Virus record (IMG/VR): IMGVR_UViG_2519899649_000001
Location: 1-64,000 of that record
DNA length: 64,000 nucleotides
Direction: 5' to 3' (one strand)
Source: a virus
Taxonomy: Duplodnaviria; Caudoviricetes
This document shows, in pieces, positions 1-64,000 of the stretch (within the stretch, counting starts at the first letter, position 1; each line of letters opens with the position of its first letter). The notes beneath the pieces were generated by a model. The model was given only the letters and a program-made list of their open reading frames with translations, searched no databases and had not been told where the DNA came from. The translations under genes and the position numbers were made by a program.

Positions 1-1578
1 ATGTCGGCGGCTGCGCCCGAAGACTTCATCGAAGAGACTGACGAGACCGAAGAAGAACGGCAGGCCCGCGAAGACATCGAGGTCGAGATCGACCCGTTGT
101 CCCAGCAGTTCGTCGCCGAGCTGGTCGAGAAGATCCTGCTGCTGGTCGATGAGCTGTCCGGCCACCCGCTCTACCCGTACCAGCGCGTCTTCGCGTACCG
201 GGTCATTGAGTCGATTCTGCTCAATGACGGCCAGACCACAACCGCGCTTTTCAGTCGCCAGTCCGGCAAGTCGGAGACGGTGGCAAATGTCGTGGCCGCG
301 TGCCTCATCATCTTGCCGCGCCTCGCCAAGGTCTATCCCGACCTTCTGGGAAAATTCGCTGAAGGGTTCTGGGTCGGAGCCTTCGCGCCCACAGATGAGC
401 AGTCCGACATTCTGTACGGCCGCCTAGTGGACCGCCTCACTTCCGAACGTGCCGAAGCGGTATGCGCTGACCCGGAGATTGACGAGCAGGTCGTCCAGCG
501 GGGCCGCACCGTCCACCTCAGAAAGAGCGGCTCACTCATCCGCCGCCAGACCTGCCATCCCCGGGCGAAAATCGAGGGGCGCACCTACCACCTCATCATC
601 GTGGACGAGTGCCAGGACGCCGACGAGAAAATCATCAACAAGTCGGTCGCGCCCATGGGCGCGAGCACCAACGCCTCGATGATCATGATTGGTACGCCTG
701 GCTACACCAAGGGCGTTTTCTACAAGATCATCCAGCATGGGAAGCGCCAGGAGACCAAGCGCGGCTCCAAGCAGCTGCACTTCGAGGCGAACTGGAAGGA
801 GGCGGCCAAGAGTAACCCGAACTACGAGAAGTTCGTCAAGCGCGAGATGCTCCGGCTCGGCACGGACTCCGACGAGTTCAAGATGTCCTACGAACTCAAG
901 TGGCTCCTGGAGAAAGGCCAGTTCGTCACCTCCGAGCGCCTGGACGAACTGGGCGACAAAAGCATGCAGGTCGTCCACGCCTGGCACGCCTCGCCGTGCG
1001 TTGCCGGCCTGGACGTCGCTCGCAAGGAAGACAGCACCGTGCTCACGGTCTGCTGGGTCGACTGGGACCACCCCGACGAATTCGGCTACTACGACACGCG
1101 CATCCTCAACTGGTTGGACTTGACCGGCTTGAAGTGGGAGGAGCAGTACTTCCGGATCGTGGAGTTCCTGTCGAACTACCGGCTGTACAAGCTTGGCATC
1201 GACGCCGGAGGACTCGGTGACGTGGTCGCCGACCGGCTACGCGTCCTAATGCCCCACATCGAGGTCATCGACATCACCAGCTCGCGGCCCGAACAGTCCA
1301 AAAGGTGGAAGCACCTGGCCACACTGTTGGAGAAGGGCATGATCTCCTGGCCCGCCCACGCCAAGACCCGGCGCCTCAAGACGTGGCGCCGGTTCTATCA
1401 GCAGATGACCGACGTGGAGAAGGTCTTCGTCGGGCCTCACATGCTGGTCGAGGCGCCGGACGAAGCAGACGCCCACGATGACTACCCGGACAGCCTCGCA
1501 CTGGCGTGCATCCTCACCCAGGAGGACGCCATGCCAGAGGTCCAGGTGTCGAACGCGCCCTTCTATAACGCGGCCTGA
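1..1578 (+). CDS. terL: Terminase large subunit
   Basis: Walker A-like SRQSGKSE, Walker B IIVDECQD, coupling motif GTP, RNase H-like nuclease AGLDVARKEDST and HDDYPDSLALA; lies upstream of portal and capsid. Confidence 0.93.
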   Translation: MSAAAPEDFIEETDETEEERQAREDIEVEIDPLSQQFVAELVEKILLLVDELSGHPLYPYQRVFAYRVIESILLNDGQTTTALFSRQSGKSETVANVVAACLIILPRLAKVYPDLLGKFAEGFWVGAFAPTDEQSDILYGRLVDRLTSERAEAVCADPEIDEQVVQRGRTVHLRKSGSLIRRQTCHPRAKIEGRTYHLIIVDECQDADEKIINKSVAPMGASTNASMIMIGTPGYTKGVFYKIIQHGKRQETKRGSKQLHFEANWKEAAKSNPNYEKFVKREMLRLGTDSDEFKMSYELKWLLEKGQFVTSERLDELGDKSMQVVHAWHASPCVAGLDVARKEDSTVLTVCWVDWDHPDEFGYYDTRILNWLDLTGLKWEEQYFRIVEFLSNYRLYKLGIDAGGLGDVVADRLRVLMPHIEVIDITSSRPEQSKRWKHLATLLEKGMISWPAHAKTRRLKTWRRFYQQMTDVEKVFVGPHMLVEAPDEADAHDDYPDSLALACILTQEDAMPEVQVSNAPFYNAA

Positions 1579-2166
1579 TCAGCGCCGCGCCCGCCGGATC
1601 TCACCCAGCAGTTCGTCGTCGCAGTGATGCAACTGGGCCGGGCGGCCTGCATAGTGGTTCTGCAATATCTGCTCCACCTGTGGGTCGTCACCCACCTGTT
1701 CGCCGCCCATGAAGTAGGCCAAGACCTCCGCCCACACATTGGGATCGGACTTGGCCCGGCGCATCATCTCCGCGGCGGACAGGCCGTCGGTGACTTTGTG
1801 GCCCCCGATCTCATACGACCTGAACAGCAGCTCCATAACCTCCTCGGGGGACAGCCACCGCTCTGGCTCGCAGCCGTGCGGGCAACGCAACGTCGGGATC
1901 TTGCTGGCCCCCCACAGTCGGCAGATCGTTGGCCGCGCCCGACGAGCTGTACATGCACCCTGCTGGTTCAGCGCCGGGCACAGGAAACGCAGCGCCGACC
2001 CAACGTACGGCGGGAACTGAATACCACGCGCCTCCAGCAACTCACGCTCCAGCCGAGACATGTCCAGCGCCGACACACACGACGCCTGACACAGGCGCTT
2101 GCAGTCCTTCATCTTCGGCACTTGCGCGTACAGCTCTTTCAGCTGCCGATACGCGTCCATATCCAT
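1579..2166 (-). CDS. YkgJ/FliB-like cysteine-cluster (Zn/Fe-chelating) protein
   Basis: CKRLCQASC ... CPALNQQGACT ... RPTICRLWG ... CPHGC pattern typical of the YkgJ (CxxCxxCC) family; only minus-strand gene in the head module. Confidence 0.65.
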   Translation of the reverse strand: MDMDAYRQLKELYAQVPKMKDCKRLCQASCVSALDMSRLERELLEARGIQFPPYVGSALRFLCPALNQQGACTARRARPTICRLWGASKIPTLRCPHGCEPERWLSPEEVMELLFRSYEIGGHKVTDGLSAAEMMRRAKSDPNVWAEVLAYFMGGEQVGDDPQVEQILQNHYAGRPAQLHHCDDELLGEIRRARR

Positions 2167-2274
2167 GCGCCGCAGCGTAGTCCCGAGTCAGCGCTGAGTA
2201 ACTGTCTTTACAAAACCTGTGTCGCCGATCTTTAGCGTCGAACTGGAACGTTCCAACGTAAAGGCAGGCACATC

Positions 2275-2688
2275 ATGGCCGAAGACCGCAGCCCGCTGGC
2301 TCCCGTCGCGCGCTTCCCCGAGAAGGTCCCGACCGTCTACGAGCGCACCACCGCTCCCAACAGAGTGGGCGGCCGTGGCCCCCTCCGCTTCGAGGAGGGG
2401 CTGGCCAGCGACTCCGACATCCCCTCGGACTTCGGCGTCGGCGTCATGCAGGGCTACGAGACCGCGCCGGGCCGCAGCAACCACAACAAGAACGTCTTCA
2501 CCAAGGAGCCCGGCGAGACCATGCGCCAGCGCGCCCACGTCGGCAGCGCGGCCTGGCCCGAAGCCCCAACCTTCCTCAGCGAATTCGGCCACGGCGCCAT
2601 GAACGACTACGCGGAGATCAAGTACGAGCAGGTCGCCCGCTCGGGCAGCCACTACACCCGCCAGAACCCGGCCGAAGTCCAGGACTGA
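2275..2688 (+). CDS. Conserved hypothetical head-region protein (between terL and portal)
   Basis: 137 aa ORF with typical codon bias; GPLRFEEG and RAHVGSAAWPEAP motifs recalled from Bxz1-like phage head modules. Confidence 0.75.
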   Translation: MAEDRSPLAPVARFPEKVPTVYERTTAPNRVGGRGPLRFEEGLASDSDIPSDFGVGVMQGYETAPGRSNHNKNVFTKEPGETMRQRAHVGSAAWPEAPTFLSEFGHGAMNDYAEIKYEQVARSGSHYTRQNPAEVQD

Positions 2689-2720
2689 CCGCCGCCATGC
2701 TGACCACGCGCGCTGCGGCG

Positions 2721-2736
2721 CCCTCTCGGGAGAGGG
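2721..2736 (+). promoter_or_regulatory. Hairpin overlapping the portal ribosome-binding site
   Basis: CCCTCTC (2721-2727) / GAGAGGG (2730-2736) inverted repeat covering the SD of ATG 2748. Confidence 0.4.
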
Positions 2737-2747
2737 GGTGATGCCAC

Positions 2748-4460
2748 ATGGCCATTAGCTTCCTTCCACCCAGCGCGCGAGCCGCCGGTTCAGACCTGAC
2801 CATCGCCATCTCGCCGCTCGGGCTAGTGGAGCTTTTACCTCGCTGACGAAGAGTTCGAGGTACACGGCCCTCGAAGACCCGCTTGAACCGCTATGCGACA
2901 AGCTGGGCCTTCTATCTGGGGCACCACTGGGCCTACCGGCGTGAATTCGGCGAGCCGCAGATCACGTTCAACTACGCCCGCGCGTTTGCTGACTACGCCA
3001 ACAACTTCACCTTCTCCCGCGGCGTGCACTTCGAGAGCGCCCCGGCGTTCCAGCACATCATCCCAGCGCTGCTCCAGCGCATCTGGGAGGTCGACAACGA
3101 CAAGGCCCAGACGTTGTGGAGCGTGGGCAACCACGGCTCGGTGTCGGGCGACTCGTTCGTCAAGGTGGCCTACGAGCCGCCGTTCGAGGACGCCGCCGGA
3201 AACCCGCATCCGGGCCGCGTTCGGATCTTGCCGCTCAACAGTTCCTTCTGTTTTCCAGAATGGCATCCGCATGATCGCGAAAGACTTCTGAGATTTAAAC
3301 TGAAGTACAGATTCTGGGGCACCACTCTAGAGGGAACTCGGCAGGTCTTCACTTACACCGAGATCCTGACCGACGACCGCATTGAGGAATACGTCAACGA
3401 TGAGCTGATCGACTCCCGGCCCAATCCGCTGGGTCAGGTCCCGATCGTGCACATCCCCAACATTCCTGTCGCCGGTTCCCCTTGGGGACTGTCGGATATC
3501 CATGACATCATTCCGCTGAATCGTGAGTACAACGAAAAAGCCACGAACATCAGCGACATCATCAATTACCACGCCAGCCCGGTCACCATCATCACCGGTG
3601 CGAAGGCGAGCAACCTTGAGAAGGGCCCCAAGAAGGTTTGGGGTGGCCTGCCCAAGGACGCCAATGTCTTCAATTTGGAGGGCGGCACCAACGCGTTGCC
3701 GCACGCCCTGGCGTACCTGGACATGCTCAAGCGGAGCATGCATGAGATGACCGGCGTGCCGGAGTCGGCACTGGGGCAGATGCAGCCCATCAGCAACACC
3801 TCGGGCGTCGCTCTGAGCATCCAGTACCAGCCCATGATCCAGAAGATGGATCTCAAGCGCCTTCAGTACACCGTGGGGCTCCGCAGGATCAACGAGCTGG
3901 CCCTGCGCACCCTGTTCCTGCACGAGCCGGAGACGCTGGCCTACAACCCTGAATCCGACGGTCTTCTCACCGAGGGCCAGGCGCTCGTCATCGACCCGAA
4001 CGACCCCGCCGTCTACGACGTCAAGTGCGTCTGGTCGGCCCCGCTCCCAGTAGACGTCCTGGTGAAGCTCAACGAGATCCAGGCCAAGCTCGCTTTGGGC
4101 TTGGAATCCAAGGTCGGCGCTCTGCGCGACTTGGGCAGCGAGTTCCCAGACGAAAAGATGGCCGAGATCAACGACGAGCTGATCGACGAGGCCAAAAAGC
4201 AAGGCGCCGTCGACCTAGTCCGTGTTCAGGTCCAGCAGGCCATCGCCGCCATCACCGGAGTCATGCCGACACCCGACGGCGGAGCCGAGCCGGTCATGGG
4301 CCCACCGCCCGCCGGCGAAGGCGAATCACCGCAACCGCAAACCAATCCAATGATGGGCCTCGACTCAGCCGAGGTCCAGAACCTAGCACCTGAGCTACTG
4401 ACCCAGGCGTATGGCACAAAGCTGGCCCAGCGCCGGGCACCGAACAACAACTCAGCCTGA
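2748..4460 (+). CDS. Portal protein; 5' end interrupted (true start probably ATG 2748, uninterrupted ORF 2883-4460)
   Basis: SPP1-type portal motifs (QITFNYARAFADY, GSVSGDSFVKV, GLSDIHDIIPLNREYN, HEMTGVP); ATG 2748 has SD GAGGGGG and encodes MAISFLPPS...SPLGLVEL in the same frame, but TGA 2844-2846 intervenes. Confidence 0.88.
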
Positions 4461-4480
4461 CATTCATCGGGGGATGAACC

Positions 4481-5320
4481 ATGTTCGTAAATCAGCAGGG
4501 AACGCCGCCCACACCGGAGTCGACTAACGTCCCGTCCCCGGAGCAGCCGACCAATGCTCCGTCTCCGGCGCAGCTGGGCAATGGCACGGCCCCGGAACAG
4601 CCGCCCGTGCCCACTCAGCCGCCCGCGCAGCCCCCAGCACCGCAGACCACCTACTTCACGCAGGCCGACATCGAGCGCGCCCGCAAGGAGGAGAAGGACA
4701 AGCTCTACGGGGAGCTGTCCAAGCTCAAGGAGACCACGCGAGAGCTGAAGGCGGACCGTGATGCCCGGCTCAAGGCGGAGCAGGAAGCGCGCGAGGCCGC
4801 GGAGGCGCAGCGCCGTGCGCAGGAAGAGGAAGAGCTTTCCCTGCGCGAACTTCTGGCCAAGCGTGACCAGGAGTTCAAGGATTGGCAGGCCAAGGTCGAC
4901 GCCGAACGCGAGGCCGAACGCGCCATCATCGCCAAGGAGCGCGAATTCGCGCAGCTCCAGGCTTACATCAACAGCCGGGTCGCCGAAGAGCGCCAGAACG
5001 AAACCATTGCTCCCGAACTCCTGGACCTGGTGACGGGTAACACCCAGGAAGAGGTTGAGCAATCCATTTCTACGCTCCGCGCCAAAACCCAGGCTATTCT
5101 CGAAAACGTAGCTAGTGCGCGGGCAAACTCTGCCGCGCAGATGCGCGGCGTCTCCACCGCCGGATACGCCGTCTCCGGACCTATGGACACCGACTCGGGC
5201 CACAAGACGATTTCATCCGATGAACTGAAGGCCATGTCGATGGCCGACTGGGCAGCACTCCGCGAAAAGGTCCTCCCCTCCGCCGCCGGTGGAGTAAATC
5301 AGGGGATGTTCGGCCGTTAA
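4481..5320 (+). CDS. Capsid scaffolding protein
   Basis: Pro/Gln-rich N-terminus, long E/A/R coiled coil, DIERARKEEKDKLY motif; directly upstream of the capsid gene. Confidence 0.8.
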   Translation: MFVNQQGTPPTPESTNVPSPEQPTNAPSPAQLGNGTAPEQPPVPTQPPAQPPAPQTTYFTQADIERARKEEKDKLYGELSKLKETTRELKADRDARLKAEQEAREAAEAQRRAQEEEELSLRELLAKRDQEFKDWQAKVDAEREAERAIIAKEREFAQLQAYINSRVAEERQNETIAPELLDLVTGNTQEEVEQSISTLRAKTQAILENVASARANSAAQMRGVSTAGYAVSGPMDTDSGHKTISSDELKAMSMADWAALREKVLPSAAGGVNQGMFGR

Positions 5321-5355
5321 GTCCGAGCACCAGAATTTCGTGAGAGGAAACACCA

Positions 5356-6345
5356 GTGCCCAGTGCTATCACCGGTACGCCGTTCCTGTCGGCGTCGCCC
5401 ACTGTCTACTCGGGAGCTGACTCCTCCCGACTTTCGCCTGTGATCCAGACGATCTGGAGCAAGGAAATTCTTTTCCAGGCGATGCCGATCTTGCGTTTCG
5501 AGCAGTTCATGGTGAAGAAGACTGAGCTGGGCGTGCAGCCCGGACTCAGTATCAATTTCACCAGGTACAACAATTTGGGGAAGGCTACGCAGCTCGTTGA
5601 AGGCGTCCGCATGCAGACGAACGCCCTCACTGCGACGCAGTTCTCGATCACGGTCGCTGAGCATGGCTACGCCATTGCTGTCTCGGAACTCCTGCTCAAT
5701 GCCAGCTTCGACGACGTAATGGCGTCGGGCTCGCGTCTGCTGGGCCGGAATATGGCCATGTACCTGGACGAGAGTGCGCGCGACACCCTGCTTCAGGCGT
5801 CGTCTGTTCTGTATGGTCGTGATAAGTACAAGGCCAGTCAGACGATCACGAACCTGTCTCCTTACGACCCCGGTAAGCCGGCCGCGAGCCGCGACGCGCT
5901 GACGGGCGACTTCCACCTCACCTCGCACACCGTGAAGGACTGCGTCGAGACCCTCGAAAGCAAGAACGTCCCGAGGCTCGGCGAGACCTACGTGCAGTTC
6001 GTGCACCCGCACCAAGCGCGCAAGCTTCGCGATGACCCCGAATTCATCGAGATCACCAAGTATGCCAGTCCGGGGAACTTCATGATCGGCGAGATTGGCC
6101 GTCTCCATGACGTGGTGTTCATTTCTACGACCCAGTGCAAGCGCATCAAGAACGCCGCTGGCAAGGACGTCTACCAGTCCATCGTCATTGGCGATAACGC
6201 GGCTGGTCATGCCATCTCTCTGCCGGTCGAACTGCGCGACGGCGGCATTCTCGACTTCGGCCGCGAGCACGCGCTTTGCTGGTATGCGATTTGGGGGCTT
6301 GGCTTGATCACTGACATTTCTGTGGTCATCGCCGAGACCAATTGA
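5356..6345 (+). CDS. Major capsid protein (N4-gp56-like family)
   Basis: IQTIWSKEILFQAMPILRFEQF, VAEHGYAIAVSE, GEIGRLHDVVF and DFGREHALCWY motifs; position after scaffold. Confidence 0.9.
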   Translation: MPSAITGTPFLSASPTVYSGADSSRLSPVIQTIWSKEILFQAMPILRFEQFMVKKTELGVQPGLSINFTRYNNLGKATQLVEGVRMQTNALTATQFSITVAEHGYAIAVSELLLNASFDDVMASGSRLLGRNMAMYLDESARDTLLQASSVLYGRDKYKASQTITNLSPYDPGKPAASRDALTGDFHLTSHTVKDCVETLESKNVPRLGETYVQFVHPHQARKLRDDPEFIEITKYASPGNFMIGEIGRLHDVVFISTTQCKRIKNAAGKDVYQSIVIGDNAAGHAISLPVELRDGGILDFGREHALCWYAIWGLGLITDISVVIAETN

Positions 6346-6413
6346 TCCGCTCCAGTGATATCAAGTCAAGACGTTTCTGCCTGACAATTTTGTGACTCTC
6401 AAGGAGAAAACCC

Positions 6414-6770
6414 ATGGCTCCACGTGCATCCAGCAAGCGCGCCGGTGACCTCACCGGCGTCCGCAAGGAGAAGCTCGCCAAGCAGCACGCCGACGAGCAG
6501 GCTGAGCGCGCCAAGGAAGTCGCCCTGATCGACGCAGCCGAGGCCGAGCCGAAGCTGGTCGACCTGACCGACGACCACCCCGAACCCATCGAGGTCGAAC
6601 CGGCGCCCGAGCTGGAGAAGCCGACCCGCACCATGCGCGTCAACGAGAAGGTCGAGCAGATGACCTTCGGCAGTCCGCACGACGTCTTCGACTTCGAGCC
6701 CGGTATCACCTACCGGGTCCCGACTCCGCTGTACAAGCACCTGGACGAAAAGGGCTATGTCTACCACTAA
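6414..6770 (+). CDS. Conserved hypothetical protein (head completion region)
   Basis: 118 aa, SD AAGGAG, C-terminal MRVNEKVEQMTFG...YRVPTPLYKHL motif. Confidence 0.7.
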   Translation: MAPRASSKRAGDLTGVRKEKLAKQHADEQAERAKEVALIDAAEAEPKLVDLTDDHPEPIEVEPAPELEKPTRTMRVNEKVEQMTFGSPHDVFDFEPGITYRVPTPLYKHLDEKGYVYH

Positions 6771-7026
6771 GCCGAAGCCGGGTGACGCGGTCACCTTCGC
6801 GGTCGAGTACGGGGAAGGTCTCGGGCGCGTGCCCGCTGGCACCAAGGGAACGGTGCGCGCGGTGTACCCGCCCGGGACTCCAGGCATCGGCCACAACGGG
6901 ACCGACGACACCGTGGTCATCGACATCAAGCGTCCGATCGGTCCCGACCGTGCCGTGGCGATGAGCCTGCCGACCTTCAGCGAGGTCTGCACGACCGGCT
7001 CCGCCAAGAGCAAGGGTGGTAAGTGA
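6757..7026 (+). CDS. Hypothetical protein (SH3-like small domain)
   Basis: 89 aa ORF overlapping its neighbours, coding-like composition. Confidence 0.6.
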   Translation: MSTTKPKPGDAVTFAVEYGEGLGRVPAGTKGTVRAVYPPGTPGIGHNGTDDTVVIDIKRPIGPDRAVAMSLPTFSEVCTTGSAKSKGGK

Positions 7027-7457
7027 TGTCCGGGGAGCTGTCCAAGGAGGGCGGTCAGCTGGCGCTGCGGTTCCTGTTGGGCATTCCCGACTCGGGCGGT
7101 AAGCCGCCGGAGCTGCCGCCCGAGCGGTACCTGGCGCTGTTGACCGCAGCCCCGCCGCCCGAAGCGACCATGGCGAACCTGGCCGAGCTGGAAACGGTCG
7201 GCTACGTTCGCGCGCCGGTCGGGACCTGGCGGATGCCCGACACGATGCCTGCCTCTGCCAGCAACGACGGGGCCGTGGAGTTCGGTCCGTTCGGCGACGA
7301 CATGACCGAGCCGGTCACGCACGCCGCCCTGGTCACCGACGGCGCATCGACCGCCGGGACCTTTGTCATGTGGTGGGAGCTGGACCAGGAGGTCCAGGCC
7401 CTCAAGGGGCAAGTCGTGAGATTCGCTCCCGACCGCCTCACCAGAACGATCATCTGA
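7023..7457 (+). CDS. Putative virion structural protein
   Basis: YLALLTAAP...ELETVGYVRAPV pattern seen in small phage structural proteins; GTGA coupling. Confidence 0.55.
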   Translation: MMSGELSKEGGQLALRFLLGIPDSGGKPPELPPERYLALLTAAPPPEATMANLAELETVGYVRAPVGTWRMPDTMPASASNDGAVEFGPFGDDMTEPVTHAALVTDGASTAGTFVMWWELDQEVQALKGQVVRFAPDRLTRTII

Positions 7458-7473
7458 GACGGGGGAGTCTCTC

Positions 7474-8034
7474 ATGCCAGTGGAAGCCAAGGACGTCAAG
7501 ATCAAGCTGTCGGTGAAGACGAAGGCTGGCGACCCGCAGCCCAAGCCGACCGACCCCGCCGACGGTTCGCTGGGCGGCTTCGTCTCGGCCACCGAGCTGG
7601 ACGGCGCGACCAAGCTCAACAATCTCTTCGACGACATCAGCGGCAAGGAGAACAAGGACAAGACCATCGACTACCGGTGCGTCTTCGTCCACAACACCCA
7701 CGCCTCGCTGCCGATGAAGCTGATCACCGCTCGTGTGATCAAGGACAGCAGCGACACCACCAAGGTCTGGGTCGGAGCTGACCCCACCGCGGCGTCGGAG
7801 GCCGGTGCGGCCAACAAGCAGGCGCTGGAGATCGCGACTGAGACCGACGAGCCCGCGGGTGTGACGTGGGTGGAAGCCCAGCCGACCGGCACCGCCTCGC
7901 CCGACACCGTCGATTTGGGCGAGATCGCGGCCGGTCAGGTGAAGGCGATCTGGTTCAAGCGCGAGCCGCAGGGCGGTCCGGCCGTCGACAACGACGAGAT
8001 CACCCTTGAGGTCGAGTGGGACACCGGCGCCTGA
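7474..8034 (+). CDS. Putative beta-sandwich virion protein
   Basis: SLGGFVS...LNNLFDDISG.E...DYRCVFVHNTH motif; SD GGGGGAG. Confidence 0.6.
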   Translation: MPVEAKDVKIKLSVKTKAGDPQPKPTDPADGSLGGFVSATELDGATKLNNLFDDISGKENKDKTIDYRCVFVHNTHASLPMKLITARVIKDSSDTTKVWVGADPTAASEAGAANKQALEIATETDEPAGVTWVEAQPTGTASPDTVDLGEIAAGQVKAIWFKREPQGGPAVDNDEITLEVEWDTGA

Positions 8035-8045
8035 GCTGATGTGCC

Positions 8046-8543
8046 ATGGCAGACGATGTTGAGCAGCAGCTGGCGGCGGCCCGGCAAAGGGTCGCCGCTC
8101 TGCGCGAGCGCGTCGCCGACCTGGACCCCTACATCGCCTACGCCGAGGAGCAGCTGCCCGACTCGGGGTGGCGGAGGATCGTGGGCGCGGCCAGCGTCGC
8201 CGGGTGGAAGTACTCCACCGGTGAGCTTCGGCAGGTCGGACCATGGGTGTTCACGTTGTTCCAGCAGGCGCGCACCGGTGCCGACATCGTCGCCGGCGCC
8301 GACGGCCGGGTGCCCGACCTGAAGATGGCCACCTTCAACGACCCGGTCATGATGCCCGCCGAGCGCCGCGCGCTGGCTCAGAGCACCGCCACCAGCTACC
8401 GGGCCGGGTACGTCGAGCTGGCCAAAGAGGACGACACCAGCGACAAGACCTACCTGATGCTGCGGTGCCTGTACCCCAACGGCACCTTCGTCAAAGACGA
8501 GAACCACACGTTCACGACCGTCTTCGCGGGGGAGGGATTGTGA
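8046..8543 (+). CDS. Coiled-coil plus DSGW-domain fibre-like protein 1
   Basis: N-terminal heptad helix followed by PDSGWR; same layout as the next two genes. Confidence 0.55.
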   Translation: MADDVEQQLAAARQRVAALRERVADLDPYIAYAEEQLPDSGWRRIVGAASVAGWKYSTGELRQVGPWVFTLFQQARTGADIVAGADGRVPDLKMATFNDPVMMPAERRALAQSTATSYRAGYVELAKEDDTSDKTYLMLRCLYPNGTFVKDENHTFTTVFAGEGL

Positions 8544-9091
8544 GCGATCCGCAGCTGGACTCCCTCAACCGCGTGCTCGACGGCCTGGAGAAGACCTGCA
8601 CGGAGCTGGAGGAAGCCGCCGTCACCGGCGTGGAAGAACAAGGCAGCGGAATCACCCTTCCTCGTGCAGCCCGAGCCGCCCGTGCCCGGGACCGCGACAC
8701 GGGGTGGGTGGCCCTGCCTGTCACCTGGGAGGCCGGGTGGAAGGCGTCCAGCCTGGGGTCCAACGCGCTGCGTGCCCGCCGCGTCGGCGACCTGATCACC
8801 GTGCGGCTGGGAGCTGACCGAACCGGAGCCACCCTGACCGGCAACGCTTTCGGCAACATCACCGACACCATCGTTCTGACGATCACCGACCCGCGGTTTC
8901 GGCCAGCGGTCGACTGGAGCCACTTCTTCGGCTCCACCTACGCCTGGGGCGAAGGGGAGCTGATGCAGGACGGCAAGTGGAAGATCCGGTCCTACGTAGC
9001 CACCGCCAAACTCGGTGCTTCCGGCACGGGAGTGTCCACCTGGATTCGCGCGCAGGTGGTGTGCCCCGGGCAGCCCTACGACTGGAGCTGA
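8540..9091 (+). CDS. Coiled-coil plus DTGW-domain fibre-like protein 2
   Basis: GTG start overlapping previous stop; DTGW...ARRVGDLITVRL...LTITDPRFRP, paralogous to the N-terminus of the next gene. Confidence 0.65.
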   Translation: MSDPQLDSLNRVLDGLEKTCTELEEAAVTGVEEQGSGITLPRAARAARARDRDTGWVALPVTWEAGWKASSLGSNALRARRVGDLITVRLGADRTGATLTGNAFGNITDTIVLTITDPRFRPAVDWSHFFGSTYAWGEGELMQDGKWKIRSYVATAKLGASGTGVSTWIRAQVVCPGQPYDWS

Positions 9092-9092
9092 C

Positions 9093-10937
9093 GTGGAGGC
9101 ATCCCAGCAGGAGGAATTCGCCGAACTGCTCGCCGAAGTCGTCAGACTGGACGAGCGCCTCGCCTACGCGCAGAACCGGTTGCTGGACACCGGGTGGGAA
9201 GCGCCCAAGGTCACCTACGGGGAAGGATGGGAGGCGACCAGCGTCGGCGGGAATACGGTGACGGCCCGGCGCATCGGGGCGCTGGTCATGGTTCACCTGG
9301 TGGCCAAGCGGACCGGCAGCGTCATCACCGCTACCTCCACCGGACACCTGCCCGACTCGGTCATGCTGACGATCGAGGACCCGCGTTTCCGCCCGGAACG
9401 CAACGTCAACAGCGTCGTGGGTTGTCACTACACCGCGGGTGACTGCTACGTCGGTACCGACGGCCGGTGGGTTTTGCGGTCGTTGATGCCCACGGCGTCG
9501 CTGGGCCCGGGAGCCAACGGCGGCCAGTGGGTGCGCGGCACGTTGGTCTACTGCGGCGGTCCGTGGGTGCTCAAGAGCCTGCGCGTCCCGGCGTCCTGGA
9601 ACACCAAGAGTCGCCAGACTATGGCTGCCGCCGCGAGCTGGCAGATCTCCCAGACCTACGGGACATCGGCGCGAGCCTCGTGGAAAACCCGGCAGCGGCA
9701 GACTCTGGCCGCCGGGGCGAGCTGGCCAGCACGGGAACGATCGGCCGTGGCGGCAGGCATAGCGTGGCGTCTTCGTGCGCGGCCAGCGGTCGCCGGCAGC
9801 TCGGCATGGGCCTTGAGGCAGCGCGGGGCCATAAGCCGAGCGGCGTCGTGGATGGTGGGAGCAGGCGGCCGAGGATCTGCTGCCCTGGCGTGGAGGGCAC
9901 GTGCCCGGGTGTCGTCGGCTTGGCCGTCGAGCTGGGCGAGCCTGCTGACCGACCGTCGCGCTGCCGACCTGGCGTGGCGCTTGAACGTGCGCGCCCACTT
10001 GGCCGCCGACCTTGCGTGGCGCAGCCGAAGCCGCCGTGACCGAACGGGCGAGTTGTCCTGGCGTGCGGATGCCCGGCCTCGCCTGCTGATCGGCATGGGC
10101 TGGGCGGTGGACGAACCCGACGTGCAGCGGGAACGCAAGGTCCGGATGCGCTGGCATGTTCGACGACGCACGTCCACCGCGGCATCGTCGAGTTGGGGTG
10201 TCACCGACACGTACTGGAAGACCGCCGACACTGCTTGGCGCATCCGCCGTCGGCTACAGGTCATCGCCGGTATCGGCTGGCGGATCGCCGCCGAACCCGC
10301 CCATCTCGTGATGGGCTGGAGCGTCGCGCAGCGCAACCGTCTGACGGTCGGTGTCGCGTGGACCGCGAACATCCGCCCCAGGCGGCCGGTGGCGTTGGCG
10401 TGGCGGGTTCACACAGGCGACGCCGTCCAAGCCAGTTCGGCATGGCGGCTCGACCACCGCGACGTGCGCGCCTGTGGAAGCGGCTGGCAGCTTGCCCACC
10501 GCGCGCACGTCGCGGTGGGGATGGCGTGGGTGTTCACCGGCCGCCTGGTCGAGGTCGCCTGGCATGTGGACCAGCGCCTGACCCTGGCGGTGGCGGTGCG
10601 GTGGGCCACCCACGTCCGAGCCGGGAACCTGACGCAGACCTTGGGCTGGCGGGTCGCCGACCGCCAGCATCTGGCGGTCGGGTCATCATGGCAGAGCGCC
10701 GGATTCGACGCTGTCGGCCAAAGCATGCGGTGGAACACCGCTTACCGCGAGCACCGGTGCTGGATCTACGCTTGGAACACAGAGGAATTCCAGCTCAACC
10801 CGGACATGGTCTTGCTGACGTGGCAGCGCCACGTCGTCATGGAAGACGATCTGCCGCTGATCACCTGGCGGCGGCACCAGGAGCTTGACCCCGCCCAGCG
10901 GGAGTCCCCGGACTACATCAACACGGGACTGCCGTAG
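9093..10937 (+). CDS. DTGW-domain protein fused to a long 14-aa Trp-repeat region
   Basis: DTGW...ARRIGALVMVHL...LTIEDPRFRP followed by about 29 Trp-terminated 14-mers. Confidence 0.7.
   Translation: MEASQQEEFAELLAEVVRLDERLAYAQNRLLDTGWEAPKVTYGEGWEATSVGGNTVTARRIGALVMVHLVAKRTGSVITATSTGHLPDSVMLTIEDPRFRPERNVNSVVGCHYTAGDCYVGTDGRWVLRSLMPTASLGPGANGGQWVRGTLVYCGGPWVLKSLRVPASWNTKSRQTMAAAASWQISQTYGTSARASWKTRQRQTLAAGASWPARERSAVAAGIAWRLRARPAVAGSSAWALRQRGAISRAASWMVGAGGRGSAALAWRARARVSSAWPSSWASLLTDRRAADLAWRLNVRAHLAADLAWRSRSRRDRTGELSWRADARPRLLIGMGWAVDEPDVQRERKVRMRWHVRRRTSTAASSSWGVTDTYWKTADTAWRIRRRLQVIAGIGWRIAAEPAHLVMGWSVAQRNRLTVGVAWTANIRPRRPVALAWRVHTGDAVQASSAWRLDHRDVRACGSGWQLAHRAHVAVGMAWVFTGRLVEVAWHVDQRLTLAVAVRWATHVRAGNLTQTLGWRVADRQHLAVGSSWQSAGFDAVGQSMRWNTAYREHRCWIYAWNTEEFQLNPDMVLLTWQRHVVMEDDLPLITWRRHQELDPAQRESPDYINTGLP
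9580..10780 (+). repeat. Protein-level tandem repeat, Trp every ~14 residues
   Basis: e.g. NTKSRQTMAAAASW / KTRQRQTLAAGASW / RLRARPAVAGSSAW / RLNVRAHLAADLAW / RVADRQHLAVGSSW. Confidence 0.85.
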
Positions 10938-10945
10938 GGGGATCA

Positions 10946-11875
10946 ATGATCAGCGCTACCGCCGCGTGGTCGGTGGGTTCGTCCAAGCTGACGGTGGGTG
11001 CCGCGTGGTCGACCCGCACACGCCGTTTCCGCGCTGCCCGGTCACGGTGGAAGGTCATGCGCCTGGCGGCCCTGCGCATCCGCGACAGAGTCCGGCTTCA
11101 CCTGGGCGACCAAGGGGAGTTCTTCCGCTTCTCCGCGCACGGCGACCACACCACCACCCGGTTCGACCTGCCCGTCCAGAACGTCAGCCCCGAGAGGCTG
11201 CACGTGTTCACCATCACCGGCCAAACGGCGTCGGCGTTGCCGTACTGGGCCTACACCCTGGACTCACGCAACGGCGTGATCTTCTTGAAGGCCCCGTTGC
11301 CGACCGGCACGATGCTTGTCGCCGAGGGCTGGCACCACGGCTTGTTCGCCGATGAGGAGTTGGATTACTTCATCGAGGAGAGCAGCCGGTTGCACACGCT
11401 GAACCGGTCGGTGGTCAAGCGCGTCCGTGACGCCAACGGGTTCATCCGCTACGTCGAGACACCCATGACGCTGGACGCGCTGCCCGAGCTGGAGCACCAG
11501 CTGCTGGTGTACCTGGCCACCATCGAAGCTTTGTGGGCCTTGTCGGTGGACGCTTCCACCGACATCGACGTCTCCACCGCCGACGGCACGATGCTGCCCC
11601 GCTCGCAGCGGTTCCAGCAACTCCGCCAGGAGATCGACCTGCTGACCGACAAGTACAAGGAACAGGCGGCGCTGCTGAACGTCGGGTTGTACGCGATCGA
11701 GCAGCTCACCTTGCGCCGCGTCAGTTACACCACTGGCCGTCTCGTTCCGGTGTTCAAGGCCCGCGAGTACGACGCCACCGGCCGCCCGATCCGGATGCTG
11801 CCGACCATCGACGGCCGCGACGTGGACGACTCGGGTATCCCCTCGCCCTACTGGCCCGGCACCTGGGGATTCTGA
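10946..11875 (+). CDS. Head-to-tail adaptor (neck) protein with N-terminal Trp repeats
   Basis: RIRDRVRLHLGD, FADEELDYFIE, IDVSTADG..LPRSQRFQQL and RRVSYTTGRLVP motifs typical of Bxz1-like adaptors. Confidence 0.7.
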   Translation: MISATAAWSVGSSKLTVGAAWSTRTRRFRAARSRWKVMRLAALRIRDRVRLHLGDQGEFFRFSAHGDHTTTRFDLPVQNVSPERLHVFTITGQTASALPYWAYTLDSRNGVIFLKAPLPTGTMLVAEGWHHGLFADEELDYFIEESSRLHTLNRSVVKRVRDANGFIRYVETPMTLDALPELEHQLLVYLATIEALWALSVDASTDIDVSTADGTMLPRSQRFQQLRQEIDLLTDKYKEQAALLNVGLYAIEQLTLRRVSYTTGRLVPVFKAREYDATGRPIRMLPTIDGRDVDDSGIPSPYWPGTWGF

Positions 11876-12414
11876 TGGCCAGGCTCGACTGGAAGTGCGG
11901 CGGAGCCTTCACCGCCGACTACGAGACCAACGAGATTCACGGCGCGCTGCACGGGTTCCAGCACTCCCACGGCGACCAGGTCGATTGGTATCGCTACCTG
12001 GAGCAGCCGATCTCGGGCATCCACGCCATCTACGACGAGGGCGACGGCCGCGGCAGACTCTGGGCCGCGCCGATTAACCTGCCGGTGCTGCACGTGGTCC
12101 GGTTGGAAGGCCGCCAAGAGGACCGCCCCGAAGGCGGCTACTACTCTGACAACATCCACGTCACCGCGTCCTTCAACCAAGTCACCCGCACCGGACTGAC
12201 CCGGCTGGACATCCGCCACCACCGCTACCTCAAGGACCGGATCGTCTACGACGACAGGGTGTTCCGGGTGTTGAGCATCGCGGTTTTGGGTCAGGTTCAG
12301 ACGCGAGACATCATTGTTTCTGTAGACGCCGCCATGGTGAAGCCGGACGAGCTGGTCAACGACCAGCAGTTCGCAGCATGGGCGCAACGCGGCACCGAAC
12401 CCTTGGGGGGATAG
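11875..12414 (+). CDS. Head-to-tail stopper-like neck protein
   Basis: TGATG coupling; YLKDRIVYDDRVFRV..I..LGQ motif; position after the adaptor. Confidence 0.65.
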   Translation: MARLDWKCGGAFTADYETNEIHGALHGFQHSHGDQVDWYRYLEQPISGIHAIYDEGDGRGRLWAAPINLPVLHVVRLEGRQEDRPEGGYYSDNIHVTASFNQVTRTGLTRLDIRHHRYLKDRIVYDDRVFRVLSIAVLGQVQTRDIIVSVDAAMVKPDELVNDQQFAAWAQRGTEPLGG

Positions 12415-12418
12415 ATCA

Positions 12419-13201
12419 ATGCCGCTGCCTCAGCCAGGCGACTACGGGTGGGCCAGGCCGCTCAACGACTACATCGAGATGGTCGAGAACAAGGCCGACG
12501 CTGCCGGCGACGGACTCAACGATCACCTCACCGCCAACGACCCGCACGGCACCAAGCTGTGGGCCGAGCAGGAGTTCAAACGGCGGTTCGGGTACAAGAT
12601 CCACGTCGAGGACACCGAGCCCACCACCGCCAACGACGGGGACCTGTGGGTGACCGCCTCTCCCTCCACGCGAGGCATCTACAAGCGTGTGAGCGGGGCG
12701 TGGGTGAAGGTCGCCTCCGAGATCGGCGACCTGGACAAGCGTCTGCTGGCGGTTGAGAGCCTGGTCGGTCCGCTCAGCGCCGACGTGGGAGATCTCAAGC
12801 GCCGCAAGATCCACGACCGGTGGGTGGGCAACGGCATCGCCAAGCAGCCCAAGTTCAATGTCACCAGCAGGTGGGTGGACTTCTCGCAGGCCGAGTTCCC
12901 GCACATGACGATCGCTGTTCCCCAACCCGGAACGTTGCAGATCAAGTTCAAACTGAACGCCACCAACACCAACACCGACAACAGCGTGGTGGGCCTGGCG
13001 TATCGCTCCCCGCAGTTGGATCACGGATCGGGCACCGGGGCCGTCTACAGCCGAGTCGGGTCGCACACCAACATCACCTACAAGTGGGTGCCCAAGGCCG
13101 GGAACATCCAGATCATTCCGCAGTGGTACATCTCCTCGGGCAACGCCAAGACGTGCAGCATCGGCTCGGCCAGCTTCGACTTCATGATCATCTACAAGTG
13201 A
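12419..13201 (+). CDS. Putative fibre/minor structural protein
   Basis: DHLTANDPHGT motif, EPTTANDGDLWV...GAWVK fibre motif, coiled coil, beta-rich C-terminus. Confidence 0.55.
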   Translation: MPLPQPGDYGWARPLNDYIEMVENKADAAGDGLNDHLTANDPHGTKLWAEQEFKRRFGYKIHVEDTEPTTANDGDLWVTASPSTRGIYKRVSGAWVKVASEIGDLDKRLLAVESLVGPLSADVGDLKRRKIHDRWVGNGIAKQPKFNVTSRWVDFSQAEFPHMTIAVPQPGTLQIKFKLNATNTNTDNSVVGLAYRSPQLDHGSGTGAVYSRVGSHTNITYKWVPKAGNIQIIPQWYISSGNAKTCSIGSASFDFMIIYK

Positions 13202-13216
13202 CGCGGGGGACACGTC

Positions 13217-13450
13217 ATGGAACACAAGTGCGTCAGGCGACAGGTCGAAGGCGTCGTGGACGAGATGACCGTCCCCATGTGGATGTGGCGGTGCACCTGC
13301 GGAGCCTTCGGCGACCCCGTCGAAGACGAAGCGATCTGCAAAGACGGCATGGACTGGCACGAGAGCAACCCGCCCGCCACCGCTACCGAAATCCAGACCG
13401 GAGAATCGGCCGAAGGCAACGCTTTCGCCTCACAGCGAGACGCGTTTTAG
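13217..13450 (+). CDS. Hypothetical protein
   Basis: 77 aa, SD GGGGGA, WRCTCGA motif. Confidence 0.5.
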   Translation: MEHKCVRRQVEGVVDEMTVPMWMWRCTCGAFGDPVEDEAICKDGMDWHESNPPATATEIQTGESAEGNAFASQRDAF

Positions 13451-13559
13451 TACCTGCGCGGCTCGGGCGTCTACTCTGAAATTGCAGACTAACGCCTATA
13501 CCGATCGGGAGGATGTTATGGCGTATGCCTGCCTTTCGTTCGGTGAAGGCGGTGAATAG

Positions 13560-14321
13560 ATGCCCTGGATTTTCAACGAGGACGGGGCGCTCAAAAGCCG
13601 TCTCCAAGGAATGAAGGTCACCGACGTCAACGCCCCTGACGGCCGTCCGGTGCAGGTGCGGTTCCGGCTCCCCGAAAGCGAGCTGGGCGACCTGACCTTC
13701 CCCGCAGTGATCATCGACCACCGCAGCGTCGAGCGTGACCCCGACCGCGAACACCGCGGCCTGACGATCTTCGGGTACCTGCCCGAGGGCGAGGCGCCCG
13801 CGACCGAGGACGAGCCGTTCGGGCCCAACGAGATCCCCGTCCCCTACAACATCGACTACCAGGTCACCGTGCTGTCGCGTAAAGCCGTGCACCACGTGGA
13901 CCTGATCGGCCAGGTGGCCCGGTTTGAGCGGCTGCCCGCCCGCTTCGGGGCCCTGCCCATCCCCCAAGACGGCACCGTGCGCCGCCTGGACCTGCTCGGC
14001 GGCCCAGAACTATCCACCGACCGCGACGCGGACGGGAAGCGTCTTTTCACCGCCACATATCTAATCCGCGTTTCGACTGAACTTGTCGAATCTGCGCTGC
14101 ACCGTTACCGGCGCGTCATGGAGATCTGCACCCGCATCAGCGAGGTGCGTTCGGGAACCGAACTGGACTCTTACCTGATCACTTACGACGGAGTATCCAC
14201 CGGATGCAGCACGTCCGTACCCGCTCCATCAAGTGATGAGGAATCTCATGGCAGTCTCGTATCTGACGCCGGGTGTCTATGTCGAAGAGAACCTGGACCC
14301 GCTGGTCGAACCACCGGCTAA
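13560..14321 (+). CDS. Tail terminator/completion protein
   Basis: MPWIFNEDGALKSRLQG, PYNIDYQVT, RLPARFGAL, RRLDLL motifs; immediately before sheath; C-terminus overlaps sheath start by ~74 nt. Confidence 0.65.
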   Translation: MPWIFNEDGALKSRLQGMKVTDVNAPDGRPVQVRFRLPESELGDLTFPAVIIDHRSVERDPDREHRGLTIFGYLPEGEAPATEDEPFGPNEIPVPYNIDYQVTVLSRKAVHHVDLIGQVARFERLPARFGALPIPQDGTVRRLDLLGGPELSTDRDADGKRLFTATYLIRVSTELVESALHRYRRVMEICTRISEVRSGTELDSYLITYDGVSTGCSTSVPAPSSDEESHGSLVSDAGCLCRREPGPAGRTTG

Positions 14322-16095
14322 CCCGCTGGGCGACTCGATCGCCGCGTTCGTCGCGCCCTACCCGCAGGGCCCCGACGACCCACGCCGCGTCACCAGCTGG
14401 CAGATGTTCGAGCGCGTCTACGGGGGCTTCTGGGGCAACCAGCTGCTCGGGTCGGCGGTGTTCTCGTTCTTCGCCAACGGCGGCAGCCAGTGCTACATCT
14501 CCCGAGCGGTGCCCGCCGACGCGATTGCCGCCGTGACGACCCTGCTCAACCAGGGCGACCCCGGCGAGGTGAAGCCTCCGGTTCCTGGGCTGCGCGACAA
14601 GACCGACACGCCGTCGGCATGGAACGTGGCGGCACCCGCCGCCCCGGCCCCGACCGTCAAGTCCAAGAAGGCCGCCGCCGCATCCTCCTCGGTCGAGGAG
14701 GATGCGGGCGCTGTCGAGGAGGACATCGACGACGACCCGGCGATCGTCACCGTCACCGGCACGCCCCTGGCCGCCGATGTCACCGCCGACGACGCCAAGG
14801 CCACGGCCGACTGGATTCGTCCGCCGGTCCCGCCGGTCGACACCCTGACCGTCACCGCCCGTTCCAAGGGGGCCATCGGCAACACGTTGTCGATCGAGGT
14901 CATCGCCCGCACCAGCGCCGTGGCCGAGGCCGGCAAGGACGGCCGCGTGGACTTCGTTGTCCGGCAGGGCTGGCAGTCCGACGACTCCCCGGGCACGGTC
15001 CTGGAGACCTTCCCCGACGTCAGCATGAACCCGCTGGACTCGCGGTACCTGCCCAACATCATCAACAGCCCCGTGTCGGGGTCGGCGTACGTGCTGGTCA
15101 CCCACCTGACCGCCACCGAGAAGTTCGAGTCCCCGTGGGACGAGTTGGCCGCCACCACCGATCCGGTGCCGCTGGCGGGCGGAATCGATGGCACCGCCGC
15201 CCCCGACCTGATGGCCGCGGTCGAGGCGCTGACCGGCGTGGCCGAGTCGGTCGGCCTGAACGTCAACATCGTCAACTGCAACGACTCGGCGATCCTCAAC
15301 AGCGCGCTGAAGTGGGCGCAGGACAACTCGGCGTTCTTGGTCGTCGATCCGCCGATGATCGCCGACGGGTCCCAGGACGTGGCCGCGGCCACCAGCGAGT
15401 ACGTCAACTGGATCAACTCCAGCAAACTGGCCGACTCCAGCTACGGAGCGGCCTATGTGCCGTGGGTGCGGATGGCCGACCCCACCTCCTCCATCCCCGG
15501 AGCGTCGCGACTGGTGCCGCCGGGCGGCGCGGTGCTGGGGGTCTACGACAAGACCGACTCGGCGATCGGACCGCACAAGGCCCCGGCCGGTATCCGCACC
15601 GCGCTCAACGGCCTAGTCGACGTGCAGTACCGCTTCCCGCTCCAAAGCACCGACACCCTCAACGACAACCACATCAACTGCATCAGGCCCGTGCCCGGCT
15701 CGGGGATCTGCGTCATGGGCGCCAGGACGCTGAAGGGCGGCTTCCCCGATCGCTACATCAGCGTGCGCCGCACGCTGATCATGCTGCGCCGCCAGCTCAT
15801 CAACCGCACCAGGTGGGCGATCTTCGAGCCCAACGGTCCCGCGCTGTGGGAGCAGCTGTCGGTGATGTTGGACCAGTACCTGATGTCGCTCATGCAGATG
15901 GGCGTTTTGAAGGGCTCCACCGCCGAGACGTCCTACTTCGTCAGGTGCGACGCCGAGAACAACCCACCCGCCGTCGCCAACGCGGGCCGCGTGAATATCG
16001 ACATCGGCCTGGCCCTGGCGTCGCCCGCCGAGTTCATTGTGATTCGGATCGGCCAGTACGAGGGCGGAGCCGACGTCAACGAAGTCGCATCCTGA
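14248..16095 (+). CDS. Tail sheath protein
   Basis: YLTPGVYVEE start, FFANGGSQCY, YGAAYVPW, PHKAPAG, GARTL, RYISVRRTL, WAIFEPN, PAEFIVIRIGQ. Confidence 0.95.
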   Translation: MAVSYLTPGVYVEENLDPLVEPPANPLGDSIAAFVAPYPQGPDDPRRVTSWQMFERVYGGFWGNQLLGSAVFSFFANGGSQCYISRAVPADAIAAVTTLLNQGDPGEVKPPVPGLRDKTDTPSAWNVAAPAAPAPTVKSKKAAAASSSVEEDAGAVEEDIDDDPAIVTVTGTPLAADVTADDAKATADWIRPPVPPVDTLTVTARSKGAIGNTLSIEVIARTSAVAEAGKDGRVDFVVRQGWQSDDSPGTVLETFPDVSMNPLDSRYLPNIINSPVSGSAYVLVTHLTATEKFESPWDELAATTDPVPLAGGIDGTAAPDLMAAVEALTGVAESVGLNVNIVNCNDSAILNSALKWAQDNSAFLVVDPPMIADGSQDVAAATSEYVNWINSSKLADSSYGAAYVPWVRMADPTSSIPGASRLVPPGGAVLGVYDKTDSAIGPHKAPAGIRTALNGLVDVQYRFPLQSTDTLNDNHINCIRPVPGSGICVMGARTLKGGFPDRYISVRRTLIMLRRQLINRTRWAIFEPNGPALWEQLSVMLDQYLMSLMQMGVLKGSTAETSYFVRCDAENNPPAVANAGRVNIDIGLALASPAEFIVIRIGQYEGGADVNEVAS

Positions 16096-16126
16096 CCTTT
16101 AATCATAGGCACTCGGGGGAGTTAAC

Positions 16127-16675
16127 ATGCCTATCACTCAGAAGGCGTCCATCGCCCATATCGAAACCGATCCTCTTCGCAATTTCCGGTTCCGTGTGAA
16201 GATTCACAAGGCCGGTTTTCCGGAGATGGGTTTCATGGCCGTGAGTGGATTGAACATCACGACCGAAGTGATTCCTTACCGTGAAGGTGGGATGAACACG
16301 ACCACGCAGAAGATGCCTGGTCAGGCCGATTTTGCACCGATCACGCTGTCCAAGGGATTGGCGGTCGGCGACTCGGCGATGATGGAGTGGACGCGCGAGC
16401 TTTTCACTGTTTTGCAGGGCACCGGACCCGGTAAGCCCGGTGCGGAATTCCGTGCTCGCGTGCAGATCGACATCATCGATCACCCGGTCACCGTCAAGCA
16501 GGCTCCGATCAAGGCCAGCTTCATGGTCTACAACGCTTGGCCCACGGCCGTGGCATTTTCGGATCTCGACGCCGGGGCAAATGCGGTTCTGGTGCAGCAG
16601 ATGACCTTGGCGCACGAAGGTTTCGAGTTCCGAATCGCAAACAAGGTCGGCACCGCCGAGCCCAAGAAGTGGTAA
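16127..16675 (+). CDS. Tail tube protein (T4 gp19-like)
   Basis: DPLRNFRFRV, YREGG, ITLSKG, YNAWPT..FSDLDA motifs; follows sheath. Confidence 0.92.
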   Translation: MPITQKASIAHIETDPLRNFRFRVKIHKAGFPEMGFMAVSGLNITTEVIPYREGGMNTTTQKMPGQADFAPITLSKGLAVGDSAMMEWTRELFTVLQGTGPGKPGAEFRARVQIDIIDHPVTVKQAPIKASFMVYNAWPTAVAFSDLDAGANAVLVQQMTLAHEGFEFRIANKVGTAEPKKW

Positions 16676-16727
16676 TTCCGTAAGCGGTTTGCGCACCAGC
16701 ACTGAACAAATACACGGGGGAGAAACA

Positions 16728-17615
16728 ATGGAGACCGAAACTGTCACCGCCGACCCGTTCGGGGACGGATGGGTCAACCCGATGAACAACCCGGGGGCCG
16801 CCAACGCCGCCATCGGCCAGGCCCTGGCCACCGCCACCGCAGGCAGCCCGATGCCTGACATCCCAGCCCACCACACCTCCGGGCACGTGGACCTGGTCGG
16901 CGGCTTCTTCGACGGCGAGGGCCAGCTGGTCCGCCACGCGACCGTGCGGGAGCTGACCGGCGAGCACGAGGAACGCATCGCCAAGGCCCGCCAGTCCCGC
17001 AACAGCGCGCGGATGCTGGCCACGCTGCTGGAATGCGGGGTCGAGCGCCTGGGCGACCAGGAGGCCACCCCCAAGCTGCTGCGCAAGCTGCTGATCGGAG
17101 ACCGCGACCAGCTCATCCTGGAGATCCGCCGCGCCACCTACGGCAACGAGCTGGAGTTCCCGGCCGCCGAATGCCCGCACTGCAACGGCAAGGTCGACCT
17201 GGAACTCACCCTGGACGACATCCCCACCCGCCACCTGGACACGCCCGAGGACCGCAACTTCACCGTGCCGCTGCGGCGAGGCCGCGTCGCCAACGTGCGC
17301 CTGCCGATCGGCGAGGACCAGGAAGCGCTGCTGGAGCTGTCGGGAAACAACGCCTCGCTGGCCGAGCAGAACACGCTGCTGCTGTCACGAACCGTCAAGT
17401 CCTTCACCGAGCCCGACGGCAGCGAGACCCAGGCCGCGGGCATCCCGGCGATGGTCCGCGAGCGCCTGTCGATGCCCGACCGCGCCGCCATCCTCAAGGC
17501 CCTCAACGACCGCCGTCCCGGCCCGCGCTACGACGAGCTGTCCTTCACGCACGATGCGTGCGGGGAGGAGGTCGAGCTGCCCGTCACGGTCAGCGACCTG
17601 TTTCTCGGTCTGTGA
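16728..17615 (+). CDS. Tail assembly chaperone (T4 gp26-like)
   Basis: VRELTGEHEE, LLIGDRDQLILEIRRATYG, CPHC, LSMPDRAAIL...PGP; position between tube and tape measure. Confidence 0.8.
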   Translation: METETVTADPFGDGWVNPMNNPGAANAAIGQALATATAGSPMPDIPAHHTSGHVDLVGGFFDGEGQLVRHATVRELTGEHEERIAKARQSRNSARMLATLLECGVERLGDQEATPKLLRKLLIGDRDQLILEIRRATYGNELEFPAAECPHCNGKVDLELTLDDIPTRHLDTPEDRNFTVPLRRGRVANVRLPIGEDQEALLELSGNNASLAEQNTLLLSRTVKSFTEPDGSETQAAGIPAMVRERLSMPDRAAILKALNDRRPGPRYDELSFTHDACGEEVELPVTVSDLFLGL

Positions 17616-17751
17616 CTACCGCGCCGCCTACGCCGACTACGAGCTGATCGCCGCGGCCATGCCCTGGCCGTTGGCCGACATCAAGAACCTGACCGTCCGC
17701 GAGCGCCACCACTGGAAGGCGTTCGTGATCGCCCGCACCGAAAGGGAGTGA
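17602..17751 (+). CDS. Tail chaperone C-terminal extension, probably reached by +1 frameshift
   Basis: YADYELIAAAMPWPLADIKNLTVRERHHW in the +1 frame overlapping the chaperone stop; CTG TTT CTC slip site at 17598-17606; no SD-led start. Confidence 0.6.
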   Translation, partial: FSVCDYRAAYADYELIAAAMPWPLADIKNLTVRERHHWKAFVIARTERE

Positions 17752-17754
17752 CCC

Positions 17755-20658
17755 GTGGCCGACACGCCGACGCCGTCTTCGGGCACCTCTGGGGAGGACC
17801 AGCTGCAACGCGCCGTCGATGCGCTGGAACGCACCATCTCCCGGTTCGCCCGGTTCCTGGAGAGCAAGGGCGCAGCCAGCCCTGGCGCATCGGGGCGCAT
17901 GGGTAACGGCGGCTGGAACTCGATGTCCAACTGGATGGGCGGACGCCCCAACGGCGGGCAGGTCCGCCAGGGGCCCGGCGGGGCGATGCAGGTCGCCTCC
18001 ATGCTGGCCCGCTCGGGCGCCGGTGGAGTCGGCGGTGCGGGCGGAGGCGGTACCCCTAACGGGGGCGGCTCGGCGTTCACCGGCGGTGGCCAGGGCGGCT
18101 CGATGGGTGCCGGGACCGGCGGCGGGATCGGTGGGGGCGGTGGGTTCTTGTCGATGCTCGCCGACCAGGCCGACGACCAGGGCGGCGCGATGGGCTTGGC
18201 TGGCAAGGCGATGGGCTCCTGGCTGGACTTCGGCAAACGGCAGATGCCCGACCAGCTCACCATGGACGCCGTCGCCTCCTCGGTGTCGATGGGCACCTCC
18301 ATGGACCCCCGCGAGGCCCGCAAGCAGTTCCTCGGGCAGCAGTTCGGGCGTAACGGGGAGGGCATCCCGGGCATCGCCTTCAACGTCCGCGACTGGGCCA
18401 ACGCCGCTCAGATGCGCCGCACCATGGGCACCCTGCCGATCCCCGGTGCCACCACCGCCCGCCAGCGCGCGGGCAACGTCGACTTCACCCAGATCGGCCT
18501 GACCAACCCCACGCTCGGGGCAGCCGGGGCCGCACGCGTCCAGCAGCAGCTCGCAGGCCCGTCCTCGACGTTCACCTTCATGAACCTGGGCGGCCGGTTG
18601 TCGGGCGGCGGCAGCAACGTGTCGATGTCGCAGATGAGCAACCAGCTGCTCAACCGCGCCGGGCTGAACCTGAACAAGATGTCCGCCAAGGACATCGAGA
18701 CGTTCTTCGCCCAGGGCGGCACCGGCCGCATCCAGGCCATCGAGTCGGGATGGTCCGAAGAGACCGTCTCAGCGATGCGCACCAACCTCCAGGGCCAGAA
18801 GAAGTTCATGGCCGACGGCGGCAACGCCGGCGACTGGGACCGGCTGGCGCAGAAGGCCGCCGACGGCGACGAAGAGGCCAAGAAGAAGATCGGCGACTAC
18901 GTCGGCGCCCAGGGCGTGCAGAAGCTCAAGGACCTCAAGGGCACCAAGATGTCGCGCTCGGCCGACATCAACGAGGACTACATGGACTCGGTCGAGGCCG
19001 CAGCGGGCGCGGCGACCGAGCTGGAAAAGGCCCTCACCAACATCATCAACCTCCCGGGGATCAAGCAGCTGGTCGCCGCATCCGGCGGCGCGAGCGTGCT
19101 GGACTCGGTCGGCAAGGGCGGCCTGATCGCCGGGGGCCTGAAGATCGCCTCCGGTGTCGGGTCGGCGATGAGTTCGGTGCAGCAGGGCAACTTGCCGGGG
19201 GCGTGGAACGCAGTCAAGGGCCTGCTGGGCGGTGCGGGCCCCGAGCCGATGAGCAAGCAGACCGACAAGGCCCCCGGCGGCAGCGGGTGCGACGGAGCCG
19301 ACTCCGGAGCCGTCGCAACGATGATCAAAGCGGGCAAGTCCAAGCTGGGCACGCCCTACCTGCTGGGCGCCCGCGAAGGCGACACCAGCAAGTTCGACTG
19401 CTCCAGCTTCGTGCAGTGGATGTACTCCCTCGCCGGGAAAAAGATCACACGCACCACCCAGACCCAGTGGCGCAACGACGGACGCCGCGTCAAGCCCGGC
19501 GAGAAGCTCCAACCAGGCGACCTGCTGTACCGGCGCACAGGATTTGGCGCACCACCAGGACACGTCGGCATGTACATCGGCGGCGGACAGGTCATCGACA
19601 CCGGCTCCAACCAGACCGGCGGCGTGAAGATCACCAAATACTCCAAGGCCCGCTGGGACATGGGCGCCAAGCGCATCCTGGGCTGCTCGCTGTCGGACAA
19701 CGCCGCCGCCAACGGCCAGGGCGGCGGAGCCCAGGGCGGGAGCGGACCCGACCAGGCCGGCGGTCAGTCCGTCGGGCAGGCCATGGGCCACATGGGCGAC
19801 AAGTACGGCTCGGTCGAAGAAGTCGAAGCCATCGCCGGGGCACTGTCGGGCGCGGACGTCGGCGTGGGGGAGGACTCGGCCACCAAGGAACGCCAGACCG
19901 AGTCCAACGGCGCATCCGACCAGAACAACTCCGGCTCGTCGTCCTACACCGGGAAGATCGACTGGTCCAAGGCCAAGTCCGGCGAGGTCGCCTCCTACTG
20001 GGACACCGGCTCCGACTCCTCCTACGGCGACACCGGCGCACCGGCGTGCGGCAAGGGGATGAAGAAGAACCACATCGCCCACCGCACGTTGAAGTGCGGC
20101 ACGAAGGTCGCCTTCCGGCACAAGGGCAAGGTCCAGATCGGTGAGGTCGGCGACCGCGGCCCCGGCATCCCCGACCGCGAATACGACATCTCCACGTACA
20201 TGATGGCGCAGTTCGGCCAGGGCTTCTGGGACCCCAAGCGCCCCAAGGCATCCGGCCAGGGCCTGGTGCGCGCCGAGTACGTGGTGCTGGGCGGCGGCGA
20301 CAAGGGAAGCCAGCCCCCGGGCCTGGACGCCAACGGCCGCCCCAAGCGCAACGCCTACGCCACCGGCGCGTGGGAGACCGAGGACGAGACCGCCGACCTA
20401 CACAAAGGCGAGATGGTCCTGCCCAAGGAAGTCGCCGAGCAGGTCCGCGAAGTGCTGGCCAAAGCGTCGGTGTTCAAGACCCGCCCTGCCCAGACCGGCA
20501 GTGGGGGCGGCAAGCTCGCGCTGCACTTCGGGCAGGGCTCGGTCGTGTTCCGCGTGAGCGGCACCGTCACCCCCGAGTCCGCCCAGGCCGCCGCCCGCGC
20601 GTTCGCCCAGCAGCTGGCCCGCGAACGTGTGTACGAGCTGATGGGCGCCGGGGGGTAA
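17755..20658 (+). CDS. Tape-measure-like protein 1 with NlpC/P60 and RlpA-like DPBB domains
   Basis: Gly-rich/helical N-half; LGTPYLLG...FDCSSFV...PGDLLY...GHVGMYIG (NlpC/P60); VASYW...IAHRTLKCGT...GDRGP...YDIS (RlpA); LHKGEMVLP C-terminal motif. Confidence 0.8.
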   Translation: MADTPTPSSGTSGEDQLQRAVDALERTISRFARFLESKGAASPGASGRMGNGGWNSMSNWMGGRPNGGQVRQGPGGAMQVASMLARSGAGGVGGAGGGGTPNGGGSAFTGGGQGGSMGAGTGGGIGGGGGFLSMLADQADDQGGAMGLAGKAMGSWLDFGKRQMPDQLTMDAVASSVSMGTSMDPREARKQFLGQQFGRNGEGIPGIAFNVRDWANAAQMRRTMGTLPIPGATTARQRAGNVDFTQIGLTNPTLGAAGAARVQQQLAGPSSTFTFMNLGGRLSGGGSNVSMSQMSNQLLNRAGLNLNKMSAKDIETFFAQGGTGRIQAIESGWSEETVSAMRTNLQGQKKFMADGGNAGDWDRLAQKAADGDEEAKKKIGDYVGAQGVQKLKDLKGTKMSRSADINEDYMDSVEAAAGAATELEKALTNIINLPGIKQLVAASGGASVLDSVGKGGLIAGGLKIASGVGSAMSSVQQGNLPGAWNAVKGLLGGAGPEPMSKQTDKAPGGSGCDGADSGAVATMIKAGKSKLGTPYLLGAREGDTSKFDCSSFVQWMYSLAGKKITRTTQTQWRNDGRRVKPGEKLQPGDLLYRRTGFGAPPGHVGMYIGGGQVIDTGSNQTGGVKITKYSKARWDMGAKRILGCSLSDNAAANGQGGGAQGGSGPDQAGGQSVGQAMGHMGDKYGSVEEVEAIAGALSGADVGVGEDSATKERQTESNGASDQNNSGSSSYTGKIDWSKAKSGEVASYWDTGSDSSYGDTGAPACGKGMKKNHIAHRTLKCGTKVAFRHKGKVQIGEVGDRGPGIPDREYDISTYMMAQFGQGFWDPKRPKASGQGLVRAEYVVLGGGDKGSQPPGLDANGRPKRNAYATGAWETEDETADLHKGEMVLPKEVAEQVREVLAKASVFKTRPAQTGSGGGKLALHFGQGSVVFRVSGTVTPESAQAAARAFAQQLARERVYELMGAGG

Positions 20659-20661
20659 GCC

Positions 20662-23394
20662 ATGCCACCACGCATCAAGCGCATCATCGGCGCCAACGAC
20701 CTGGAGCGCACCGCCGAACGGCTGATCTGCGCGGCGGCGACCTGGGACAAGGCCATCTCGCGGTGGGAGCAGCTCCAGTCCGCGGCCAACCGGCTGACCG
20801 GTGGCGGCATCGGCTACACCGCCACCCGTTCGCCCGGCTGGAACGCCGGGTCCAACTACTCGGCCAATCGCGCCAACGGCGGTGGAGCACGGTTCTCCTC
20901 CACCAGCTATCGCACGCCTCAACGTCCCGCCCCTCGTCGGGGACCAGGGGCGGCAGGTAGCGGAGCCCGAGGCACCAGCTCCGGCGGTGGCGGTGGCGGT
21001 GGCGGAGGAGCGTTCGGCGGCGTGGCCCCCTCACCCAGCGGCGGCGGCGGCGGTGGTGGTGGCGGGTTCCTGTCGCAGATGAGCGGCAGCCTGCCCCTGG
21101 GCGCGGGCAAAGCCTTGAGCGCGATGATCGGCTACGGCAACCAGCACATGGGCGAGCAGCTGAGCATCGACGCCTATGTGTCCAGCGCCTCGATGGGGAT
21201 GAACGGCAACGCCGCCGATGGCCGCGACCAGCTGCGCCGCCAGATCTTCGGCCGCAACGGACAGGCGATCCCGTCGGTCGGGTTCAACGTCAACGACACT
21301 TTGCGCGGCGAGATGATCCGCCGTGACATCGCTGGCGGCCCCGTCGGGTACGGGCCTGGCTCGACCGCACGCTCGCGCGCCGCCTACAGCGACTACATGG
21401 GCATCTCCTACGCCATGCCCGAACGGTCCGCCGAACAGGTCGCCAAGTTCCAAGCCCAGTTCGCCTCCTCCGCCGGGACGTTCACCGGACTGAACCTGGG
21501 CCTGACGCCCTCCGGCGACGGAACCAGCTTCGGACCCGGTGACATCCACGCCGGAATCATGAACCGCATCGGCCAAAAGACGCTCTCGGACAAGGACACC
21601 GAGACGCTCTACTCCCAGGGCGGCACCGGCTACATCCAGGCGATCCAGTCAGGGTTCGACCCCGACATGCTCAAGGAGTACGGCCTGGCCATGAACAAGG
21701 CCCGCCGCAAGGGCGTCTCCGACAGCGACTTCAAAGAGACGCTGAAGAAGGCGGGCGAGGATGACGCCGAGGCCCAGGAGAAGGCCGCCGAGTGGGGCAT
21801 GGACAAGGACCGGCTGCGCGCGGTCAAGCGGCTCAACTCCACGCGCCAGTCCCGCCAGGCCGACATCAACGAGGACTTCACCAGCGCGGTGAAGGGCGCC
21901 GCCGAGGTGGCCGCCGAGTTCGAGAAGGCATTGAGCGGCATCATCAACCTGCCGATCATCAAGCAGATCGTGGGGGCCTCGGGCGGCGGTGCGGTGCTGG
22001 ACTCGGTCGGCAAGAGCGGCTGGGCCGCCGGGATCGGCAAACTGCTGATGGGCGGGTTCGGGCCCTCGGTCGGCGGCCTGATGGGCGGCCTGGACCTGAC
22101 CCCCACCATGCGCAGCGCCAAGGCCGACATCCAGTCCCGCATCAAGGGCTTCCCGTCGGTGGGGTGCCTTCGCCCCGGCGACCCCCAGGACCACGGCAAG
22201 GGCATGGCGTGTGACTTCATGACCTCCCGGATCGGCAAGCGCTCCACCGGGAGCGAAGAAGCCCTGGGCGACCGGACCGCCGCCTACGCCATCGCCAACG
22301 CCTCGCGACTGGGCATCAAGTACGTGATCTGGAAACAGCGGATCTTCAACATCAGCCGCGGCGACAAGAAGTGGCGCCGCATGGGCGACCGCGGCAGCAT
22401 CACCCAGAACCACTACGACCACGTTCATATCTCGGTGGTGGCCGGCCGCCCGTCCGACCCCAACGCCCCCGTCGTGATGCCCAACGGCGCAGGTGGTGGC
22501 GTGGCCCTGGGCGACGGTGGCAAGGAGAAGAAGCAGGACCCCTCCAACCCCGGCGACAGCCACGGTACCTCGACCGGCTCTGATGCGATGGGCAACAAGT
22601 ACGGGTCGGTGGAGGAAGTCGAGTCGTTGGCCGCGGCCCTGGCCGGAGACGGCGGAACAGCGGGCTTTGCCAGCAGCGACAGCAACGGCTCGGGGACTGG
22701 CCGCGAGAACGGCAGCGGCGCGGCGTCCGGGCAGCAGAGCAGCGGAGGCACAGGAGGCGACGCCCATGCTCAATGCAAGCTCGACGACAAGAAGTGCCTG
22801 AAGGAACTGGCCAAGGGGCTGGCTTCCAAACACGGCTGGGGCTCAGGCGCCCAATGGGAAGCTCTGGACTGGCTGATCCAGCACGAGTCGTCCTGGAACC
22901 CCAAAGCACAGAACCCGTCCTCGGGCGCTTACGGCCTGCCCCAAGCGCTGCCCGGCAACAAGATGGCCAGCGTCGGCAAGGACTGGAAGACCAACCCGTC
23001 CACACAGCTCAAGTGGATGCTGCGGTACATCAAGGGCCGTTACAAGGACCCGCTCGGCGCGCAGAAGTTCTGGCGGCAGCACAACTGGTACCGCGATGGT
23101 GCCTACGACGTGCGCGCCGACGAGACCGCCCAGGTCCATAAGGGCGAGTCGATCCTGCCGGTGCGACCCGCTGAGAAGGTCCGCGAGGCCATCGCCCGCC
23201 AGTCGCTGTTCTCCCACGGCGGAGACGGTGACCACGCCGACGAAGTGGCGATCCGGTTCGCCGACAACTTCGTGGACACCGACCTGCCGGGCGGCGACGG
23301 CACCACCGGCGACCAGCTGCGCAACACCAGCATCGAGCTGCGGCGGCTGCTGGACCGAGAACACCTGTACGAAACGATCGCCGGGGGAGTTTGA
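20662..23394 (+). CDS. Tape-measure-like protein 2 with M15-like peptidase and SLT lytic transglycosylase domains
   Basis: Paralogue of the previous gene; DHGKGMACDF...YVIWKQRI...NHYDHVHISV (Zn peptidase H-x6-D...HxH); QWEALDWLIQHESSWNPKAQNPSSGAYGLPQAL (SLT); VHKGESILP. Confidence 0.8.
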   Translation: MPPRIKRIIGANDLERTAERLICAAATWDKAISRWEQLQSAANRLTGGGIGYTATRSPGWNAGSNYSANRANGGGARFSSTSYRTPQRPAPRRGPGAAGSGARGTSSGGGGGGGGGAFGGVAPSPSGGGGGGGGGFLSQMSGSLPLGAGKALSAMIGYGNQHMGEQLSIDAYVSSASMGMNGNAADGRDQLRRQIFGRNGQAIPSVGFNVNDTLRGEMIRRDIAGGPVGYGPGSTARSRAAYSDYMGISYAMPERSAEQVAKFQAQFASSAGTFTGLNLGLTPSGDGTSFGPGDIHAGIMNRIGQKTLSDKDTETLYSQGGTGYIQAIQSGFDPDMLKEYGLAMNKARRKGVSDSDFKETLKKAGEDDAEAQEKAAEWGMDKDRLRAVKRLNSTRQSRQADINEDFTSAVKGAAEVAAEFEKALSGIINLPIIKQIVGASGGGAVLDSVGKSGWAAGIGKLLMGGFGPSVGGLMGGLDLTPTMRSAKADIQSRIKGFPSVGCLRPGDPQDHGKGMACDFMTSRIGKRSTGSEEALGDRTAAYAIANASRLGIKYVIWKQRIFNISRGDKKWRRMGDRGSITQNHYDHVHISVVAGRPSDPNAPVVMPNGAGGGVALGDGGKEKKQDPSNPGDSHGTSTGSDAMGNKYGSVEEVESLAAALAGDGGTAGFASSDSNGSGTGRENGSGAASGQQSSGGTGGDAHAQCKLDDKKCLKELAKGLASKHGWGSGAQWEALDWLIQHESSWNPKAQNPSSGAYGLPQALPGNKMASVGKDWKTNPSTQLKWMLRYIKGRYKDPLGAQKFWRQHNWYRDGAYDVRADETAQVHKGESILPVRPAEKVREAIARQSLFSHGGDGDHADEVAIRFADNFVDTDLPGGDGTTGDQLRNTSIELRRLLDREHLYETIAGGV

Positions 23395-23395
23395 C

Positions 23396-24337
23396 ATGCC
23401 GCCCAAGAAGTCCTGCGAGGAGCGGTTCCCCGGGAACCCTCGCGCCATCGCCACCTGCAAGAAGATCGAGAAGATGAAGGGGCAAGGCGAGGCGGAGAAG
23501 GCCAAGAAGAAGCCTGACGACAAGAAGGACGACAAGTCCAAGCCGCAGGTTCTGCGCCGCCGCTACACCAACCCCGACTTCGAGCTGTGGAAGCGCAAGC
23601 GGTCTTTCGCCGGGGACAAGGCCAACGACCGCGGGGAGATCCTGCGTCGGGGACGGCTGTGGCGCCGCGAGTGGGACGGGAAGGTCCCCAAAGCGGACGA
23701 AGCGCAGATGTTCCAGTTCCTCTACAACCCCAGCGAGATCACGGTCTCCTACAACTCCCAGATCAAGCCCGAGGCCCTCAAAGAGGTTCTGACCGCCCAG
23801 TACAAGAAGCCAGAAAGCGGCACGCCGCCGAACCTGGTGGGGATGGTCCCGGTTCCTTCCGAACCCAACACCGGCAACATCTCGCTGCAACTGCTGTGCG
23901 ACCGCACCTACGAGACCTGGCTGAAGCCCGGCAAAGGCAAAGGCACCCTGGCCCAGGAGATGGGCGTCCTGGTCGACGTGCAGGTCTTCCACGAGATGCT
24001 CGGCATGAGCAACTTCGACATGAACGCCGAGTTCTTCAACTTCGCCGGTTCACCGCAGTACCAGGGACCCTACATTCGCAACACCCTGACCGTTCCTCCG
24101 TCGCCCACCACCGTGATGCTGGAACTGGGGCCACTGCGCTACTACGGCTACATCCTGAATTTTTCGGTCAGCTACACGCACTTCACTGCTTACTTGGTGC
24201 CCAACCGGTGCGTGATCAGTACCAACATCACGCTGTTGCCGCCCCCGAACTACCGCCTTCAGGAACAGCAGCAAAGCACCGACGGTGGCAGCGGCGATGA
24301 CGCGGGCGGCCGTGCCGGGCGAGCAGGAGGCAACTGA
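23396..24337 (+). CDS. Tail tube initiator/baseplate-tube junction protein
   Basis: FQFLYNPSEITVSY and YYGYILNFSVSYTHF..LVPNRC motifs; follows tape measure. Confidence 0.65.
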   Translation: MPPKKSCEERFPGNPRAIATCKKIEKMKGQGEAEKAKKKPDDKKDDKSKPQVLRRRYTNPDFELWKRKRSFAGDKANDRGEILRRGRLWRREWDGKVPKADEAQMFQFLYNPSEITVSYNSQIKPEALKEVLTAQYKKPESGTPPNLVGMVPVPSEPNTGNISLQLLCDRTYETWLKPGKGKGTLAQEMGVLVDVQVFHEMLGMSNFDMNAEFFNFAGSPQYQGPYIRNTLTVPPSPTTVMLELGPLRYYGYILNFSVSYTHFTAYLVPNRCVISTNITLLPPPNYRLQEQQQSTDGGSGDDAGGRAGRAGGN

Positions 24338-24609
24338 TGGCTATTCCGGCGTCTTCGCGCTACTACGGCGCCAATGTCGTGCCCGTCGAGGTCAACGGAC
24401 AGGTCCGCAACACCATGTACCCCGGCGAGCAGGGCCCGTTCGTCTTCTCCTACACCAAGGTGCTCTTGGGGCCGCGCCGTCTCGACCAGCTGGCGTACGA
24501 GGTCTACGGCGACGACCAGCAGTGGTGGCGCATCGCCGACGCCAACCCCGAGATCGTCGACTTCTTCGACCTGCCGCCCGACACCGAGTTGCGGGTGCCC
24601 CGTGACTAG
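24337..24609 (+). CDS. LysM-like baseplate protein (tail X/gp53-like)
   Basis: RLDQLAYEVYGDDQQWWRIADANP...LRVP. Confidence 0.85.
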   Translation: MAIPASSRYYGANVVPVEVNGQVRNTMYPGEQGPFVFSYTKVLLGPRRLDQLAYEVYGDDQQWWRIADANPEIVDFFDLPPDTELRVPRD

Positions 24610-25807
24610 CACTCCCGACAGCCAATGGTCGCTTCCGGTCACCCAGCTGCTGCGCCCGCCCGACGGGGTGACCAACCCCGGCGCCATCCACAGCTTGGAG
24701 ATTCGGCAGGAATTCGGCAGGCACACCCTGGCTTTCGTCCAGCTGACCGGCCAGCTAGCGGGCAACCGCAACCGGCAGACCTGGCCTGAAGGCTCCCCGG
24801 TGGCGCTGGGCTACGGCAGCACCGGCGACACCGACCGCTGGTACGGATACGTGCATCACGCCGAGTTCCTGCGCGACCGGTCGGCGGGCACCCCACAGGC
24901 CCAGACGTTCTCCTACGTCCTGATCGGCACCTCCTGGCCGCTGAACTGTGGGCACGTGCGGTCCTGGCGCAGCGTCACCGACTCCTACATCACCCGCAGG
25001 ATCGCCTTGGGCGCGGGCCTGTCGCCAGTCACCGACACCACCCCGATCCGGCACCGGTACCTGGCCCAATCCGCCGACCAGAGCGATTGGCAGTTCCTGC
25101 TCGACCGCGCCGCCGAGAACGGCTACCGGCTGCACATCGACGGCCCCGACGCGACCCTGCTGCACCCGCGGACCTATCTGGCTGGCGGGCTCAGCAATGA
25201 CATCCCCACCTACTGGTTCGGCCACCAGGTCGCCGACGTCACCCGCTTTGAGATGATCGCCGGCACCCAGACCCCCGTGGGCGGCGTGAAGGCCACCCGC
25301 ACCGTGTACGGCCTGGACCGCACCACCGGCCGCACCGTGGCTGCCACCTCCGGCACGGGCACCCTCAAACAGATCAAGAACCCACGCCCGGCCGCGTCCT
25401 TCGGAGAGGCCCGTGCGCTGGCCCGAGCCGAATCGGCCGCCAACGCCGACTGGCTGGTGGCCGAAGCCGACCTGCGAGGGTCACCGCGGCTGCGTCCCGG
25501 GCGGCTGATCCGGCTGGTCGGCCAAGCGCTGCCCCGGCACGCGGAGGGAACCTGGCTGATCACCGCCGCCCGGCACCGCCTGGGGACCCCCCAACTCGGT
25601 GACCCGCTCACTGGCTTCTACAACACCCAGGTCCGCCTGGTCCGCAACCGCAACACCGGCTACACCACCGCCGACGTCCACAACGCCTCCACCGGCGGCG
25701 GCATGCACTTGGTGCCTGACCCCGACACCGGCGTCCAACGCTGGATCGCCAACATCCAGCGACCCTCCATCCACCATCCGCACACCGCCCACCAGGACCA
25801 CCCATGA
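24602..25807 (+). CDS. Baseplate hub protein (gp27/late control D-like)
   Basis: QSDWQFLLDRAAENGY, GSPRLRPG...GTWLITAARH motifs. Confidence 0.75.
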   Translation: MTSTPDSQWSLPVTQLLRPPDGVTNPGAIHSLEIRQEFGRHTLAFVQLTGQLAGNRNRQTWPEGSPVALGYGSTGDTDRWYGYVHHAEFLRDRSAGTPQAQTFSYVLIGTSWPLNCGHVRSWRSVTDSYITRRIALGAGLSPVTDTTPIRHRYLAQSADQSDWQFLLDRAAENGYRLHIDGPDATLLHPRTYLAGGLSNDIPTYWFGHQVADVTRFEMIAGTQTPVGGVKATRTVYGLDRTTGRTVAATSGTGTLKQIKNPRPAASFGEARALARAESAANADWLVAEADLRGSPRLRPGRLIRLVGQALPRHAEGTWLITAARHRLGTPQLGDPLTGFYNTQVRLVRNRNTGYTTADVHNASTGGGMHLVPDPDTGVQRWIANIQRPSIHHPHTAHQDHP

Positions 25808-26052
25808 CCCAGCACTGCGGCATCTACCCCGCCACGGTCACCGCCGTACACAACACACGCATCCGCGCCCGCGTCCCGCACGTGCTGGGCAGCGCAGTCT
25901 GCCAGTGGGCCTCACCGATGATCATCCCTGTGGCGATGCCCGCCCCCGGCGACCAAGTGCTGGTGATGTTCCTGGGGGGAGACATCCGCCAACCGGTCTG
26001 GATCGGCGGCAGCGCCGCAACACCACCACCCGTCCCGCCGCCGGGGCCGTGA
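25804..26052 (+). CDS. Baseplate spike (gp5/gpV OB-fold), short
   Basis: YPATV...RIRARVPHVLG...WA...PAPGDQVLVMFLGGDIRQPVWIG. Confidence 0.8.
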   Translation: MTQHCGIYPATVTAVHNTRIRARVPHVLGSAVCQWASPMIIPVAMPAPGDQVLVMFLGGDIRQPVWIGGSAATPPPVPPPGP

Positions 26053-26062
26053 GGAGACCACC

Positions 26063-26473
26063 ATGCCCAAAGAGATCGCCGTTCCGTTCCGGCTGGACAG
26101 CACTGGCCGCGTCGCCGTCCAGGAAGACCCCGACCGCCAGATCAACGCCCACGCCATGGGCTTGGCCGCCACCACCAACGGTGAGCGCGTCATGATGACG
26201 CCCTACGGCTGCTCGCTGATCGAGCTGGTGTTTGAAAACAACACCCAAGAAGTCAGCGGAGAAATCGTCGACCGTGTCGCCACGGGCCTGGGGAAATGGG
26301 AGCCGGGCATCAAACTCCGCGGAGTGCGCCCGACCTACAACGACCAGGGCCTAGCCAAGGTCGAACTCGACATCGCCACCGTCGACAGCCCCGGCACCCA
26401 CGCCGGCGACTCCTACGTCAACACGGCCACCGTTCACGTCGGCGGCCGAGTCACCGAGGTTATACGCGGCTGA
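26063..26473 (+). CDS. Baseplate wedge protein (gp25/gpW-like)
   Basis: PFRLDSTG, TTNGERVMMTPYGC, LGKWEP motifs. Confidence 0.85.
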   Translation: MPKEIAVPFRLDSTGRVAVQEDPDRQINAHAMGLAATTNGERVMMTPYGCSLIELVFENNTQEVSGEIVDRVATGLGKWEPGIKLRGVRPTYNDQGLAKVELDIATVDSPGTHAGDSYVNTATVHVGGRVTEVIRG

Positions 26474-26581
26474 TATTCGGTATCCGGCACACGTCCGGGC
26501 GACAATAAAACCAACCGACTTGCTTTCGCGCCAGCGGAGAACTGACACGGGATAGGCCGAAGCCCTGCTTCGAGGTGTCCC

Positions 26582-28051
26582 GTGGCTGACCCGCTGATTG
26601 ATTACACCGCGCGTGACTACCAGATGGCCAAAACTGCCCTTCTGGAGTACGCGCGGCAGGTTTTTCCAGAATGGACCTCCAGGTCTGAAGGCGACTTCGG
26701 CGTCTTGATGACGGAACTGTTCTCCTACATCACCGACCTGCTCAGCTATAACTGCGACCGCGCGGCGATGGAAGCATTCCTGCCGACGGCCACCCAACGC
26801 ATGAGCGTGCTGGCCATCGCCGACATGCTGGGATATCTGCCGCACAACGGCGCACCCGCACAAGGCGCAGTATGGGTCAAGACCGAAGACGACGCCCCCG
26901 CCGCGGTGATCCTCAAGGCAGGAACCCAGTTCGCCGCCGAACTCGACATCGAGTCCGACGAAGTGATCATCTTCGAGTCCGACGCCGACGTGACGATCCC
27001 CGCCGACCACAGCCCGACCGAAATCAAGGTCACCCAAGGCGAGACGGTCCGCGACCAACTGGTGGGCACATCCACCGGCGAGGCCGGGCAACGCTTCCGG
27101 CTCCCACGCACCGGCGTTCTCCACGACACCGTGAAGATCGAGGTCGTCGAAGCCTACGGACCCTCCCCGTGGGCCCGCGTGGACCACATCGTGGACGCCG
27201 ACCCCAGCGACAAAGCGTTCACCGTCCGCACCGACTCCAACGGTGTCACCTGGGTGCGGTTCGGCGACGGCATCACCGGCGCCATTCCCAGCAGAGACCA
27301 GCAGATCCGCGCCACGTTCCGGGTCGCCGACGGGATCAAGGGCAACCTGGACTCCGGCAAGATCGTCATGATCGCGTCGGAGAACATCTACGGCGTCGAA
27401 CTGGCGCCCGACGGCGGCGGCCAGCCGCGCTCCACCGAAATGCGCGGCGGAGCCGACCCCGAATCCACCGAGTCGATCCGCGGCACCGCCCCGCTCCAGT
27501 ACCGCACCCAGGACCGGTGCGTGTCGATCGACGATTACAAGCAGGAAGCCTTGAGCGTGCCGGGCGTGGTCAAGGCCACCGCCATCGCCGAGCACTTCTC
27601 GTCGGTGAACGTGTTCGTCGCCGGGCCGGGCGGCAGCTCTCCCAACGCCCGGATGATCGAGCGGATCTATGAGCACCTGCGCGGACGCATCCAGGCGGGC
27701 ATCACTGTGTCGGTGGCCGGGCCCAAACTGGTCCCGATCGACGTAGGGGTCACCCTGTGGCTGGAACCGCGCACCGACGTGGCGCACGCGAAGTTCCGCG
27801 CCAAGGAAGCCGTCAGCCGACTCCTGAGCCCCGACCGCACTGAATTCGGCATGTGCATCAGCGTCTCGGCGATCGTCGCCGAGCTGATGCGGCTGGAAGG
27901 CGTCTACTCGGCGCGCGTCACCAAGCTCATGCGCAAGGGCGGCACCGACAAGAACCCCGAGCTGCGCGACCTGGGCCTGAGGCCCATCGAGCTGCCCACC
28001 GCCGGGACCATCAACGTCGCCGTCGGCGACCGCACCACGATCTGTAAGTGA
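26582..28051 (+). CDS. Baseplate J-like wedge protein
   Basis: IDYTARDY, WTSRSEGDFG, FGDGITGAIP, GGADPES, RCVSIDDY. Confidence 0.9.
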   Translation: MADPLIDYTARDYQMAKTALLEYARQVFPEWTSRSEGDFGVLMTELFSYITDLLSYNCDRAAMEAFLPTATQRMSVLAIADMLGYLPHNGAPAQGAVWVKTEDDAPAAVILKAGTQFAAELDIESDEVIIFESDADVTIPADHSPTEIKVTQGETVRDQLVGTSTGEAGQRFRLPRTGVLHDTVKIEVVEAYGPSPWARVDHIVDADPSDKAFTVRTDSNGVTWVRFGDGITGAIPSRDQQIRATFRVADGIKGNLDSGKIVMIASENIYGVELAPDGGGQPRSTEMRGGADPESTESIRGTAPLQYRTQDRCVSIDDYKQEALSVPGVVKATAIAEHFSSVNVFVAGPGGSSPNARMIERIYEHLRGRIQAGITVSVAGPKLVPIDVGVTLWLEPRTDVAHAKFRAKEAVSRLLSPDRTEFGMCISVSAIVAELMRLEGVYSARVTKLMRKGGTDKNPELRDLGLRPIELPTAGTINVAVGDRTTICK

Positions 28052-28058
28052 GGCCGCC

Positions 28059-28739
28059 ATGGCGACATACCCCAAAGGCGTCAAGACCTTCGAGCCCAAG
28101 AAGGACTACGTCGATGACGTGCTGGCCGCGCACGTCAACCTCCTGCAAGACGAGATCCGGGCGATCCAACAGACGATCGGTATCGAGCCGACGCTGCTGG
28201 GGCCCAAGGTCAACCCGTCACGTGACCCACGGCCGACCGGCGGCACCCGCACCTACAAGGACATCCGCGACAGGTTGAGGGGCCTGACGTGGAACGAGGA
28301 ACGACCGGCGATCGTCACCAGCATCAAGCCCCAGTGGGTGCGCTCCAACCCCTACCTGGTGGACGACTGGCCACTGAAGGTGACCAACTTCAGCGCGCCG
28401 ATGGGCGGGTTCGACAAGGGCGGTCGCGGCATCTTGATCCCTGAGAGCGGGCTATGGCTGCTGACGGGTTATGTGTACTGGTACCCCACCTCGCGGACGG
28501 TCGGACACCGGCTGCTCAAGATCACCCGCGCCGACCCCAAGACCGGCCGTCACATGTACGAGCTGACGTGCGACGCGGGCCTGCCGCACCTGCGTAAGTC
28601 CCGCGGTGTCCGTCAGAGCGTGGCGTGCGTGCTGCCGCTGAACAAGGGGTGGCTGATCCGCGCGCTGGTGTCCCAGCACTCGGGCCGCCGCATGCAGATC
28701 AGGGGCAATCTTTCCGCGGTCTGGCTCCGAAAGAAGTGA
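28059..28739 (+). CDS. Putative baseplate/fibre-associated protein
   Basis: MATYPKGVKTF...HVNLLQDEIRAIQ N-terminus; beta-rich C-terminus. Confidence 0.55.
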   Translation: MATYPKGVKTFEPKKDYVDDVLAAHVNLLQDEIRAIQQTIGIEPTLLGPKVNPSRDPRPTGGTRTYKDIRDRLRGLTWNEERPAIVTSIKPQWVRSNPYLVDDWPLKVTNFSAPMGGFDKGGRGILIPESGLWLLTGYVYWYPTSRTVGHRLLKITRADPKTGRHMYELTCDAGLPHLRKSRGVRQSVACVLPLNKGWLIRALVSQHSGRRMQIRGNLSAVWLRKK

Positions 28740-28752
28740 AAGGGGGGAGGGC

Positions 28753-30873
28753 ATGGCGACTTACGCACTCGACTACTACGGGCTGACGAAATACGGGCAG
28801 CGCCGCGTCGTGGACTACTCGGTGCAGCCGTTCGTGGTCACCCAGACCGACTACGAACACCTGGCGATCTCCTGGACGCTGCCGGTCGCTGACTGGGAGC
28901 GGCTGCGTCTGGTCAGGTCGGTCGCCGGATACCCTGCGGGCCCCGGTGACGGTCAGGTCATCATCGACGCCACCCCCGACGAGCCGCAGACCGCCACCAG
29001 CGACACCACCATCACCCCCGGCGGCTACCAGTACTACGCCATCTTCGTGCTGGACCCGGTCGACAAGCGCTGGCAACGCGCGGGCGGCGCGAGCGTGCTG
29101 GTCGTCGCCGACAAGGACTCGCACAACTGGCTGCTCGAACGCGTGCCCATCTGGCACCGGTACCTGGGCGGCGAGCTGACCACGCTGCTCACCCAACCCG
29201 AGAACGAAGACCTCAAGAAGTTCCTGGCGATGTTCGCCGCCGGAGTCGACCACCTGCGCTCGATGCACGAGCCGCTGCTGCGCCTCAACGACATCGGCTT
29301 CACCCACCACCGCAACCTCATCAACGCCGCGCTCCAACTGGGCTGTTACGCCGATCCGCGCGACTCGGCCACCCTGCTGCGCCGCCGTCTGATGGCCTAC
29401 TCCCACGTGATCCGCGAGAAGGGGACCGTGGAGGGGCTGCGGCACTGGATTCGCATCATGACCGGCTGGGACATCTCCGTCCGCGTGACCGGCAACCTGA
29501 TGCTGACCATGGACGAGTCGTCGTTCGTGCACCCGCAGTACGAGATGTGGTCGCCGCTGGTCTACTACCCCAAGGGCACCCGCGTACAGCACGACCAAGG
29601 GGTGGGCGCCTGGTACGAGGCCAAGCGCGACGCCTACGGCTGCGCTGACATCCCCGACCCCACCAAGGACACCGACGCCTGGAAACGCCTGGGCGACACC
29701 CTGGCCGCTGACCCCACCGTGCGCAACAAGCTCACCGGCGGCCCGTTCACCTGGGAAGTGATCGTTGTCGGGGTATCCAAGGACACGGGGGACTGGTGGG
29801 AGGTCCAGTACAGCCCGCAGGGCCCAGGCTCTACCGCCGCGACGCGTCCGGATCTTGGTGGCTTTGAGACCGCTAATCTGTTGAACGTCCGGAACAAGGA
29901 CACCGCTTCCCGCTCAGTCGTCCTCAAGTCGGTCTCTCGACGGTTCAAGGACCCCGCCGCCCCCGCCTCTGGCCGCGAACCATCGCTCGACCCGATGCAG
30001 GTCATCGCCGACGGCGTCCCCCTTCCGCGCGCTACCCAGCCCTGGCTACCCAGCCGCGAATACCAGGTGGGGGAGCTGGTGGAATGGAACCGCCGCGTGT
30101 ACCAGGCGGTACGCCGCAGCCAGGGCGTCATCCCCGACCGGGCGGGCTCGACCTCCTGGTGGACACAAGCCTCACGCGCTGATGACCGCCTGGCCATCAC
30201 CATCGCCGGATATCTGCGTCATGCGACCGGCGGCGCGCTTCCGGTCAAGGTCGGCGTGGCCTGGTTCGACGAGCACGGCGAACCGATCGGTATGCCCGCC
30301 AACGCCACGTGGACCCCTGCCGCCGCCAGCACCGCCCTGTTCGACTCCTTCACCAGCGACTCCCCGGCCACCGGCCGCCGTCCGGTCGAGGTCGGGGCCG
30401 CCACCTGGAAGGACGTCAAGGGCGCGTTCACCACCACCATGGGGGCATTGCCACCCGGGTCGGTGATCCCCAGCGGGGGAGTCTGGCACCCGGTCGATAT
30501 GGGAGCGCCTTCGGTCAGCGTCGTCGACACCGGACTGAACGGCGCCGAGAACCTGCGCGTCGCCGCCACCATCCGCACGACCAACCCCAGCGCAGACACC
30601 GCAGCGCCGCAGGCGATCGTCGCCCGCTACGACACCACCAACAACTCCCACATCCGCGCCACGCGCACCGCCCTTGAACAGGTGGCCGCCGACGGCAAGG
30701 TGACCCAGCTGGGCACCTACGGCGGCAAGGTCGTGCGCGACGGGGACCGGCTGATGGTGGAGCTCACCGGCTCCACCACGGCCACGGTCTACATCAACGG
30801 GACCAAGGTGCTCACGGTGCCCGGCGTGACCCTCAATCCCAAAAACGGCAACGTGGGGGTGTCCTACCGATGA
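28753..30873 (+). CDS. Baseplate wedge/tail protein I-like with CBM5/12-like repeats
   Basis: REKGTVEGL tail-I motif; WSPLVYYPKGTRVQH and WLPSREYQVGELVEWNRRVYQA chitin-binding-like modules. Confidence 0.7.
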   Translation: MATYALDYYGLTKYGQRRVVDYSVQPFVVTQTDYEHLAISWTLPVADWERLRLVRSVAGYPAGPGDGQVIIDATPDEPQTATSDTTITPGGYQYYAIFVLDPVDKRWQRAGGASVLVVADKDSHNWLLERVPIWHRYLGGELTTLLTQPENEDLKKFLAMFAAGVDHLRSMHEPLLRLNDIGFTHHRNLINAALQLGCYADPRDSATLLRRRLMAYSHVIREKGTVEGLRHWIRIMTGWDISVRVTGNLMLTMDESSFVHPQYEMWSPLVYYPKGTRVQHDQGVGAWYEAKRDAYGCADIPDPTKDTDAWKRLGDTLAADPTVRNKLTGGPFTWEVIVVGVSKDTGDWWEVQYSPQGPGSTAATRPDLGGFETANLLNVRNKDTASRSVVLKSVSRRFKDPAAPASGREPSLDPMQVIADGVPLPRATQPWLPSREYQVGELVEWNRRVYQAVRRSQGVIPDRAGSTSWWTQASRADDRLAITIAGYLRHATGGALPVKVGVAWFDEHGEPIGMPANATWTPAAASTALFDSFTSDSPATGRRPVEVGAATWKDVKGAFTTTMGALPPGSVIPSGGVWHPVDMGAPSVSVVDTGLNGAENLRVAATIRTTNPSADTAAPQAIVARYDTTNNSHIRATRTALEQVAADGKVTQLGTYGGKVVRDGDRLMVELTGSTTATVYINGTKVLTVPGVTLNPKNGNVGVSYR

Positions 30874-33143
30874 GCGCGACCGCCAAGGACCTGACCCGAA
30901 ACTGGGTGCTGAACCCAAGCTTCGAGGCAGGGATCGACGGGACCGCTGCCGGCGATGCCCGCCTGGTGCAGCTCTCCGCAGGAGCCGAAACCGATCCGGT
31001 CCCGCCGATCGGCGGCGTCGAGCAGGGCGAGACCACCCTGCAAGTGATGCTCCCCGCCACCGGCCAAGCCCCGCCCGTACAGGGGTGGGTCAGCCCGACG
31101 GCCCGGGTCAGCGCCACCTCCGCCGACGGCATCACCGCCTCGCTGTACCTGCGCGGCAAGACCGATGCTCTGCCGGTGTCGATTCGGCTCTACCGGATCG
31201 GCCAGGTCGAACCCCTGGCAGAGATCAGCCCCACCCTTACCCGCGACTGGCAGCGCCACCACCTCACTCACCCCGAACCGGTGGACGCGGGCACGGAGGT
31301 GTTCGTCGTCGTCCACGCCGCACCGGCCATCGACACCTTCATCCAGATCGACTGCTGGCAGGTGGAGTCGGGCGAGCTGTCGGCATATGTCGACGGCGAC
31401 CAGTACGGCGCGGTGTGGGAGGGCGAACCCAACGCCTCCACCTCGGTCCGCGACAACCGGCACCTGCCGGTCGAGGCATACGCCGACATCACCTGCGCCG
31501 ACATGATCTGCCGCGACGTCGCCGACCCAGCGACCGGGGAGATCACCACCGTGTGCACCGGCCGGGTGGCGGCGGCGATCGTGCCGCAGCAGGCACTGGC
31601 CATGTCGGCGTCGGCATGGGGGCGCTGCGACGGGAACGCCGGCCTGGCCGTGGCGGTCCCCGAGATCAGCTTCGATGACTTCGCCGCCTGGGCACCCACC
31701 GACTCCGACCCCGCCATGACCTACGCCGTGGCGGTGGGCACCAACAACAAGACCGGCGTCAAAGACGGGAAGTTCGAGCGTCCCTGGACCACGCTGGTGG
31801 CTCCCGGCGACTACCTGGTGCGCGGCGACCGGCCCGGGGAGACCAAGCCGTTGTGGAAGCGCGCCGCCTACGCGCAGGTGGCTTTCCAGATCGACAACGT
31901 TCCCGCCGACGGCCTGATCCAGCTGGACGGGGTGTCGGTCGACATTCAGACCGCCGCCCAACCCAGCCCGCCGCCGTACACCGCGCCCCGCAAACACATC
32001 ATCACCCTGCTCCCGGCCCGGCTGAACCTGATCCCCAACCCCTCCTTCGAGGTGTCGACCAAGCACTGGCGGCCGTCAGGTGTCGCGAAGCTGACGCAGA
32101 GCGCCAGCATCCCCGACCCGATCACTCCCACCGAAGCCGAGAAAGAGAACCTCACGCCTGAGGAGATCGCCGAGCTGGCCCGCAACACCATCGGGCCGAA
32201 GTTCGGGACCTCGTTCGGGGCGCTCACCTTCACCGGACTGGGCCAGGCCAGCGCGGCGATCAACGTCACCGGCACCGAACCGGGCGACCTGTACTCGCTG
32301 TCGGGCTACGTCTACCTCAAGCCGCCGGTCACCAACCTCCAGGTCACCATGGCCGGATTCGACCAGGTCGGGATGGTGGAGATCGAGGGAGCCCTGAACT
32401 ACCCGTACGGCACCGGCCAATACGGCGACACCCCCTACGGCGGCGGGACCAACGAGATCCCCTACCCAGACGAGGACGACACGGTCGTCCCCTACGGGGG
32501 CTGCCCCCACACCTTCGGGTCCCGCGCCGAAGCCGCTTGGCGCGGGCCACGTTCGACGTATGCCGACTCGTCGTGGGGTGTGGACGTACAGCCCGCTGAC
32601 GACACCGGCGACATCACCATGCGCTACAACCGTCGCGGCCATACCAGTTGGCACGCCGCGTCCGAGACTCCGCCCAGCGTGGTACGCCCGCACACCCTCG
32701 ACTGCGTCCCCTACGGGGGAGGCGAGGACAGCCCCTACCCGCAGCACCGGTGGGCGCGGTTCTGGGTGACTGGCCGCGCTATCGCCCGCACCGGAACCAT
32801 CACGATCTCGGCCAATGGCGACGACGGGGGAGTGCTGGCGATCGACGGGGTGTTGCTGGAGACCGGCACGATCTTGCAGCCCTACTTCGACGGCGACGGC
32901 TTCCAGCCGCCGGTCCCCGACGCCGACCCCACCTACGAGTCCAACCCGACCGACTACCGGTGGGAGTACGTCGGCGGCAAGTACGCCCGCGGCGAGAGCC
33001 GCAGCTTCTTTTATCCCGGTTTGGGCAGCAGGCGCGTTGACAAAGCCGGGGGATCAGTCCAAGGCGTAAGGGAGATCATTCTTGAGTACTTGCCCTTTGC
33101 TCTTCCCGTCGAGGTAGATCGAATCACCACCTTGCCCAAATAA
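30870..33143 (+). CDS. Tail fibre/receptor-binding protein with carbohydrate-binding (CBM4/9-like) domains
   Basis: Two N(W/L)(V/I)xNPSFE starts, YVDGD and YFDGD motifs; last gene of the tail module. Confidence 0.65.
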   Translation: MSATAKDLTRNWVLNPSFEAGIDGTAAGDARLVQLSAGAETDPVPPIGGVEQGETTLQVMLPATGQAPPVQGWVSPTARVSATSADGITASLYLRGKTDALPVSIRLYRIGQVEPLAEISPTLTRDWQRHHLTHPEPVDAGTEVFVVVHAAPAIDTFIQIDCWQVESGELSAYVDGDQYGAVWEGEPNASTSVRDNRHLPVEAYADITCADMICRDVADPATGEITTVCTGRVAAAIVPQQALAMSASAWGRCDGNAGLAVAVPEISFDDFAAWAPTDSDPAMTYAVAVGTNNKTGVKDGKFERPWTTLVAPGDYLVRGDRPGETKPLWKRAAYAQVAFQIDNVPADGLIQLDGVSVDIQTAAQPSPPPYTAPRKHIITLLPARLNLIPNPSFEVSTKHWRPSGVAKLTQSASIPDPITPTEAEKENLTPEEIAELARNTIGPKFGTSFGALTFTGLGQASAAINVTGTEPGDLYSLSGYVYLKPPVTNLQVTMAGFDQVGMVEIEGALNYPYGTGQYGDTPYGGGTNEIPYPDEDDTVVPYGGCPHTFGSRAEAAWRGPRSTYADSSWGVDVQPADDTGDITMRYNRRGHTSWHAASETPPSVVRPHTLDCVPYGGGEDSPYPQHRWARFWVTGRAIARTGTITISANGDDGGVLAIDGVLLETGTILQPYFDGDGFQPPVPDADPTYESNPTDYRWEYVGGKYARGESRSFFYPGLGSRRVDKAGGSVQGVREIILEYLPFALPVEVDRITTLPK

Positions 33144-33273
33144 GGGGAGATCGTTAAGGGTTTGACGAAGATCATTAGTCAAGCAAAGAAGATCGTTGAC
33201 AAAGGCGTGCGCGTGCCCTGCGTCTTCCGGGATCTCCTTCCCCGTATAACCCCGGCATGCAAAAAATGATCTT
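33072..33273. repeat. RAGATCRTT repeat array (operator/iteron-like)
   Basis: Copies at 33072, 33147, 33168 and 33189 (21-bp period for the last three) and an inverted copy at 33265-33273, in an AT-richer intergenic region. Confidence 0.65.
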
Positions 33274-34027
33274 GATCGCGGGCACCGCCGAGGTGAACAC
33301 TCGCTACCTGCACGACGTGCTGACCGACCTGGCCGACGGTGGCCCGGCGCACCTTCTGCTGGCGGTCCTGCCCGACCAGGCCGGCCGCGCCCTGGCCACC
33401 GTCAACGAGGCCGCAGGCTGGGCCGTCAAGAACGACGTCCAGCTCCAGCTCATCCACCCCGCAGGGCAGCCGCTGACGGGCCTGCCCACCTCAGCCGAGC
33501 TGGTGCAGGCCGAGGACGTGGTCGAGGAGGTGCTGACCCAGCTGGACGTCTTCGCCAGCCGTCACCCCGAGCACGTCATCCACGCGCTGGCCGCCTTCGA
33601 CGAGAGCCACGACCCCACCGGGGACCTGGTCTACACCCTGCTGGAACAGGGCCACGGCGTGCGTAGCCTCACCGACGGCCTGGACGACTTCAGGCTGGAG
33701 CACGACCCCAACGAATCGACGCCCGACGAACCGGTGGAACGCGTCACCGCCGACCACGCGATCCCCGCCGCCCGCCAGGCGCCGGTGCCCACAGCCCTGG
33801 CGGGCGTACTTGCCGGCGAAACCCTGGCCAACATCCACGAAGGCATCAAGGAAGCCATCCGCATCATCGAGACACTCGGTGCCTGGGCCAACGAGCTGGA
33901 CGCCGCGGTCGGCCACTACAAGGCCGCCGCCGAGCGCACCGAACCGAGTAAGGGCGAGCCCAAGCGGGCTGCCGTCGAGGAAAAGGTTCCGGCTGCGCCA
34001 CTGTCTGATGACGTCCCGCCTTTCTAA
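33257..34027 (+). CDS. Hypothetical protein
   Basis: 256 aa ORF with strong GC3 bias; first gene of the replication block. Confidence 0.65.
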   Translation: MQKMILIAGTAEVNTRYLHDVLTDLADGGPAHLLLAVLPDQAGRALATVNEAAGWAVKNDVQLQLIHPAGQPLTGLPTSAELVQAEDVVEEVLTQLDVFASRHPEHVIHALAAFDESHDPTGDLVYTLLEQGHGVRSLTDGLDDFRLEHDPNESTPDEPVERVTADHAIPAARQAPVPTALAGVLAGETLANIHEGIKEAIRIIETLGAWANELDAAVGHYKAAAERTEPSKGEPKRAAVEEKVPAAPLSDDVPPF

Positions 34028-34886
34028 AGCGCAGGCGACAGTGGCGCGGGTCCTGCAAATACAGCCTGGTGCCACGCTCAAAGAAGTCATGCAAGCAACC
34101 GATATGCCCCAAACAACCGCTCTCCGCGCGCTCCGGAAAGTCGCGGTGAGAGATATCGGCGGAGGATGGGTGATAACACCCCAAGGTGACCGCAAGGCTG
34201 CGATGGGACCAGTTACTAGTCCCGAATCCGATTCGGAGCGACACCAGTTGATAGACGAGGCGAATCCCAACCCCGATTTTGACACCCAGCCGTGCTCGGC
34301 GCAGATTTCTTCTGTGCTTGTCGGTCCTCCACCGCAGGTGGAGGACGTTAAGAACCTCTTCGGTAGTACGACTACGTCGTCCTACCTCAGACCGGGCCAG
34401 GGCCCGGAACCGGAGGGCACGCCTGACATGAAACACCCACGCGGACTCCCAGACCCCGACGCGGCGCTCGATCCGATGAACGTCGTCGAGATCTCCGGGG
34501 CGCTTGCCGAGCACCCCGCGGCCCAGTCCGCAGGACGGCACTCCCGCCGCCGTTCACCGGGCTACAACCTGGCCGAGAAGTTCGCCCAGGCCCTGCCCGA
34601 CTGCAACCTGTACATGTCCAAGCCCGAGACCATCAAGCTCGCCTCCGCGCTCAACGCCTGGATCAACGGAGGCATCGCCGAGCACGAGATCAGCGCGATG
34701 ATCGACCGCTACCTGGCCGACCCGGGCCTGCGCCGCCCCGAACGCGGAGCACGCATGGACCTGCTGTCGCAGCGCGACAAGCTGCTGGCCATCGTGCGCC
34801 GCCCCACCGCCCAGACCGGCGACACCTGGGCATGGGACCAGCCCACCGGTTCCAGCAACAGCAACCCCGGATGGGAGTGGGAATGA
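34008..34886 (+). CDS. Putative replication initiator with N-terminal HTH
   Basis: GATLKEVMQATDMPQTTALRAL winged-HTH-like segment; low-GC S/T-rich linker; directly coupled to a DnaC-like ATPase. Confidence 0.55.
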   Translation: MTSRLSKAQATVARVLQIQPGATLKEVMQATDMPQTTALRALRKVAVRDIGGGWVITPQGDRKAAMGPVTSPESDSERHQLIDEANPNPDFDTQPCSAQISSVLVGPPPQVEDVKNLFGSTTTSSYLRPGQGPEPEGTPDMKHPRGLPDPDAALDPMNVVEISGALAEHPAAQSAGRHSRRRSPGYNLAEKFAQALPDCNLYMSKPETIKLASALNAWINGGIAEHEISAMIDRYLADPGLRRPERGARMDLLSQRDKLLAIVRRPTAQTGDTWAWDQPTGSSNSNPGWEWE

Positions 34887-35533
34887 GCGCCGTCACCGAC
34901 CTGAGGGTGCGCACCAGAAGCGAAGCCGACCTGCGCCGCATGCGCGCCAGTGACACCGTTCGCAAGAAGTACGGCGTTCCCCGGCACCTGTGGGGCCACC
35001 GCCTGAGCCACTACGTAGCCCGCGACGCCGACCAGCGCAACGCCGCCGACATCCTGCTACAGCACTTGCGCGAGTGGGGCAGCCGCAACGGCTCAGCACG
35101 TGGGGTCCTGCTGGCCGGACCCCACGGCACCGGCAAGTCCCACCTGGCCTGCGCGGCGCTCTACGAGCTGGCCTACCAGTCCCGGGAGAAGCAGCTGTGC
35201 CGCTTCGTCTCCGCGCACGACTACGTGGCCGCCAAACAAACCATCCTCGGAAGATTCGATACCGATGTTTCCGAACGTATCAGCGAGTACCAGGACGCCG
35301 ACCTGCTGGTGCTGGACCAGCTGGGAGGCGAACACCGCACCGCCACCGGCTACGCCGAGAGCACCCTGTACCAGCTGGTGTCGGATCGCTACAACGACGG
35401 CCGCCCCACAGTCGTCACCACCTGGCTGGGCAAACGTCAGCTGACCGAGATCCACCCGGCGCTGATGAACCTGCTGGAGCGCGAGGCCGCCACGCTGGTG
35501 CCGATGACCGGAGGCACCGATGCAAGGGGGTGA
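34883..35533 (+). CDS. DnaC/IstB-like helicase loader ATPase
   Basis: GVLLAGPHGTGKSHLA, LLVLDQLGGE, LVSDRYNDGRPTVVTT. Confidence 0.85.
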   Translation: MSAVTDLRVRTRSEADLRRMRASDTVRKKYGVPRHLWGHRLSHYVARDADQRNAADILLQHLREWGSRNGSARGVLLAGPHGTGKSHLACAALYELAYQSREKQLCRFVSAHDYVAAKQTILGRFDTDVSERISEYQDADLLVLDQLGGEHRTATGYAESTLYQLVSDRYNDGRPTVVTTWLGKRQLTEIHPALMNLLEREAATLVPMTGGTDARG

Positions 35534-35960
35534 CATCTCCAACGAGATCGTCCCCCGCATCCATCTGGTGTTCGAGGGACTGGTGGGGTTGCCGCCCAAG
35601 CGCACCACCCACCGCTGGTGGCGTGGCCTGGGCTGCCGCTCGTTCACCGACCCGCGCAGGTGGGAGATCAACCCGGCCGCCACCAAAGTGATCTGGCACC
35701 TGTGGGGCCACGACTGGGGCGTAGACGTGGTCACCCACCTGCTGGACGCCGAAGCGCTGGCCGAACGCCTGTCAGACCTGCCGATCGGCCAGGTGTACGC
35801 CACCACACCGAGTCAGCACGGCCGCGAGCTGTCGTGCCAGCCGCACGTAGTGGCCGTACTCGATCCCGAACCGGGCAGGCAGTTTTCCTACCCAGCCGGT
35901 CGAGGCGTGGTCGTCGACCCCGACAATCCCGCCGCCAGCCTGGCCGCACTTGGCTTGTAA
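35520..35960 (+). CDS. Degenerate HAD-like hypothetical protein
   Basis: LVFEGLVG resembles HAD motif I without the Asp residues; VVAVLDP. Confidence 0.45.
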   Translation: MQGGDISNEIVPRIHLVFEGLVGLPPKRTTHRWWRGLGCRSFTDPRRWEINPAATKVIWHLWGHDWGVDVVTHLLDAEALAERLSDLPIGQVYATTPSQHGRELSCQPHVVAVLDPEPGRQFSYPAGRGVVVDPDNPAASLAALGL

Positions 35961-35993
35961 CCAGGCCACCGCGCAGACACAAGGAGATCCCTC

Positions 35994-37562
35994 ATGAGCT
36001 GGTCGCAGTACCTGCTGGCGCGCGACAACATCCGCACCGGCTTCGCCCTGGAGGAGATCCTTGGCCTGCTGGAGGACGTACGTCCCAGTGGGCAGGGCTG
36101 GATGGCGCGCTGCCCTGCCCACGACGACGGCAAAGCCTCCCTGTCGATCAAAGAAGGCGACACCCAGCCGGTCGTGCTCTACTGCCACACCGGCTGCACC
36201 CCACGCAGCATCCTCGAAGCGCTCGGCCTGAGTTTCGGTGCCGTGTGCGACCGCGCGGCGGCCGACTACATCTACACCGACGAGCTGGGCGCCGGCCTGT
36301 TCATGAAGCGCCGCAAGCCCGGCAAGGACTTCACGATCCTGCACTACACCGAGGGTGGCCTTGCCCCGGGTCTCGGCGATGCCCGCAAGGTGCTGTACAA
36401 CCTGCCTCAGGTGCGCCGCGCTGTCGCCGCGGGCGAGACCGTGTACATCGTCGAAGGCGAGAAGGACGTCGAGTCCGCCCGCAAGATGGGCCAGGTCGCC
36501 ACGACAAACCACGAGGGTGCCAGCAAGGACAGCCAGTCCACCAAGTGGCTGCCCGAGTACACCCAACAGCTCGCTGGTGTCCACGCGGTCATCATCGCCG
36601 ACCACGACGAAGCAGGGCTCGCCCACGCCCGCGCCGTCTACAAGGCCCTCAAACCGGTCGCAGCCTCCCTCAAGGTCGTACGGGGCCGCGCCACCGGTAA
36701 GGGCGCCGACCTGACCGACCACCTGGAAGCGGGCTACGGCTTCGACCAGCTCAAAGAGATCTCGGTCGAGCCACACCTGAACTGGTCCAGCTTCCTGGCC
36801 ACCGACTTCGGCGAGGTTCCTTGGCTGGCCGGACGCCTCATGGCCAAAGGCGAACACGTCGCGCTGGTCGGCGACGCCAAGGCCGGCAAGTCGCTGTTCT
36901 CCCAGGAGTGGGCCTGGCGCATGGCCGCGGGCCTGCCGTTTCTGGGCTGGGACAAGACCGAGCCGGTGCGCGTGGCCTACCTGGACAAGGAGAACGGCCT
37001 GCGCGTCATCCAGGAACGCTTCCACGCCTTCGGCGCCGAACCTGGCCAGCTGGAGAACCTGCTGTACGTCCCGTTCCCCGAGATATCTCCGCTCAACTCG
37101 GCAGCAGGCGGAGCCCAGATGGTCGACCTGGTCCTGGAGTACGGGGCCCAGGTGGTGTTCATCGACACCGTCAGCCGCTTCGTCCAAGGCAAAGAGAACG
37201 AATCGAGCACCTGGCACGGCCTCTACACCTGCACACTCATGCCGCTCAAGAGCGAAGGGATCGCCACGGTCCGCCTGGACCACTTCGGCAAGGACCGTGG
37301 CCAGGGCGCACGAGGCCACTCCTCCAAGAGCGACGACGTCGATCACGTGTGGGAGCTGCGCGCCGACGGGGACCTGCTCAAACTGATCCGCACCCACACC
37401 CGCACTGGCCACGGCCCCGACGAGTTCATGATCCTGCGCCACGGCACCCGCACCGCCGAGGGGCACTGGGAGCGCGGCCAGACCCGGCACGTGGTGGCCG
37501 CCGACTGGACCGGCACCGTCTGGGAGGACGACGAGGAACTCCAGGGTGCCCCCGGATATTGA
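35994..37562 (+). CDS. Primase-helicase (Zn finger + TOPRIM + AAA_25/RepA-like helicase)
   Basis: CPAHDD...CHTGC, IVEGEKDV, IIADHDEAG, LVGDAKAGKS, VFIDTVSR, LDHFGKD. Confidence 0.9.
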   Translation: MSWSQYLLARDNIRTGFALEEILGLLEDVRPSGQGWMARCPAHDDGKASLSIKEGDTQPVVLYCHTGCTPRSILEALGLSFGAVCDRAAADYIYTDELGAGLFMKRRKPGKDFTILHYTEGGLAPGLGDARKVLYNLPQVRRAVAAGETVYIVEGEKDVESARKMGQVATTNHEGASKDSQSTKWLPEYTQQLAGVHAVIIADHDEAGLAHARAVYKALKPVAASLKVVRGRATGKGADLTDHLEAGYGFDQLKEISVEPHLNWSSFLATDFGEVPWLAGRLMAKGEHVALVGDAKAGKSLFSQEWAWRMAAGLPFLGWDKTEPVRVAYLDKENGLRVIQERFHAFGAEPGQLENLLYVPFPEISPLNSAAGGAQMVDLVLEYGAQVVFIDTVSRFVQGKENESSTWHGLYTCTLMPLKSEGIATVRLDHFGKDRGQGARGHSSKSDDVDHVWELRADGDLLKLIRTHTRTGHGPDEFMILRHGTRTAEGHWERGQTRHVVAADWTGTVWEDDEELQGAPGY

Positions 37563-37616
37563 ACGTCAAGCCATTCAAAACCGATCCGATGATTTCGGCC
37601 AGGTCGCCCCGGCTTG

Positions 37617-37789
37617 AATAGCAACACGAGTCGGACAATGTGAAGCGACCGCACTTTGAAAGTTCCGAAGGAGCACTTTGGTCGGTGGGCCCGCCCGCCG
37701 CCATTGCGTAAATCGGGCCACGCCAGTGGTCAAGAATTAATGCCGCCCGATATGTCCGTTACCCCAGGGGTACCTTAATAGCAACTCGA
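37617..37789 (+). promoter_or_regulatory. Intergenic region with two AATAGCAAC(A/T)CGA motifs
   Basis: Copies at 37617-37629 and 37777-37789 in a 285-bp low-GC gap before the DNA metabolism operon. Confidence 0.5.
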
Positions 37790-37846
37790 CGTGCCGGAAA
37801 CCGGACGACGAGTTTCTACCTCGGGTACTCAAACAAGGGGACAGCC

Positions 37847-38293
37847 ATGTCTGAAACGGCGGCGCCAGCCTGCCCGGAAGACGTTATTGCTCATCGCCTC
37901 GCCGCCCAGTACTTCATGCTGAAGCGCGAGGCTGCGGCCCTGAAGAACCGCATGGATCTGGTGCGCGGCGACTTGGCCGGCATCATCTACAAGCACGGCG
38001 AACGAGATGACCGGGGGTCGGTGTATCTGCCCCTGAAGGATGCCATCGAAAACGGCGACAAGTCCATCACCTCGCTGAAGATGGAACGTCGTGTCTCCTC
38101 GCGCGTGAACGAGCAGATCGCCGAAGACATCCTGAAGGAAAAGGGCCTGTGGGGCGAGGCCGCCCAGGTCATCACCGTCATCAACCCAGAAGCAATCTTC
38201 GCGTTGTACGCCGAAGACAAGCTCACCGATGACGAGCTGGACAAGATCCTGGAGCAGTCCGAGTCCTTCGCATTGAAGGACGTGGCGGCATGA
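37847..38293 (+). CDS. Hypothetical protein (coiled coil)
   Basis: 148 aa, SD AAGGGG. Confidence 0.65.
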   Translation: MSETAAPACPEDVIAHRLAAQYFMLKREAAALKNRMDLVRGDLAGIIYKHGERDDRGSVYLPLKDAIENGDKSITSLKMERRVSSRVNEQIAEDILKEKGLWGEAAQVITVINPEAIFALYAEDKLTDDELDKILEQSESFALKDVAA

Positions 38294-38748
38294 CCGAGTA
38301 TTACCCGGGCTCTCGCACGCCGATCAACCGCAACGGCCGCCACCTTCGCCCGGCCACCTCCAACGCGGTCCCGGAAATCCCCGACCACATCCGCCCGCAG
38401 CCCTGGCGCTGCCAGGGCGAGGTGATCGACCTCTACACGGTCGGGCAGCTGGCCGACATCCTCGGGCGCAAAGCCGTCACCCTGCGCAAGTGGGAAGCCG
38501 AGGGTGTCATCCCGCCGACCCGGCTGCGCTCGCCGTCCCAGGACCCGCGCGCCCGCAAGCGGCTCTACACCCGCGAGCAGGTGCAGGGGATTCTGAAGAT
38601 CGCCCACGAGGAAGGCATCCTCAACTCCTCGCGCCGCCCCTTGGGCCAGACCCGCTTCAAGACCCGCGTCGCCGAGCTGTTCACCGGCCTGGAAGAGGCC
38701 GCCCGCGCCCGCGCCGCCCGCACCGACACCCACCAGGAGGCGGCGTAA
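38290..38748 (+). CDS. MerR-like HTH DNA-binding protein
   Basis: YTVGQLADILGRKAVTLRKWEAEGVIP...RLYT. Confidence 0.85.
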   Translation: MTEYYPGSRTPINRNGRHLRPATSNAVPEIPDHIRPQPWRCQGEVIDLYTVGQLADILGRKAVTLRKWEAEGVIPPTRLRSPSQDPRARKRLYTREQVQGILKIAHEEGILNSSRRPLGQTRFKTRVAELFTGLEEAARARAARTDTHQEAA

Positions 38749-39038
38749 TGCTGCACAGCGAACCCCACCCCAACGCAGGCCAGACCGTGACCATCGCCGC
38801 CACCGGCGACTCCTACGTCATCGAGGACTGGTGGGACCGCGTCGGCGGACAGTCCTGGATGTCCAGCGGAGGCACCATCGCCTGCCTGGACTACGCGATC
38901 CACTCCTTCAACGCGGGCCTGCCCTTGGACGACGAGGTGGTCTACGGCAAGACCGACGGCCTGGGCTACCTGCACCACGTCTCCGAACTCGACTTGGCCA
39001 CCAGCAACGACACCAGCCAGGGAGCCCAGGCCGCATGA
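38748..39038 (+). CDS. Hypothetical protein
   Basis: TAATG coupling; IEDWWDRV...DDEVVYGK...HVSEL. Confidence 0.65.
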   Translation: MLHSEPHPNAGQTVTIAATGDSYVIEDWWDRVGGQSWMSSGGTIACLDYAIHSFNAGLPLDDEVVYGKTDGLGYLHHVSELDLATSNDTSQGAQAA

Positions 39039-39295
39039 AGATCACCCGCAGCATCCGGCACCACATCGCCATGGGCAAGTACGAGTGGCTCGAAGTCGGC
39101 GCGGAGGTCGAGCTGACCAGCGACGACAACCACGAGCTGGCCCAGCGCCCCGAGGAGTTCTTCGACCAGCTCGGTGAGCTGCTGGAGAAGGCCACCTCCG
39201 TCGAGCTGATCGACGCCGCCGCCACCACCGGCGAGAGCGGCTCCTACGTCCTGCGCCACCCACTGGTCACCCAGAACACCCACGACGAAGAGTAA
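39035..39295 (+). CDS. Hypothetical protein
   Basis: ATGA coupling; MKITRSIRHHIAMGKYEW. Confidence 0.6.
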   Translation: MKITRSIRHHIAMGKYEWLEVGAEVELTSDDNHELAQRPEEFFDQLGELLEKATSVELIDAAATTGESGSYVLRHPLVTQNTHDEE

Positions 39296-39307
39296 GGACA
39301 CCCACCC

Positions 39308-40213
39308 GTGCCGCGCACCATCTCCCGTCGCCCTGCCGCGACGACCAACGCATCCACCGCTCGCGACCTGCCTGAGCCCACCGAGAACGACATCGAGGTC
39401 GACAACAAGCGCCGGGCACGCACCGCCGAGACCGCCGAGAAGATCGTCACCAGCCTGGACGAACGCCGTGCCCGCAAGGCGGCCGAGGCTGAGGAGATCA
39501 CCCGCGAGGAGATCGACGAGATCCAGGACCAGATCGCCGAGTCCAAGCGCAACCACCCCTCCAACGCCGCCCGCAAGGCGTTCGACCGTGGCGCCAGCGA
39601 GGGCAAGGCCCCGGCCACCTCGGGCACAGGCTGGGGGTCCTACAAGACCCTGCGTGCCGAGTCGGGCGGCTTCGCCTCCAACCTGAAGATCGAGGAGGAC
39701 ACCGACACCGTCATCAAGATCTTGGATGACGAGCCGGTCGCCGCCTACTACCAGCACTGGCTGGACCGCACCGAGGGCCAGCGCGGCTTCGTCTGCCTGC
39801 GCGAGAACTGCCCGCTGTGCGACGAGCTGGGCAACGACCCCAGATTGCAGGTCTCTTTCAACGTCGTCCTGATGAACGCCGACGGCGACTCTTCGGCCGA
39901 GCCCGAGCTGAAGGTTTGGACGGTCGGGCCGATGGTGGCGGACCTGCTGGTCGAGTTCGCCGCCAAGGACCGCACCAGCCCGATCAACCGCGACGACCTC
40001 TACTTCCTGGTCACCCGCACTGGCAGCGGCTTGAAGACCAAGTACCGGGTCGACGCGGTCAAGCTGCGCGATCTGGAGGAGGACCACGGCATCACGCCGC
40101 TCACCGACGCCGAGCTGAAGCAGTTCAAGGTCGAGCGGTGGAAGCACGACGACCTGGTGGAGCGCAAGACCCGCGCCGAGCTGCGCGAGGTCGTCGAAGC
40201 GGTCGCCGCCTGA
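39308..40213 (+). CDS. Single-stranded DNA-binding protein (gp32-like)
   Basis: YYQHWL...FVCLRENCPLCD Zn motif, SPINRDDLYFLVTRTG.G.KTKY; acidic. Confidence 0.7.
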   Translation: MPRTISRRPAATTNASTARDLPEPTENDIEVDNKRRARTAETAEKIVTSLDERRARKAAEAEEITREEIDEIQDQIAESKRNHPSNAARKAFDRGASEGKAPATSGTGWGSYKTLRAESGGFASNLKIEEDTDTVIKILDDEPVAAYYQHWLDRTEGQRGFVCLRENCPLCDELGNDPRLQVSFNVVLMNADGDSSAEPELKVWTVGPMVADLLVEFAAKDRTSPINRDDLYFLVTRTGSGLKTKYRVDAVKLRDLEEDHGITPLTDAELKQFKVERWKHDDLVERKTRAELREVVEAVAA

Positions 40214-40229
40214 CACCCACCCCGCGCCG

Positions 40230-40264
40230 GGGGCGTCGACTCCGGGAAGAGGAGTCGACGCCCC
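40230..40264 (+). terminator. Perfect 14-bp hairpin (probable terminator)
   Basis: GGGGCGTCGACTCC-gggaaga-GGAGTCGACGCCCC followed by TT, between SSB and polymerase. Confidence 0.7.
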
Positions 40265-40294
40265 TTGGCCCCGCCCTACCAGAAAGGACACGCA

Positions 40295-42229
40295 ATGCGG
40301 TTCACACGCCGAGTGGTCACCACCCCTGACCACCTCGCCCACGTGGCCGCCGTGCTGTCCACCCGCAACGCGTTCGCCTTCGACATCGAGGCGGCGGGAG
40401 CCCACCGCGGCGTCCCGGCCCGCTGCAATGTGACCTGGTTGTCGATCGCCACCGGCGGCGGCAACGCCTGGACCATCCCGATGGGGCACCCGATCGGGGA
40501 CACCGTCGTCGGCGAGCGCATCGTCCCCACCCCCGACAAGAACGGCAAGATGATCAACCGGCGTCATCCGGTCTGGGAGCAGCCCCCGGCCCAGCTGGAT
40601 CGCCGCCAAGTCTTCGACACCCTCGCCCCGATCTTCATGTCCGACCGGATCAAGGTCGCCCACTCCATGCCCACCGACGCGGTCGCGGTCTCCCAGCACC
40701 TGCCCGGCGGACAGATCCCCCCGCCCCCCTACTTCGACACCATCGTGGCCGGGTGGCTGCTCAACGAGAACGTGCAGAAGGGTCTCAAGCCGACCGTCAA
40801 GCGCCTGTACGGCCACGCCTACGACACCGAAGACGTCGGCAAGTGCGTGGAGAAGCACCCCTTCTCCAAGGTCACGACCTACTCCTACCTGGACTCCCAC
40901 TACACCTGGCTTCTGTACCGGCGCTACCGCCGCATGATCGCCGAGCGCGACCTGACCGGCGTGATGGACCTGGAGATGGGTGTGCTGGAGCAGCTGCTGC
41001 CGGCGTTCAAGGCGGGCACCATGCTGGACGCCGACGCGCTGAGCAAGCTCAAGGTCGAGCTGACCGACGAGACCGCGCGCCGCCTGGCCGCCTGCCACAC
41101 CGTCGCCGGTCGCGAGTTCAACGTCGCCTCCACCCAACAAAAGCAACGCCTGCTGTTCGCACCCAAGTCCGAGGGCGGCCGGGGCCTGAAGGTTCTCCAG
41201 CTCACCGACACCGGGCAGCCCTCCACCAGCGCCGAAGCCCTGGAGCCTCACCGCGGCGACGCCGTGGTGGACGCGCTGCTGGACTACGCCGAGACCAGCA
41301 AGCTGCTGTCGACATATGTGGACGGCTACCTGGGCGACCCGGAAAAGGACCGCGAGCCCATCGTGTTCGACGACCAGGTCCCTGGCCGCCTCACCGTGCA
41401 CACCAACCTGTGCCAGTACGGGACCGTCACCGGAAGGTTCTCCTCCTTCCAGCCCAACCTCCAGAACATCCCCAGGCCGGACACCGTGTGGGGCAAGCCG
41501 ATCCGGTCGCTGTTCGTCGCGCCGCCCGTCCACAAGCTGGTGGTCGCCGACTACGGCCAGGTCGAACTGGTGATCTTGGCCCACTACCTGGGCGAGGGCG
41601 CCCTGTACGAGGGCATCCTGCGCGGCATCGACCCCCACACCGCCACCGCCGCCACGGTCTTCGGCGTCACCCCCCTCCAGGTCACCAAAGCCCAGAGGCA
41701 GTGCGCCAAGGGATTGAACTTCGCCGTGGTCTACGGGGCCGGACCCGGGAAGGTCGCGCAGATGGCGGGCATCACCGTCGCCGAGGCCAAGAAGTTCATG
41801 CGCAAGCACGAGCAGCTGTTCCCCGAGATCTACCGGTTCAAAAAGCGCGTGATCGCCGAGGCCCGCCGCCGCAAGCCCCCGCACGTGCGCACGCTGCTGG
41901 GCCGCTACCGGCGCGTGCCCGAGCTGTGCGCCCGCGAGGACGGCATCAGGAAGAAGGCCGAACGGCAGATCTTCAACAGCTTGATCCAAGGCAGCGGCGC
42001 GGACCTGATGAAGCTGGCGATCACCCGGCTTCCCGATGCGCTTCCGGCCGGGGCGCGCATGGCGCTGACGATCCACGACGAGCTGGTGTGCGTGGCTCCC
42101 GAGGAGATCGCCGAGCAGTGCGCCAAGGGCTTGGAGCAGGCGATGGTCGGACCCGGCATCGCCGACCTTTTGAAGGTCCCGCTCACCACCGACGTCAAGA
42201 TCGTCGACTGCTGGGCGGAGGCCAAGTGA
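40295..42229 (+). CDS. polA: DNA polymerase, family A (3'-5' exonuclease + polymerase)
   Basis: AFDIE Exo I, YSYLDS Exo III, TVTGRFSSFQPNLQNIP, ADYGQVELVILAH (motif A), AKGLNFAVVYG (B), TIHDEL (C). Confidence 0.95.
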   Translation: MRFTRRVVTTPDHLAHVAAVLSTRNAFAFDIEAAGAHRGVPARCNVTWLSIATGGGNAWTIPMGHPIGDTVVGERIVPTPDKNGKMINRRHPVWEQPPAQLDRRQVFDTLAPIFMSDRIKVAHSMPTDAVAVSQHLPGGQIPPPPYFDTIVAGWLLNENVQKGLKPTVKRLYGHAYDTEDVGKCVEKHPFSKVTTYSYLDSHYTWLLYRRYRRMIAERDLTGVMDLEMGVLEQLLPAFKAGTMLDADALSKLKVELTDETARRLAACHTVAGREFNVASTQQKQRLLFAPKSEGGRGLKVLQLTDTGQPSTSAEALEPHRGDAVVDALLDYAETSKLLSTYVDGYLGDPEKDREPIVFDDQVPGRLTVHTNLCQYGTVTGRFSSFQPNLQNIPRPDTVWGKPIRSLFVAPPVHKLVVADYGQVELVILAHYLGEGALYEGILRGIDPHTATAATVFGVTPLQVTKAQRQCAKGLNFAVVYGAGPGKVAQMAGITVAEAKKFMRKHEQLFPEIYRFKKRVIAEARRRKPPHVRTLLGRYRRVPELCAREDGIRKKAERQIFNSLIQGSGADLMKLAITRLPDALPAGARMALTIHDELVCVAPEEIAEQCAKGLEQAMVGPGIADLLKVPLTTDVKIVDCWAEAK

Positions 42230-42723
42230 TGCAGACGCCCGCGCAGCAGCACGCCGACTGGAACCGCTTCTGGGCGCTGGTCGACAAGGACCCTGACCAC
42301 CCCGACGGCTGCTGGGAGTGGATGGGAAACGTCAACCGCGACGGCTACGGCGAATTCTCCTTGCAGTACCGCAACACCGGGTCGGGCTGGCGGTCCACGA
42401 ACGTCCGGGCCCACCGCCAGGCGTACGAGTGGCTGGTCGGACCGATCCCGCCGGAGATGACGATCGAGCACGAGTGCGTCAACCGCACCTGTGTTCGCCC
42501 GGCGGTCGGTCACTGCATCGTGCTCAGCCGGGGGGAGAACGCGTTGCGCGGCACTGGCCCGGCCGCGCAGAACAAGCGCAAGACCCACTGCATTCGCGGT
42601 CACGAGCTTGCCGGCGACAACCTCACCACTCGCGCTGGGCGTCGCGAATGCCGCACCTGCACCAACGCCGCGCGCCGTGCCCGCCGCGCCGAGACGAAGG
42701 GTGCCGATGATGCTGCCGCCTGA
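42229..42723 (+). CDS. Free-standing HNH homing endonuclease
   Basis: CWEWMG...GYG...RAHRQAYEWLVGPIP...IEHECVNRTCVRP..H and C-terminal KTHCIRGH...CRTC. Confidence 0.85.
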   Translation: MQTPAQQHADWNRFWALVDKDPDHPDGCWEWMGNVNRDGYGEFSLQYRNTGSGWRSTNVRAHRQAYEWLVGPIPPEMTIEHECVNRTCVRPAVGHCIVLSRGENALRGTGPAAQNKRKTHCIRGHELAGDNLTTRAGRRECRTCTNAARRARRAETKGADDAAA

Positions 42724-43066
42724 GATGACACTGCCGATCACCCGCCAGCTGGCCTGGGACACCCTGCCGTGCGACCAGGTCGAGCGAGTGCTGGCCAGCA
42801 TCGGGCTGGTCCCGCCCGGCCCCGAGGTGTCCGAAGCCGAGCACTACGCCTCCCACCAGCGCCTGGCCGCCACCGCGCCGGTCGAGCCCGTCATCGCGCG
42901 TTACGCCCCGCAGTTGGCCCGCCTGATCGTCACCGCCTCCCTGGTCGAGGGAGTGGAGACCGAGCCCGAGGTCGCCGAAGCGCTGGTCGCCCAGTATGCC
43001 GCGCTGATCGCCGCCACCACCAAAACGATCGTCGCGCACCTGATCGACGAAGGCCACTTGGGTTAG
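42707..43066 (+). CDS. Hypothetical protein
   Basis: GLVPPGPEVSEAEHYASHQRL motif; overlaps the HNH stop. Confidence 0.6.
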   Translation: MMLPPEMTLPITRQLAWDTLPCDQVERVLASIGLVPPGPEVSEAEHYASHQRLAATAPVEPVIARYAPQLARLIVTASLVEGVETEPEVAEALVAQYAALIAATTKTIVAHLIDEGHLG

Positions 43067-43077
43067 AGGAGCAACAG

Positions 43078-43491
43078 ATGTCTGGATTCTGGGACAACAA
43101 ACTCGGCAACCCCCGCCCGGCGCCCCCGGCCGCGCCGGTGCAGCAGACTCCGGCCGGTCAGCAGCTTCCGTGGTGGGCCTACCCCTCTACCCCGCACACC
43201 CCGCAGCCGCTCGCCTCGCAGGACGAGCAGAGCCATGCCCAGGTCGCCGCCAGCAAGGCCGCCTCCGCCCGGCAGAACCTGCGCTGCCCCGACTGCCACT
43301 CGGGCAACTACTTCACCGTCGCCGGCCTGGGCGGCGGCGCCCGCTGCTTCGACTGCGGCTACCCGGTGCGCCACTCCACCTCCGGTGCCTCCCTGCCCTC
43401 CCACCTGACCTCCGAGCAGCCCACCCGGGCGGCCCGGCAACTGCCGACCGAGGGCTTCCAGCCCACCAAGGTCGTCGACCGCATCGCATAA
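43078..43491 (+). CDS. Zn-ribbon hypothetical protein
   Basis: CPDCHSGNY...RCFDCGYP; SD GAGGAG. Confidence 0.65.
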   Translation: MSGFWDNKLGNPRPAPPAAPVQQTPAGQQLPWWAYPSTPHTPQPLASQDEQSHAQVAASKAASARQNLRCPDCHSGNYFTVAGLGGGARCFDCGYPVRHSTSGASLPSHLTSEQPTRAARQLPTEGFQPTKVVDRIA

Positions 43492-43503
43492 CCAGGGGGC
43501 ACC

Positions 43504-45129
43504 ATGACCACCACTGTTGTCGCCGACGGCCAGATGAGCCGCTTCGCCGCCGACATCTACCGCGTCCGCTACGCCCAGGACGGCGAGACCTGGCCCGATA
43601 CCGTCCGCCGCGTCGTCGACACCGTGATGCGCCCGTTGCTGCCCGACCTGGCCGACCAGGCGGCCGAGTTCATGGGAGCCCGCAAGTTCATCCCCGGCGG
43701 CCGGTACTTGTACGCCGCAGGTCGCAAGGTCAACCAGGTCAACAACTGTTTCCTGGTCCGCGCCGCCGACTCCCGGGAAGGGTGGGCGGACCTGACCCGC
43801 AAGGCGGTGCTCACCCTGGGTACCGGCGGCGGGTTGGGCGTGGTCTACTCCGACATCCGCCCGGCGGGCGCGCGGGTGAAGGGGACCGGTGGGCTGGCGA
43901 CCGGGCCCATCTCCCTCATGAAGATGATCAACGACACCGGGCGGTACATCCGCGGCGGCGGGTCGCGCAGGTCGGCACTGTGGGCTGGCTTGCACTGGGA
44001 TCACGACGACATCGAGGAATTCATCACCGCCAAGCAGTGGAACTCCCTGGAGAAGCAGGCCGCCTCCCAGGGCATGGGCGCCCCGCTCGACCAGACCAAC
44101 ATCTCGGTGATCTTGGACAACGCGTTCTTCGCCGCCTACCACAACGCCGACGACGACTCCCACGAGAAGGCCCACCGCATCTACGAGACCGCCGTGGAGC
44201 AGATGCTGCTGACCGGCGAACCGGGCTTGAGCATCGACTGCGGCGAACACGAAGGCGAGAACCTGCGCAACCCCTGCTGCGAGGTCACCTCCCACGACTC
44301 CGATGACGTTTGCAACCTCGGGTCGATCAACCTGCCGCGCATCAAGGACCTGGACGAACTGGAACGCGTCGTCGAGGTCGCCACCGCATTCCTTCTGTGC
44401 GGCACTATCTACTCGGCGCTCCCGTACCCCGAGGTCGAGGACGTGCGCGAGCGCAACCGCCGGATCGGCCTGGGGCTGATGGGCATCCACGAGTGGCTGA
44501 TCCGCCGCGGCAAGCGGTACGCCCCAGACGTCGAGCTGGCCCGCTGGCTGGACGTGTATGCCGGAGTCTCGGATTCCGCCGCGATCAAGTACGCCGACCG
44601 GCTGAAGGTGTCGCGCCCGGTGGCCAAGCGCGCCATCGCCCCCACCGGGACGATCGCGATCCTGGGGGAGACCTCCTCGGGCATCGAGCCGCTGTACAGC
44701 CTGGCCTACAAGCGCCGCTACTTCGCCGACGGCCAGCCCCGCTACCAGTACGTGGTGGACGAGGCCGCGCGCCGCCTGATCGCCGCGGGCATCAACCCCG
44801 AGGACATCGAGACCGCCGTCGATCTGGCCGCCGTCCCCGAACGCCGGATCGGGATGCAGGCGTGGCTCCAGACCTGGATCGACATGGGGATCAGCAGCAC
44901 CCTCAACTTGCCCGCGTTCGGCGGCCAGGCCATGGGGCCTGCTGAGTTCGGCGACATGCTCGCCAAATACCTGCCGCTGTTGCGCGGGCTGACGGTCTTC
45001 CCTGACGGTGCGCGAGGCCGACAGCCTCTGACCGCCGTCCCCTATAGCGAGGCCGTGGGCCGCGAGGGCGTGGAGTACTTCGAGGAGTCGGCCGAACGCT
45101 CCTGCTCGACCGGTGTGTGCGGCATCTGA
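43504..45129 (+). CDS. nrdJ: Class II (B12-dependent) ribonucleotide reductase
   Basis: FIPGGR, NNCF, NPCCE, CNLGSINL, IAPTGTI..TSSGIEP, C-terminal CSTGVCGI; no NrdB partner seen. Confidence 0.85.
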   Translation: MTTTVVADGQMSRFAADIYRVRYAQDGETWPDTVRRVVDTVMRPLLPDLADQAAEFMGARKFIPGGRYLYAAGRKVNQVNNCFLVRAADSREGWADLTRKAVLTLGTGGGLGVVYSDIRPAGARVKGTGGLATGPISLMKMINDTGRYIRGGGSRRSALWAGLHWDHDDIEEFITAKQWNSLEKQAASQGMGAPLDQTNISVILDNAFFAAYHNADDDSHEKAHRIYETAVEQMLLTGEPGLSIDCGEHEGENLRNPCCEVTSHDSDDVCNLGSINLPRIKDLDELERVVEVATAFLLCGTIYSALPYPEVEDVRERNRRIGLGLMGIHEWLIRRGKRYAPDVELARWLDVYAGVSDSAAIKYADRLKVSRPVAKRAIAPTGTIAILGETSSGIEPLYSLAYKRRYFADGQPRYQYVVDEAARRLIAAGINPEDIETAVDLAAVPERRIGMQAWLQTWIDMGISSTLNLPAFGGQAMGPAEFGDMLAKYLPLLRGLTVFPDGARGRQPLTAVPYSEAVGREGVEYFEESAERSCSTGVCGI

Positions 45130-45156
45130 CCAGCTCGACGATTCGGGGGGATCGAC

Positions 45157-46251
45157 ATGCCTGTCAACGAACAAGCTCTCGCCTTGGCCGCGAGCATCAA
45201 CAAGAAAGCCGGAGACAACGCGGTCGTGTTGGCCAGTGAGATCGTGCCGCCGCCGCGGTTCACTTCCGGAAGCCTGGCCCTGGACCTGACGCTCGGGGGA
45301 GGGTTCCCCGGCAACCAGTGGACCGAGGTCATCGGGCGAGAGTCCCACGGCAAGACCGCGATCGTGCAGAAGACGATCGCCGCCAATCAGCGCCGTGACC
45401 CTGACTTTGTCACCGTGTGGGTCGCGGCCGAGCACTTCGACTCGGAGCAGGCTCAGCGCCTGGGCATCGACCTGGACCGCGTCATCGTGGTCCCGACCCA
45501 GGACATGGAGTACGCCTACGACACCATGCTCAAGTTCGCCGAGTCCCGTTCGGTGGACGCCATCGTGCTCGACTCCTACCCCGCGCTGATCGCTGGGGAA
45601 GAGGCCAACAAGAGCATGGAGGATTTGGTCGTCGCGCTGGGCGCCCGGCTGACGGGGAAGTTTTGCCGCAAGGCGGGCCGCGCCTCCAAGCGCGCGATGA
45701 ACGGCGAAGAGAAGCCCCTGCTGGGCATCATCATCAACCAATACAGGGAGAAGATCGGCGGGTTTTCACCGCACGGCCCCGCATTGACCACGCCCGGCGG
45801 AAATGCGAAGAATTATTTCTACTGGACGCGCCTGGAAGTCCGGCGTGATGAATGGATCGACGAGGCCCGTCCCGGAAAGGGCACCATTCGGGTCGGTCAG
45901 ACGATCAAGGCCAAAACCATCAAGAACAAGGGCGCCAGCCCGCACCAGATCGCGACCCTGACGTACTTCTTCCGCGACGCTCCCGTGCTGGGTTTCGCCG
46001 CCGGGGATTATGACACCGTCAAAGAGATCGTCGCGATGGGCATCCTGTTCGACGTCATCACCGGCGCGGGCGGATGGTTCTCGGCCGAGGGGCACCGCTG
46101 GCACGGCAAGGAAGCCATGGCCACCGCGCTGCGCAGCGAACCCGAGCTTCAGCAGCTGCTGACCGACGCCATCCTGGCCCGCGCCGCCGCACAGTCCTTC
46201 CGGGCGGCCGGGCGCGAGGCTGCCGAAGTCGAGCACCTGGCGGCGGCCTGA
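45157..46251 (+). CDS. recA: RecA/UvsX-like recombinase
   Basis: TSGSLALDLTLGGG, GRESHGKT, VWVAAEH, IVLDS, INQYREKIG, TPGG. Confidence 0.92.
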   Translation: MPVNEQALALAASINKKAGDNAVVLASEIVPPPRFTSGSLALDLTLGGGFPGNQWTEVIGRESHGKTAIVQKTIAANQRRDPDFVTVWVAAEHFDSEQAQRLGIDLDRVIVVPTQDMEYAYDTMLKFAESRSVDAIVLDSYPALIAGEEANKSMEDLVVALGARLTGKFCRKAGRASKRAMNGEEKPLLGIIINQYREKIGGFSPHGPALTTPGGNAKNYFYWTRLEVRRDEWIDEARPGKGTIRVGQTIKAKTIKNKGASPHQIATLTYFFRDAPVLGFAAGDYDTVKEIVAMGILFDVITGAGGWFSAEGHRWHGKEAMATALRSEPELQQLLTDAILARAAAQSFRAAGREAAEVEHLAAA

Positions 46252-46252
46252 C

Positions 46253-46588
46253 ATGTGGGTCTCGACCGAACACACGCTGGTGGTGCCGCGCTTCAACCTG
46301 CCGTTCCGGGTGGTCGACGCGCGGCACCCCCGCGACTGCCCTCAGCGCGGGCACCGCGCCCCCGTCTGGACCGACGACGGCGACTACGCCTGCCATGTCC
46401 AGAACGTGTTGGACATGCACGGCACCGACGACTTCTACCGCCGCGGCGAGCAGCCGCCGTTCGCCTGGTCGCAGCTGGTACGGCCCGGCAAGCACCCGGT
46501 GGCCGCGTGGTGGGACGAGCACACCTACCGCTTCTCGCTGCGCCTGCTCGATGTGGGCGACGACATCGACGAGGACAGCTACACATGA
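46253..46588 (+). CDS. Hypothetical protein
   Basis: 111 aa ORF coupled to the next gene. Confidence 0.55.
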   Translation: MWVSTEHTLVVPRFNLPFRVVDARHPRDCPQRGHRAPVWTDDGDYACHVQNVLDMHGTDDFYRRGEQPPFAWSQLVRPGKHPVAAWWDEHTYRFSLRLLDVGDDIDEDSYT

Positions 46589-47514
46589 GCATCCACGACA
46601 AGATCGCCCAGTCCCACGAAATTCTGGACCGGGCCATCGCCGACATCGGAGCTGACGGCAAGAGCCTCCAGGGCATCCTGTGCCTCTACTCCGGCGGCAA
46701 CGACTCCACCGTGTTGACGCACCTGATGCGCAAGCGCGCCACCCACGTGGTGCACATCAACACCGGCATCGGCGTGGAGGAGACCCGCGAGTTCGTCCGC
46801 GCGACGACCTTCAGCTACCGGCTGCCACTGATTGAGGAGCACCCCGACGACTCCTACGACGACCTGGTCCTGGGAAATGTGCACGCCAAGATGGGCAAGC
46901 ATGCCGGGGAGGCCGTCTGGCGCGGCTTCCCGGGGCCCGCAGGCCACCAGTTCATGTACACCCGCCTCAAAGAGCGCGCCCTGCGCAAGGTCCGCCGCCG
47001 CTTCATCGACCAGCCCAGAAGGCAGCGCCTGATCTTCCTGGCGGGGATGCGGCTGGACGAGTCCGAGCGCCGGATGCGCAACGCGAACGAGATCGACCGC
47101 GAGGGCTCGGTGGTGTGGGTCAGCCCGATCGTGCACTGGACCGACGCCGACATGAACGCCTACCGCAAGCACTTCGCCGATGCCGGCGACCCCGTTCCCC
47201 GCAACGAGGTGTCCGACCTGCTGCACATGAGCGGGGAGTGCTTGTGCGGGAGCTTCGCCCGGCCCGGCGAGCTGGACGAGATCGACATGTGGTTCCCCGA
47301 GACAGCCGACCGCATCCGGGACCTGGAGCGCCGCGCCAAGGAGGCGGGCATCGTCGCCTGCAAGTGGGGCGAGCGCCCGCCCAAGAAGAGCGCCCCGGCC
47401 GCCGGTCGCCTGTGCAGCAGCTGCACCGTCCCCGACGAAGACCACGAGGCCGATGTCATCGCCATGTGCGCTGACCCTGCCTACACCCGCGCGCCCGAGC
47501 AGGAGGCGGCATGA
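46585..47514 (+). CDS. Phosphoadenosine phosphosulfate reductase-family (PP-loop) protein
   Basis: YSGGNDS PP-loop, INTGIG, LKERAL, GMRLDESERR, SPIVHWT, SGECLCGSF. Confidence 0.85.
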   Translation: MSIHDKIAQSHEILDRAIADIGADGKSLQGILCLYSGGNDSTVLTHLMRKRATHVVHINTGIGVEETREFVRATTFSYRLPLIEEHPDDSYDDLVLGNVHAKMGKHAGEAVWRGFPGPAGHQFMYTRLKERALRKVRRRFIDQPRRQRLIFLAGMRLDESERRMRNANEIDREGSVVWVSPIVHWTDADMNAYRKHFADAGDPVPRNEVSDLLHMSGECLCGSFARPGELDEIDMWFPETADRIRDLERRAKEAGIVACKWGERPPKKSAPAAGRLCSSCTVPDEDHEADVIAMCADPAYTRAPEQEAA

Positions 47515-47810
47515 ACTGGCAGACGGGTGAGGAGCCAAGCAGGCAGGACGACCGCCCGTACCCGATGCTGGATCGCTACCACGATCACCGCGAGCAGTGG
47601 ATGGCCGTCGAAGAGTTCCTTGACTGGGTCGAGGACGAGAAGGGCCTGAAGCTGTGTGACTGGCAGATTCCGTTGCTGGCTGAGTGGCTGGGCATCGACC
47701 TGGACCAGTTGGAGATCGAGCGCAACCAGATGTTCGCCGACTTCCAGGCGGCGTACGAGCTGACGCAGCAGCGGATCCAGCACCAGCTCCAGCAGCGGGC
47801 GGGCCAATGA
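47511..47810 (+). CDS. Hypothetical protein
   Basis: EEFLDWV...LAEWLGIDLDQLEIER motif. Confidence 0.6.
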   Translation: MNWQTGEEPSRQDDRPYPMLDRYHDHREQWMAVEEFLDWVEDEKGLKLCDWQIPLLAEWLGIDLDQLEIERNQMFADFQAAYELTQQRIQHQLQQRAGQ

Positions 47811-47986
47811 TCTGGGCGTGCAGGCTGACGCTGGTGCTGCTGCTGATGGTCGGGATGCTGTACCGGCCACAGGTCATCCACCTCAACATGGTCCGCGACC
47901 CGCACCCCCCGGCACCGGACTACCCGGTGCACACAGTGCCTCCCGCCGACCCCGCATACACCAGCGACACGGGGGAGGCGTGGTGA
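47807..47986 (+). CDS. Small membrane/secreted protein
   Basis: Hydrophobic LTLVLLLMVGML N-terminus. Confidence 0.45.
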   Translation: MIWACRLTLVLLLMVGMLYRPQVIHLNMVRDPHPPAPDYPVHTVPPADPAYTSDTGEAW

Positions 47987-48300
47987 AGACCCCGCAGCAG
48001 AAAGCCTCGCTGCGGCAGGAGAAGGCGGGTGCGGCCCTGCACGGCGGGCGTCGCACCCCCGGCTCGGGGAACGGCTGGGCGGTCAAGAACGACGTCCGCA
48101 CCGCCAAGTGGTCGATCGAGTACAAGACCACCGCCAAGAAGTCGTACACGCTCAAGCTCGACGAGCTGCTGCTGGCCGAACGCCACGCGCTGCTGGACGG
48201 CCGCGAGATGGCGTTCGGCATCCAGATGGGCCACCGCAGCTGGGTGGTCCTGGACGAGAACACCTTCCACCAGTTCACCAATCACGATCGGGGGAACTGA
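47983..48300 (+). CDS. Holliday junction resolvase (Hjc-like PD-(D/E)xK)
   Basis: QEK...GGRRTPGSG...KNDV...IEYKTT. Confidence 0.75.
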   Translation: MKTPQQKASLRQEKAGAALHGGRRTPGSGNGWAVKNDVRTAKWSIEYKTTAKKSYTLKLDELLLAERHALLDGREMAFGIQMGHRSWVVLDENTFHQFTNHDRGN

Positions 48301-48304
48301 AATC

Positions 48305-48688
48305 ATGGTCATGCACCTTCGGATCAACGCACCCCAATGGGTCGGCGACCGCGACGACAACACCCGCACCGCCAAGTGCGTCTCGTTCGCCGTCAGCCGC
48401 TACTACGACCCCTGGTTCGACACCGGCGAAGCCGACGAGGCGATCAGGATCTGCAACGGCGACGACGACGGCGCCGTGTGCCCGCTGCGCACCGAATGCC
48501 TGCTGTTCGCCCTGGTGAACAACGAGTCCAACGGCGTGTGGGGCGGGATGCATGAGCGCGACAGAAAGTACCTGCGGGCCCACTACAAGCGCGACAACTG
48601 GCGATGGTTCCCTCCCGGGCAGCTCACTCCGTTGCCGGTCATCCCCGAGGTGATCGTGGACGACGAGCTGTGGCTGGAGGCGGCGTGA
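48305..48688 (+). CDS. whiB: WhiB-family transcription factor
   Basis: AKC...DPWF...ICNG...CPLRTECLLFAL...GVWGG. Confidence 0.88.
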   Translation: MVMHLRINAPQWVGDRDDNTRTAKCVSFAVSRYYDPWFDTGEADEAIRICNGDDDGAVCPLRTECLLFALVNNESNGVWGGMHERDRKYLRAHYKRDNWRWFPPGQLTPLPVIPEVIVDDELWLEAA

Positions 48689-48885
48689 GTCTCCAGGACC
48701 GTGCCGAAGCGCTGAGTACCGCTCGCCAGCACGTCACCGCCGCGGCTACTAACGCGCGCGGTTACACCGACGGGGCCCCGTTCAAGGCACGGATGGACGC
48801 CATCGAGCAGTTCGCGCGGTTCCTGATGGGGGACCCGGTGAGCTGCGAGGCGTGCGGCAAGGAGGCGTTCGGTGCCCCGGAGTAA
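48685..48885 (+). CDS. Hypothetical protein
   Basis: GTGA coupling; terminal CEAC. Confidence 0.5.
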   Translation: MSLQDRAEALSTARQHVTAAATNARGYTDGAPFKARMDAIEQFARFLMGDPVSCEACGKEAFGAPE

Positions 48886-49876
48886 GCCGACCGGCGGCCA
48901 CGTGAAGCTGACCGGCCGTCTCAAAGATCTCGCCGAGATCCGCAAGAAGCCGACCGTGCTGCTGGGGGATGTGCAGGCGCACCTGCTGAAGAAGGCCGAC
49001 GCTCCCTCTGACCGGCGTAGCGACTGCCTGCATCCATCGGAGATGAGCCACGACGACTGGTGCCCGCGCCGGTCCTACTTCACGATCACCGGAGCGCCGG
49101 CCACCGAGGACGGCAAACCCGCCTTCTCCTTCGTCCGGGAGAACATCTTCGAGCAGGGCCACGACATCCACGCCCGCTGGCAGGGCTGGCTCCGCGACAT
49201 GGGCGTGCTGTGGGGCAAGTGGCACTGCGACGGGTGTGGCGTGCACTACCTCGGACTGGAGGCCGACTTCCCACATGACGGCTGTGACTACGTCGGCTCG
49301 AAGGTCGGTGGACACACCAACATCGTCTACCGGGAGGTGCCGTTGGAGGTCGGGCTGATCGCCGGTCACGCCGACGGGGCCGTGCCTGACAAGGGCGCCC
49401 TGATCGAGATCAAGAGCATCGGGCTGGGGACGGTGCGGTTCGAGAACCCCGAGCTGCTGGCCCGCTACGAGATCGTCGCCGGGGGGCGCAAGCTGGTCGA
49501 CTTCGACGGGCTGTGGAAGGAGTTGCGCACCCCGTTCCCCAGCCACCTGCGCCAGGCCAACCTCTACCTGTGGCTCGCGGCGCAGATGGGCCTGCCCTTC
49601 ACGCAGATGATCTTCATCTACGAAAGCAAGATGAACCAGCAGGTCAAAGAATTCGTGGTGAAAGCCTCGCCGCGGATCGTGGAACGCAAGCTAGAGCTGG
49701 CGGGCGAGGTCGAGCGCGCCGTGGAACGCAAGGTGCCACCTGCCCGCCCGCGTGATGTGTCTCCAGACAGTGGCATCTGCAAGGGCTGCCCGTTCAACGC
49801 CGTGTGCTGGGGCCACCCGGCCGCCGCCGCTCTGACCGCTCCGATCGACGCCGAGGACGTGCCCGATGCCGCCTAA
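48872..49876 (+). CDS. Cas4/RecB-like PD-(D/E)xK exonuclease
   Basis: LHPSE...WCPRRSYF, GHADG...IEIKS, QANLY, CKGCPFNAVC Fe-S cysteines. Confidence 0.82.
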   Translation: MPRSKPTGGHVKLTGRLKDLAEIRKKPTVLLGDVQAHLLKKADAPSDRRSDCLHPSEMSHDDWCPRRSYFTITGAPATEDGKPAFSFVRENIFEQGHDIHARWQGWLRDMGVLWGKWHCDGCGVHYLGLEADFPHDGCDYVGSKVGGHTNIVYREVPLEVGLIAGHADGAVPDKGALIEIKSIGLGTVRFENPELLARYEIVAGGRKLVDFDGLWKELRTPFPSHLRQANLYLWLAAQMGLPFTQMIFIYESKMNQQVKEFVVKASPRIVERKLELAGEVERAVERKVPPARPRDVSPDSGICKGCPFNAVCWGHPAAAALTAPIDAEDVPDAA

Positions 49877-50360
49877 CCTGCGTCTGCGCCGTGCCTCGCG
49901 CCGCGCGGCCAACGCCGCCATGGGCCAGGGCATGTGGTTGCCCGCCCGGCCCGGCGACGAGATGCCCGACCTACCCCACGACGTTACCGAGTTGGACGAC
50001 AGTGCCTTGATGACGCTGTTCGGCCAGTACACCCAGTGGCTGGAGTTCGTCGGCGTCCAGCTGGCCGCCGCCGAGATCGACGAGGCAGCCGCCCGCGACG
50101 CCCTGGAGCGGTACAAGTCCATCGGGCTGCTGAACCACAGCGAGGGCAGCAAGACGGTGACGGCGGCCAAGGCCAAGGCGTTGAGCAGCCCCGAGTACGA
50201 GGAGCTGTCGGACAAGTACAACGAGGCCCACGCCTACCGGAAGATCATCACTGCGATGTACGAGTCCACCGAGCACAAGCAGAGGTTCGTCTCCCGGGAG
50301 CTGTCTCGGCGGATCGGCCGCGCCGACACCGACCGGCGAGAAGGAAGGTGGGCTGCATGA
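49866..50360 (+). CDS. UvsY-like recombination mediator (tentative)
   Basis: Helical protein ending AYRKII...FVSRELSRR; located in the recombination cluster. Confidence 0.5.
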   Translation: MPPNLRLRRASRRAANAAMGQGMWLPARPGDEMPDLPHDVTELDDSALMTLFGQYTQWLEFVGVQLAAAEIDEAAARDALERYKSIGLLNHSEGSKTVTAAKAKALSSPEYEELSDKYNEAHAYRKIITAMYESTEHKQRFVSRELSRRIGRADTDRREGRWAA

Positions 50361-50745
50361 CCGGCCATCAGGATGGCCATCGCGATGGTGGGGACGGCAT
50401 CGTGCTGCCAGACCAGGTGTTCAAGGAGATCGGACGGATGCTGGTCGGTCGGCGGGTGTGGGTGCGTGACGGGCTGTTGCACACCCATGACCCCGACCAG
50501 TGCTGGGAGCACACCTGCTGCCTGCACCATCCGTCCGACCACCACATGCGCGACTGTCGCTGCGGTTTCGAGCTGACCGCGGCTGGCTGGCTGAGCGGAT
50601 CTGCCCGCACGGCACCGGCCATCCCGACCCCGACGACCTGGCGTGGCGGATGCTGCGCGACGGGTCCGAGGAAGGGTGGGCGTGGGGTGTGCATGGCTGC
50701 GACGGCTGCTGCCGCCCGCCCGAGCAGACGCAGGAGGCAGCGTGA
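50357..50745 (+). pseudogene. Cys/His-rich hypothetical protein with one-base frameshift near 50555
   Basis: HHPSDHHMRD in one frame continues as SLRFRADRGWLAERICPHGTGHPDPDD...VHGCDGCC in another; one extra G (TG to TGG, Trp) joins them. Confidence 0.6.
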
Positions 50746-50882
50746 GAATGCTGGGGCGGACGATGTGGCGGTGGGCGACGCCGACGTATGCCTACTGCGT
50801 GGACCGGCGCACCGCCAAGCGCCGCGACTTGCACGCCGCGATGCGACTGGAGCGGGCGGCCGAGCACGGGAGCCGACGATGA
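50742..50882 (+). CDS. Small hypothetical protein
   Basis: Fills the gap with overlapping start/stop on both sides. Confidence 0.4.
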   Translation: MRMLGRTMWRWATPTYAYCVDRRTAKRRDLHAAMRLERAAEHGSRR

Positions 50883-51307
50883 CGCGCAACGGGATGCGAC
50901 GCTGCGCCAAGTGCGAACGCAACCGGCAGGCCAAGTTCTATTCGGGGCCGCGAGCACGGGTGTGCGCGTCCTGCCGGAAGAAGGCACGGTCGGCGGGACG
51001 GCATGAGCGCCGCGTCCAGCTCACCTACGGGCTGGGTCCGGGGGAGTACGAGGCGTTGCTGGCCGCCCAGGGCGGGCGGTGCGCGATCTGCAAGGGCACC
51101 CGCCGCCAACGCCTGAGCGTGGACCACGATCACAAGACCGGCGTGGTCCGCGGCCTTTTGTGCAGGCTCTGTAACGGCAGGCTGTTGACGGCTGCCCGCG
51201 ACAGCGCCGAGATCCTGCGGGCAGCGGCCGACTACCTGGACAACCCGCCCGCCCTGATCCACATCGGCCAGCGAATAGCTCCCGACCATATGAAGAAGGC
51301 CAGTTAA
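50879..51307 (+). CDS. Recombination endonuclease VII-like protein
   Basis: YGL...YEALLAAQGGRCAIC...LSVDHDHKTGVVRGLLCRLCN. Confidence 0.9.
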   Translation: MTRNGMRRCAKCERNRQAKFYSGPRARVCASCRKKARSAGRHERRVQLTYGLGPGEYEALLAAQGGRCAICKGTRRQRLSVDHDHKTGVVRGLLCRLCNGRLLTAARDSAEILRAAADYLDNPPALIHIGQRIAPDHMKKAS

Positions 51308-51366
51308 CAAATTCCATGTGCTTTCCCCCACTCTTGAAGAAAAGGCAAGGGTTTCGGGGGAAGCAC

Positions 51367-51669
51367 ATGGAATCTGGGACGGTCGAGGAGAACAAGGTCA
51401 GCAGCGTTGACGCTTTGCTTCGCGTGAAGGCATCCAGCAACTCCAACAAACTGGCCGCGGCCATCTCCAACGGCATCTACGACGGAAAGAGCGTGGCGCT
51501 TCGGTGCGTGGGCGCGGGTGCGGTCAACCAGGCCATGAAGGCGATTGCGATCTCCCGAGGGTTCGTCGCACCCAGAGGCATCGACCTTGTCTGCTGTCCG
51601 GGATTCTGCACGGTCGACATGCCTGACGGGCAGGTCACCGCACTCATGATCAAGATCCTTGTGACGTGA
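51367..51669 (+). CDS. spoVS: Stage V sporulation protein S (SpoVS, Alba-like fold)
   Basis: LRVKASSN...VGAGAVNQAMKAIAISRGFVAPRGIDLVCCPGF closely matches the SpoVS signature GAGAxNQAxKAxAIARGFVAPxGxDL. Confidence 0.88.
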   Translation: MESGTVEENKVSSVDALLRVKASSNSNKLAAAISNGIYDGKSVALRCVGAGAVNQAMKAIAISRGFVAPRGIDLVCCPGFCTVDMPDGQVTALMIKILVT

Positions 51670-51679
51670 GGAGCCAGTC

Positions 51680-51856
51680 GTGCCAGCTATGATGAACGCC
51701 ACCCCCGCCGCCGGAACCCCACCGGCGCAGAATCTGGCCGCCAGCGAAAAGACCACTCTGGGGCAGGGTGCCCGCCTGGGCGACTTCTCCCAAGGCATCA
51801 GCGGGGCCGCCGGAAACACACAAACCTCGCCCTCCCCGTCGCAAAAGGCGTTCTAA
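51680..51856 (+). CDS. Small Ala/Gly/Ser-rich protein
   Basis: GTG start after GAGGAG, 58 aa to TAA. Confidence 0.45.
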   Translation: MPAMMNATPAAGTPPAQNLAASEKTTLGQGARLGDFSQGISGAAGNTQTSPSPSQKAF

Positions 51857-51968
51857 CATTTGCCTGGCACCTGTTCCTATCATGGAAAGTGAAACAGCGG
51901 CGCCACAAAACGGGACCCCTTCCGGCGAACTTCTCCGGCCGCAGACAGTACCTATCGGGGGAGTTCCC

Positions 51969-52283
51969 GTGGCAGACAAGACCACCACCTCGTTCCCGCG
52001 CATGGGCGACCAGGCCCACCGCTGGAATGTCGCGCCGCGCACGCCGGACCGCTCCATCACCGTGCCCAAGAAGCACGGCAAGGGCTCGTTCATGGAGGCC
52101 GCGACCGCCAAGCACCGCAAGAGCGTGCACGAGCGCCACGGTGCCAGCTTCGCCCCGCAGATGACCATGCACTACAGCAACGCTCCCGAGGCGTCGGCGA
52201 ACCTGCGCAACACCAAGCTCATGCCCAGTGCGGTCGGCGCCCGTGACTTCTACACCCGCCGCGCCTACGGCCAGGGAATGTGA
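51969..52283 (+). CDS. Small basic hypothetical protein
   Basis: SD GGGGGAG before GTG; His/Lys/Arg rich. Confidence 0.55.
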   Translation: MADKTTTSFPRMGDQAHRWNVAPRTPDRSITVPKKHGKGSFMEAATAKHRKSVHERHGASFAPQMTMHYSNAPEASANLRNTKLMPSAVGARDFYTRRAYGQGM

Positions 52284-52287
52284 TCGC

Positions 52288-52557
52288 GTGCTCCCGCTGA
52301 TCCTGGCCGCCGCCCGCGTCGCCGGACCCATGGTCGCCCGCGCCGCCGCCTCCACCGCCGCCCGCGGCGCAGCCGGTCAGGCAGCGGGCCAGGCCGGTCG
52401 CTCGATGGCCTTCAACGCCGGCATCAACGCCGCCTCCTCCATGGTCGGCGGCGGTAAGCCCGACAACAGCTCCGGCGGCGATGGCCAGCAGCAGAGCGAA
52501 GGCATCGACCTGGCCGCCGCAGCTCAGAACGCCTCCGAGGCCACGCGCCCCCACTGA
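52288..52557 (+). CDS. Ala/Gly-rich protein with amphipathic N-terminus
   Basis: MLPLILAAARVAGPMVARAAASTAARGAAG. Confidence 0.55.
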   Translation: MLPLILAAARVAGPMVARAAASTAARGAAGQAAGQAGRSMAFNAGINAASSMVGGGKPDNSSGGDGQQQSEGIDLAAAAQNASEATRPH

Positions 52558-52653
52558 GGGGTCGTAAAGATCTCGCCGACCTCGCGCCAAGGGTGAACGA
52601 GTAGCAACTACTGCCGTGTTCGCCCGGCCCAGCCCGAAGGGAACCCCACCTGC

Positions 52654-53184
52654 ATGCCCGCACCCGGCTCCAACTGGCAACTCCTGCCCCCCTTCGGGCA
52701 GGGGGTGCCCGGTGCGCCGGTGCAGCAGGGAGGCGGCGGAACCCCGTCGTTCCGTAACTGGCTGGACGAATCCCGTTCCCGGCAGACCCCAAGGATCGGG
52801 CAGGCCGAATATCCCGACGGGTACCTGGGCACGATCGTGACCCGCCGCGGGGACCGGGTGTTGTCCAGCGTGCAGGACCGCGTGAGCGCCGCCAACACCC
52901 AGCGCGGCGTTCACAAGGGCGAGATCATCGACCCGGCCGACTACAAGTGGCCTGCCGACTTCAACCCCGCCACCGGCCTGGAGTACCAGGCGCGCGGCCT
53001 GAAGTGGACCGCCCGCGGCAACGAGCCGGTGCACCTGGCTCACATGGGCAAGGTCAACGCTCCCTCGCCCGAGCAGGCGATGGCGATGCAGCGCCGCTAC
53101 GGCTACGTGCCCTCGATGCGGCACGACGGCATCGATCCCATCCGCGCCGACCGGATGCGACGTTTCCTACCGAGCTGGAGATGA
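52654..53184 (+). CDS. Conserved hypothetical protein
   Basis: PQAEYPDGYLGTI...QRGVHKGEIIDPADYKWP...GLEYQARG. Confidence 0.65.
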   Translation: MPAPGSNWQLLPPFGQGVPGAPVQQGGGGTPSFRNWLDESRSRQTPRIGQAEYPDGYLGTIVTRRGDRVLSSVQDRVSAANTQRGVHKGEIIDPADYKWPADFNPATGLEYQARGLKWTARGNEPVHLAHMGKVNAPSPEQAMAMQRRYGYVPSMRHDGIDPIRADRMRRFLPSWR

Positions 53185-53369
53185 CCATGCGTTCTCCTCA
53201 CCTGCTGCGCTGCGAACCCGCCACCCAGCCCAACCCGCTGGAGCTGGAGCTGCGCCGCCTGGTTTACGGCCGCGGCCTGTCACGCGCCGCCGCAGGTCTG
53301 GTGATTCCGATGGTGTGGACCTTCGACGTGATCCTGGCGGCCATGTACTTCTCGGGAACGGCAGGCTGA
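53181..53369 (+). CDS. Small membrane protein
   Basis: C-terminal hydrophobic segment GLVIPMVWTFDVILAAMYF. Confidence 0.4.
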   Translation: MTMRSPHLLRCEPATQPNPLELELRRLVYGRGLSRAAAGLVIPMVWTFDVILAAMYFSGTAG

Positions 53370-53370
53370 G

Positions 53371-53742
53371 ATGGCCAGCCGCACGGTGATCCGGCCGCCC
53401 CGCCCGGCCGACCAGCTCGGCCGCCGCCCGATCGCCACCTCCGGCGCACCCGGGCCTACCCCGCGCGACCCCGACACCGTCTACGCCCCCAAACCGTGGG
53501 CCAGCAACGAGGAGCGCCTGGTCGACGACGCCCTCGCCACCTGGACCCTCCCGGCACAGATGCTCCGCGACATCCGCCCCCTGTACCCGCAGAAGCTGTT
53601 CCGCCCGCGTTTCGGCTACGAGAACCGCGCACTCGGCATCGACGACATCGCACGCGTGGACGAGCTGTACCAGCGCGTGGACTTCTCGGGGCGACGCTCG
53701 GGCTACCAGGGCACTTCGTTTCCGGCGCTGGGGATTTTCTGA
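53371..53742 (+). CDS. Hypothetical protein
   Basis: Pro/Arg-rich; KPWASNEERL...YPQKLF. Confidence 0.6.
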   Translation: MASRTVIRPPRPADQLGRRPIATSGAPGPTPRDPDTVYAPKPWASNEERLVDDALATWTLPAQMLRDIRPLYPQKLFRPRFGYENRALGIDDIARVDELYQRVDFSGRRSGYQGTSFPALGIF

Positions 53743-53795
53743 CCCATTTACCGGAGCTTGATCAAAAGCATCAGACCCTGAAACAGGAGGCGATC

Positions 53796-54062
53796 ATGGC
53801 GATAGGTGAAGGCAAGAGCCACAAGCGGCCGATGGCGGCAGGTGACCGGCGACGCGCCGGACACTCGGGCCGCGTGGTGCGCACCGTCGAAAGCTTCGAC
53901 GGTGACCGCCGCGAGAAGCTCGGCGTGACCGCCGACATCCTCAACAAGGTCTTCGCCACCGGCGCCAAGGGAGCCAGCAAGGGCAAGACCAAGGTCTCCA
54001 AGGGCGCCGGGGGCGCTTCGGGAGCCAAGGGCAAGGGCAGCCGAGCCGGGAAGAAGGACTGA
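53796..54062 (+). CDS. Highly basic Lys/Gly-rich small protein
   Basis: SD AGGAGG; ends GAKGASKGKTKVSKGAGGASGAKGKGSRAGKKD. Confidence 0.65.
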   Translation: MAIGEGKSHKRPMAAGDRRRAGHSGRVVRTVESFDGDRREKLGVTADILNKVFATGAKGASKGKTKVSKGAGGASGAKGKGSRAGKKD

Positions 54063-54065
54063 GCC

Positions 54066-54320
54066 ATGGCCTACCCCGAGTGCCGCAGCATGAACGCCGA
54101 CCTGTGGGCGGGCGCGACCGACGGCCGCTACAAGAAGGTCATCCGCGACCGCGGCGGTTTCCCCGAACCCCTCACGCCGGTCATGCGCCAGGACCTGTAC
54201 CCCACCTGGTACGGCATCGTCGAAGCGCCGAAGAAGGTCGGCGTCTGCGGCAAGGAGTTCGAGACGCCCGGCTACATGCCGTCCTGGCCGTACAAGCCGC
54301 CCATGCCTTACCAGGGCTGA
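54066..54320 (+). CDS. Hypothetical protein
   Basis: RSMNADLWAGATDGRYKK...DLYP motif. Confidence 0.6.
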   Translation: MAYPECRSMNADLWAGATDGRYKKVIRDRGGFPEPLTPVMRQDLYPTWYGIVEAPKKVGVCGKEFETPGYMPSWPYKPPMPYQG

Positions 54321-54324
54321 ACCG

Positions 54325-54561
54325 ATGGCCTTGTTTCCTGTCTACGTCGTTGACGACGAGGGCAACCGCAAACCCATGGAATGTCCCGACTGGGTGCGCC
54401 GCCTTCACACCCAGCAGAAGGCCGACGAAGCCTTCGACAGCTTTCTGCGGGAACAGATGCGCGCACGCTACGCCGCGGAGCTGGCCGCCGACGGCATCGT
54501 GCCCCTCACTGATGAAGAATTCGACGCCCGCTACCCGAACCCTGTGAGGACTAAGCCATGA
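54325..54561 (+). CDS. Hypothetical protein
   Basis: 78 aa, tightly packed. Confidence 0.5.
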   Translation: MALFPVYVVDDEGNRKPMECPDWVRRLHTQQKADEAFDSFLREQMRARYAAELAADGIVPLTDEEFDARYPNPVRTKP

Positions 54562-54731
54562 GCATCAGCGGCGACAGCCACAACGGCCACCTCATCGACC
54601 ACGAGGGGAAGCGAACGTCCCTGTCGGTGCAGGACTGGGTTGATCAGCAAAAGAAGTTCGCAGAGCTTGAACACTTCTTCTACAAGAAGTGCGTGGAGGA
54701 ACTGGGCAAGAGCTTCAATTCCCAGCCCTGA
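54558..54731 (+). CDS. Small hypothetical protein
   Basis: 57 aa ORF MSISGDSHNGH...NSQP, overlapping the previous stop. Confidence 0.45.
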   Translation: MSISGDSHNGHLIDHEGKRTSLSVQDWVDQQKKFAELEHFFYKKCVEELGKSFNSQP

Positions 54732-54823
54732 CGGCCTGAGCCTCCACCTGCCACTACCCCCCGACTCGAACGCGCCACCAGGCAGTGCCCCAACACCGGG
54801 CACGAACCACCATCGGGGGAATC

Positions 54824-55306
54824 GTGAGCGACACCATTCGGCTCCTGGAATGCCGCATCTGCAACACCGTTGAGGAGCTGCCCGCCTACGGCGGCCCCAC
54901 CCAGTACGACGACACCCTCGAATACGCTGCCGCGCGTCACCGCCACCCCGAGGGCGAGAACGGCCAGCTGTACGTCGGCATCCCCGCCGCCGCGTGGCGG
55001 CAGCCATCCGAGCGCACCAAGATCCTGGAGCTGCTGCGCGACAAGTCCGGCAAGGGCTTGGGCGATGACTTCTACAACGTCTCCAACACGCTGCGCGAAG
55101 ACGCCCTGGCATGCTTCACCGCCCACCGCCGTCCCACTTTGTGCATCGACTACCGCGACGACTCCAAGCGCCTGCTCCCCGACACCGCCGCCCTGCGCAA
55201 GGAAGCCGGGCTCGCCAAACCCAAGGACCTCCCCGCCACCCGCTTTTTGTGCGACTTCTGCCCCGTGCAGAGCACTGTCAGCACCGCCCGCGACAAGGCG
55301 GCCTGA
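54824..55306 (+). CDS. Zn-binding hypothetical protein
   Basis: LLECRICNTVEEL ... FLCDFCPV; SD GGGGGA. Confidence 0.65.
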   Translation: MSDTIRLLECRICNTVEELPAYGGPTQYDDTLEYAAARHRHPEGENGQLYVGIPAAAWRQPSERTKILELLRDKSGKGLGDDFYNVSNTLREDALACFTAHRRPTLCIDYRDDSKRLLPDTAALRKEAGLAKPKDLPATRFLCDFCPVQSTVSTARDKAA

Positions 55307-55338
55307 CGAGTCCTTGTCACCGATTGAGGGAGCCCGAA

Positions 55339-55944
55339 TTGGTAATTTCTGCGAGCCTGGCTGCTGCGGCTGTGTTGACCTTCAGTCCCGCCGCGCCATA
55401 CAGACCCGCCGAACAGGGCGTGCGTCCGCATTCTGAACAGGCCGTCACTATGCGCGTGGCGGCCGAGAAAAACCGCAAGAACCGCATCAGCTACAACCGC
55501 ACCAAGGCCACACGAATGAACCGTGTGGCCTTTGCTTATTCCCGCTGGCAGCAATCAGCCGAAATCGCCGTGCGCTACGCCTTGGCCCAACGCGGCAAGC
55601 CGTACGCGTGGGGAGCAACCGGACCGCGCGCCTACGACTGCTCGGGTCTGGTCCAGCGCGCTTGGCGCGTGGCCGGCGTCACCATGCCGCGCGTCACCTA
55701 CGACCAGTACCGCCGCATTCCCCGCAAGGTGTCGCGCCGCAACCTGGCACCCGGTGACCTGGTGTTCTTCCACGGCCGTGGCCACGTGGGCATGTACATC
55801 GGCCGTTCCCGCTACGTGCACTCGCCCAAGACCGGCGACCACGTCCGCGTCGTGGTACTACGCGCCCGCCGCGATTTCGCCGGGGCCGTGCGCCCAGCCT
55901 GGCCGCTGTGGCTGACCGACGCCGTCAGGCTCCGCCGCCGCTAA
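55339..55944 (+). CDS. Secreted NlpC/P60 (C40) cell-wall peptidase
   Basis: Signal-peptide-like VISASLAAAAVLTFSPA; GKPYAWGATGPRAYDCSGLV...PGDLVFF..GHVGMY...YVHSP. Confidence 0.88.
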   Translation: MVISASLAAAAVLTFSPAAPYRPAEQGVRPHSEQAVTMRVAAEKNRKNRISYNRTKATRMNRVAFAYSRWQQSAEIAVRYALAQRGKPYAWGATGPRAYDCSGLVQRAWRVAGVTMPRVTYDQYRRIPRKVSRRNLAPGDLVFFHGRGHVGMYIGRSRYVHSPKTGDHVRVVVLRARRDFAGAVRPAWPLWLTDAVRLRRR

Positions 55945-56113
55945 AGACCGATATGGCACCCCCGGGGGTTGAGGTCTATGCGGACTCACCTTTAACAAGG
56001 AAAGAGCACAGTCCCCCAGGGGTGCCTTCTTGAAAGACTACTACGTCCCGTAGATCAATGAGCGCCCCGGCTCGCACTAACAACGGCGAAAGCGCCGCGC
56101 TCACAATTGATCT

Positions 56114-57121
56114 ATGGACCAGTCCGTATATCTGGCGCGTGCCGCAGATCCTGCCATCGCCGTGACCGACGGAGCGTCGGGCTACTTCTCCGCGCCCGCC
56201 GACACGCTCGACCCCGCCTTGTTCTACGACCGGGTCGGCGGCGACGAGCTGCCGCGCATCAAATCCGGGGTCCGCTCGCAGATCATCTCGACGCTCATGG
56301 ACTACTGGCGCGTCCATTACAGCCAGCCCGACAAGTGGGCCACGCTGTGGATCGCCGGGTCCGGGGTCACCTACCAATGGGCGGGACCACGCGCCGCCGG
56401 TGACGCCCCCGGCGACCTGGACGTGCTGATCGGCGTTGACTGGCCGTGCTTCTTCGAGCACAACCCCGACTATCAGGGCGTGGGCGCGCAGCTCACGGCC
56501 GCCGAGATGACCGAGCGCCTCAAGGCCGAGGTGTGGCCCTACACCGCCGACCAGCGCTTCGGCGAACGCCACTACGAGGTCACCTACTTCGTCAACCCCA
56601 CCGGCAGCGACATCCGCGACATCAACGCCTACGCCGCCTACAACCTCACCAGCGACTCCTGGACGATCACCCCGCCCGCCCTGCCGTCCAATCCGCGCTC
56701 GATGTACCCGGCCGAGTGGGCGAACCAGATCCTGCGCGAGGCCGAGACCGCCCGCGAACTGATCGACCGCTACCGCGCCTCGGCGCGCGAGGTCAACGCG
56801 CTGCCCGAACGCTCGCCCGGGTGGGTCAACGCCTCTTCCCGTCTGCGCGTGGTCGTTGCCCAGGCCCAAGCCATGTTCGACGACGTTCACGGCGGCCGAC
56901 GCGCCGCGTTCGCCCAGGGCGGCAAGGGCTACTTCGACTGGGCCAACTACCGGTGGCAGGCGCACAAAGAGTCGGGCGTGGTGTCCGCGTTGCGCGAGCT
57001 GGCCGCCCAGAACAAGGCCGCCACCACCTCCGTGCAGCAAGACCGCTACGGAGCCCAACTGTCGTCGGTGGACCAGCTGGTGACGCGCGCCGCCCTGTGG
57101 AGCCGAAGGGGACCGGCATGA
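56114..57121 (+). CDS. Pol-beta-superfamily nucleotidyltransferase
   Basis: WIAGSGVTYQW...GDLDVLIGVD (GS...DxD) with a third acidic residue in EVTYFVN. Confidence 0.7.
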   Translation: MDQSVYLARAADPAIAVTDGASGYFSAPADTLDPALFYDRVGGDELPRIKSGVRSQIISTLMDYWRVHYSQPDKWATLWIAGSGVTYQWAGPRAAGDAPGDLDVLIGVDWPCFFEHNPDYQGVGAQLTAAEMTERLKAEVWPYTADQRFGERHYEVTYFVNPTGSDIRDINAYAAYNLTSDSWTITPPALPSNPRSMYPAEWANQILREAETARELIDRYRASAREVNALPERSPGWVNASSRLRVVVAQAQAMFDDVHGGRRAAFAQGGKGYFDWANYRWQAHKESGVVSALRELAAQNKAATTSVQQDRYGAQLSSVDQLVTRAALWSRRGPA

Positions 57122-57609
57122 TCCGCTTCGCCCTCACCCTGGAAGGGGTGCTGCGCGCCGAAGGTGGCGAGAAGGTCATCGGTCACGGCGCGGCCCTGTT
57201 CGCCGGGCTGCAAGTCGAGGCGTGCGTGGCCGTCATCAGCGCTGTCTACCCCGAGCACGAGGCCGCCCGCTGGCTGCACGTGGAGAACTTCCGCGGCCAC
57301 ACCCACCTGATGTGCCGCATCGCCACCGACCCCGCCCCGAGCCCGGCCTGCTACGTGCGCCAAGTCCAGCGCCTGCGCCACACCGGCTGCCCGATCGACG
57401 TACTGGTGACCGCCGACCCCGGGGCCGCAGCGCTCGCTCTGTCCAAGGGGATCACGACCGTCACCTTCTGTGAACCCGCCTACACGGTGCCCGAGCACCG
57501 CCCCGACTACGACGGCACGGTCCGGCCGTGGTCAGCGCTGACCGCCGAGCTGCACCGGCAGCGCGAGCTGAAGGCAGGCGACCGCCGCCTGTCCGACGAC
57601 CCCCACTGA
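57118..57609 (+). CDS. Degenerate HAD-like protein
   Basis: LTLEGVL (HAD motif I-like), VLVTADP; coupled (ATGA) to the nucleotidyltransferase. Confidence 0.5.
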   Translation: MIRFALTLEGVLRAEGGEKVIGHGAALFAGLQVEACVAVISAVYPEHEAARWLHVENFRGHTHLMCRIATDPAPSPACYVRQVQRLRHTGCPIDVLVTADPGAAALALSKGITTVTFCEPAYTVPEHRPDYDGTVRPWSALTAELHRQRELKAGDRRLSDDPH

Positions 57610-57621
57610 CGGGAGACCACC

Positions 57622-58467
57622 GTGATCAACCTCGACATGATCAACAATCTGGCAGGCGACACCACCCGAGGCGGAGGCGCCCTGTCGTGGGGCGCCAACA
57701 AGCTCCAGAAGGTCGGCGAACGCAACATCAAGAACCAGCGCGCCAACCGCGCCGCCGAGGTCGCCGCCTTCAAGGACCGCCGCCGCCAAGCCGACCGCGC
57801 GTTCGATGAGAACACCCGCTGGCAGTCCTCGCCCGAGGGCAAGCAGTACATGCAGGACGTGCTGATCCGCCAGCAGGCACGCCAAGCCGAAGCGCGTCAG
57901 AACACCGGTGCCGGCAACGGCACCGCCAACCGCAACGGCGCCGCCCAGCCCGCCGGACGCAAGGGCATGGCCTGGCCGCAGGGACAGGCCACCGGCACCA
58001 GCACAGGCTCGGGCAACAGTTCGAGCAGCATGCGGAGCGCCCCCACCGAGACCGACCGCGCCCAGGCCGCCGAGCAGATGGTCAACCGACGCATCGGCGC
58101 GATGGAACGCATCGAGTCCCAGCAGGCAGCCTCCCGCAACGTCCAGGCCGAGATGACCGCCCGCTCCCGCGCCTACGGCGACCAGATGCGCGCCGACATC
58201 GCCGCACGCCGCGAAGCCGGAGCCTACGGCAACGCCATGTCGGGCATCGGCCGTGGCAGATCATCCACTGGCACCCCTGTGAGCGGCGGCATCCCCAGCG
58301 GGGACCCCCAAGTCGTCAACCGCGTCCAGGCGCAGTGGGCCAATGCCGCCGCCCGCCGCGAGCAGGTCCAGCAATCCACCGGCGGTAACGGCAACGCGCT
58401 ACGCGCCGCCTCGACCGGCGACACCGACGCCCGCGCCCGTCTGCGTAACCAGATCCTCGGGGGCTGA
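57622..58467 (+). CDS. Gln/Ala/Arg/Gly-rich low-complexity protein (possible internal virion protein)
   Basis: 281 aa, helical low-complexity composition, SD GGGAG. Confidence 0.6.
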   Translation: MINLDMINNLAGDTTRGGGALSWGANKLQKVGERNIKNQRANRAAEVAAFKDRRRQADRAFDENTRWQSSPEGKQYMQDVLIRQQARQAEARQNTGAGNGTANRNGAAQPAGRKGMAWPQGQATGTSTGSGNSSSSMRSAPTETDRAQAAEQMVNRRIGAMERIESQQAASRNVQAEMTARSRAYGDQMRADIAARREAGAYGNAMSGIGRGRSSTGTPVSGGIPSGDPQVVNRVQAQWANAAARREQVQQSTGGNGNALRAASTGDTDARARLRNQILGG

Positions 58468-58469
58468 CC

Positions 58470-60026
58470 ATGCGCTTGTACTTCACCGGCGGGGAAGTCC
58501 CCGGCTGGCGCAAACTGCTGCACAGCCGGGGCGCCCACGACATCGAGCTGTCCTACCACGGAATGCGCCGCCGCCGCGTCACCCCGGCCCGCATCAACGA
58601 ACACCACCCCACCGACCTACCCGACGGCGCCACCGAGTCGGTGCTGCTCAACAGCGGCGGCTTCTCCTTCAACAAGAACGAAGAGGACTACTCGCGCGAA
58701 CAGCTGCTGGAGATCGCCGCCGACTACGTCACCTACGTGTCCGACAACCTCGACGACCTCGACCTGTTCATCGAGTTCGACGCCGCCCGCCTGGGCCCCG
58801 ACTGGATCAATGCCCAACGCCGCCAGGTCTGGGACCACATCGCGCCCGACAAGCTGGTGGTGGTGTGGAGAGCCGAAGACGGCTTGGGCGAACTCCAGCG
58901 CCTGTGCGACACCTACTCCAACGTCGCCATCACCCAGACCGCCTTGACCTCCGAGCAGGGCGCGATGGACATCACCCCGCACCTGCCGCGCATCGTCGAC
59001 ACCACCGGCGTCCGGCTTCACGGATCGGGCATCACCCGCCCCGAGGTGATCGAACGAGTTCCCTTCGCCTCGGTGTCCTCGACCTCGTGGCTGAGCCCGT
59101 CCCACTACGGCGACACCATCATCTGGGCCAACGGGCAGCTCAAGCGCTACCCCAAGAAGTACAAGGACCGCTCCCGCACCCGGCACCGGCAGATCTTCAT
59201 CGACGCCGGACTCGACGCCGAGGCGATCTGCGCCGACGACTCCACCGAAGTCCTGAAACTGTCCATCTGGTCGTGGCTGGCCTGGCGAGACCACCTCAAC
59301 GCCGGGCAAGGAGTTACTCGACCATGGAATGAGGGTTCCGCGCTGAACACGGAAAACACCCCCCAGGCAGTTGATACTCCGCCCGACCAGATGCGGAACT
59401 CCCAGTTGCCACTCGTGGGGGACTTTCCCGCCCCACCGGCCGCCCATCCGATCGCCCGCCGCCCGGCCCCGCGCAACCGCGAACGCCGGATGCTGCCGGT
59501 CGCCGCGATCGAGCACGTCACCGACACCGCCGTAGACGTCGACGGCAACACCACCTCCCACACCCGCACCGAACTGCGCAGTGTGGGGGAGTCCCTGCGC
59601 GCCTGCGACTCCTGTTTTCTGGCCGCCCGCGGTTGCCCCGGGTTCGAGCCCGGCGCCGCATGCGTGTACGAGTTCCCCGCCCAGATCCGCGAAGCCCGCC
59701 AAGAGCTGGCCGCCGCCTACACGCTGCTGGAAATGCAGCTCCAACGCATCGCGATCGGCAAGATGGCCGAAGACCTGGCCGGAGGCTACCCCGACGCCAA
59801 CCTGTCAGCGGAGATGGACCGCTACATGCGCATGGCCAAGGCAGTGCGCGAACGCGAGCAGACCGGCGTCTCCCTGAAGATCGAGGCCCACGGCGACGCC
59901 CCCGCCGCCGGGATCTTCTCCCGCATCTTCTCCCCAGCCGCCGCCCAGCAAGCGGGCCAGCTGGAACGGCCCCGTGCCACCGATGACGTCCTGCACCAGG
60001 TCCTCCAAGGAGAGACCGCCGTCTGA
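58470..60026 (+). CDS. TGT (queuine tRNA-ribosyltransferase)-like barrel fused to a Cys-rich C-terminal domain
   Basis: VLLNSGGFS, FIEFD, VVVW, RLHGSG, PFASVSSTSW resemble the TGT/DpdA DSG(A/G)FS and SVDSTSW motifs; CDSC...CPGF...C domain follows. Confidence 0.55.
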   Translation: MRLYFTGGEVPGWRKLLHSRGAHDIELSYHGMRRRRVTPARINEHHPTDLPDGATESVLLNSGGFSFNKNEEDYSREQLLEIAADYVTYVSDNLDDLDLFIEFDAARLGPDWINAQRRQVWDHIAPDKLVVVWRAEDGLGELQRLCDTYSNVAITQTALTSEQGAMDITPHLPRIVDTTGVRLHGSGITRPEVIERVPFASVSSTSWLSPSHYGDTIIWANGQLKRYPKKYKDRSRTRHRQIFIDAGLDAEAICADDSTEVLKLSIWSWLAWRDHLNAGQGVTRPWNEGSALNTENTPQAVDTPPDQMRNSQLPLVGDFPAPPAAHPIARRPAPRNRERRMLPVAAIEHVTDTAVDVDGNTTSHTRTELRSVGESLRACDSCFLAARGCPGFEPGAACVYEFPAQIREARQELAAAYTLLEMQLQRIAIGKMAEDLAGGYPDANLSAEMDRYMRMAKAVREREQTGVSLKIEAHGDAPAAGIFSRIFSPAAAQQAGQLERPRATDDVLHQVLQGETAV

Positions 60027-60068
60027 TCCGTGGAGTAACTCCACGCCGCTTCGACCGAGAGGGAAACC

Positions 60069-60434
60069 ATGATCACCGATATCGGCCGCGTCATCGCCGC
60101 GGTCCTGGCCGTCGCCACCCTGGGCGGCGGCCTGTTCGTCAGCCGCTCAGCCAGGGTCTTCAACGACGGACTCAACGCCTGGTGGGACCTGGCCGCCATC
60201 GTGCTGACCCTGCTGGTGCTGGCCGCCCTGCTCACCCGTGCCGTCACCGGCACCGCCCGCGGCTGCGCCCTGTTGCTGGGCGGTGCCTACATGGGCGGGC
60301 TGACCATCGCCCACCCGCTGGCCACCGGCGCCTACGGCATCGGATTCTTCGGCCTCACCCTGGTCTTCGCCGCCTGCGCCGGGCTGGGCATAGCGTCCTG
60401 GCGCATCCTGGACCGGGGAGCCCGCCATGCATAA
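60069..60434 (+). CDS. Four-TM membrane protein (holin-like candidate)
   Basis: Four hydrophobic segments, basic C-terminus. Confidence 0.55.
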   Translation: MITDIGRVIAAVLAVATLGGGLFVSRSARVFNDGLNAWWDLAAIVLTLLVLAALLTRAVTGTARGCALLLGGAYMGGLTIAHPLATGAYGIGFFGLTLVFAACAGLGIASWRILDRGARHA

Positions 60435-60522
60435 CGCCGAGATCGCTGCGACTATCTCCACCATCATCATCACCGTGCTGGGCTGGCTCCTGGACCGCTA
60501 CTTCCCGTCCAGCAAGCCCTGA
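60427..60522 (+). CDS. Small single-TM peptide
   Basis: MHNAEIAATISTIIITVLGWLLDRYFPSSKP. Confidence 0.45.
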   Translation: MHNAEIAATISTIIITVLGWLLDRYFPSSKP

Positions 60523-60531
60523 AATCGACAA

Positions 60532-60562
60532 CGCCCCCGAAGAACCGGTGTCTTCGGGGGCG
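60532..60562. terminator. Hairpin between convergent transcription units
   Basis: CGCCCCCGAAGA-accggtg-TCTTCGGGGGCG perfect 12-bp stem. Confidence 0.7.
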
Positions 60563-60579
60563 AGATCCATCCCAGGGGA

Positions 60580-61074
60580 CTACGACTCACCCTTGCGCAG
60601 TTGAGTCAACCGAACGTGCGACACACCGAGCTTGCGTCCCAGCGGACGCAACGCCACCTTTCCCTGCGCTTCCTGCAAGAACTGGACCACACGCTGCTTG
60701 CTCTCCGCGCGGGCCTCGATCGCCGCGCGCCAGTCACCCCACGCCGCCGCGGCGGCATCGGACAGCGCCGACTCGTCCTTCAGCAACTCCAGCGCGTCAT
60801 CGGCACTCAGCTTTGCGGCCTTCAGCCAGTCCAGCTGCGTGCCCTTGACCCGGTCGCGCATGTCGAACAGCGTCTGGTGGACCGCCCCCAGCCGCCCGGC
60901 CAGCGCATGCACCACCAGTACATCCTGCCCCAGCTTCAGCAGAGCCGAAAAACGAGCGAGCGCCTGGTCTTCGGCCTCCCCGGCGGCCTTGTATTCTCGC
61001 CACGCGGTGATGATCTTGGCTTCCAGCGCCGTGATGTCGGCCTCAGTTTCGGCGGTGTTGTTCATGTCCCCCAT
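60580..61074 (-). CDS. Internally duplicated helix+HTH protein
   Basis: Two halves: AWREYKAAGEAEDQALARFSALL...VHALAGRLGAVHQTL and AWGDWRAAIEARAESKQRVVQFL...LRPLGRKLGVSHVRLTQL. Confidence 0.65.
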   Translation of the reverse strand: MGDMNNTAETEADITALEAKIITAWREYKAAGEAEDQALARFSALLKLGQDVLVVHALAGRLGAVHQTLFDMRDRVKGTQLDWLKAAKLSADDALELLKDESALSDAAAAAWGDWRAAIEARAESKQRVVQFLQEAQGKVALRPLGRKLGVSHVRLTQLRKGES

Positions 61075-61087
61075 ATCTTTCAGGATC

Positions 61088-61474
61088 TCACGCCTGCCCG
61101 GACGGCTCGCCCGCACCCAGCTCCTCCAGCCGGAACTCGGGCAGGTCACCCCACTTCTCGCGGGCCTCCTCCAACGTCAGCAGCGACCCTTGCTCGCAGG
61201 TGGAGACTCTGCCCGGTGCGTAGTAGCCGTTCCCGTAGGACATGGCTGTCGGGTCCTCGGCGACGATCTTCGCTTCGACCAGCCCCGCCAGCTCGCCTGT
61301 CCCCTTGCCGGGCTCGTCGCCCGGCTTCTGGAACCGCACATGCCTGGTGATCCGCACCACCAGGTAGTTCTCGTAGACCAGTCCCGGATCGTTCTTCTTA
61401 CAGTCGAGCACCATGACCGTCCCCACCGGGAAGGTCTCGGCGAACCGCGTCTCGCTCATCCTCTTGGTCGGCAT
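61088..61474 (-). CDS. Hypothetical protein
   Basis: 128 aa ORF in the minus-strand block. Confidence 0.55.
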   Translation of the reverse strand: MPTKRMSETRFAETFPVGTVMVLDCKKNDPGLVYENYLVVRITRHVRFQKPGDEPGKGTGELAGLVEAKIVAEDPTAMSYGNGYYAPGRVSTCEQGSLLTLEEAREKWGDLPEFRLEELGAGEPSGQA

Positions 61475-61485
61475 CAGGGCCGCTC

Positions 61486-61737
61486 CTACTCGTAAGTGTG
61501 GGTCTTCCAGACCCGCTCGAACATCTCCGCCGGCAGCCGGTCATCGGGGCCGAGGCCGCGGGCGGACAGCTGCACGTCCGCGTCGGCCTCGTACCAGGTA
61601 GTGGCGAGCCCGTGATACTTCTCGACCACCACCCTGCGGCCGACGACTGTCGCGCGGCGGACCAGCACGAAGTTCGTGCTGACCCCCACACGCAGCAGGT
61701 CACCCCGGCGCAGCTTCCACGCCTTGGTGTGGATCAC
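61486..61737 (-). CDS. Small SH3/KOW-like hypothetical protein
   Basis: AWKLRRGDLLRVG; GTG start after AGGAGG, overlapping the upstream stop. Confidence 0.55.
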   Translation of the reverse strand: MIHTKAWKLRRGDLLRVGVSTNFVLVRRATVVGRRVVVEKYHGLATTWYEADADVQLSARGLGPDDRLPAEMFERVWKTHTYE

Positions 61738-63278
61738 GCCGCCACCTCCTTCTCGGCGGTGTTGTCGGCGTGGCGCTTCTCCGCCCACGCCACCACCAGG
61801 TTGTGGACGTCCTCGACCCACCGGATATTGGCCACTGGGATCTCAGCGACCAGCTCACCGCGCTTGCGGTAGAACCCGTCAGGGCCCGCGTCGGCGTACA
61901 CCTTGATCGGCTCGGCGGCCTCGATCACCGTCGGCGGGGCGTACCACTGGCCGTACTCGGGCATCTTCCACGCCGCCTCGAACCGCTCGTCACCGACCTG
62001 CACGTCCCACCACTGCAACTCGCTGCCCTGCCGCCCCTCGATCTTGATGGGGAGCGCCTTCTTGGGTCGCTTGGCCGAGGTGTGCTTGGGCAGCGGCTCC
62101 CCTTTCAGCAGCACGGCGAACTCGGCCGGATACCTCCGCTCGGCCTCTTCGCGGGACAGCTTCCCGGTGATCTTGTCGAAGGGCACGGTGTCGGTGCGGG
62201 GGTGACGGGTTGCTGCCCGTACCGCATCGACCGTGACGATCTCCCGCTCGCGGAAGGAGCCCAGATAGCTGGCCGAGATGATGGTCACCGACTTCTGGCT
62301 GACCCTGGTGACCTCATATGCCTTCTTGCCGTAGACGGCGAAGTCGCCCTTGGCGAAGTCCTCCTTGCGCCACACCTTCTTCCCCGAGGCCGCGATCAGG
62401 TCCTCCCAATAGCCGATCTCCTCCACCAGTTCGACGGTTTCGGCGATCAGCTCAGCCCGGAAGCCGTCGGAGATCCCCACCCAGATCTCGAACAGCGTCA
62501 GCTTCTTCGGCTCGGCGCCGTACTGCGGCACCTGCATCTCAACGAACGTGCCGGTCCGCTTGGCGGGGATGCCCCGGTCGCTGCACTCGGCGAGCCTGGC
62601 TTCCAAGTCCTTCTCCGACAGGAACTCGGTTTTGCCTTCCATGCGCCGCTCGATGTCGCGCAACCGCTTCTCCTTGCGCTGGATGCGCCGCAGCGTGGTG
62701 CCGTGCGCCTCGCGCCGCCCCTGGAAGTCGCGAGCGGCCTCCGCTCGCCCCATCAGCTCCCCGGCCTGATGCCACAGGTCCCACGCCTTGCCTTCGCGCT
62801 TCCACAGCCGCTCCAGCAGGTTCTTGTGCCGGTTGTAGCTGTAGTGGTCCACCAGCAGAGGTGTGCCGTTGAGCATGTCGTAGGTCTGCTTGTTGCGAGC
62901 CCGGATGTCCTCGGAGATGGTCGCGGCGTTCGCCGAGCGGTCCTCCAGTCGGTCGGCGCGGTAGCTGGCGTGCTCGTATTTGCGAGCCTCCAGCTCGGCG
63001 AACCCGTACGCCGGGGTGACGTTGTCGATGACCAGTTCGGCGACCTCGAACCCGGCCTCCTCCAGCTGCTGCTTGGCCCGATTCAACTTCCACCGGTCGG
63101 CGCTGGAACGCTGGCTGTGCGGCAGGTACCAGTACGGGTCACCCAGCTCCTCATCAATCGGCAGCCATTCGCTCCCGGAGAAGTTCAGCGGGGACAGGAT
63201 CTTCCCGGCCCCGTCGCCGCGGACCGTCCCGTACACCAGCGTGCCGTGCTGACGGGTGTGCTTGATCGTGATTGTCAT
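61734..63278 (-). CDS. DUF3560-domain protein
   Basis: WYLPHS..., AELEARKYEHASYRADRL, GTPLLVDHYSYNRHKNLLER match DUF3560 (GQPILVGHHSE-like); SD GGGGGAG. Confidence 0.75.
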   Translation of the reverse strand: MTITIKHTRQHGTLVYGTVRGDGAGKILSPLNFSGSEWLPIDEELGDPYWYLPHSQRSSADRWKLNRAKQQLEEAGFEVAELVIDNVTPAYGFAELEARKYEHASYRADRLEDRSANAATISEDIRARNKQTYDMLNGTPLLVDHYSYNRHKNLLERLWKREGKAWDLWHQAGELMGRAEAARDFQGRREAHGTTLRRIQRKEKRLRDIERRMEGKTEFLSEKDLEARLAECSDRGIPAKRTGTFVEMQVPQYGAEPKKLTLFEIWVGISDGFRAELIAETVELVEEIGYWEDLIAASGKKVWRKEDFAKGDFAVYGKKAYEVTRVSQKSVTIISASYLGSFREREIVTVDAVRAATRHPRTDTVPFDKITGKLSREEAERRYPAEFAVLLKGEPLPKHTSAKRPKKALPIKIEGRQGSELQWWDVQVGDERFEAAWKMPEYGQWYAPPTVIEAAEPIKVYADAGPDGFYRKRGELVAEIPVANIRWVEDVHNLVVAWAEKRHADNTAEKEVAA

Positions 63279-63304
63279 GTATCTCCCCCGAGAATGCAGA
63301 AGAC

Positions 63305-63330
63305 GCCCCCGGGAACGATCTCCCGGGGGC
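63305..63330. promoter_or_regulatory. 10-bp hairpin in the leader of the DUF3560 gene
   Basis: GCCCCCGGGA-acgatc-TCCCGGGGGC. Confidence 0.55.
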
Positions 63331-63364
63331 CTCGTGTGTTTGGTCTGTGAGTTGCTATCTAGAG

Positions 63365-63739
63365 TCACCGGCAGGCGGACGGAAGCCAGTCCGCCCGGTC
63401 CCATAGCAGCGGTAGCCGGTTCGCGCCGTTGACGTAGTACCGGGGGAGCGCCCCGGTCTGCGCCCACTCATCGCGCATATATCGCGGCGGCGGAACCTCG
63501 TCGCAGCGTCCGCCGCCCTCCCAACGCACCGTCCACCAGATCGCATACGTCTCGCGGTCATCCTGTGCGGGCTTGGCGCCGGGTTCCAGGGGGCGCTTGC
63601 GGTACCTCAGAAGCGCGTGGTTCACCGCTCGCCGAACGTCCTCGTCACTGCCGTCCCAGCGCAACCGCTCGTAGAACAAATCGGGCTCAACAGAGAATTT
63701 GCGGGAGTGGTACTTCCTTCCCAGCGCACTGCGTCCCAT
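63365..63739 (-). CDS. Hypothetical protein
   Basis: SD GGGGGG before ATG; MGRSALGRKYHSRKF. Confidence 0.5.
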   Translation of the reverse strand: MGRSALGRKYHSRKFSVEPDLFYERLRWDGSDEDVRRAVNHALLRYRKRPLEPGAKPAQDDRETYAIWWTVRWEGGGRCDEVPPPRYMRDEWAQTGALPRYYVNGANRLPLLWDRADWLPSACR

Positions 63740-63806
63740 CAGCCCCCCATGCAGCAAAAAAGGCGGCACAGTGGCCGCCCTGTTTTAATCCGTCCGCTGA
63801 TCTCGT

Positions 63807-63998
63807 CTACGACTGCATCTCGGTGAGTTCCGGCTCGTACTTGGCGACGAACTCCGCCAGCTTCAGATACAGCTCGTAGACATCACCCAGATCCAGCTCC
63901 ACACCCAAGCGCTGGTGGGTTATGTGCACGCCCACCGCGTCCAGCCCAAGGGCCTGGGCCACCAGCAGCAGGCCAGGCCGCTCGGGCAGTTCGACGAG
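63807..63998 (-). CDS. Partial hypothetical protein (runs off the window)
   Basis: Open frame LVELPERPG...ELTEMQS ending in TAG. Confidence 0.45.
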   Translation of the reverse strand, partial: LVELPERPGLLLVAQALGLDAVGVHITHQRLGVELDLGDVYELYLKLAEFVAKYEPELTEMQS

Positions 63999-64000
63999 CG

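Follow-up and report, generated by a model that had tools for sequence, protein, structure and literature searches.

Short coding gaps in the portal gene of a BRock-like prophage and of its relatives suggest that ribosomes stall and hop

Gene 60 of phage T4 contains a coding gap of 50 nt, in which GGA serves for both take-off and landing and a UAG stop follows the take-off codon; its bypass element is linked to the neighbouring homing endonuclease gene (mobE). Mitochondrial genes of Magnusiomyces capitatus carry multiple bypassed inserts ('byps') of tens of nt, which are spread over many genes. Programmed +1 frameshifting after CUU is found in bacterial prfB (RF2), at CUU UGA C with an upstream Shine-Dalgarno (SD) sequence, and in yeast Ty1, at CUU AGG C. 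In Streptomyces, the only tRNA that reads TTA is the bldA tRNA, which is under developmental regulation.

The closest described systems are large terminase genes. That of phiHau3 includes two 10-nt UUA-led gaps, and those of the StrepC.1 and S. catenulae prophages include one each, the latter of 7 nt (PMC10732093). Smith et al. 2013 put forward the bypassing of these gaps, and Antonov et al. 2023 put it to the test: a full-length product was found in Streptomyces, and in E. coli bypassing was proved by a junction peptide (PMC10732093). The published evidence for UUA-triggered bypassing rests on these three terminase genes, i.e. on 4 sites in 3 of 100 genes (PMC10732093).

The window analysed here is a 64-kb stretch of DNA from a 113-kb integrated BRock-like prophage whose essential portal gene is interrupted near its start by two tiny inserts. 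Several features are shared with the phiHau3 type. In both, short inserts break an essential gene for DNA packaging in a phage that is temperate and of Streptomyces type; uninterrupted homologues have the flanks side by side; a stop is found shortly downstream in the incoming frame; a candidate landing codon is present, and an SD-like sequence, a possible stimulatory signal, lies a little upstream; and more than one gap per gene is possible. The gene is a portal gene and not a terminase gene, and it belongs to a 113-kb phage of the BRock-like myovirus type. A TTA start is found in the first gap of the window but not in the second, which is AGA-led. The published terminase inserts of checked length (10, 10 and 7 nt) are all of the +1 class, whereas the second gap of the window (8 nt) is of the +2 class. 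The portal series is also larger than the terminase series (about 20 gaps, ten sites).

Anatomy of the interrupted portal gene

The portal gene is one gene made of three coding pieces with two short non-coding gaps between them, all on the + strand. Segment 1 (2748..2834; 29 codons, MAISFLPPSARAAGSDLTIAISPLGLVEL), translated from ATG 2748, can be aligned with the portal N-termini of more than 80 relatives in addition to those of BRock and GiJojo. It ends with the candidate take-off codon CTT (2832-2834), and an SD-like GGAG (2828-2831) lies immediately 5' of this codon. Gap 1 (2835..2841; TTACCTC, 7 nt) is missing from 50 distinct DNA variants of relatives, and the TTA that opens it is a rare bldA-type codon. 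Frame 0 reads MAISFLPPSARAAGSDLTIAISPLGLVELLPR from ATG 2748 to the stop TGA 2844-2846, so that normal decoding of TTA 2835-2837 leads to a 32-aa peptide. Segment 2 (2842..2874; ADEEFEVHGPR, 11 codons) is encoded in the +1 frame, is the same as the family consensus and ends with the candidate take-off codon CGA (2872-2874); after it, the +1 frame runs into TGA 2884-2886. Gap 2 (2875..2882; AGACCCGC, 8 nt), also absent from 50 distinct DNA variants, has AGA (2875-2877) as first codon and, at 2880-2882, CGC as candidate landing codon matching CGA. Segment 3 (2883..4460; LNRYATSW..., 525 codons) is in the original frame, which resumes at TTG 2883 and is open to 4460. It carries the SPP1_portal domain (Pfam PF05133, SPP1 gp6-like portal; E 2.8e-20, 73.1 bits, cut-off 25.5), and the match begins at profile position 42, consistent with an upstream N-terminus that is missing from the called ORF.

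The two gaps are alike in two features. In both, a stop in the incoming frame is found three codons after the slow codon (TGA 2844-2846 after TTA, TGA 2884-2886 after AGA), and each insert ends in a codon that matches the preceding one (CTT/CTC, CGA/CGC). Repeats of 2 nt leave the exact placement of the inserts uncertain by a few bases; the second is set here at 2875-2882, and the placement given in the preliminary description (2872-2879, CGAAGACC) is equivalent.

Re-translation confirmed all the coordinates of that description (ATG 2748, both stops and the three frames), and the two inserts were indeed found to be of 7 and 8 nt. The unbroken motif LGLVEL-(A/S)DEEFE(V/M)HGPR-LNRY, which had been given for homologues, is carried by BRock, GiJojo and the other related loci that include the motif region; the exception is locus L040, whose gap is located further downstream. 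When relatives were aligned, as had been asked, more than 80 had the flanks of the inserts directly joined. Both inserts are added precisely within a motif that is free of indels in about 110 intact proteins (of the top 120 homologues) and in the related loci read.

Segment 3 is 57% identical to the BRock portal over the whole length and 68% to the best metagenomic relative. The portal of the window is a singleton: its nearest relative in a search of 5.8 billion protein clusters, which yielded more than 3,600 portal homologues, is 68-69% identical, and its best match among GTDB species genomes only 63%. No close relative of the prophage was found among 100 related genomes or by a DNA search of the phage collection, and no solved structure matches the portal family by sequence. 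The portal gene is uninterrupted in each of the six cultured BRock-like phages.

The host assembly is a near-complete draft bacterial genome (99% complete); the relatives and a GC content of 73-74% indicate that the host is probably a Streptomyces. The prophage has att repeats and an integrase, its remainder looks intact, and no frame change is found in any other prophage gene that has a BRock homologue. TTA is the rarest sense codon of the host (0.09 per 1000). AGA (0.54 per 1000) is the tenth-rarest and the sole Arg codon among the ten rarest; in prophage ORFs, it reaches 2.3 per 1000. The TTA at 2835 is the only one found in a coding frame on the + strand of the 64-kb window. Four in-frame TTA candidates of the prophage beyond the window (C1:672082, 682347, 692146 and 713563) look antisense or non-coding and were not retained as gaps. 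According to ARAGORN, the host has tRNA-Leu(UAA) genes, whereas the prophage has no tRNA gene. The two ORFs located between the terminase and portal genes match no Pfam or PHROG family. A homing-endonuclease link is not supported for the window gaps: no recognisable endonuclease gene lies nearby or elsewhere in the prophage, in which no HNH (PF01844) match was found.

The inverted repeats previously noticed are real. One pairs 2836-2842 with 2856-2862, and the other, one base longer than originally given, pairs 2854-2860 with 2869-2875. An inverted-repeat search also recovered the hairpin announced at 2721..2736 (CCCTCTC/GAGAGGG, + strand), which overlaps the portal ribosome-binding site GAGAGGGGGTGAT. 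None of the predicted folds, this hairpin included (z -0.17), is more stable than those of shuffled sequences (z -0.2 to -1.7), and the second of the gap hairpins already exists in L007, a relative whose portal is uninterrupted. The hairpins were therefore not counted as recoding signals, and the role suggested for two mutually exclusive hairpins is left without statistical support. The SD-like GGAG immediately 5' of CTT is found in the window, L088 and L106, three occurrences that are perhaps not independent; GTGGAG is found in none of the 50 intact DNA variants.

Gaps in related portals

About 20 gaps of 4-10 nt were read in the portals of the window and 15 other sequences (L040, L088-L093, L095, L101, L105, L106, L130, L147, L148 and L194). 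They occupy ten different sites, nine of them within the first ~55 codons and one in the middle of the gene. The first codon of the gap is TTA in 14 of 20 cases, a stop codon (TAG or TAA) in five and AGA in one, the last being gap 2 of the window. All 14 TTA-led gaps belong to high-GC, actinomycete-type sequences; four of the five stop-led gaps are from lower-GC relatives in which ordinary TTA Leu codons occur too. In 13 of 20 cases, the gap closes with a triplet that is synonymous with the codon preceding the gap (binomial p ~1e-6 from an automated, conservative count, from which spurious '?' rows in the variable region after LNRY were left out by hand).

Identical or very similar gaps are found in distinct sequences. 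L106 and L107 carry a gap identical to gap 1 of the window, and L088 a near-identical one (TTAACTC). L106 also has a gap at the site of gap 2, CGA[TTACGC]CTG, which is TTA-led and has the same CGA/CGC pair. L088 has a TAA in the +1 frame exactly at its site (CTT T|TAA), which excludes a simple +1 slip in this sequence but still allows a hop from CTT to CTC. The gap sizes include +1 and +2 classes and one in-frame gap (6 nt, L106), a mixture more readily explained by hopping than by one slippage mechanism.

Six strains from different metagenomes (L095-L100) have kept an identical gap, and their portal frame downstream of it shows a pS of up to 0.11 and a pN/pS of 0.02-0.07. This gap-bearing lineage is thus under strong purifying selection downstream of the gap. 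Only in these six does an HNH endonuclease gene lie directly upstream of the portal gene. In the portal tree, the gap-bearing sequences do not cluster: their distribution requires at least 9-11 changes for 12 gap-bearing rows, and intact and gapped portals can be as close as about 92% identical. The gaps turn over fast, a pattern that is also compatible with recent, tolerated damage. A scan of viral contigs for LGLVEL followed by TTA retrieved only L106, which was already known, and a metagenome scan seeded with P0195 gave TAG-led gaps only, with no AGA-led or other Arg-led gaps.

The series shares features with several described systems. A matched take-off and landing pair and a slow-to-decode A-site codon are found as in T4 gene 60. 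In L095, L101, L147, L148 and L194, a stop codon follows the take-off codon as in that gene, and the HNH gene upstream of the L095-L100 portals recalls the pair formed by gene 60 and mobE, unlike the window prophage, which has no such gene. The portal gaps are of 4-10 nt and not 50. The likeness to prfB and Ty1 lies in a peptidyl-tRNA-Leu on CUU and a slow A-site codon, with GGAG 5' of the CTT in the window, L088 and L106. In contrast to these two systems, a slip by one base would lengthen a motif that is invariant, the slip is blocked in L088 by the +1-frame stop, and the portal re-pairing codon does not overlap the take-off codon. Like byps, the portal gaps are numerous short in-gene inserts, several of them in some genes, that would be skipped between matching codons; byps are mitochondrial and longer, whereas the portal gaps are of 4-10 nt and, in the portal gene, which is the one gene examined in this family, all but one are found in the first ~55 codons.

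Proposed ribosome hopping and rival explanations

The recurrence in relatives of about twenty gaps that are differently built suggests that ribosomes stall and hop. Both gaps of the window are probably crossed by translational bypassing triggered by a slow codon. At gap 1, the ribosome would hold peptidyl-tRNA-Leu on CTT 2832-2834 and wait while TTA, the rarest codon of the host, occupies the A site; the peptidyl-tRNA would then detach, slide over 7 nt and pair again with CTC 2839-2841, and decoding would restart at GCT. Eleven codons further, the rare Arg codon AGA would enter the A site, and the peptidyl-tRNA-Arg would move from CGA 2872-2874 to CGC 2880-2882, 8 nt downstream, with decoding restarting at TTG 2883. 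The predicted product, a portal of 565 aa, would match the family motif LGLVEL-ADEEFEVHGPR-LNRY exactly, and hopping predicts a tryptic peptide AAGSDLTIAISPLGLVELADEEFEVHGPR followed by LNR. In line with a proposal made for the phiHau3 terminase, a shortage of charged bldA tRNA might be the main condition under which portal proteins, hence virions, are made. The anatomy of the gene, the recurring design among relatives and the purifying selection in one gap-bearing lineage of relatives are observed; hopping itself, its efficiency and any such regulatory use are inferred.

Several points stand against hopping. The synonymous landing codon is missing in 7 of 20 gaps. Two serial hops would multiply two efficiencies, both of which are probably low. 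Gap 2 is led by AGA, only the tenth-rarest codon of the host. No plaque-forming isolate in the collection is known to have such a gap. Of the three options initially put forward, recoding is the best supported, in the form of hopping and not of the 'CTT TTA' slippage that had been envisaged. The device might also limit portal output, as was suggested. A template switch, the next option, could explain the origin of insert 1, six of whose seven bases are complementary to 2857-2862, but it cannot explain why TTA opens all the unrelated inserts. The third option, an assembly artefact, is very unlikely since an identical 27-nt core surrounds insert 1 in the independent metagenome contigs L106 and L107.

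The least unlikely alternative is a mixed one: gap 1 would be a working TTA-led bypass and the AGA-led gap 2 a later lesion or a decayed TTA gap, so that few or no ribosomes would cross gap 2 and the prophage would make little or no functional portal and be virion-defective. Of the 20 gaps, only gap 2 opens with a codon other than TTA or a stop; AGA, at 2.3 per 1000, is not a particularly rare codon of the prophage; and gap 2 looks altered when compared with that of L106 at the same site (TTACGC vs AGACCCGC). It nevertheless retains the CGA/CGC pair and a TGA three codons past AGA, like gaps of the working type, and skipping it gives the exact family motif; AGA is still one of the ten rarest host codons and the sole Arg codon there, and the other genes with a BRock homologue show no frame change. 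It is unlikely that both inserts are inactivating lesions of a decaying prophage, e.g. templated by the local inverted repeat, and that their likeness to bypass gaps is fortuitous. The complementarity of insert 1 is what a template switch is expected to leave, all cultured relatives are intact, and many Streptomyces prophage portals of the P0106 cluster are called as shortened ORFs; but random lesions would not give TTA in 14 of 15 sense-codon-led gaps, nor are they expected to repeat the preceding codon in 13 of 20. Further evidence against decay is provided by the same 7-nt insert in an independent portal that is only 65% identical, by the strong purifying selection in one gap-bearing lineage and by the other homologous genes of the window, which are all unbroken.

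Frameshifting to overlapping codons, in place of hopping, has a slim chance of being the correct reading. With a shift of +1 at CTT-T the product would read LVEL-YL-ADEEF, and with one of -1 at CGA it would read HGPR-KTR-LNRY; such a portal would be five residues longer. Both alternative frames are open across the gaps in the window, and hungry codons are established causes of +1 and -1 shifts (reviewed in PMC5009743). However, the length of the motif is invariant in the ~110 intact homologous proteins and the related loci read, the +1 frame of L088 is stopped at the site, and gaps of 4 to 10 nt, of both frame classes plus the in-frame one, give the consensus (at most one residue off) only if they are skipped; in phiHau3, a +1-frame stop inside the gap left recoding unreduced (PMC10732093). 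That the inserts are assembly or sequencing errors is extremely improbable, although the genome is a 37-contig draft: non-repetitive insertions of 7 and 8 nt are not a usual type of error, the identical insert with its flanks is found in JGI and Logan contigs of other samples, and the design recurs across many data sets.

Significance for portal decoding

Bypassing of the phiHau3 type has already been proposed in terminase genes; what would be new here is a probable bypass in a portal gene, including an AGA-led gap. No description of UUA-triggered bypassing in portal genes was found in the literature searched. The gaps form a natural series in which lengths, frame classes, take-off and landing pairs and triggers (TTA, stop or AGA) vary, and from which rules of short-range hopping may be read. 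As they lie in an apparently complete integrated prophage, the window gaps provide a testable case if the strain is cultured.

Gene callers give such portals as N-terminally truncated proteins accompanied by hypothetical ORFs of 30-45 aa; examples, of 528 and 516 aa, are annotated as 'phage portal protein' in Streptomyces sp. NBC_00055 and NBC_01451. Tools that evaluate prophage completeness could score gapped portals as defective.

Hopping may, tentatively, be a general and repeatedly evolved decoding of portal genes in a large family of soil and freshwater phages, not tied to UUA. Under this broader possibility, which is less probable than bypassing of the window gaps, any A-site codon that is slow enough would do: UUA where the host is an actinomycete, a stop codon where it has a lower GC content, and the rare Arg codon AGA, of which gap 2 would be the first example. 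If it holds, the two serial hops in this lysogen would make virion production depend on how far two rare host tRNAs are charged.

Two inserts in the portal gene

The portal gene (+ strand) starts at ATG 2748, which is preceded by the ribosome-binding site GAGAGGGGGTGAT and opens 29 codons (MAISFLPPSARAAGSDLTIAISPLGLVEL). According to translation of the window, the incoming frame then reads TTA CCT CGC TGA; ADEEFEVHGPR is encoded in the +1 frame (2842-2874), which continues with AGA CCC GCT TGA; the original frame returns at TTG 2883 (LNRYATSW...) and is open until 4460. The 525-codon frame from 2883 encodes an SPP1-type portal (Pfam PF05133), and its N-terminal part is missing, since the match begins at profile position 42. 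The protein predicted when both inserts are skipped has 565 aa (usual family size: 560-575 aa). The sequence thus agrees with the start codon, frames and two inserts given in the preliminary description, and the presence of the inserts is confirmed.

The nearest cultured phages are the Streptomyces phages BRock and GiJojo (57% portal identity), whose portals start 41 codons upstream and contain ...AISPLGLVEL-SDEEFEMHGPR-LNRY... within one frame. Among 80 IMG/VR contigs and two genome contigs, the motif is continuous in all those containing the region, except L040 (an IMG/VR contig). No extra bases were found at either insert site in 50 distinct DNA variants of relatives. The unbroken motif ascribed earlier to homologous portals is thereby borne out. 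Compared with L007, an uninterrupted relative, exactly TTACCTC (2835-2841) is added between CTT and GCT, and exactly AGACCCGC (2875-2882) between CGA and TTG.

Gaps in related portal genes

Gap-bearing candidates are homologues called as short ORFs beginning at or near the motif; their DNA was read. Gaps are given as preceding codon [gap] codon where reading resumes. Streptomyces chromosomes carry CTT[TTAACTC]GCG (NBC_00055, L088) and GAA[TTACCGAC]GTC (NBC_01451, L090); Streptomyces sp. NPDC056192 (L130) has GAA[TTATGAG]GTC and the mid-gene CGA[TTAGC]CTG. A 112-kb metagenome contig (L089) has GAA[TTACCTCGAT]GAA; Logan contigs have GAG[TTACGTG]GAA (L091), GAA[TTACCGAA]GTG (L092) and TTC[TTATC]GAA (L093); L040 has AAT[TTAC]TGG, and L105, the nearest relative of the window, TAC[TTAC]CTG. 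Three gaps, CTT[TTACCTC]GCT, CGA[TTACGC]CTG and TAT[TTAC]CTC, are found in L106/L107 (JGI and Logan contigs). Stop-led gaps are TTC[TAGCTAC]GAG (L095-L100, in 174 collection blocks), GAA[TAACGAA]GTC (metagenome contigs L101-L104) and TAT[TAG(G/T)TAC]YTN (lower-GC relatives L147, L148, L194/L205).

In total, 20 gaps at ten sites were read, including the two of the window. The first codon is TTA in 14, a stop codon in 5 and AGA in 1. The last triplet is synonymous with the preceding codon in 13 of the 20 (binomial p ~1e-6 by an automated, deliberately conservative count). About 10 of the best 120 protein homologues are interrupted. With a profile built from the small N-terminal ORFs, 155 small ORFs were retrieved; tails are deviant in 60 of the 120 listed, Leu being first in 27 of these 60. 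Some tails (P0141, P0152, P0162, P0188, P0195, P0213, P0216) have R, K, I or C as first residue in place of L (for example EEFE|RPF..., EEF|IRSK..., NWA|KRLL..., VEL|IAR); they could reflect gaps that open with other rare A/T-rich codons (AGA, AAA, ATA, TGT), or assembly errors.

The second gap site of L130 (2940-2965), read at the DNA level in this locus, lies ~170 codons into the portal, within HPHDRDR|LLRFK, so gaps also occur outside the N-terminal region. Several Streptomyces prophage portals, among the 394-401-aa members of cluster P0106, are called as ORFs of ~396-401 aa with their start here.

The TAG-led lineage L095-L100 has an identical gap in strains from six metagenomes. Downstream of it, pS reaches 0.11 and pN/pS is 0.02-0.07, so purifying selection acts strongly on the out-of-frame portal body. 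In a phylogeny of 124 portals, from which the N-terminal region was left out, gap-bearing rows are scattered (at least 9-11 changes needed), and identity between gapped and intact portals can reach ~92%; gaps were thus often gained or lost. Selection and tree evidence concern the class of gap-bearing portals, not the window's own lineage, whose nearest relative has 68-69% portal identity.

Proposed hopping, slippage and surrounding signals

The window portal would be decoded by two ribosome hops, one per gap. In L088, TAA lies in the +1 frame directly at the gap site, so slipping one base from CTT would lead to termination, whereas a hop from CTT to CTC would yield LVEL-ADEEF. Gap lengths are 4, 5, 6, 7, 8 and 10 nt, every frame class being represented; when the gap is skipped, the invariant motif is regained exactly or within one residue. 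Frameshifting would insert one to three residues, but motif length never varies. This evidence and the recurring design support the recoding device, one option of the preliminary description, in the form of two hops; an assembly artefact or a random mutational lesion is an unlikely source of the inserts. Bypassing of the phiHau3 terminase was inferred by the same reasoning, supported further by a junction peptide and by an experiment with a stop placed in the gap (Antonov et al. 2023, PMC10732093).

The second gap is the weakest and most novel part of the finding, as it is the only AGA-led gap among the 20. Its site is that of the TTA-led gap of L106, the CGA/CGC pair is common to both, and from their alignment (TTACGC versus AGACCCGC) it resembles an altered TTA gap. 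TGA lies three codons after AGA, and HGPR-LNRY is regained exactly if the gap is skipped. This rare-codon gap may be functional or decayed; mainly for this reason, production of a full-length portal by the prophage is considered only somewhat probable.

In the window, L088 and L106, the take-off CTT directly follows an SD-like GGAG; GTGGAG is found in 0 of the 50 intact variants. The three sites may share ancestry, since a 27-nt core is the same in the window and in L106, yet their portals have only 65% identity. The two hairpins described earlier around the inserts both exist, but fold no better than shuffled sequence, and the second also occurs in an intact relative. A G+C-rich hairpin (CCCTCTC..GAGAGGG, 2721-2736) overlaps the portal ribosome-binding site; its fold energy is ordinary compared with shuffles and, without a T-run after it, it is unlike an intrinsic terminator.

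Prophage, host and known bypass systems

The window lies within a 759-kb contig (G000:C1) of a 6.7-Mb genome (73-74% GC). The prophage is a BRock-like (myovirus-type) element of 113,160 bp; it is integrated, whereas BRock and GiJojo were deposited as free linear phage genomes. Imperfect direct repeats of ~55 nt flank it (G000:C1:600,578-600,631, just before the first window position, and 713,738-713,791, ~49 kb beyond the right end of the window); they are duplicates of the 3'-terminal part of an acyl-CoA dehydrogenase gene. At its left end lies the terminase gene, starting 275 nt from the host gene, and at its right end a tyrosine integrase gene (C1:712,158-713,549, - strand). By alignment, no frame changes were found in other genes with BRock homologues.

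In host long ORFs, no sense codon is used less often than TTA (0.09 per 1000), and AGA ranks as the tenth rarest (0.54 per 1000). The host carries tRNA-Leu(UAA) genes; tRNA genes are absent from the prophage. Apart from TTA 2835, no TTA was found in phase with an open reading frame of high GC3 on the + strand across all 64 kb of the window.

The BRock terminase-portal interval contains six small genes, that of the window two ORFs (1624-2235 and 2275-2688; 203 and 137 aa) without Pfam or PHROG match, the first without BRock counterpart. Precomputed Pfam hits place a gene of the Acb2/Tad1-hairpin family (anti-defence sponges) in this interval in L092 (1052-1267), L093 (1202-1474) and L094 (2148-2357); it is absent from the window.

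Among published cases, the nearest is UUA-led bypassing, as proposed for the terminase genes of phiHau3, StrepC.1 and S. catenulae (PMC10732093). Literature searches found no report of bypass in portal genes. The stop-led gaps of relatives look like small-scale versions of T4 gene 60. In L095-L100 (761-1510), the start of the portal gene contains the end of a 249-aa HNH/endonuclease VII-like gene, an arrangement that recalls T4 gene 60, whose bypass cassette is endonuclease-linked; among the gap-bearing portals examined, such a neighbour was found only in this lineage, and none in the window's prophage. The significance of the finding lies mainly in the large natural series of gaps to which it belongs and in the window portal being a testable case, provided that the sequenced strain is in culture.

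What the first reader, a model, noticed from the sequence alone, without database searches (positions are those of the whole stretch)
17755..23394. Two tandem paralogous tape-measure-like genes with four different cell-wall hydrolase cassettes in equivalent slots
Seen in sequence: the two proteins share a scaffold in the same order. Examples: FGRNGEGIPGIAFNV vs FGRNGQAIPSVGFNV; SRSADINEDYMDSV...ELEKALTNIINLPGIKQLVAASGGASVLDSVGKGG vs SRQADINEDFTSAV...EFEKALSGIINLPIIKQIVGASGGGAVLDSVGKSG; MGDKYGSVEEVEAIAGAL vs MGNKYGSVEEVESLAAAL; LHKGEMVLP vs VHKGESILP. Slot 1 holds NlpC/P60 in copy 1 and an M15-like Zn peptidase in copy 2. Slot 2 holds an RlpA-like DPBB in copy 1 and an SLT transglycosylase in copy 2. 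Each copy therefore pairs one peptidase with one glycan-strand lyase, from non-homologous families. Established: tape measures often carry PG hydrolases, but a phage usually has one TMP gene. Inference: a heteromeric tape, or two alternative tail cores, giving a swappable wall-drilling toolkit that could widen host range or reach different cell states.
Basis: partly seen in the sequence, partly recalled or inferred. Interest (0 to 1): 0.78.

Follow-up and report, generated by a model that had tools for sequence, protein, structure and literature searches.

The report
Duplicated wall-digesting phage tape-measure genes
A prophage in an Actinomadura genome carries two old, intact, adjacent copies of the large tail gene that its relatives have once, and each copy kept one ancestral cell-wall-cutting enzyme and swapped the other, giving four different enzymes; similar doubled genes are already known in other phages, so this is a clear new example rather than a new principle.

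Summary
Observation confirmed. Genes 17755-20658 (967 aa) and 20662-23394 (910 aa) are true paralogs. They share a 340-aa helical scaffold (39% identity, E 1e-57), a linker motif and a C-terminal module.

Cassettes:
- Copy 1: NlpC/P60 plus an RlpA-like DPBB (fold-level support only).
- Copy 2: a PF26571 domain (PDB 9flh, E 3e-23; "M15-like" only at motif level) plus an SLT-type transglycosylase.

Setting: the tape-measure position (sheath, tube, hub-assembly gene, PAIR, baseplate) of a BRock-type myovirus prophage in Actinomadura.

Four annotated relatives examined, and several ~110-kb contigs, have one gene, with NlpC/P60 + SLT. So this is a lineage-specific duplication (sister taxa, SH-aLRT 100) with one cassette replaced in each copy. 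Synonymous sites are saturated and both frames are intact, so both copies have been kept for a long time.

Both new cassettes are closest to Actinomadura chromosomal genes. The DPBB matches none of 50,697 phage records.

Tandem pairs recur independently in this family: one IMG/VR contig carries M23 versus M15_4 + lysozyme. Such pairs are in print for Staphylococcus jumbo phages, and this scan has noted them in other lineages.

Co-assembly of both proteins in one tail is plausible but untested. Novelty: new variant of a known kind.

The parts
14233..16095 (+). Tail sheath gene (context)
   Evidence: Pfam Phage_sheath_1 and Phage_sheath_1C. 42-44% identical to the sheath proteins of BRock-type Streptomyces phages.
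16127..16675 (+). Tail tube gene (context)
   Evidence: phrog_4542 tail tube, E 2.8e-33.
16689..17615 (+). T4_baseplate / baseplate-hub-like gene just upstream of the pair. The first-stage reader took it for the tail assembly chaperone.
   Evidence: PF12322, E 4.9e-8; phrog_150, E 1.3e-9. The same gene precedes the single-copy gene in BRock and LuckySocke and the pair in L022.
17554..17751 (+). Small ORF (65 aa) overlapping the end of the previous gene in the +1 frame and ending 3 nt before copy 1
Evidence: BRock, LuckySocke and GiJojo have a 51-65-aa ORF in the same place.
17755..20658 (+). Copy 1 (967 aa): N-terminal Gly-rich part, helical scaffold, NlpC/P60, linker, DPBB, C-terminal module
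   Evidence: RBS AAGGGAG lies upstream of GTG 17755.
18145..19164 (+). Copy 1 scaffold (residues 131-470)
   Evidence: AlphaFold pLDDT 82.9, pTM 0.75, 16 helices. A profile of this region finds 72 family representatives.
19348..19659 (+). Copy 1 slot 1: NlpC/P60 cysteine peptidase (residues 532-635)
   Evidence: Pfam PF00877, E 1.4e-18. Cys549 is nearly invariant (>=90%) and His603 invariant in the family alignment.
19792..19845 (+). Copy 1 inter-slot linker motif MGDKYGSVEEVEAIAGAL
   Evidence: YGSxEEV is part of the family consensus.
19975..20292 (+). Copy 1 slot 2: RlpA-like double-psi beta-barrel (about residues 741-846)
   Evidence: Pfam DPBB_1, E 1.3e-4, below cut-off. Foldseek top hits are all DPBB proteins. 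The DRGP motif is invariant.
20344..20655 (+). Copy 1 C-terminal module (residues 864-966), including LHKGEMVLP
   Evidence: Conserved across the family.
20662..23394 (+). Copy 2 (910 aa): N-terminal Gly-rich part, helical scaffold, PF26571 domain, linker, SLT, C-terminal module
   Evidence: The ATG lies 3 nt after copy 1's TAA, with a G-rich RBS inside the end of copy 1.
21067..22062 (+). Copy 2 scaffold (residues 136-467)
22096..22437 (+). Copy 2 slot 1: PF26571 domain (residues 479-592) with H-x2-G-x-A-x-D and HYDHVH motifs
   Evidence: PDB 9flh, E 3e-23. All 91 homologues found carry PF26571.
22588..22641 (+). Copy 2 inter-slot linker motif MGNKYGSVEEVESLAAAL
22831..23091 (+). Copy 2 slot 2: SLT / aggregation-promoting-factor C-terminal-type transglycosylase (residues 724-810)
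   Evidence: Pfam SLT, E 2e-5, above cut-off. NCBIfam NF052397, E 9e-34. 43% identical to the same region of LuckySocke gp92.
23077..23388 (+). Copy 2 C-terminal module (residues 806-909), including VHKGESILP
23396..24337 (+). Next tail gene (313 aa), starting 1 nt after copy 2's stop
   Evidence: tblastn homologue of LuckySocke gp93 'minor tail protein'.
24374..28051 (+). Baseplate hub, wedge and J genes (context)
   Evidence: Phage_GPD (weak), phrog_52, phrog_43, Baseplate_J.

Best explanation
The two genes are old tandem paralogs of the single, hydrolase-carrying tape-measure-position gene of BRock-type contractile-tailed actinophages. They sit in an Actinomadura prophage.

The ancestor had a helical scaffold, NlpC/P60 in slot 1, a YGSxEEV linker, SLT in slot 2, and a C-terminal hub-end module. 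After duplication in this lineage:
- Copy 1 kept NlpC/P60 and replaced SLT with an RlpA-like DPBB.
- Copy 2 kept SLT and replaced NlpC/P60 with a PF26571 metal-site domain.
- Both new cassettes are closest to chromosomal wall-enzyme genes of Actinomadura, so they were probably captured from the host lineage.

Inferred mechanism:
- Both proteins are made from the same late transcript by coupled translation.
- Both retain the family's N-terminal, scaffold and C-terminal modules, with closely matched lengths up to the end of the scaffold (470 vs 467 residues).
- So both are loaded into the tail lumen, most likely mixed within one tail.
- On sheath contraction they are expelled, and their four enzymes cut peptide stems and glycan strands locally, opening the thick actinomycete wall for DNA entry.

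Shown: paralogy, cassette identities (DPBB at fold level only), position, one copy in relatives, the age of the duplication and intactness of both copies, and recurrence of pairs.

Inferred: presence in virions, co-assembly, enzyme activities, and any benefit for host range.
For: - Paralogy.
- Synteny with sheath, tube, hub and baseplate genes.
- One homologous gene with NlpC/P60 + SLT in BRock and LuckySocke. GiJojo and pSt2308 also have a single large gene at the same position (domains not scanned).
- The same architecture is dominant among 72 family representatives.
- The two copies are sister taxa, SH-aLRT 100.
- Synonymous saturation (fourfold third-position identity 0.52 vs 0.46 expected), no conversion tracts, both ORFs intact.
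- Catalytic motifs are present in all four cassettes: and direct reading.
- The host genome encodes PF26571 homologues at 56-59% identity and DPBB homologues at 35-45%. Phage tape-measure copies of PF26571 are at most about 41% identical. No phage record matches the DPBB.
- 3-nt and 1-nt gene junctions with ribosome-binding sites.
- The scaffold is all-helical. Its best viral fold matches are M23- or transglycosylase-bearing proteins of about 900-1,000 aa, then many annotated tape measures.
- An independent tandem pair with other cassettes in IMG/VR contig L022.
- LuckySocke has a separate endolysin.
Against: - No curated tape-measure model (Pfam, NCBIfam) matches. PHROG tape-measure hits cover only the enzyme cassettes.
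- The scaffold model is a set of 16 mostly short helices with pTM 0.75, not an obvious long coiled coil. It has no solved structural relative.
- There is no proteomic, structural or expression evidence.
- The DPBB fold also includes non-enzymatic wall-looseners and a protease inhibitor, so its activity is uncertain.
- The activity of PF26571 could not be found in the literature.
- Host origin of the cassettes rests on identity levels, not on a rooted tree.
Confidence: 0.6

Rival explanations
1. Division of labour. Only one paralog is the length-setting tape measure. The other has become a separate virion-associated tail lysin or ejection protein that no longer determines tail length.
For: - In MarsHill-like Staphylococcus jumbo phages, one of two tape-measure-like genes was annotated as a tail lysin.
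- In the probable P0006/P0008 pair, one member has only NlpC/P60 and the other only SLT, and their C-terminal halves do not align. So paralogs can drift apart in role.
Against: - Both window copies keep every family-conserved module: the N-terminus, the scaffold (340 vs 332 aa), the linker, and the C-terminal HKGE module.
- They have almost the same length up to the scaffold end (470 vs 467 residues). That is expected if both must fit the same tube.
Confidence: 0.2
2. Alternative tapes. Each tail contains only one of the two proteins, so a lysate is a mix of two virion types with different enzyme pairs (bet-hedging).
For: Each copy on its own pairs a peptidase-type cassette with a glycan-type cassette, so each is a complete toolkit. 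The same holds for copy B of L022, which has M15_4 + lysozyme.
Against: - Tight translational coupling (3-nt gap) gives no obvious switch, so both proteins would be present in every infected cell.
- The scaffolds are only 39% identical, so homo-oligomer sorting is possible. Nothing tested here shows it.
Confidence: 0.12
3. One copy is a redundant or decaying duplicate in a defective prophage, with no role of its own.
For: - The element is a prophage, and no close relative was found for comparison.
- The family was not found in the other 103 species of the genus searched.
Against: - Synonymous sites are saturated, yet both reading frames of about 2.8 kb are intact, with host-like GC3 and all catalytic motifs.
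- Independent pairs exist in other lineages.
- The rest of the module is intact and syntenic with lytic phages.
Confidence: 0.05

Closest known systems
Single-copy gene of BRock-type Streptomyces myophages: BRock gp134 (annotated 'endolysin'), LuckySocke gp92, GiJojo gp84, and the pSt2308 homologue
   Same: - Same position after sheath, tube, a T4_baseplate-like gene and a small ORF.
- Same scaffold (22-24% identity), same YGSxEEV linker region, and same C-terminal HKGEM module.
- NlpC/P60 in slot 1 (as in copy 1) and SLT in slot 2 (as in copy 2; 43% identity).
   Different: - One gene instead of two.
- No DPBB or PF26571 cassette.
- Lytic phages of 112-115 kb infecting Streptomyces, not an Actinomadura prophage.
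Tandem pair on IMG/VR contig IMGVR_UViG_3300030007_000072 (locus L022)
   Same: - Same family and same synteny.
- Two adjacent paralogs sharing the scaffold (59% identity) and C-terminus (49%), with unrelated middles.
- One copy pairs a peptidase (M15_4) with a glycosidase (Phage_lysozyme2).
   Different: - A different clade of the family tree, so an independent duplication.
- Different cassettes: M23 versus M15_4 + lysozyme.
- 58% GC, host unknown.
Mycobacteriophage, Gordonia and Streptomyces siphophage tape measures with embedded wall-enzyme motifs
   Same: They carry PF26571-type and SLT-type cassettes inside annotated tape-measure genes. 695 phage records hold a relative of the copy 2 slot-1 cassette (phrog_4197).
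   Different: - Non-contractile tails, one tape-measure gene, and an unrelated helical body.
- Cassette identity of at most about 41%, lower than to Actinomadura chromosomal genes.
Paired tape-measure-like genes of Staphylococcus jumbo phages (MarsHill, Madawaska, DC4)
   Same: Two adjacent tape-measure-like genes of near-equal length carrying different peptidoglycan hydrolase domains. Already noted in print (bioRxiv 10.1101/2020.12.14.422802; PMC10638138).
   Different: - Unrelated proteins of about 2,000 aa in AR9/phiKZ-like jumbo phages of Firmicutes.
- No evidence there for a single-copy ancestor with reciprocal cassette replacement.
PDB 9flh 'LysM domain-containing protein' (PF26571 family)
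   Same: The copy 2 slot-1 cassette aligns over 114 residues (E 3e-23) with all His and Asp motif residues conserved. This includes the His that is mutated to Ala in 9fln.
   Different: 9flh is a small stand-alone bacterial protein. Its activity could not be found in the searchable literature.

Membership tests
Phage tail tape measure protein (functional class) | Gene lies between the tail tube (and chaperone) genes and the baseplate hub genes | tested here: met
   Order is sheath 14233, tube 16127, T4_baseplate-like 16689, the PAIR, then gpD-like hub 24374, gp25-like 26063 and Baseplate_J 26582. Related phages show the same order.
Phage tail tape measure protein (functional class) | Long, predominantly alpha-helical body | tested here: met
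   The 340-aa scaffold is all-helical (16 helices, pLDDT 82.9). It is built of many short helices and is much shorter than the whole protein.
Phage tail tape measure protein (functional class) | Match to a curated tape-measure sequence family | tested here: not met
   No Pfam or NCBIfam tape-measure model matches. PHROG tape-measure hits (phrog_13339, 4197, 991, 5448) cover only the enzyme cassettes. BFVD fold matches to annotated tape measures are weak (E 1e-3 to 3e-2, TM 0.2-0.3).
Phage tail tape measure protein (functional class) | Protein length sets tail length; the protein occupies the tube lumen | not testable with these tools
   Needs virion proteomics, cryo-EM or deletion mutants.
Phage tail tape measure protein (functional class) | Preceded by a chaperone gene with a programmed frameshift | not tested
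A 65-aa ORF overlaps the end of the upstream gene in the +1 frame. Pfam calls the upstream gene T4_baseplate, not a chaperone.
NlpC/P60 (PF00877), copy 1 slot 1 | Pfam score above the gathering threshold, and the catalytic Cys and His | tested here: met
   67.2 bits against a cut-off of 23. Cys549 is nearly invariant and His603 invariant in the family alignment.
RlpA-like DPBB lytic transglycosylase (PF03330), copy 1 slot 2 | Pfam score above the gathering threshold | tested here: not met
   22.5 bits for the isolated domain against a cut-off of 28.8; 18.7 bits in the whole protein.
RlpA-like DPBB lytic transglycosylase (PF03330), copy 1 slot 2 | Double-psi beta-barrel fold | tested here: met
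   The model core has pLDDT 70-81. Foldseek PDB hits are led by PA4485 (4avr; E 1e-3, TMt 0.72), then kiwellins, expansins, loosenin, cerato-platanins, designed DPBBs and MltA. All E-values are at or above 1e-3.
RlpA-like DPBB lytic transglycosylase (PF03330), copy 1 slot 2 | Glycan-cleaving activity (catalytic Asp) | not testable with these tools
   The Asp of the DRGP motif is invariant among the six homologues. The fold also includes non-hydrolytic expansins and a papain inhibitor.
SLT / GH23-type transglycosylase (PF01464; NCBIfam NF052397), copy 2 slot 2 | Scores above the curated cut-offs, and the catalytic Glu-Ser motif | tested here: met
   Pfam 24.6 bits against 21.3. NF052397 115.8 bits against 40. 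'QHESSW' and 'YGLPQA' are seen in the translation.
PF26571 (family of PDB 9flh), copy 2 slot 1 | Significant sequence match with conserved His and Asp motifs | tested here: met
   phmmer E 3e-23 to 9flh. H-x2-G-x-A-x-D and HYDHVH are conserved. All 91 homologues found carry PF26571. The local Pfam copy gave no hit.
   No Pfam M15 model hit at E <= 0.1. hhalign of the PF26571 profile against the M15_4 domain of L022 aligned only 14 columns around H-x2-G-x-A-x-D (probability 0.7%).

The most novel reading that the evidence does not exclude
The two paralogs co-assemble as a hetero-oligomeric tape measure inside one tail tube. A single virion would then deliver four mechanistically different wall-cutting enzymes. 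This design arose independently at least twice or three times in this family by duplication plus capture of host wall-enzyme genes. A heteromeric tape measure has not been shown for any phage, to my knowledge.
Probability: 0.4. Interest if true: 0.75.

Novelty: new variant of a known kind. Interest (0 to 1): 0.5.

Why it matters
Tape measures with built-in wall enzymes are how many phages of thick-walled bacteria open the cell wall.

This locus shows unusually clearly how that toolkit evolves. The single-copy ancestor is known from relatives. The duplication is old and maintained. Each copy kept one ancestral enzyme and replaced the other, apparently with host-lineage genes.

That this recurred independently in the family argues for selection. 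If both proteins share one tail, it would be the first heteromeric tape measure, which bears on how tail length is set and how ejection proteins are ordered.

The slots with conserved flanks are also a natural template for studying enzyme swaps in virion-associated lysins of actinomycete phages. The DPBB cassette would be a new type of phage tail cargo.

Tried and rejected
- Megablast of the region against 50,697 phage records: no match.
- tblastn of the scaffold alone against phages: no match. It is too divergent; the relatives were found through the sheath instead.
- Word-indexed homologue search with the scaffold: only the query itself.
- The search for related loci with the two-copy scaffold alignment: nothing in genome contigs or viral contigs. 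The 14-member alignment was too divergent for pattern design.
- Scaffold profile in 60 relatives and in all 103 other species of the genus: no match.
The contigs of most family members could therefore not be read.
- P0006 in IMG/VR: nothing.
- Scaffold fold against PDB by Foldseek and by VIA-align wide: no credible match, best Z 5.5 over 89 residues.
- PDB sequence search with the DPBB: nothing significant.
- Literature searches for 9flh and its sister entries, PF26571, and 'two tape measure genes': no relevant paper, except the Staphylococcus jumbo-phage remarks.
- Rejected: the pair as endolysins (BRock's annotation). LuckySocke has a separate endolysin, and the genes sit inside the tail module.
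- Rejected: recent duplication or gene conversion. Synonymous sites are saturated.
- Rejected: a conjugative-element wall hydrolase. The context is terminase, portal, capsid, sheath and baseplate genes.
Full report
**The observation**

The window has two adjacent + strand ORFs at exactly the stated coordinates. Copy 1 runs from GTG 17755 to TAA 20658 (967 aa, P0001). Copy 2 runs from ATG 20662 to TGA 23394 (910 aa, P0002). Their third-position GC of 0.92 and 0.88 marks them as real genes in this 65-70% GC DNA.

BLASTP of one against the other gives three co-linear blocks:
- 39% identity over 342 residues (131-467 vs 136-464, E 1e-57).
- The linker MG(D/N)KYGSVEEVE.
- 32% identity over the last 106 residues (E 1e-10).

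The Gly-rich N-terminal stretches do not contribute, so the similarity is not low complexity.

**The four cassettes**

- Copy 1 slot 1 is NlpC/P60 (Pfam 67 bits, residues 532-635).
- Copy 2 slot 2 is an SLT-type transglycosylase. Pfam gives 24.6 bits against a cut-off of 21.3. NCBIfam's aggregation-promoting-factor C-terminal domain gives 115.8 bits. The Glu-Ser motif is visible in the translation.
- Copy 1 slot 2 scores below the Pfam DPBB_1 threshold (22.5 vs 28.8 bits).
  - An AlphaFold model (core pLDDT 70-81) finds only double-psi beta-barrel proteins at the top of the PDB list: PA4485, kiwellins, expansins, loosenin, cerato-platanins and MltA. All E-values are at or above 1e-3.
  - The DRGP motif is invariant among its few homologues.
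  - The fold is therefore supported. The lytic-transglycosylase activity is inferred, because this fold also includes non-hydrolytic proteins.
- Copy 2 slot 1 is not a demonstrable M15 peptidase.
  - No M15 model hits it.
  - A profile comparison with a true Peptidase_M15_4 domain aligns only the H-x2-G-x-A-x-D motif.
  - It belongs to family PF26571. It matches PDB 9flh at E 3e-23 with all His and Asp positions conserved, including the His mutated in entry 9fln. All 91 homologues found carry PF26571.
  - I could not find a paper on this structure.

**The setting**

The window lies in contig C1 (759 kb) of a 6.7-Mb genome. Its RpoB fragment is 96-97% identical to Actinomadura species.

The window is a myovirus-type prophage:
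- Terminase, portal and capsid.
- Sheath (14233-16095) and tube (16127-16675).
- A T4_baseplate / baseplate-hub-like gene (16689-17615) and a 65-aa ORF.
- The pair.
- A 313-aa tail gene (23396-24337).
- A gpD-like hub, a gp25-like wedge, Baseplate_J and fibres.
- Then replication genes.

The junctions are tight. There is an AAGGGAG ribosome-binding site before copy 1. A 3-nt gap with a G-rich site precedes copy 2. A 1-nt gap precedes the next gene.

The nearest characterised phages are the lytic Streptomyces myophages BRock, LuckySocke, Alone3, GiJojo and pSt2308, with 42-44% sheath identity. tblastn of LuckySocke ORFs maps co-linearly onto window positions about 60 to 60,000.

**One gene in the relatives**

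In BRock, LuckySocke, GiJojo and pSt2308, the same position holds a single gene of 1,025-1,057 aa. It is annotated 'endolysin' or 'hypothetical protein'.

LuckySocke gp92 aligns with both window copies in the scaffold (22-24% identity) and the C-terminal HKGEM module. It has NlpC/P60 in slot 1 (40% identical to copy 1) and SLT in slot 2 (43% identical to copy 2). LuckySocke also has a separate endolysin gene, so the tail gene is not the lysis enzyme.

An exhaustive HMMER search of 1.84 billion representatives with the scaffold profile found only 72 proteins, nearly all 850-1,330 aa. Most have NlpC/P60 followed by SLT. The variants:
- Slot 1: CHAP or M23.
- Slot 2: Phage_lysozyme2 or nothing.

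None of the other representatives matched the DPBB or the PF26571 cassette. The ancestral state is thus scaffold, NlpC/P60, linker, SLT, C-terminus. The two slots behave as exchangeable positions between conserved flanks.

**History of the pair**

- On a maximum-likelihood tree of the scaffold (54 rows), the two window copies are sister taxa with SH-aLRT 100. The duplication is therefore specific to this lineage.
- It is old. Third positions at fourfold sites of identical residues are 52% identical against 46% expected from composition. There are no long high-identity DNA tracts.
- Two intact 2.8-kb frames with all catalytic motifs after synonymous saturation argue that both have been under purifying selection.
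- Each copy kept one ancestral cassette and replaced the other.
- The host genome encodes two chromosomal PF26571 proteins at 56-59% identity to the copy 2 cassette. It also encodes secreted DPBB proteins at 45% and 35% identity to the copy 1 cassette. The best database hits for both are other Actinomadura species.
- Relatives of the PF26571 cassette sit in 695 phage records, nearly all annotated tape measures of Mycobacterium, Gordonia and Streptomyces phages, but at no more than about 41% identity.
- The DPBB cassette matches nothing in 50,697 phage records.

Capture from the host lineage is the simplest reading. It rests on identity levels, not on a rooted tree.

**Are they tape measures?**

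For:
- The position matches P2 gpT or T4 gp29: after sheath and tube, before the hub.
- No other candidate exists in the module, here or in the relatives.
- The scaffold is all-helical (pLDDT 82.9).
- The best viral fold matches are M23- or transglycosylase-bearing proteins of about 900-1,000 aa, followed by many annotated tape measures.

Against:
- No curated tape-measure family matches.
- PHROG tape-measure hits cover only the cassettes.
- The scaffold model is a bundle of mostly short helices with no solved relative.

I therefore call them tape-measure-position proteins and give about 0.7 to the tape-measure function itself.

**How unusual is the doubling?**

It is not standard in this clade. 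The four annotated relatives examined have one gene. Several contigs of 105-116 kb carry a single family member.

It does recur, though:
- IMG/VR contig L022 (58% GC) has the same order of sheath, tube and T4_baseplate genes, followed by two adjacent paralogs of 1,166 and 925 aa. These share the scaffold (59% identity) and the C-terminus (49%). One carries M23; the other carries Peptidase_M15_4 plus Phage_lysozyme2.
- P0006 (NlpC/P60 only) and P0008 (SLT only) are sister taxa and share a Logan contig length of 33,096 bp.
- P0019 and P0029 show the same pattern without contig evidence.

Each pair is a sister pair in a different part of the tree, so the duplications look independent.

Outside this family:
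- Two adjacent tape-measure-like genes with different hydrolase domains are in print for Staphylococcus jumbo phages (bioRxiv 10.1101/2020.12.14.422802; PMC10638138).
- This scan's earlier notes list further twin and triple cases in phage-G-like, Mu-like and T4-like phages. I did not test those.

**Mechanism and rivals**

Most likely (0.6), both proteins are made together and loaded into the tail lumen. Both retain every conserved module and closely matched lengths up to the scaffold end (470 vs 467 residues). On contraction they deliver two peptide-cutting and two glycan-cutting enzymes to the wall.

Whether they mix in one tail (my preferred reading, about 0.4 overall), sort into separate tails, or have split roles (tape versus lysin) cannot be decided from sequence. 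A decaying duplicate is unlikely, given the age of the pair and the intact frames.

**Verdict**

This is a real and well-resolved case of duplication plus reciprocal cassette replacement in a hydrolase-carrying tape-measure-position gene. It has evidence for host-derived cassettes, and a DPBB cargo not seen in the phage collection searched. The general phenomenon is already known, so the case is a new variant of a known kind and of moderate interest.

Noticed in passing
Outside the window: G000:C1:687935-688186, 705451-705774, 703145-703675, 712230-712478: LuckySocke-like ORFs and two tyrosine integrase genes lie 23-48 kb to the right of the window. The prophage probably extends to about 100-113 kb. 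It would be a temperate relative of the lytic BRock-type phages, and it lacks their large tRNA array within the window.
   Followed up: partly
window 55111-55944 (+): A third NlpC/P60 protein (277 aa; Pfam 79 bits) sits in the prophage's late region and is homologous to LuckySocke gp181 'peptidase'. tblastn found no homologue of LuckySocke's annotated endolysin gp185, so this protein may be the lysis enzyme.
   Followed up: partly
window 17554-17751 (+), overlapping the end of 16689-17615: A 65-aa ORF in the +1 frame overlaps the last 62 nt of the T4_baseplate-like gene and ends 3 nt before copy 1. BRock, LuckySocke and GiJojo annotate a separate 51-65-aa ORF in this place.
   Followed up: no
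L022:2418-3002 and L022:4050-4625: The IMG/VR contig that carries the second tandem pair also has two T4 gp19-type tube paralogs flanking the T4_baseplate-like gene.
   Followed up: no
window 61734-63467 (-): A 577-aa minus-strand gene with a DUF3560 domain lies at the right end of the LuckySocke-homologous region. The neighbouring minus-strand ORFs (60580-61474, 63365-63769) have no Pfam match.
   Followed up: no
window 9015-10937 (+): A 640-aa ORF in the head/neck region has no Pfam match, and LuckySocke has no tblastn counterpart there.
   Followed up: no
PDB 8kea_A (fold-search hit, not in the window): The second-best fold match of the DPBB cassette is an 878-aa chain of the cyanophage A-1(L) 'baseplate-initiators' complex. 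DPBB domains may therefore occur in the tail-lumen or hub proteins of other myophages (E 1.8e-3, rmsd 11 A, weak).
   Followed up: no
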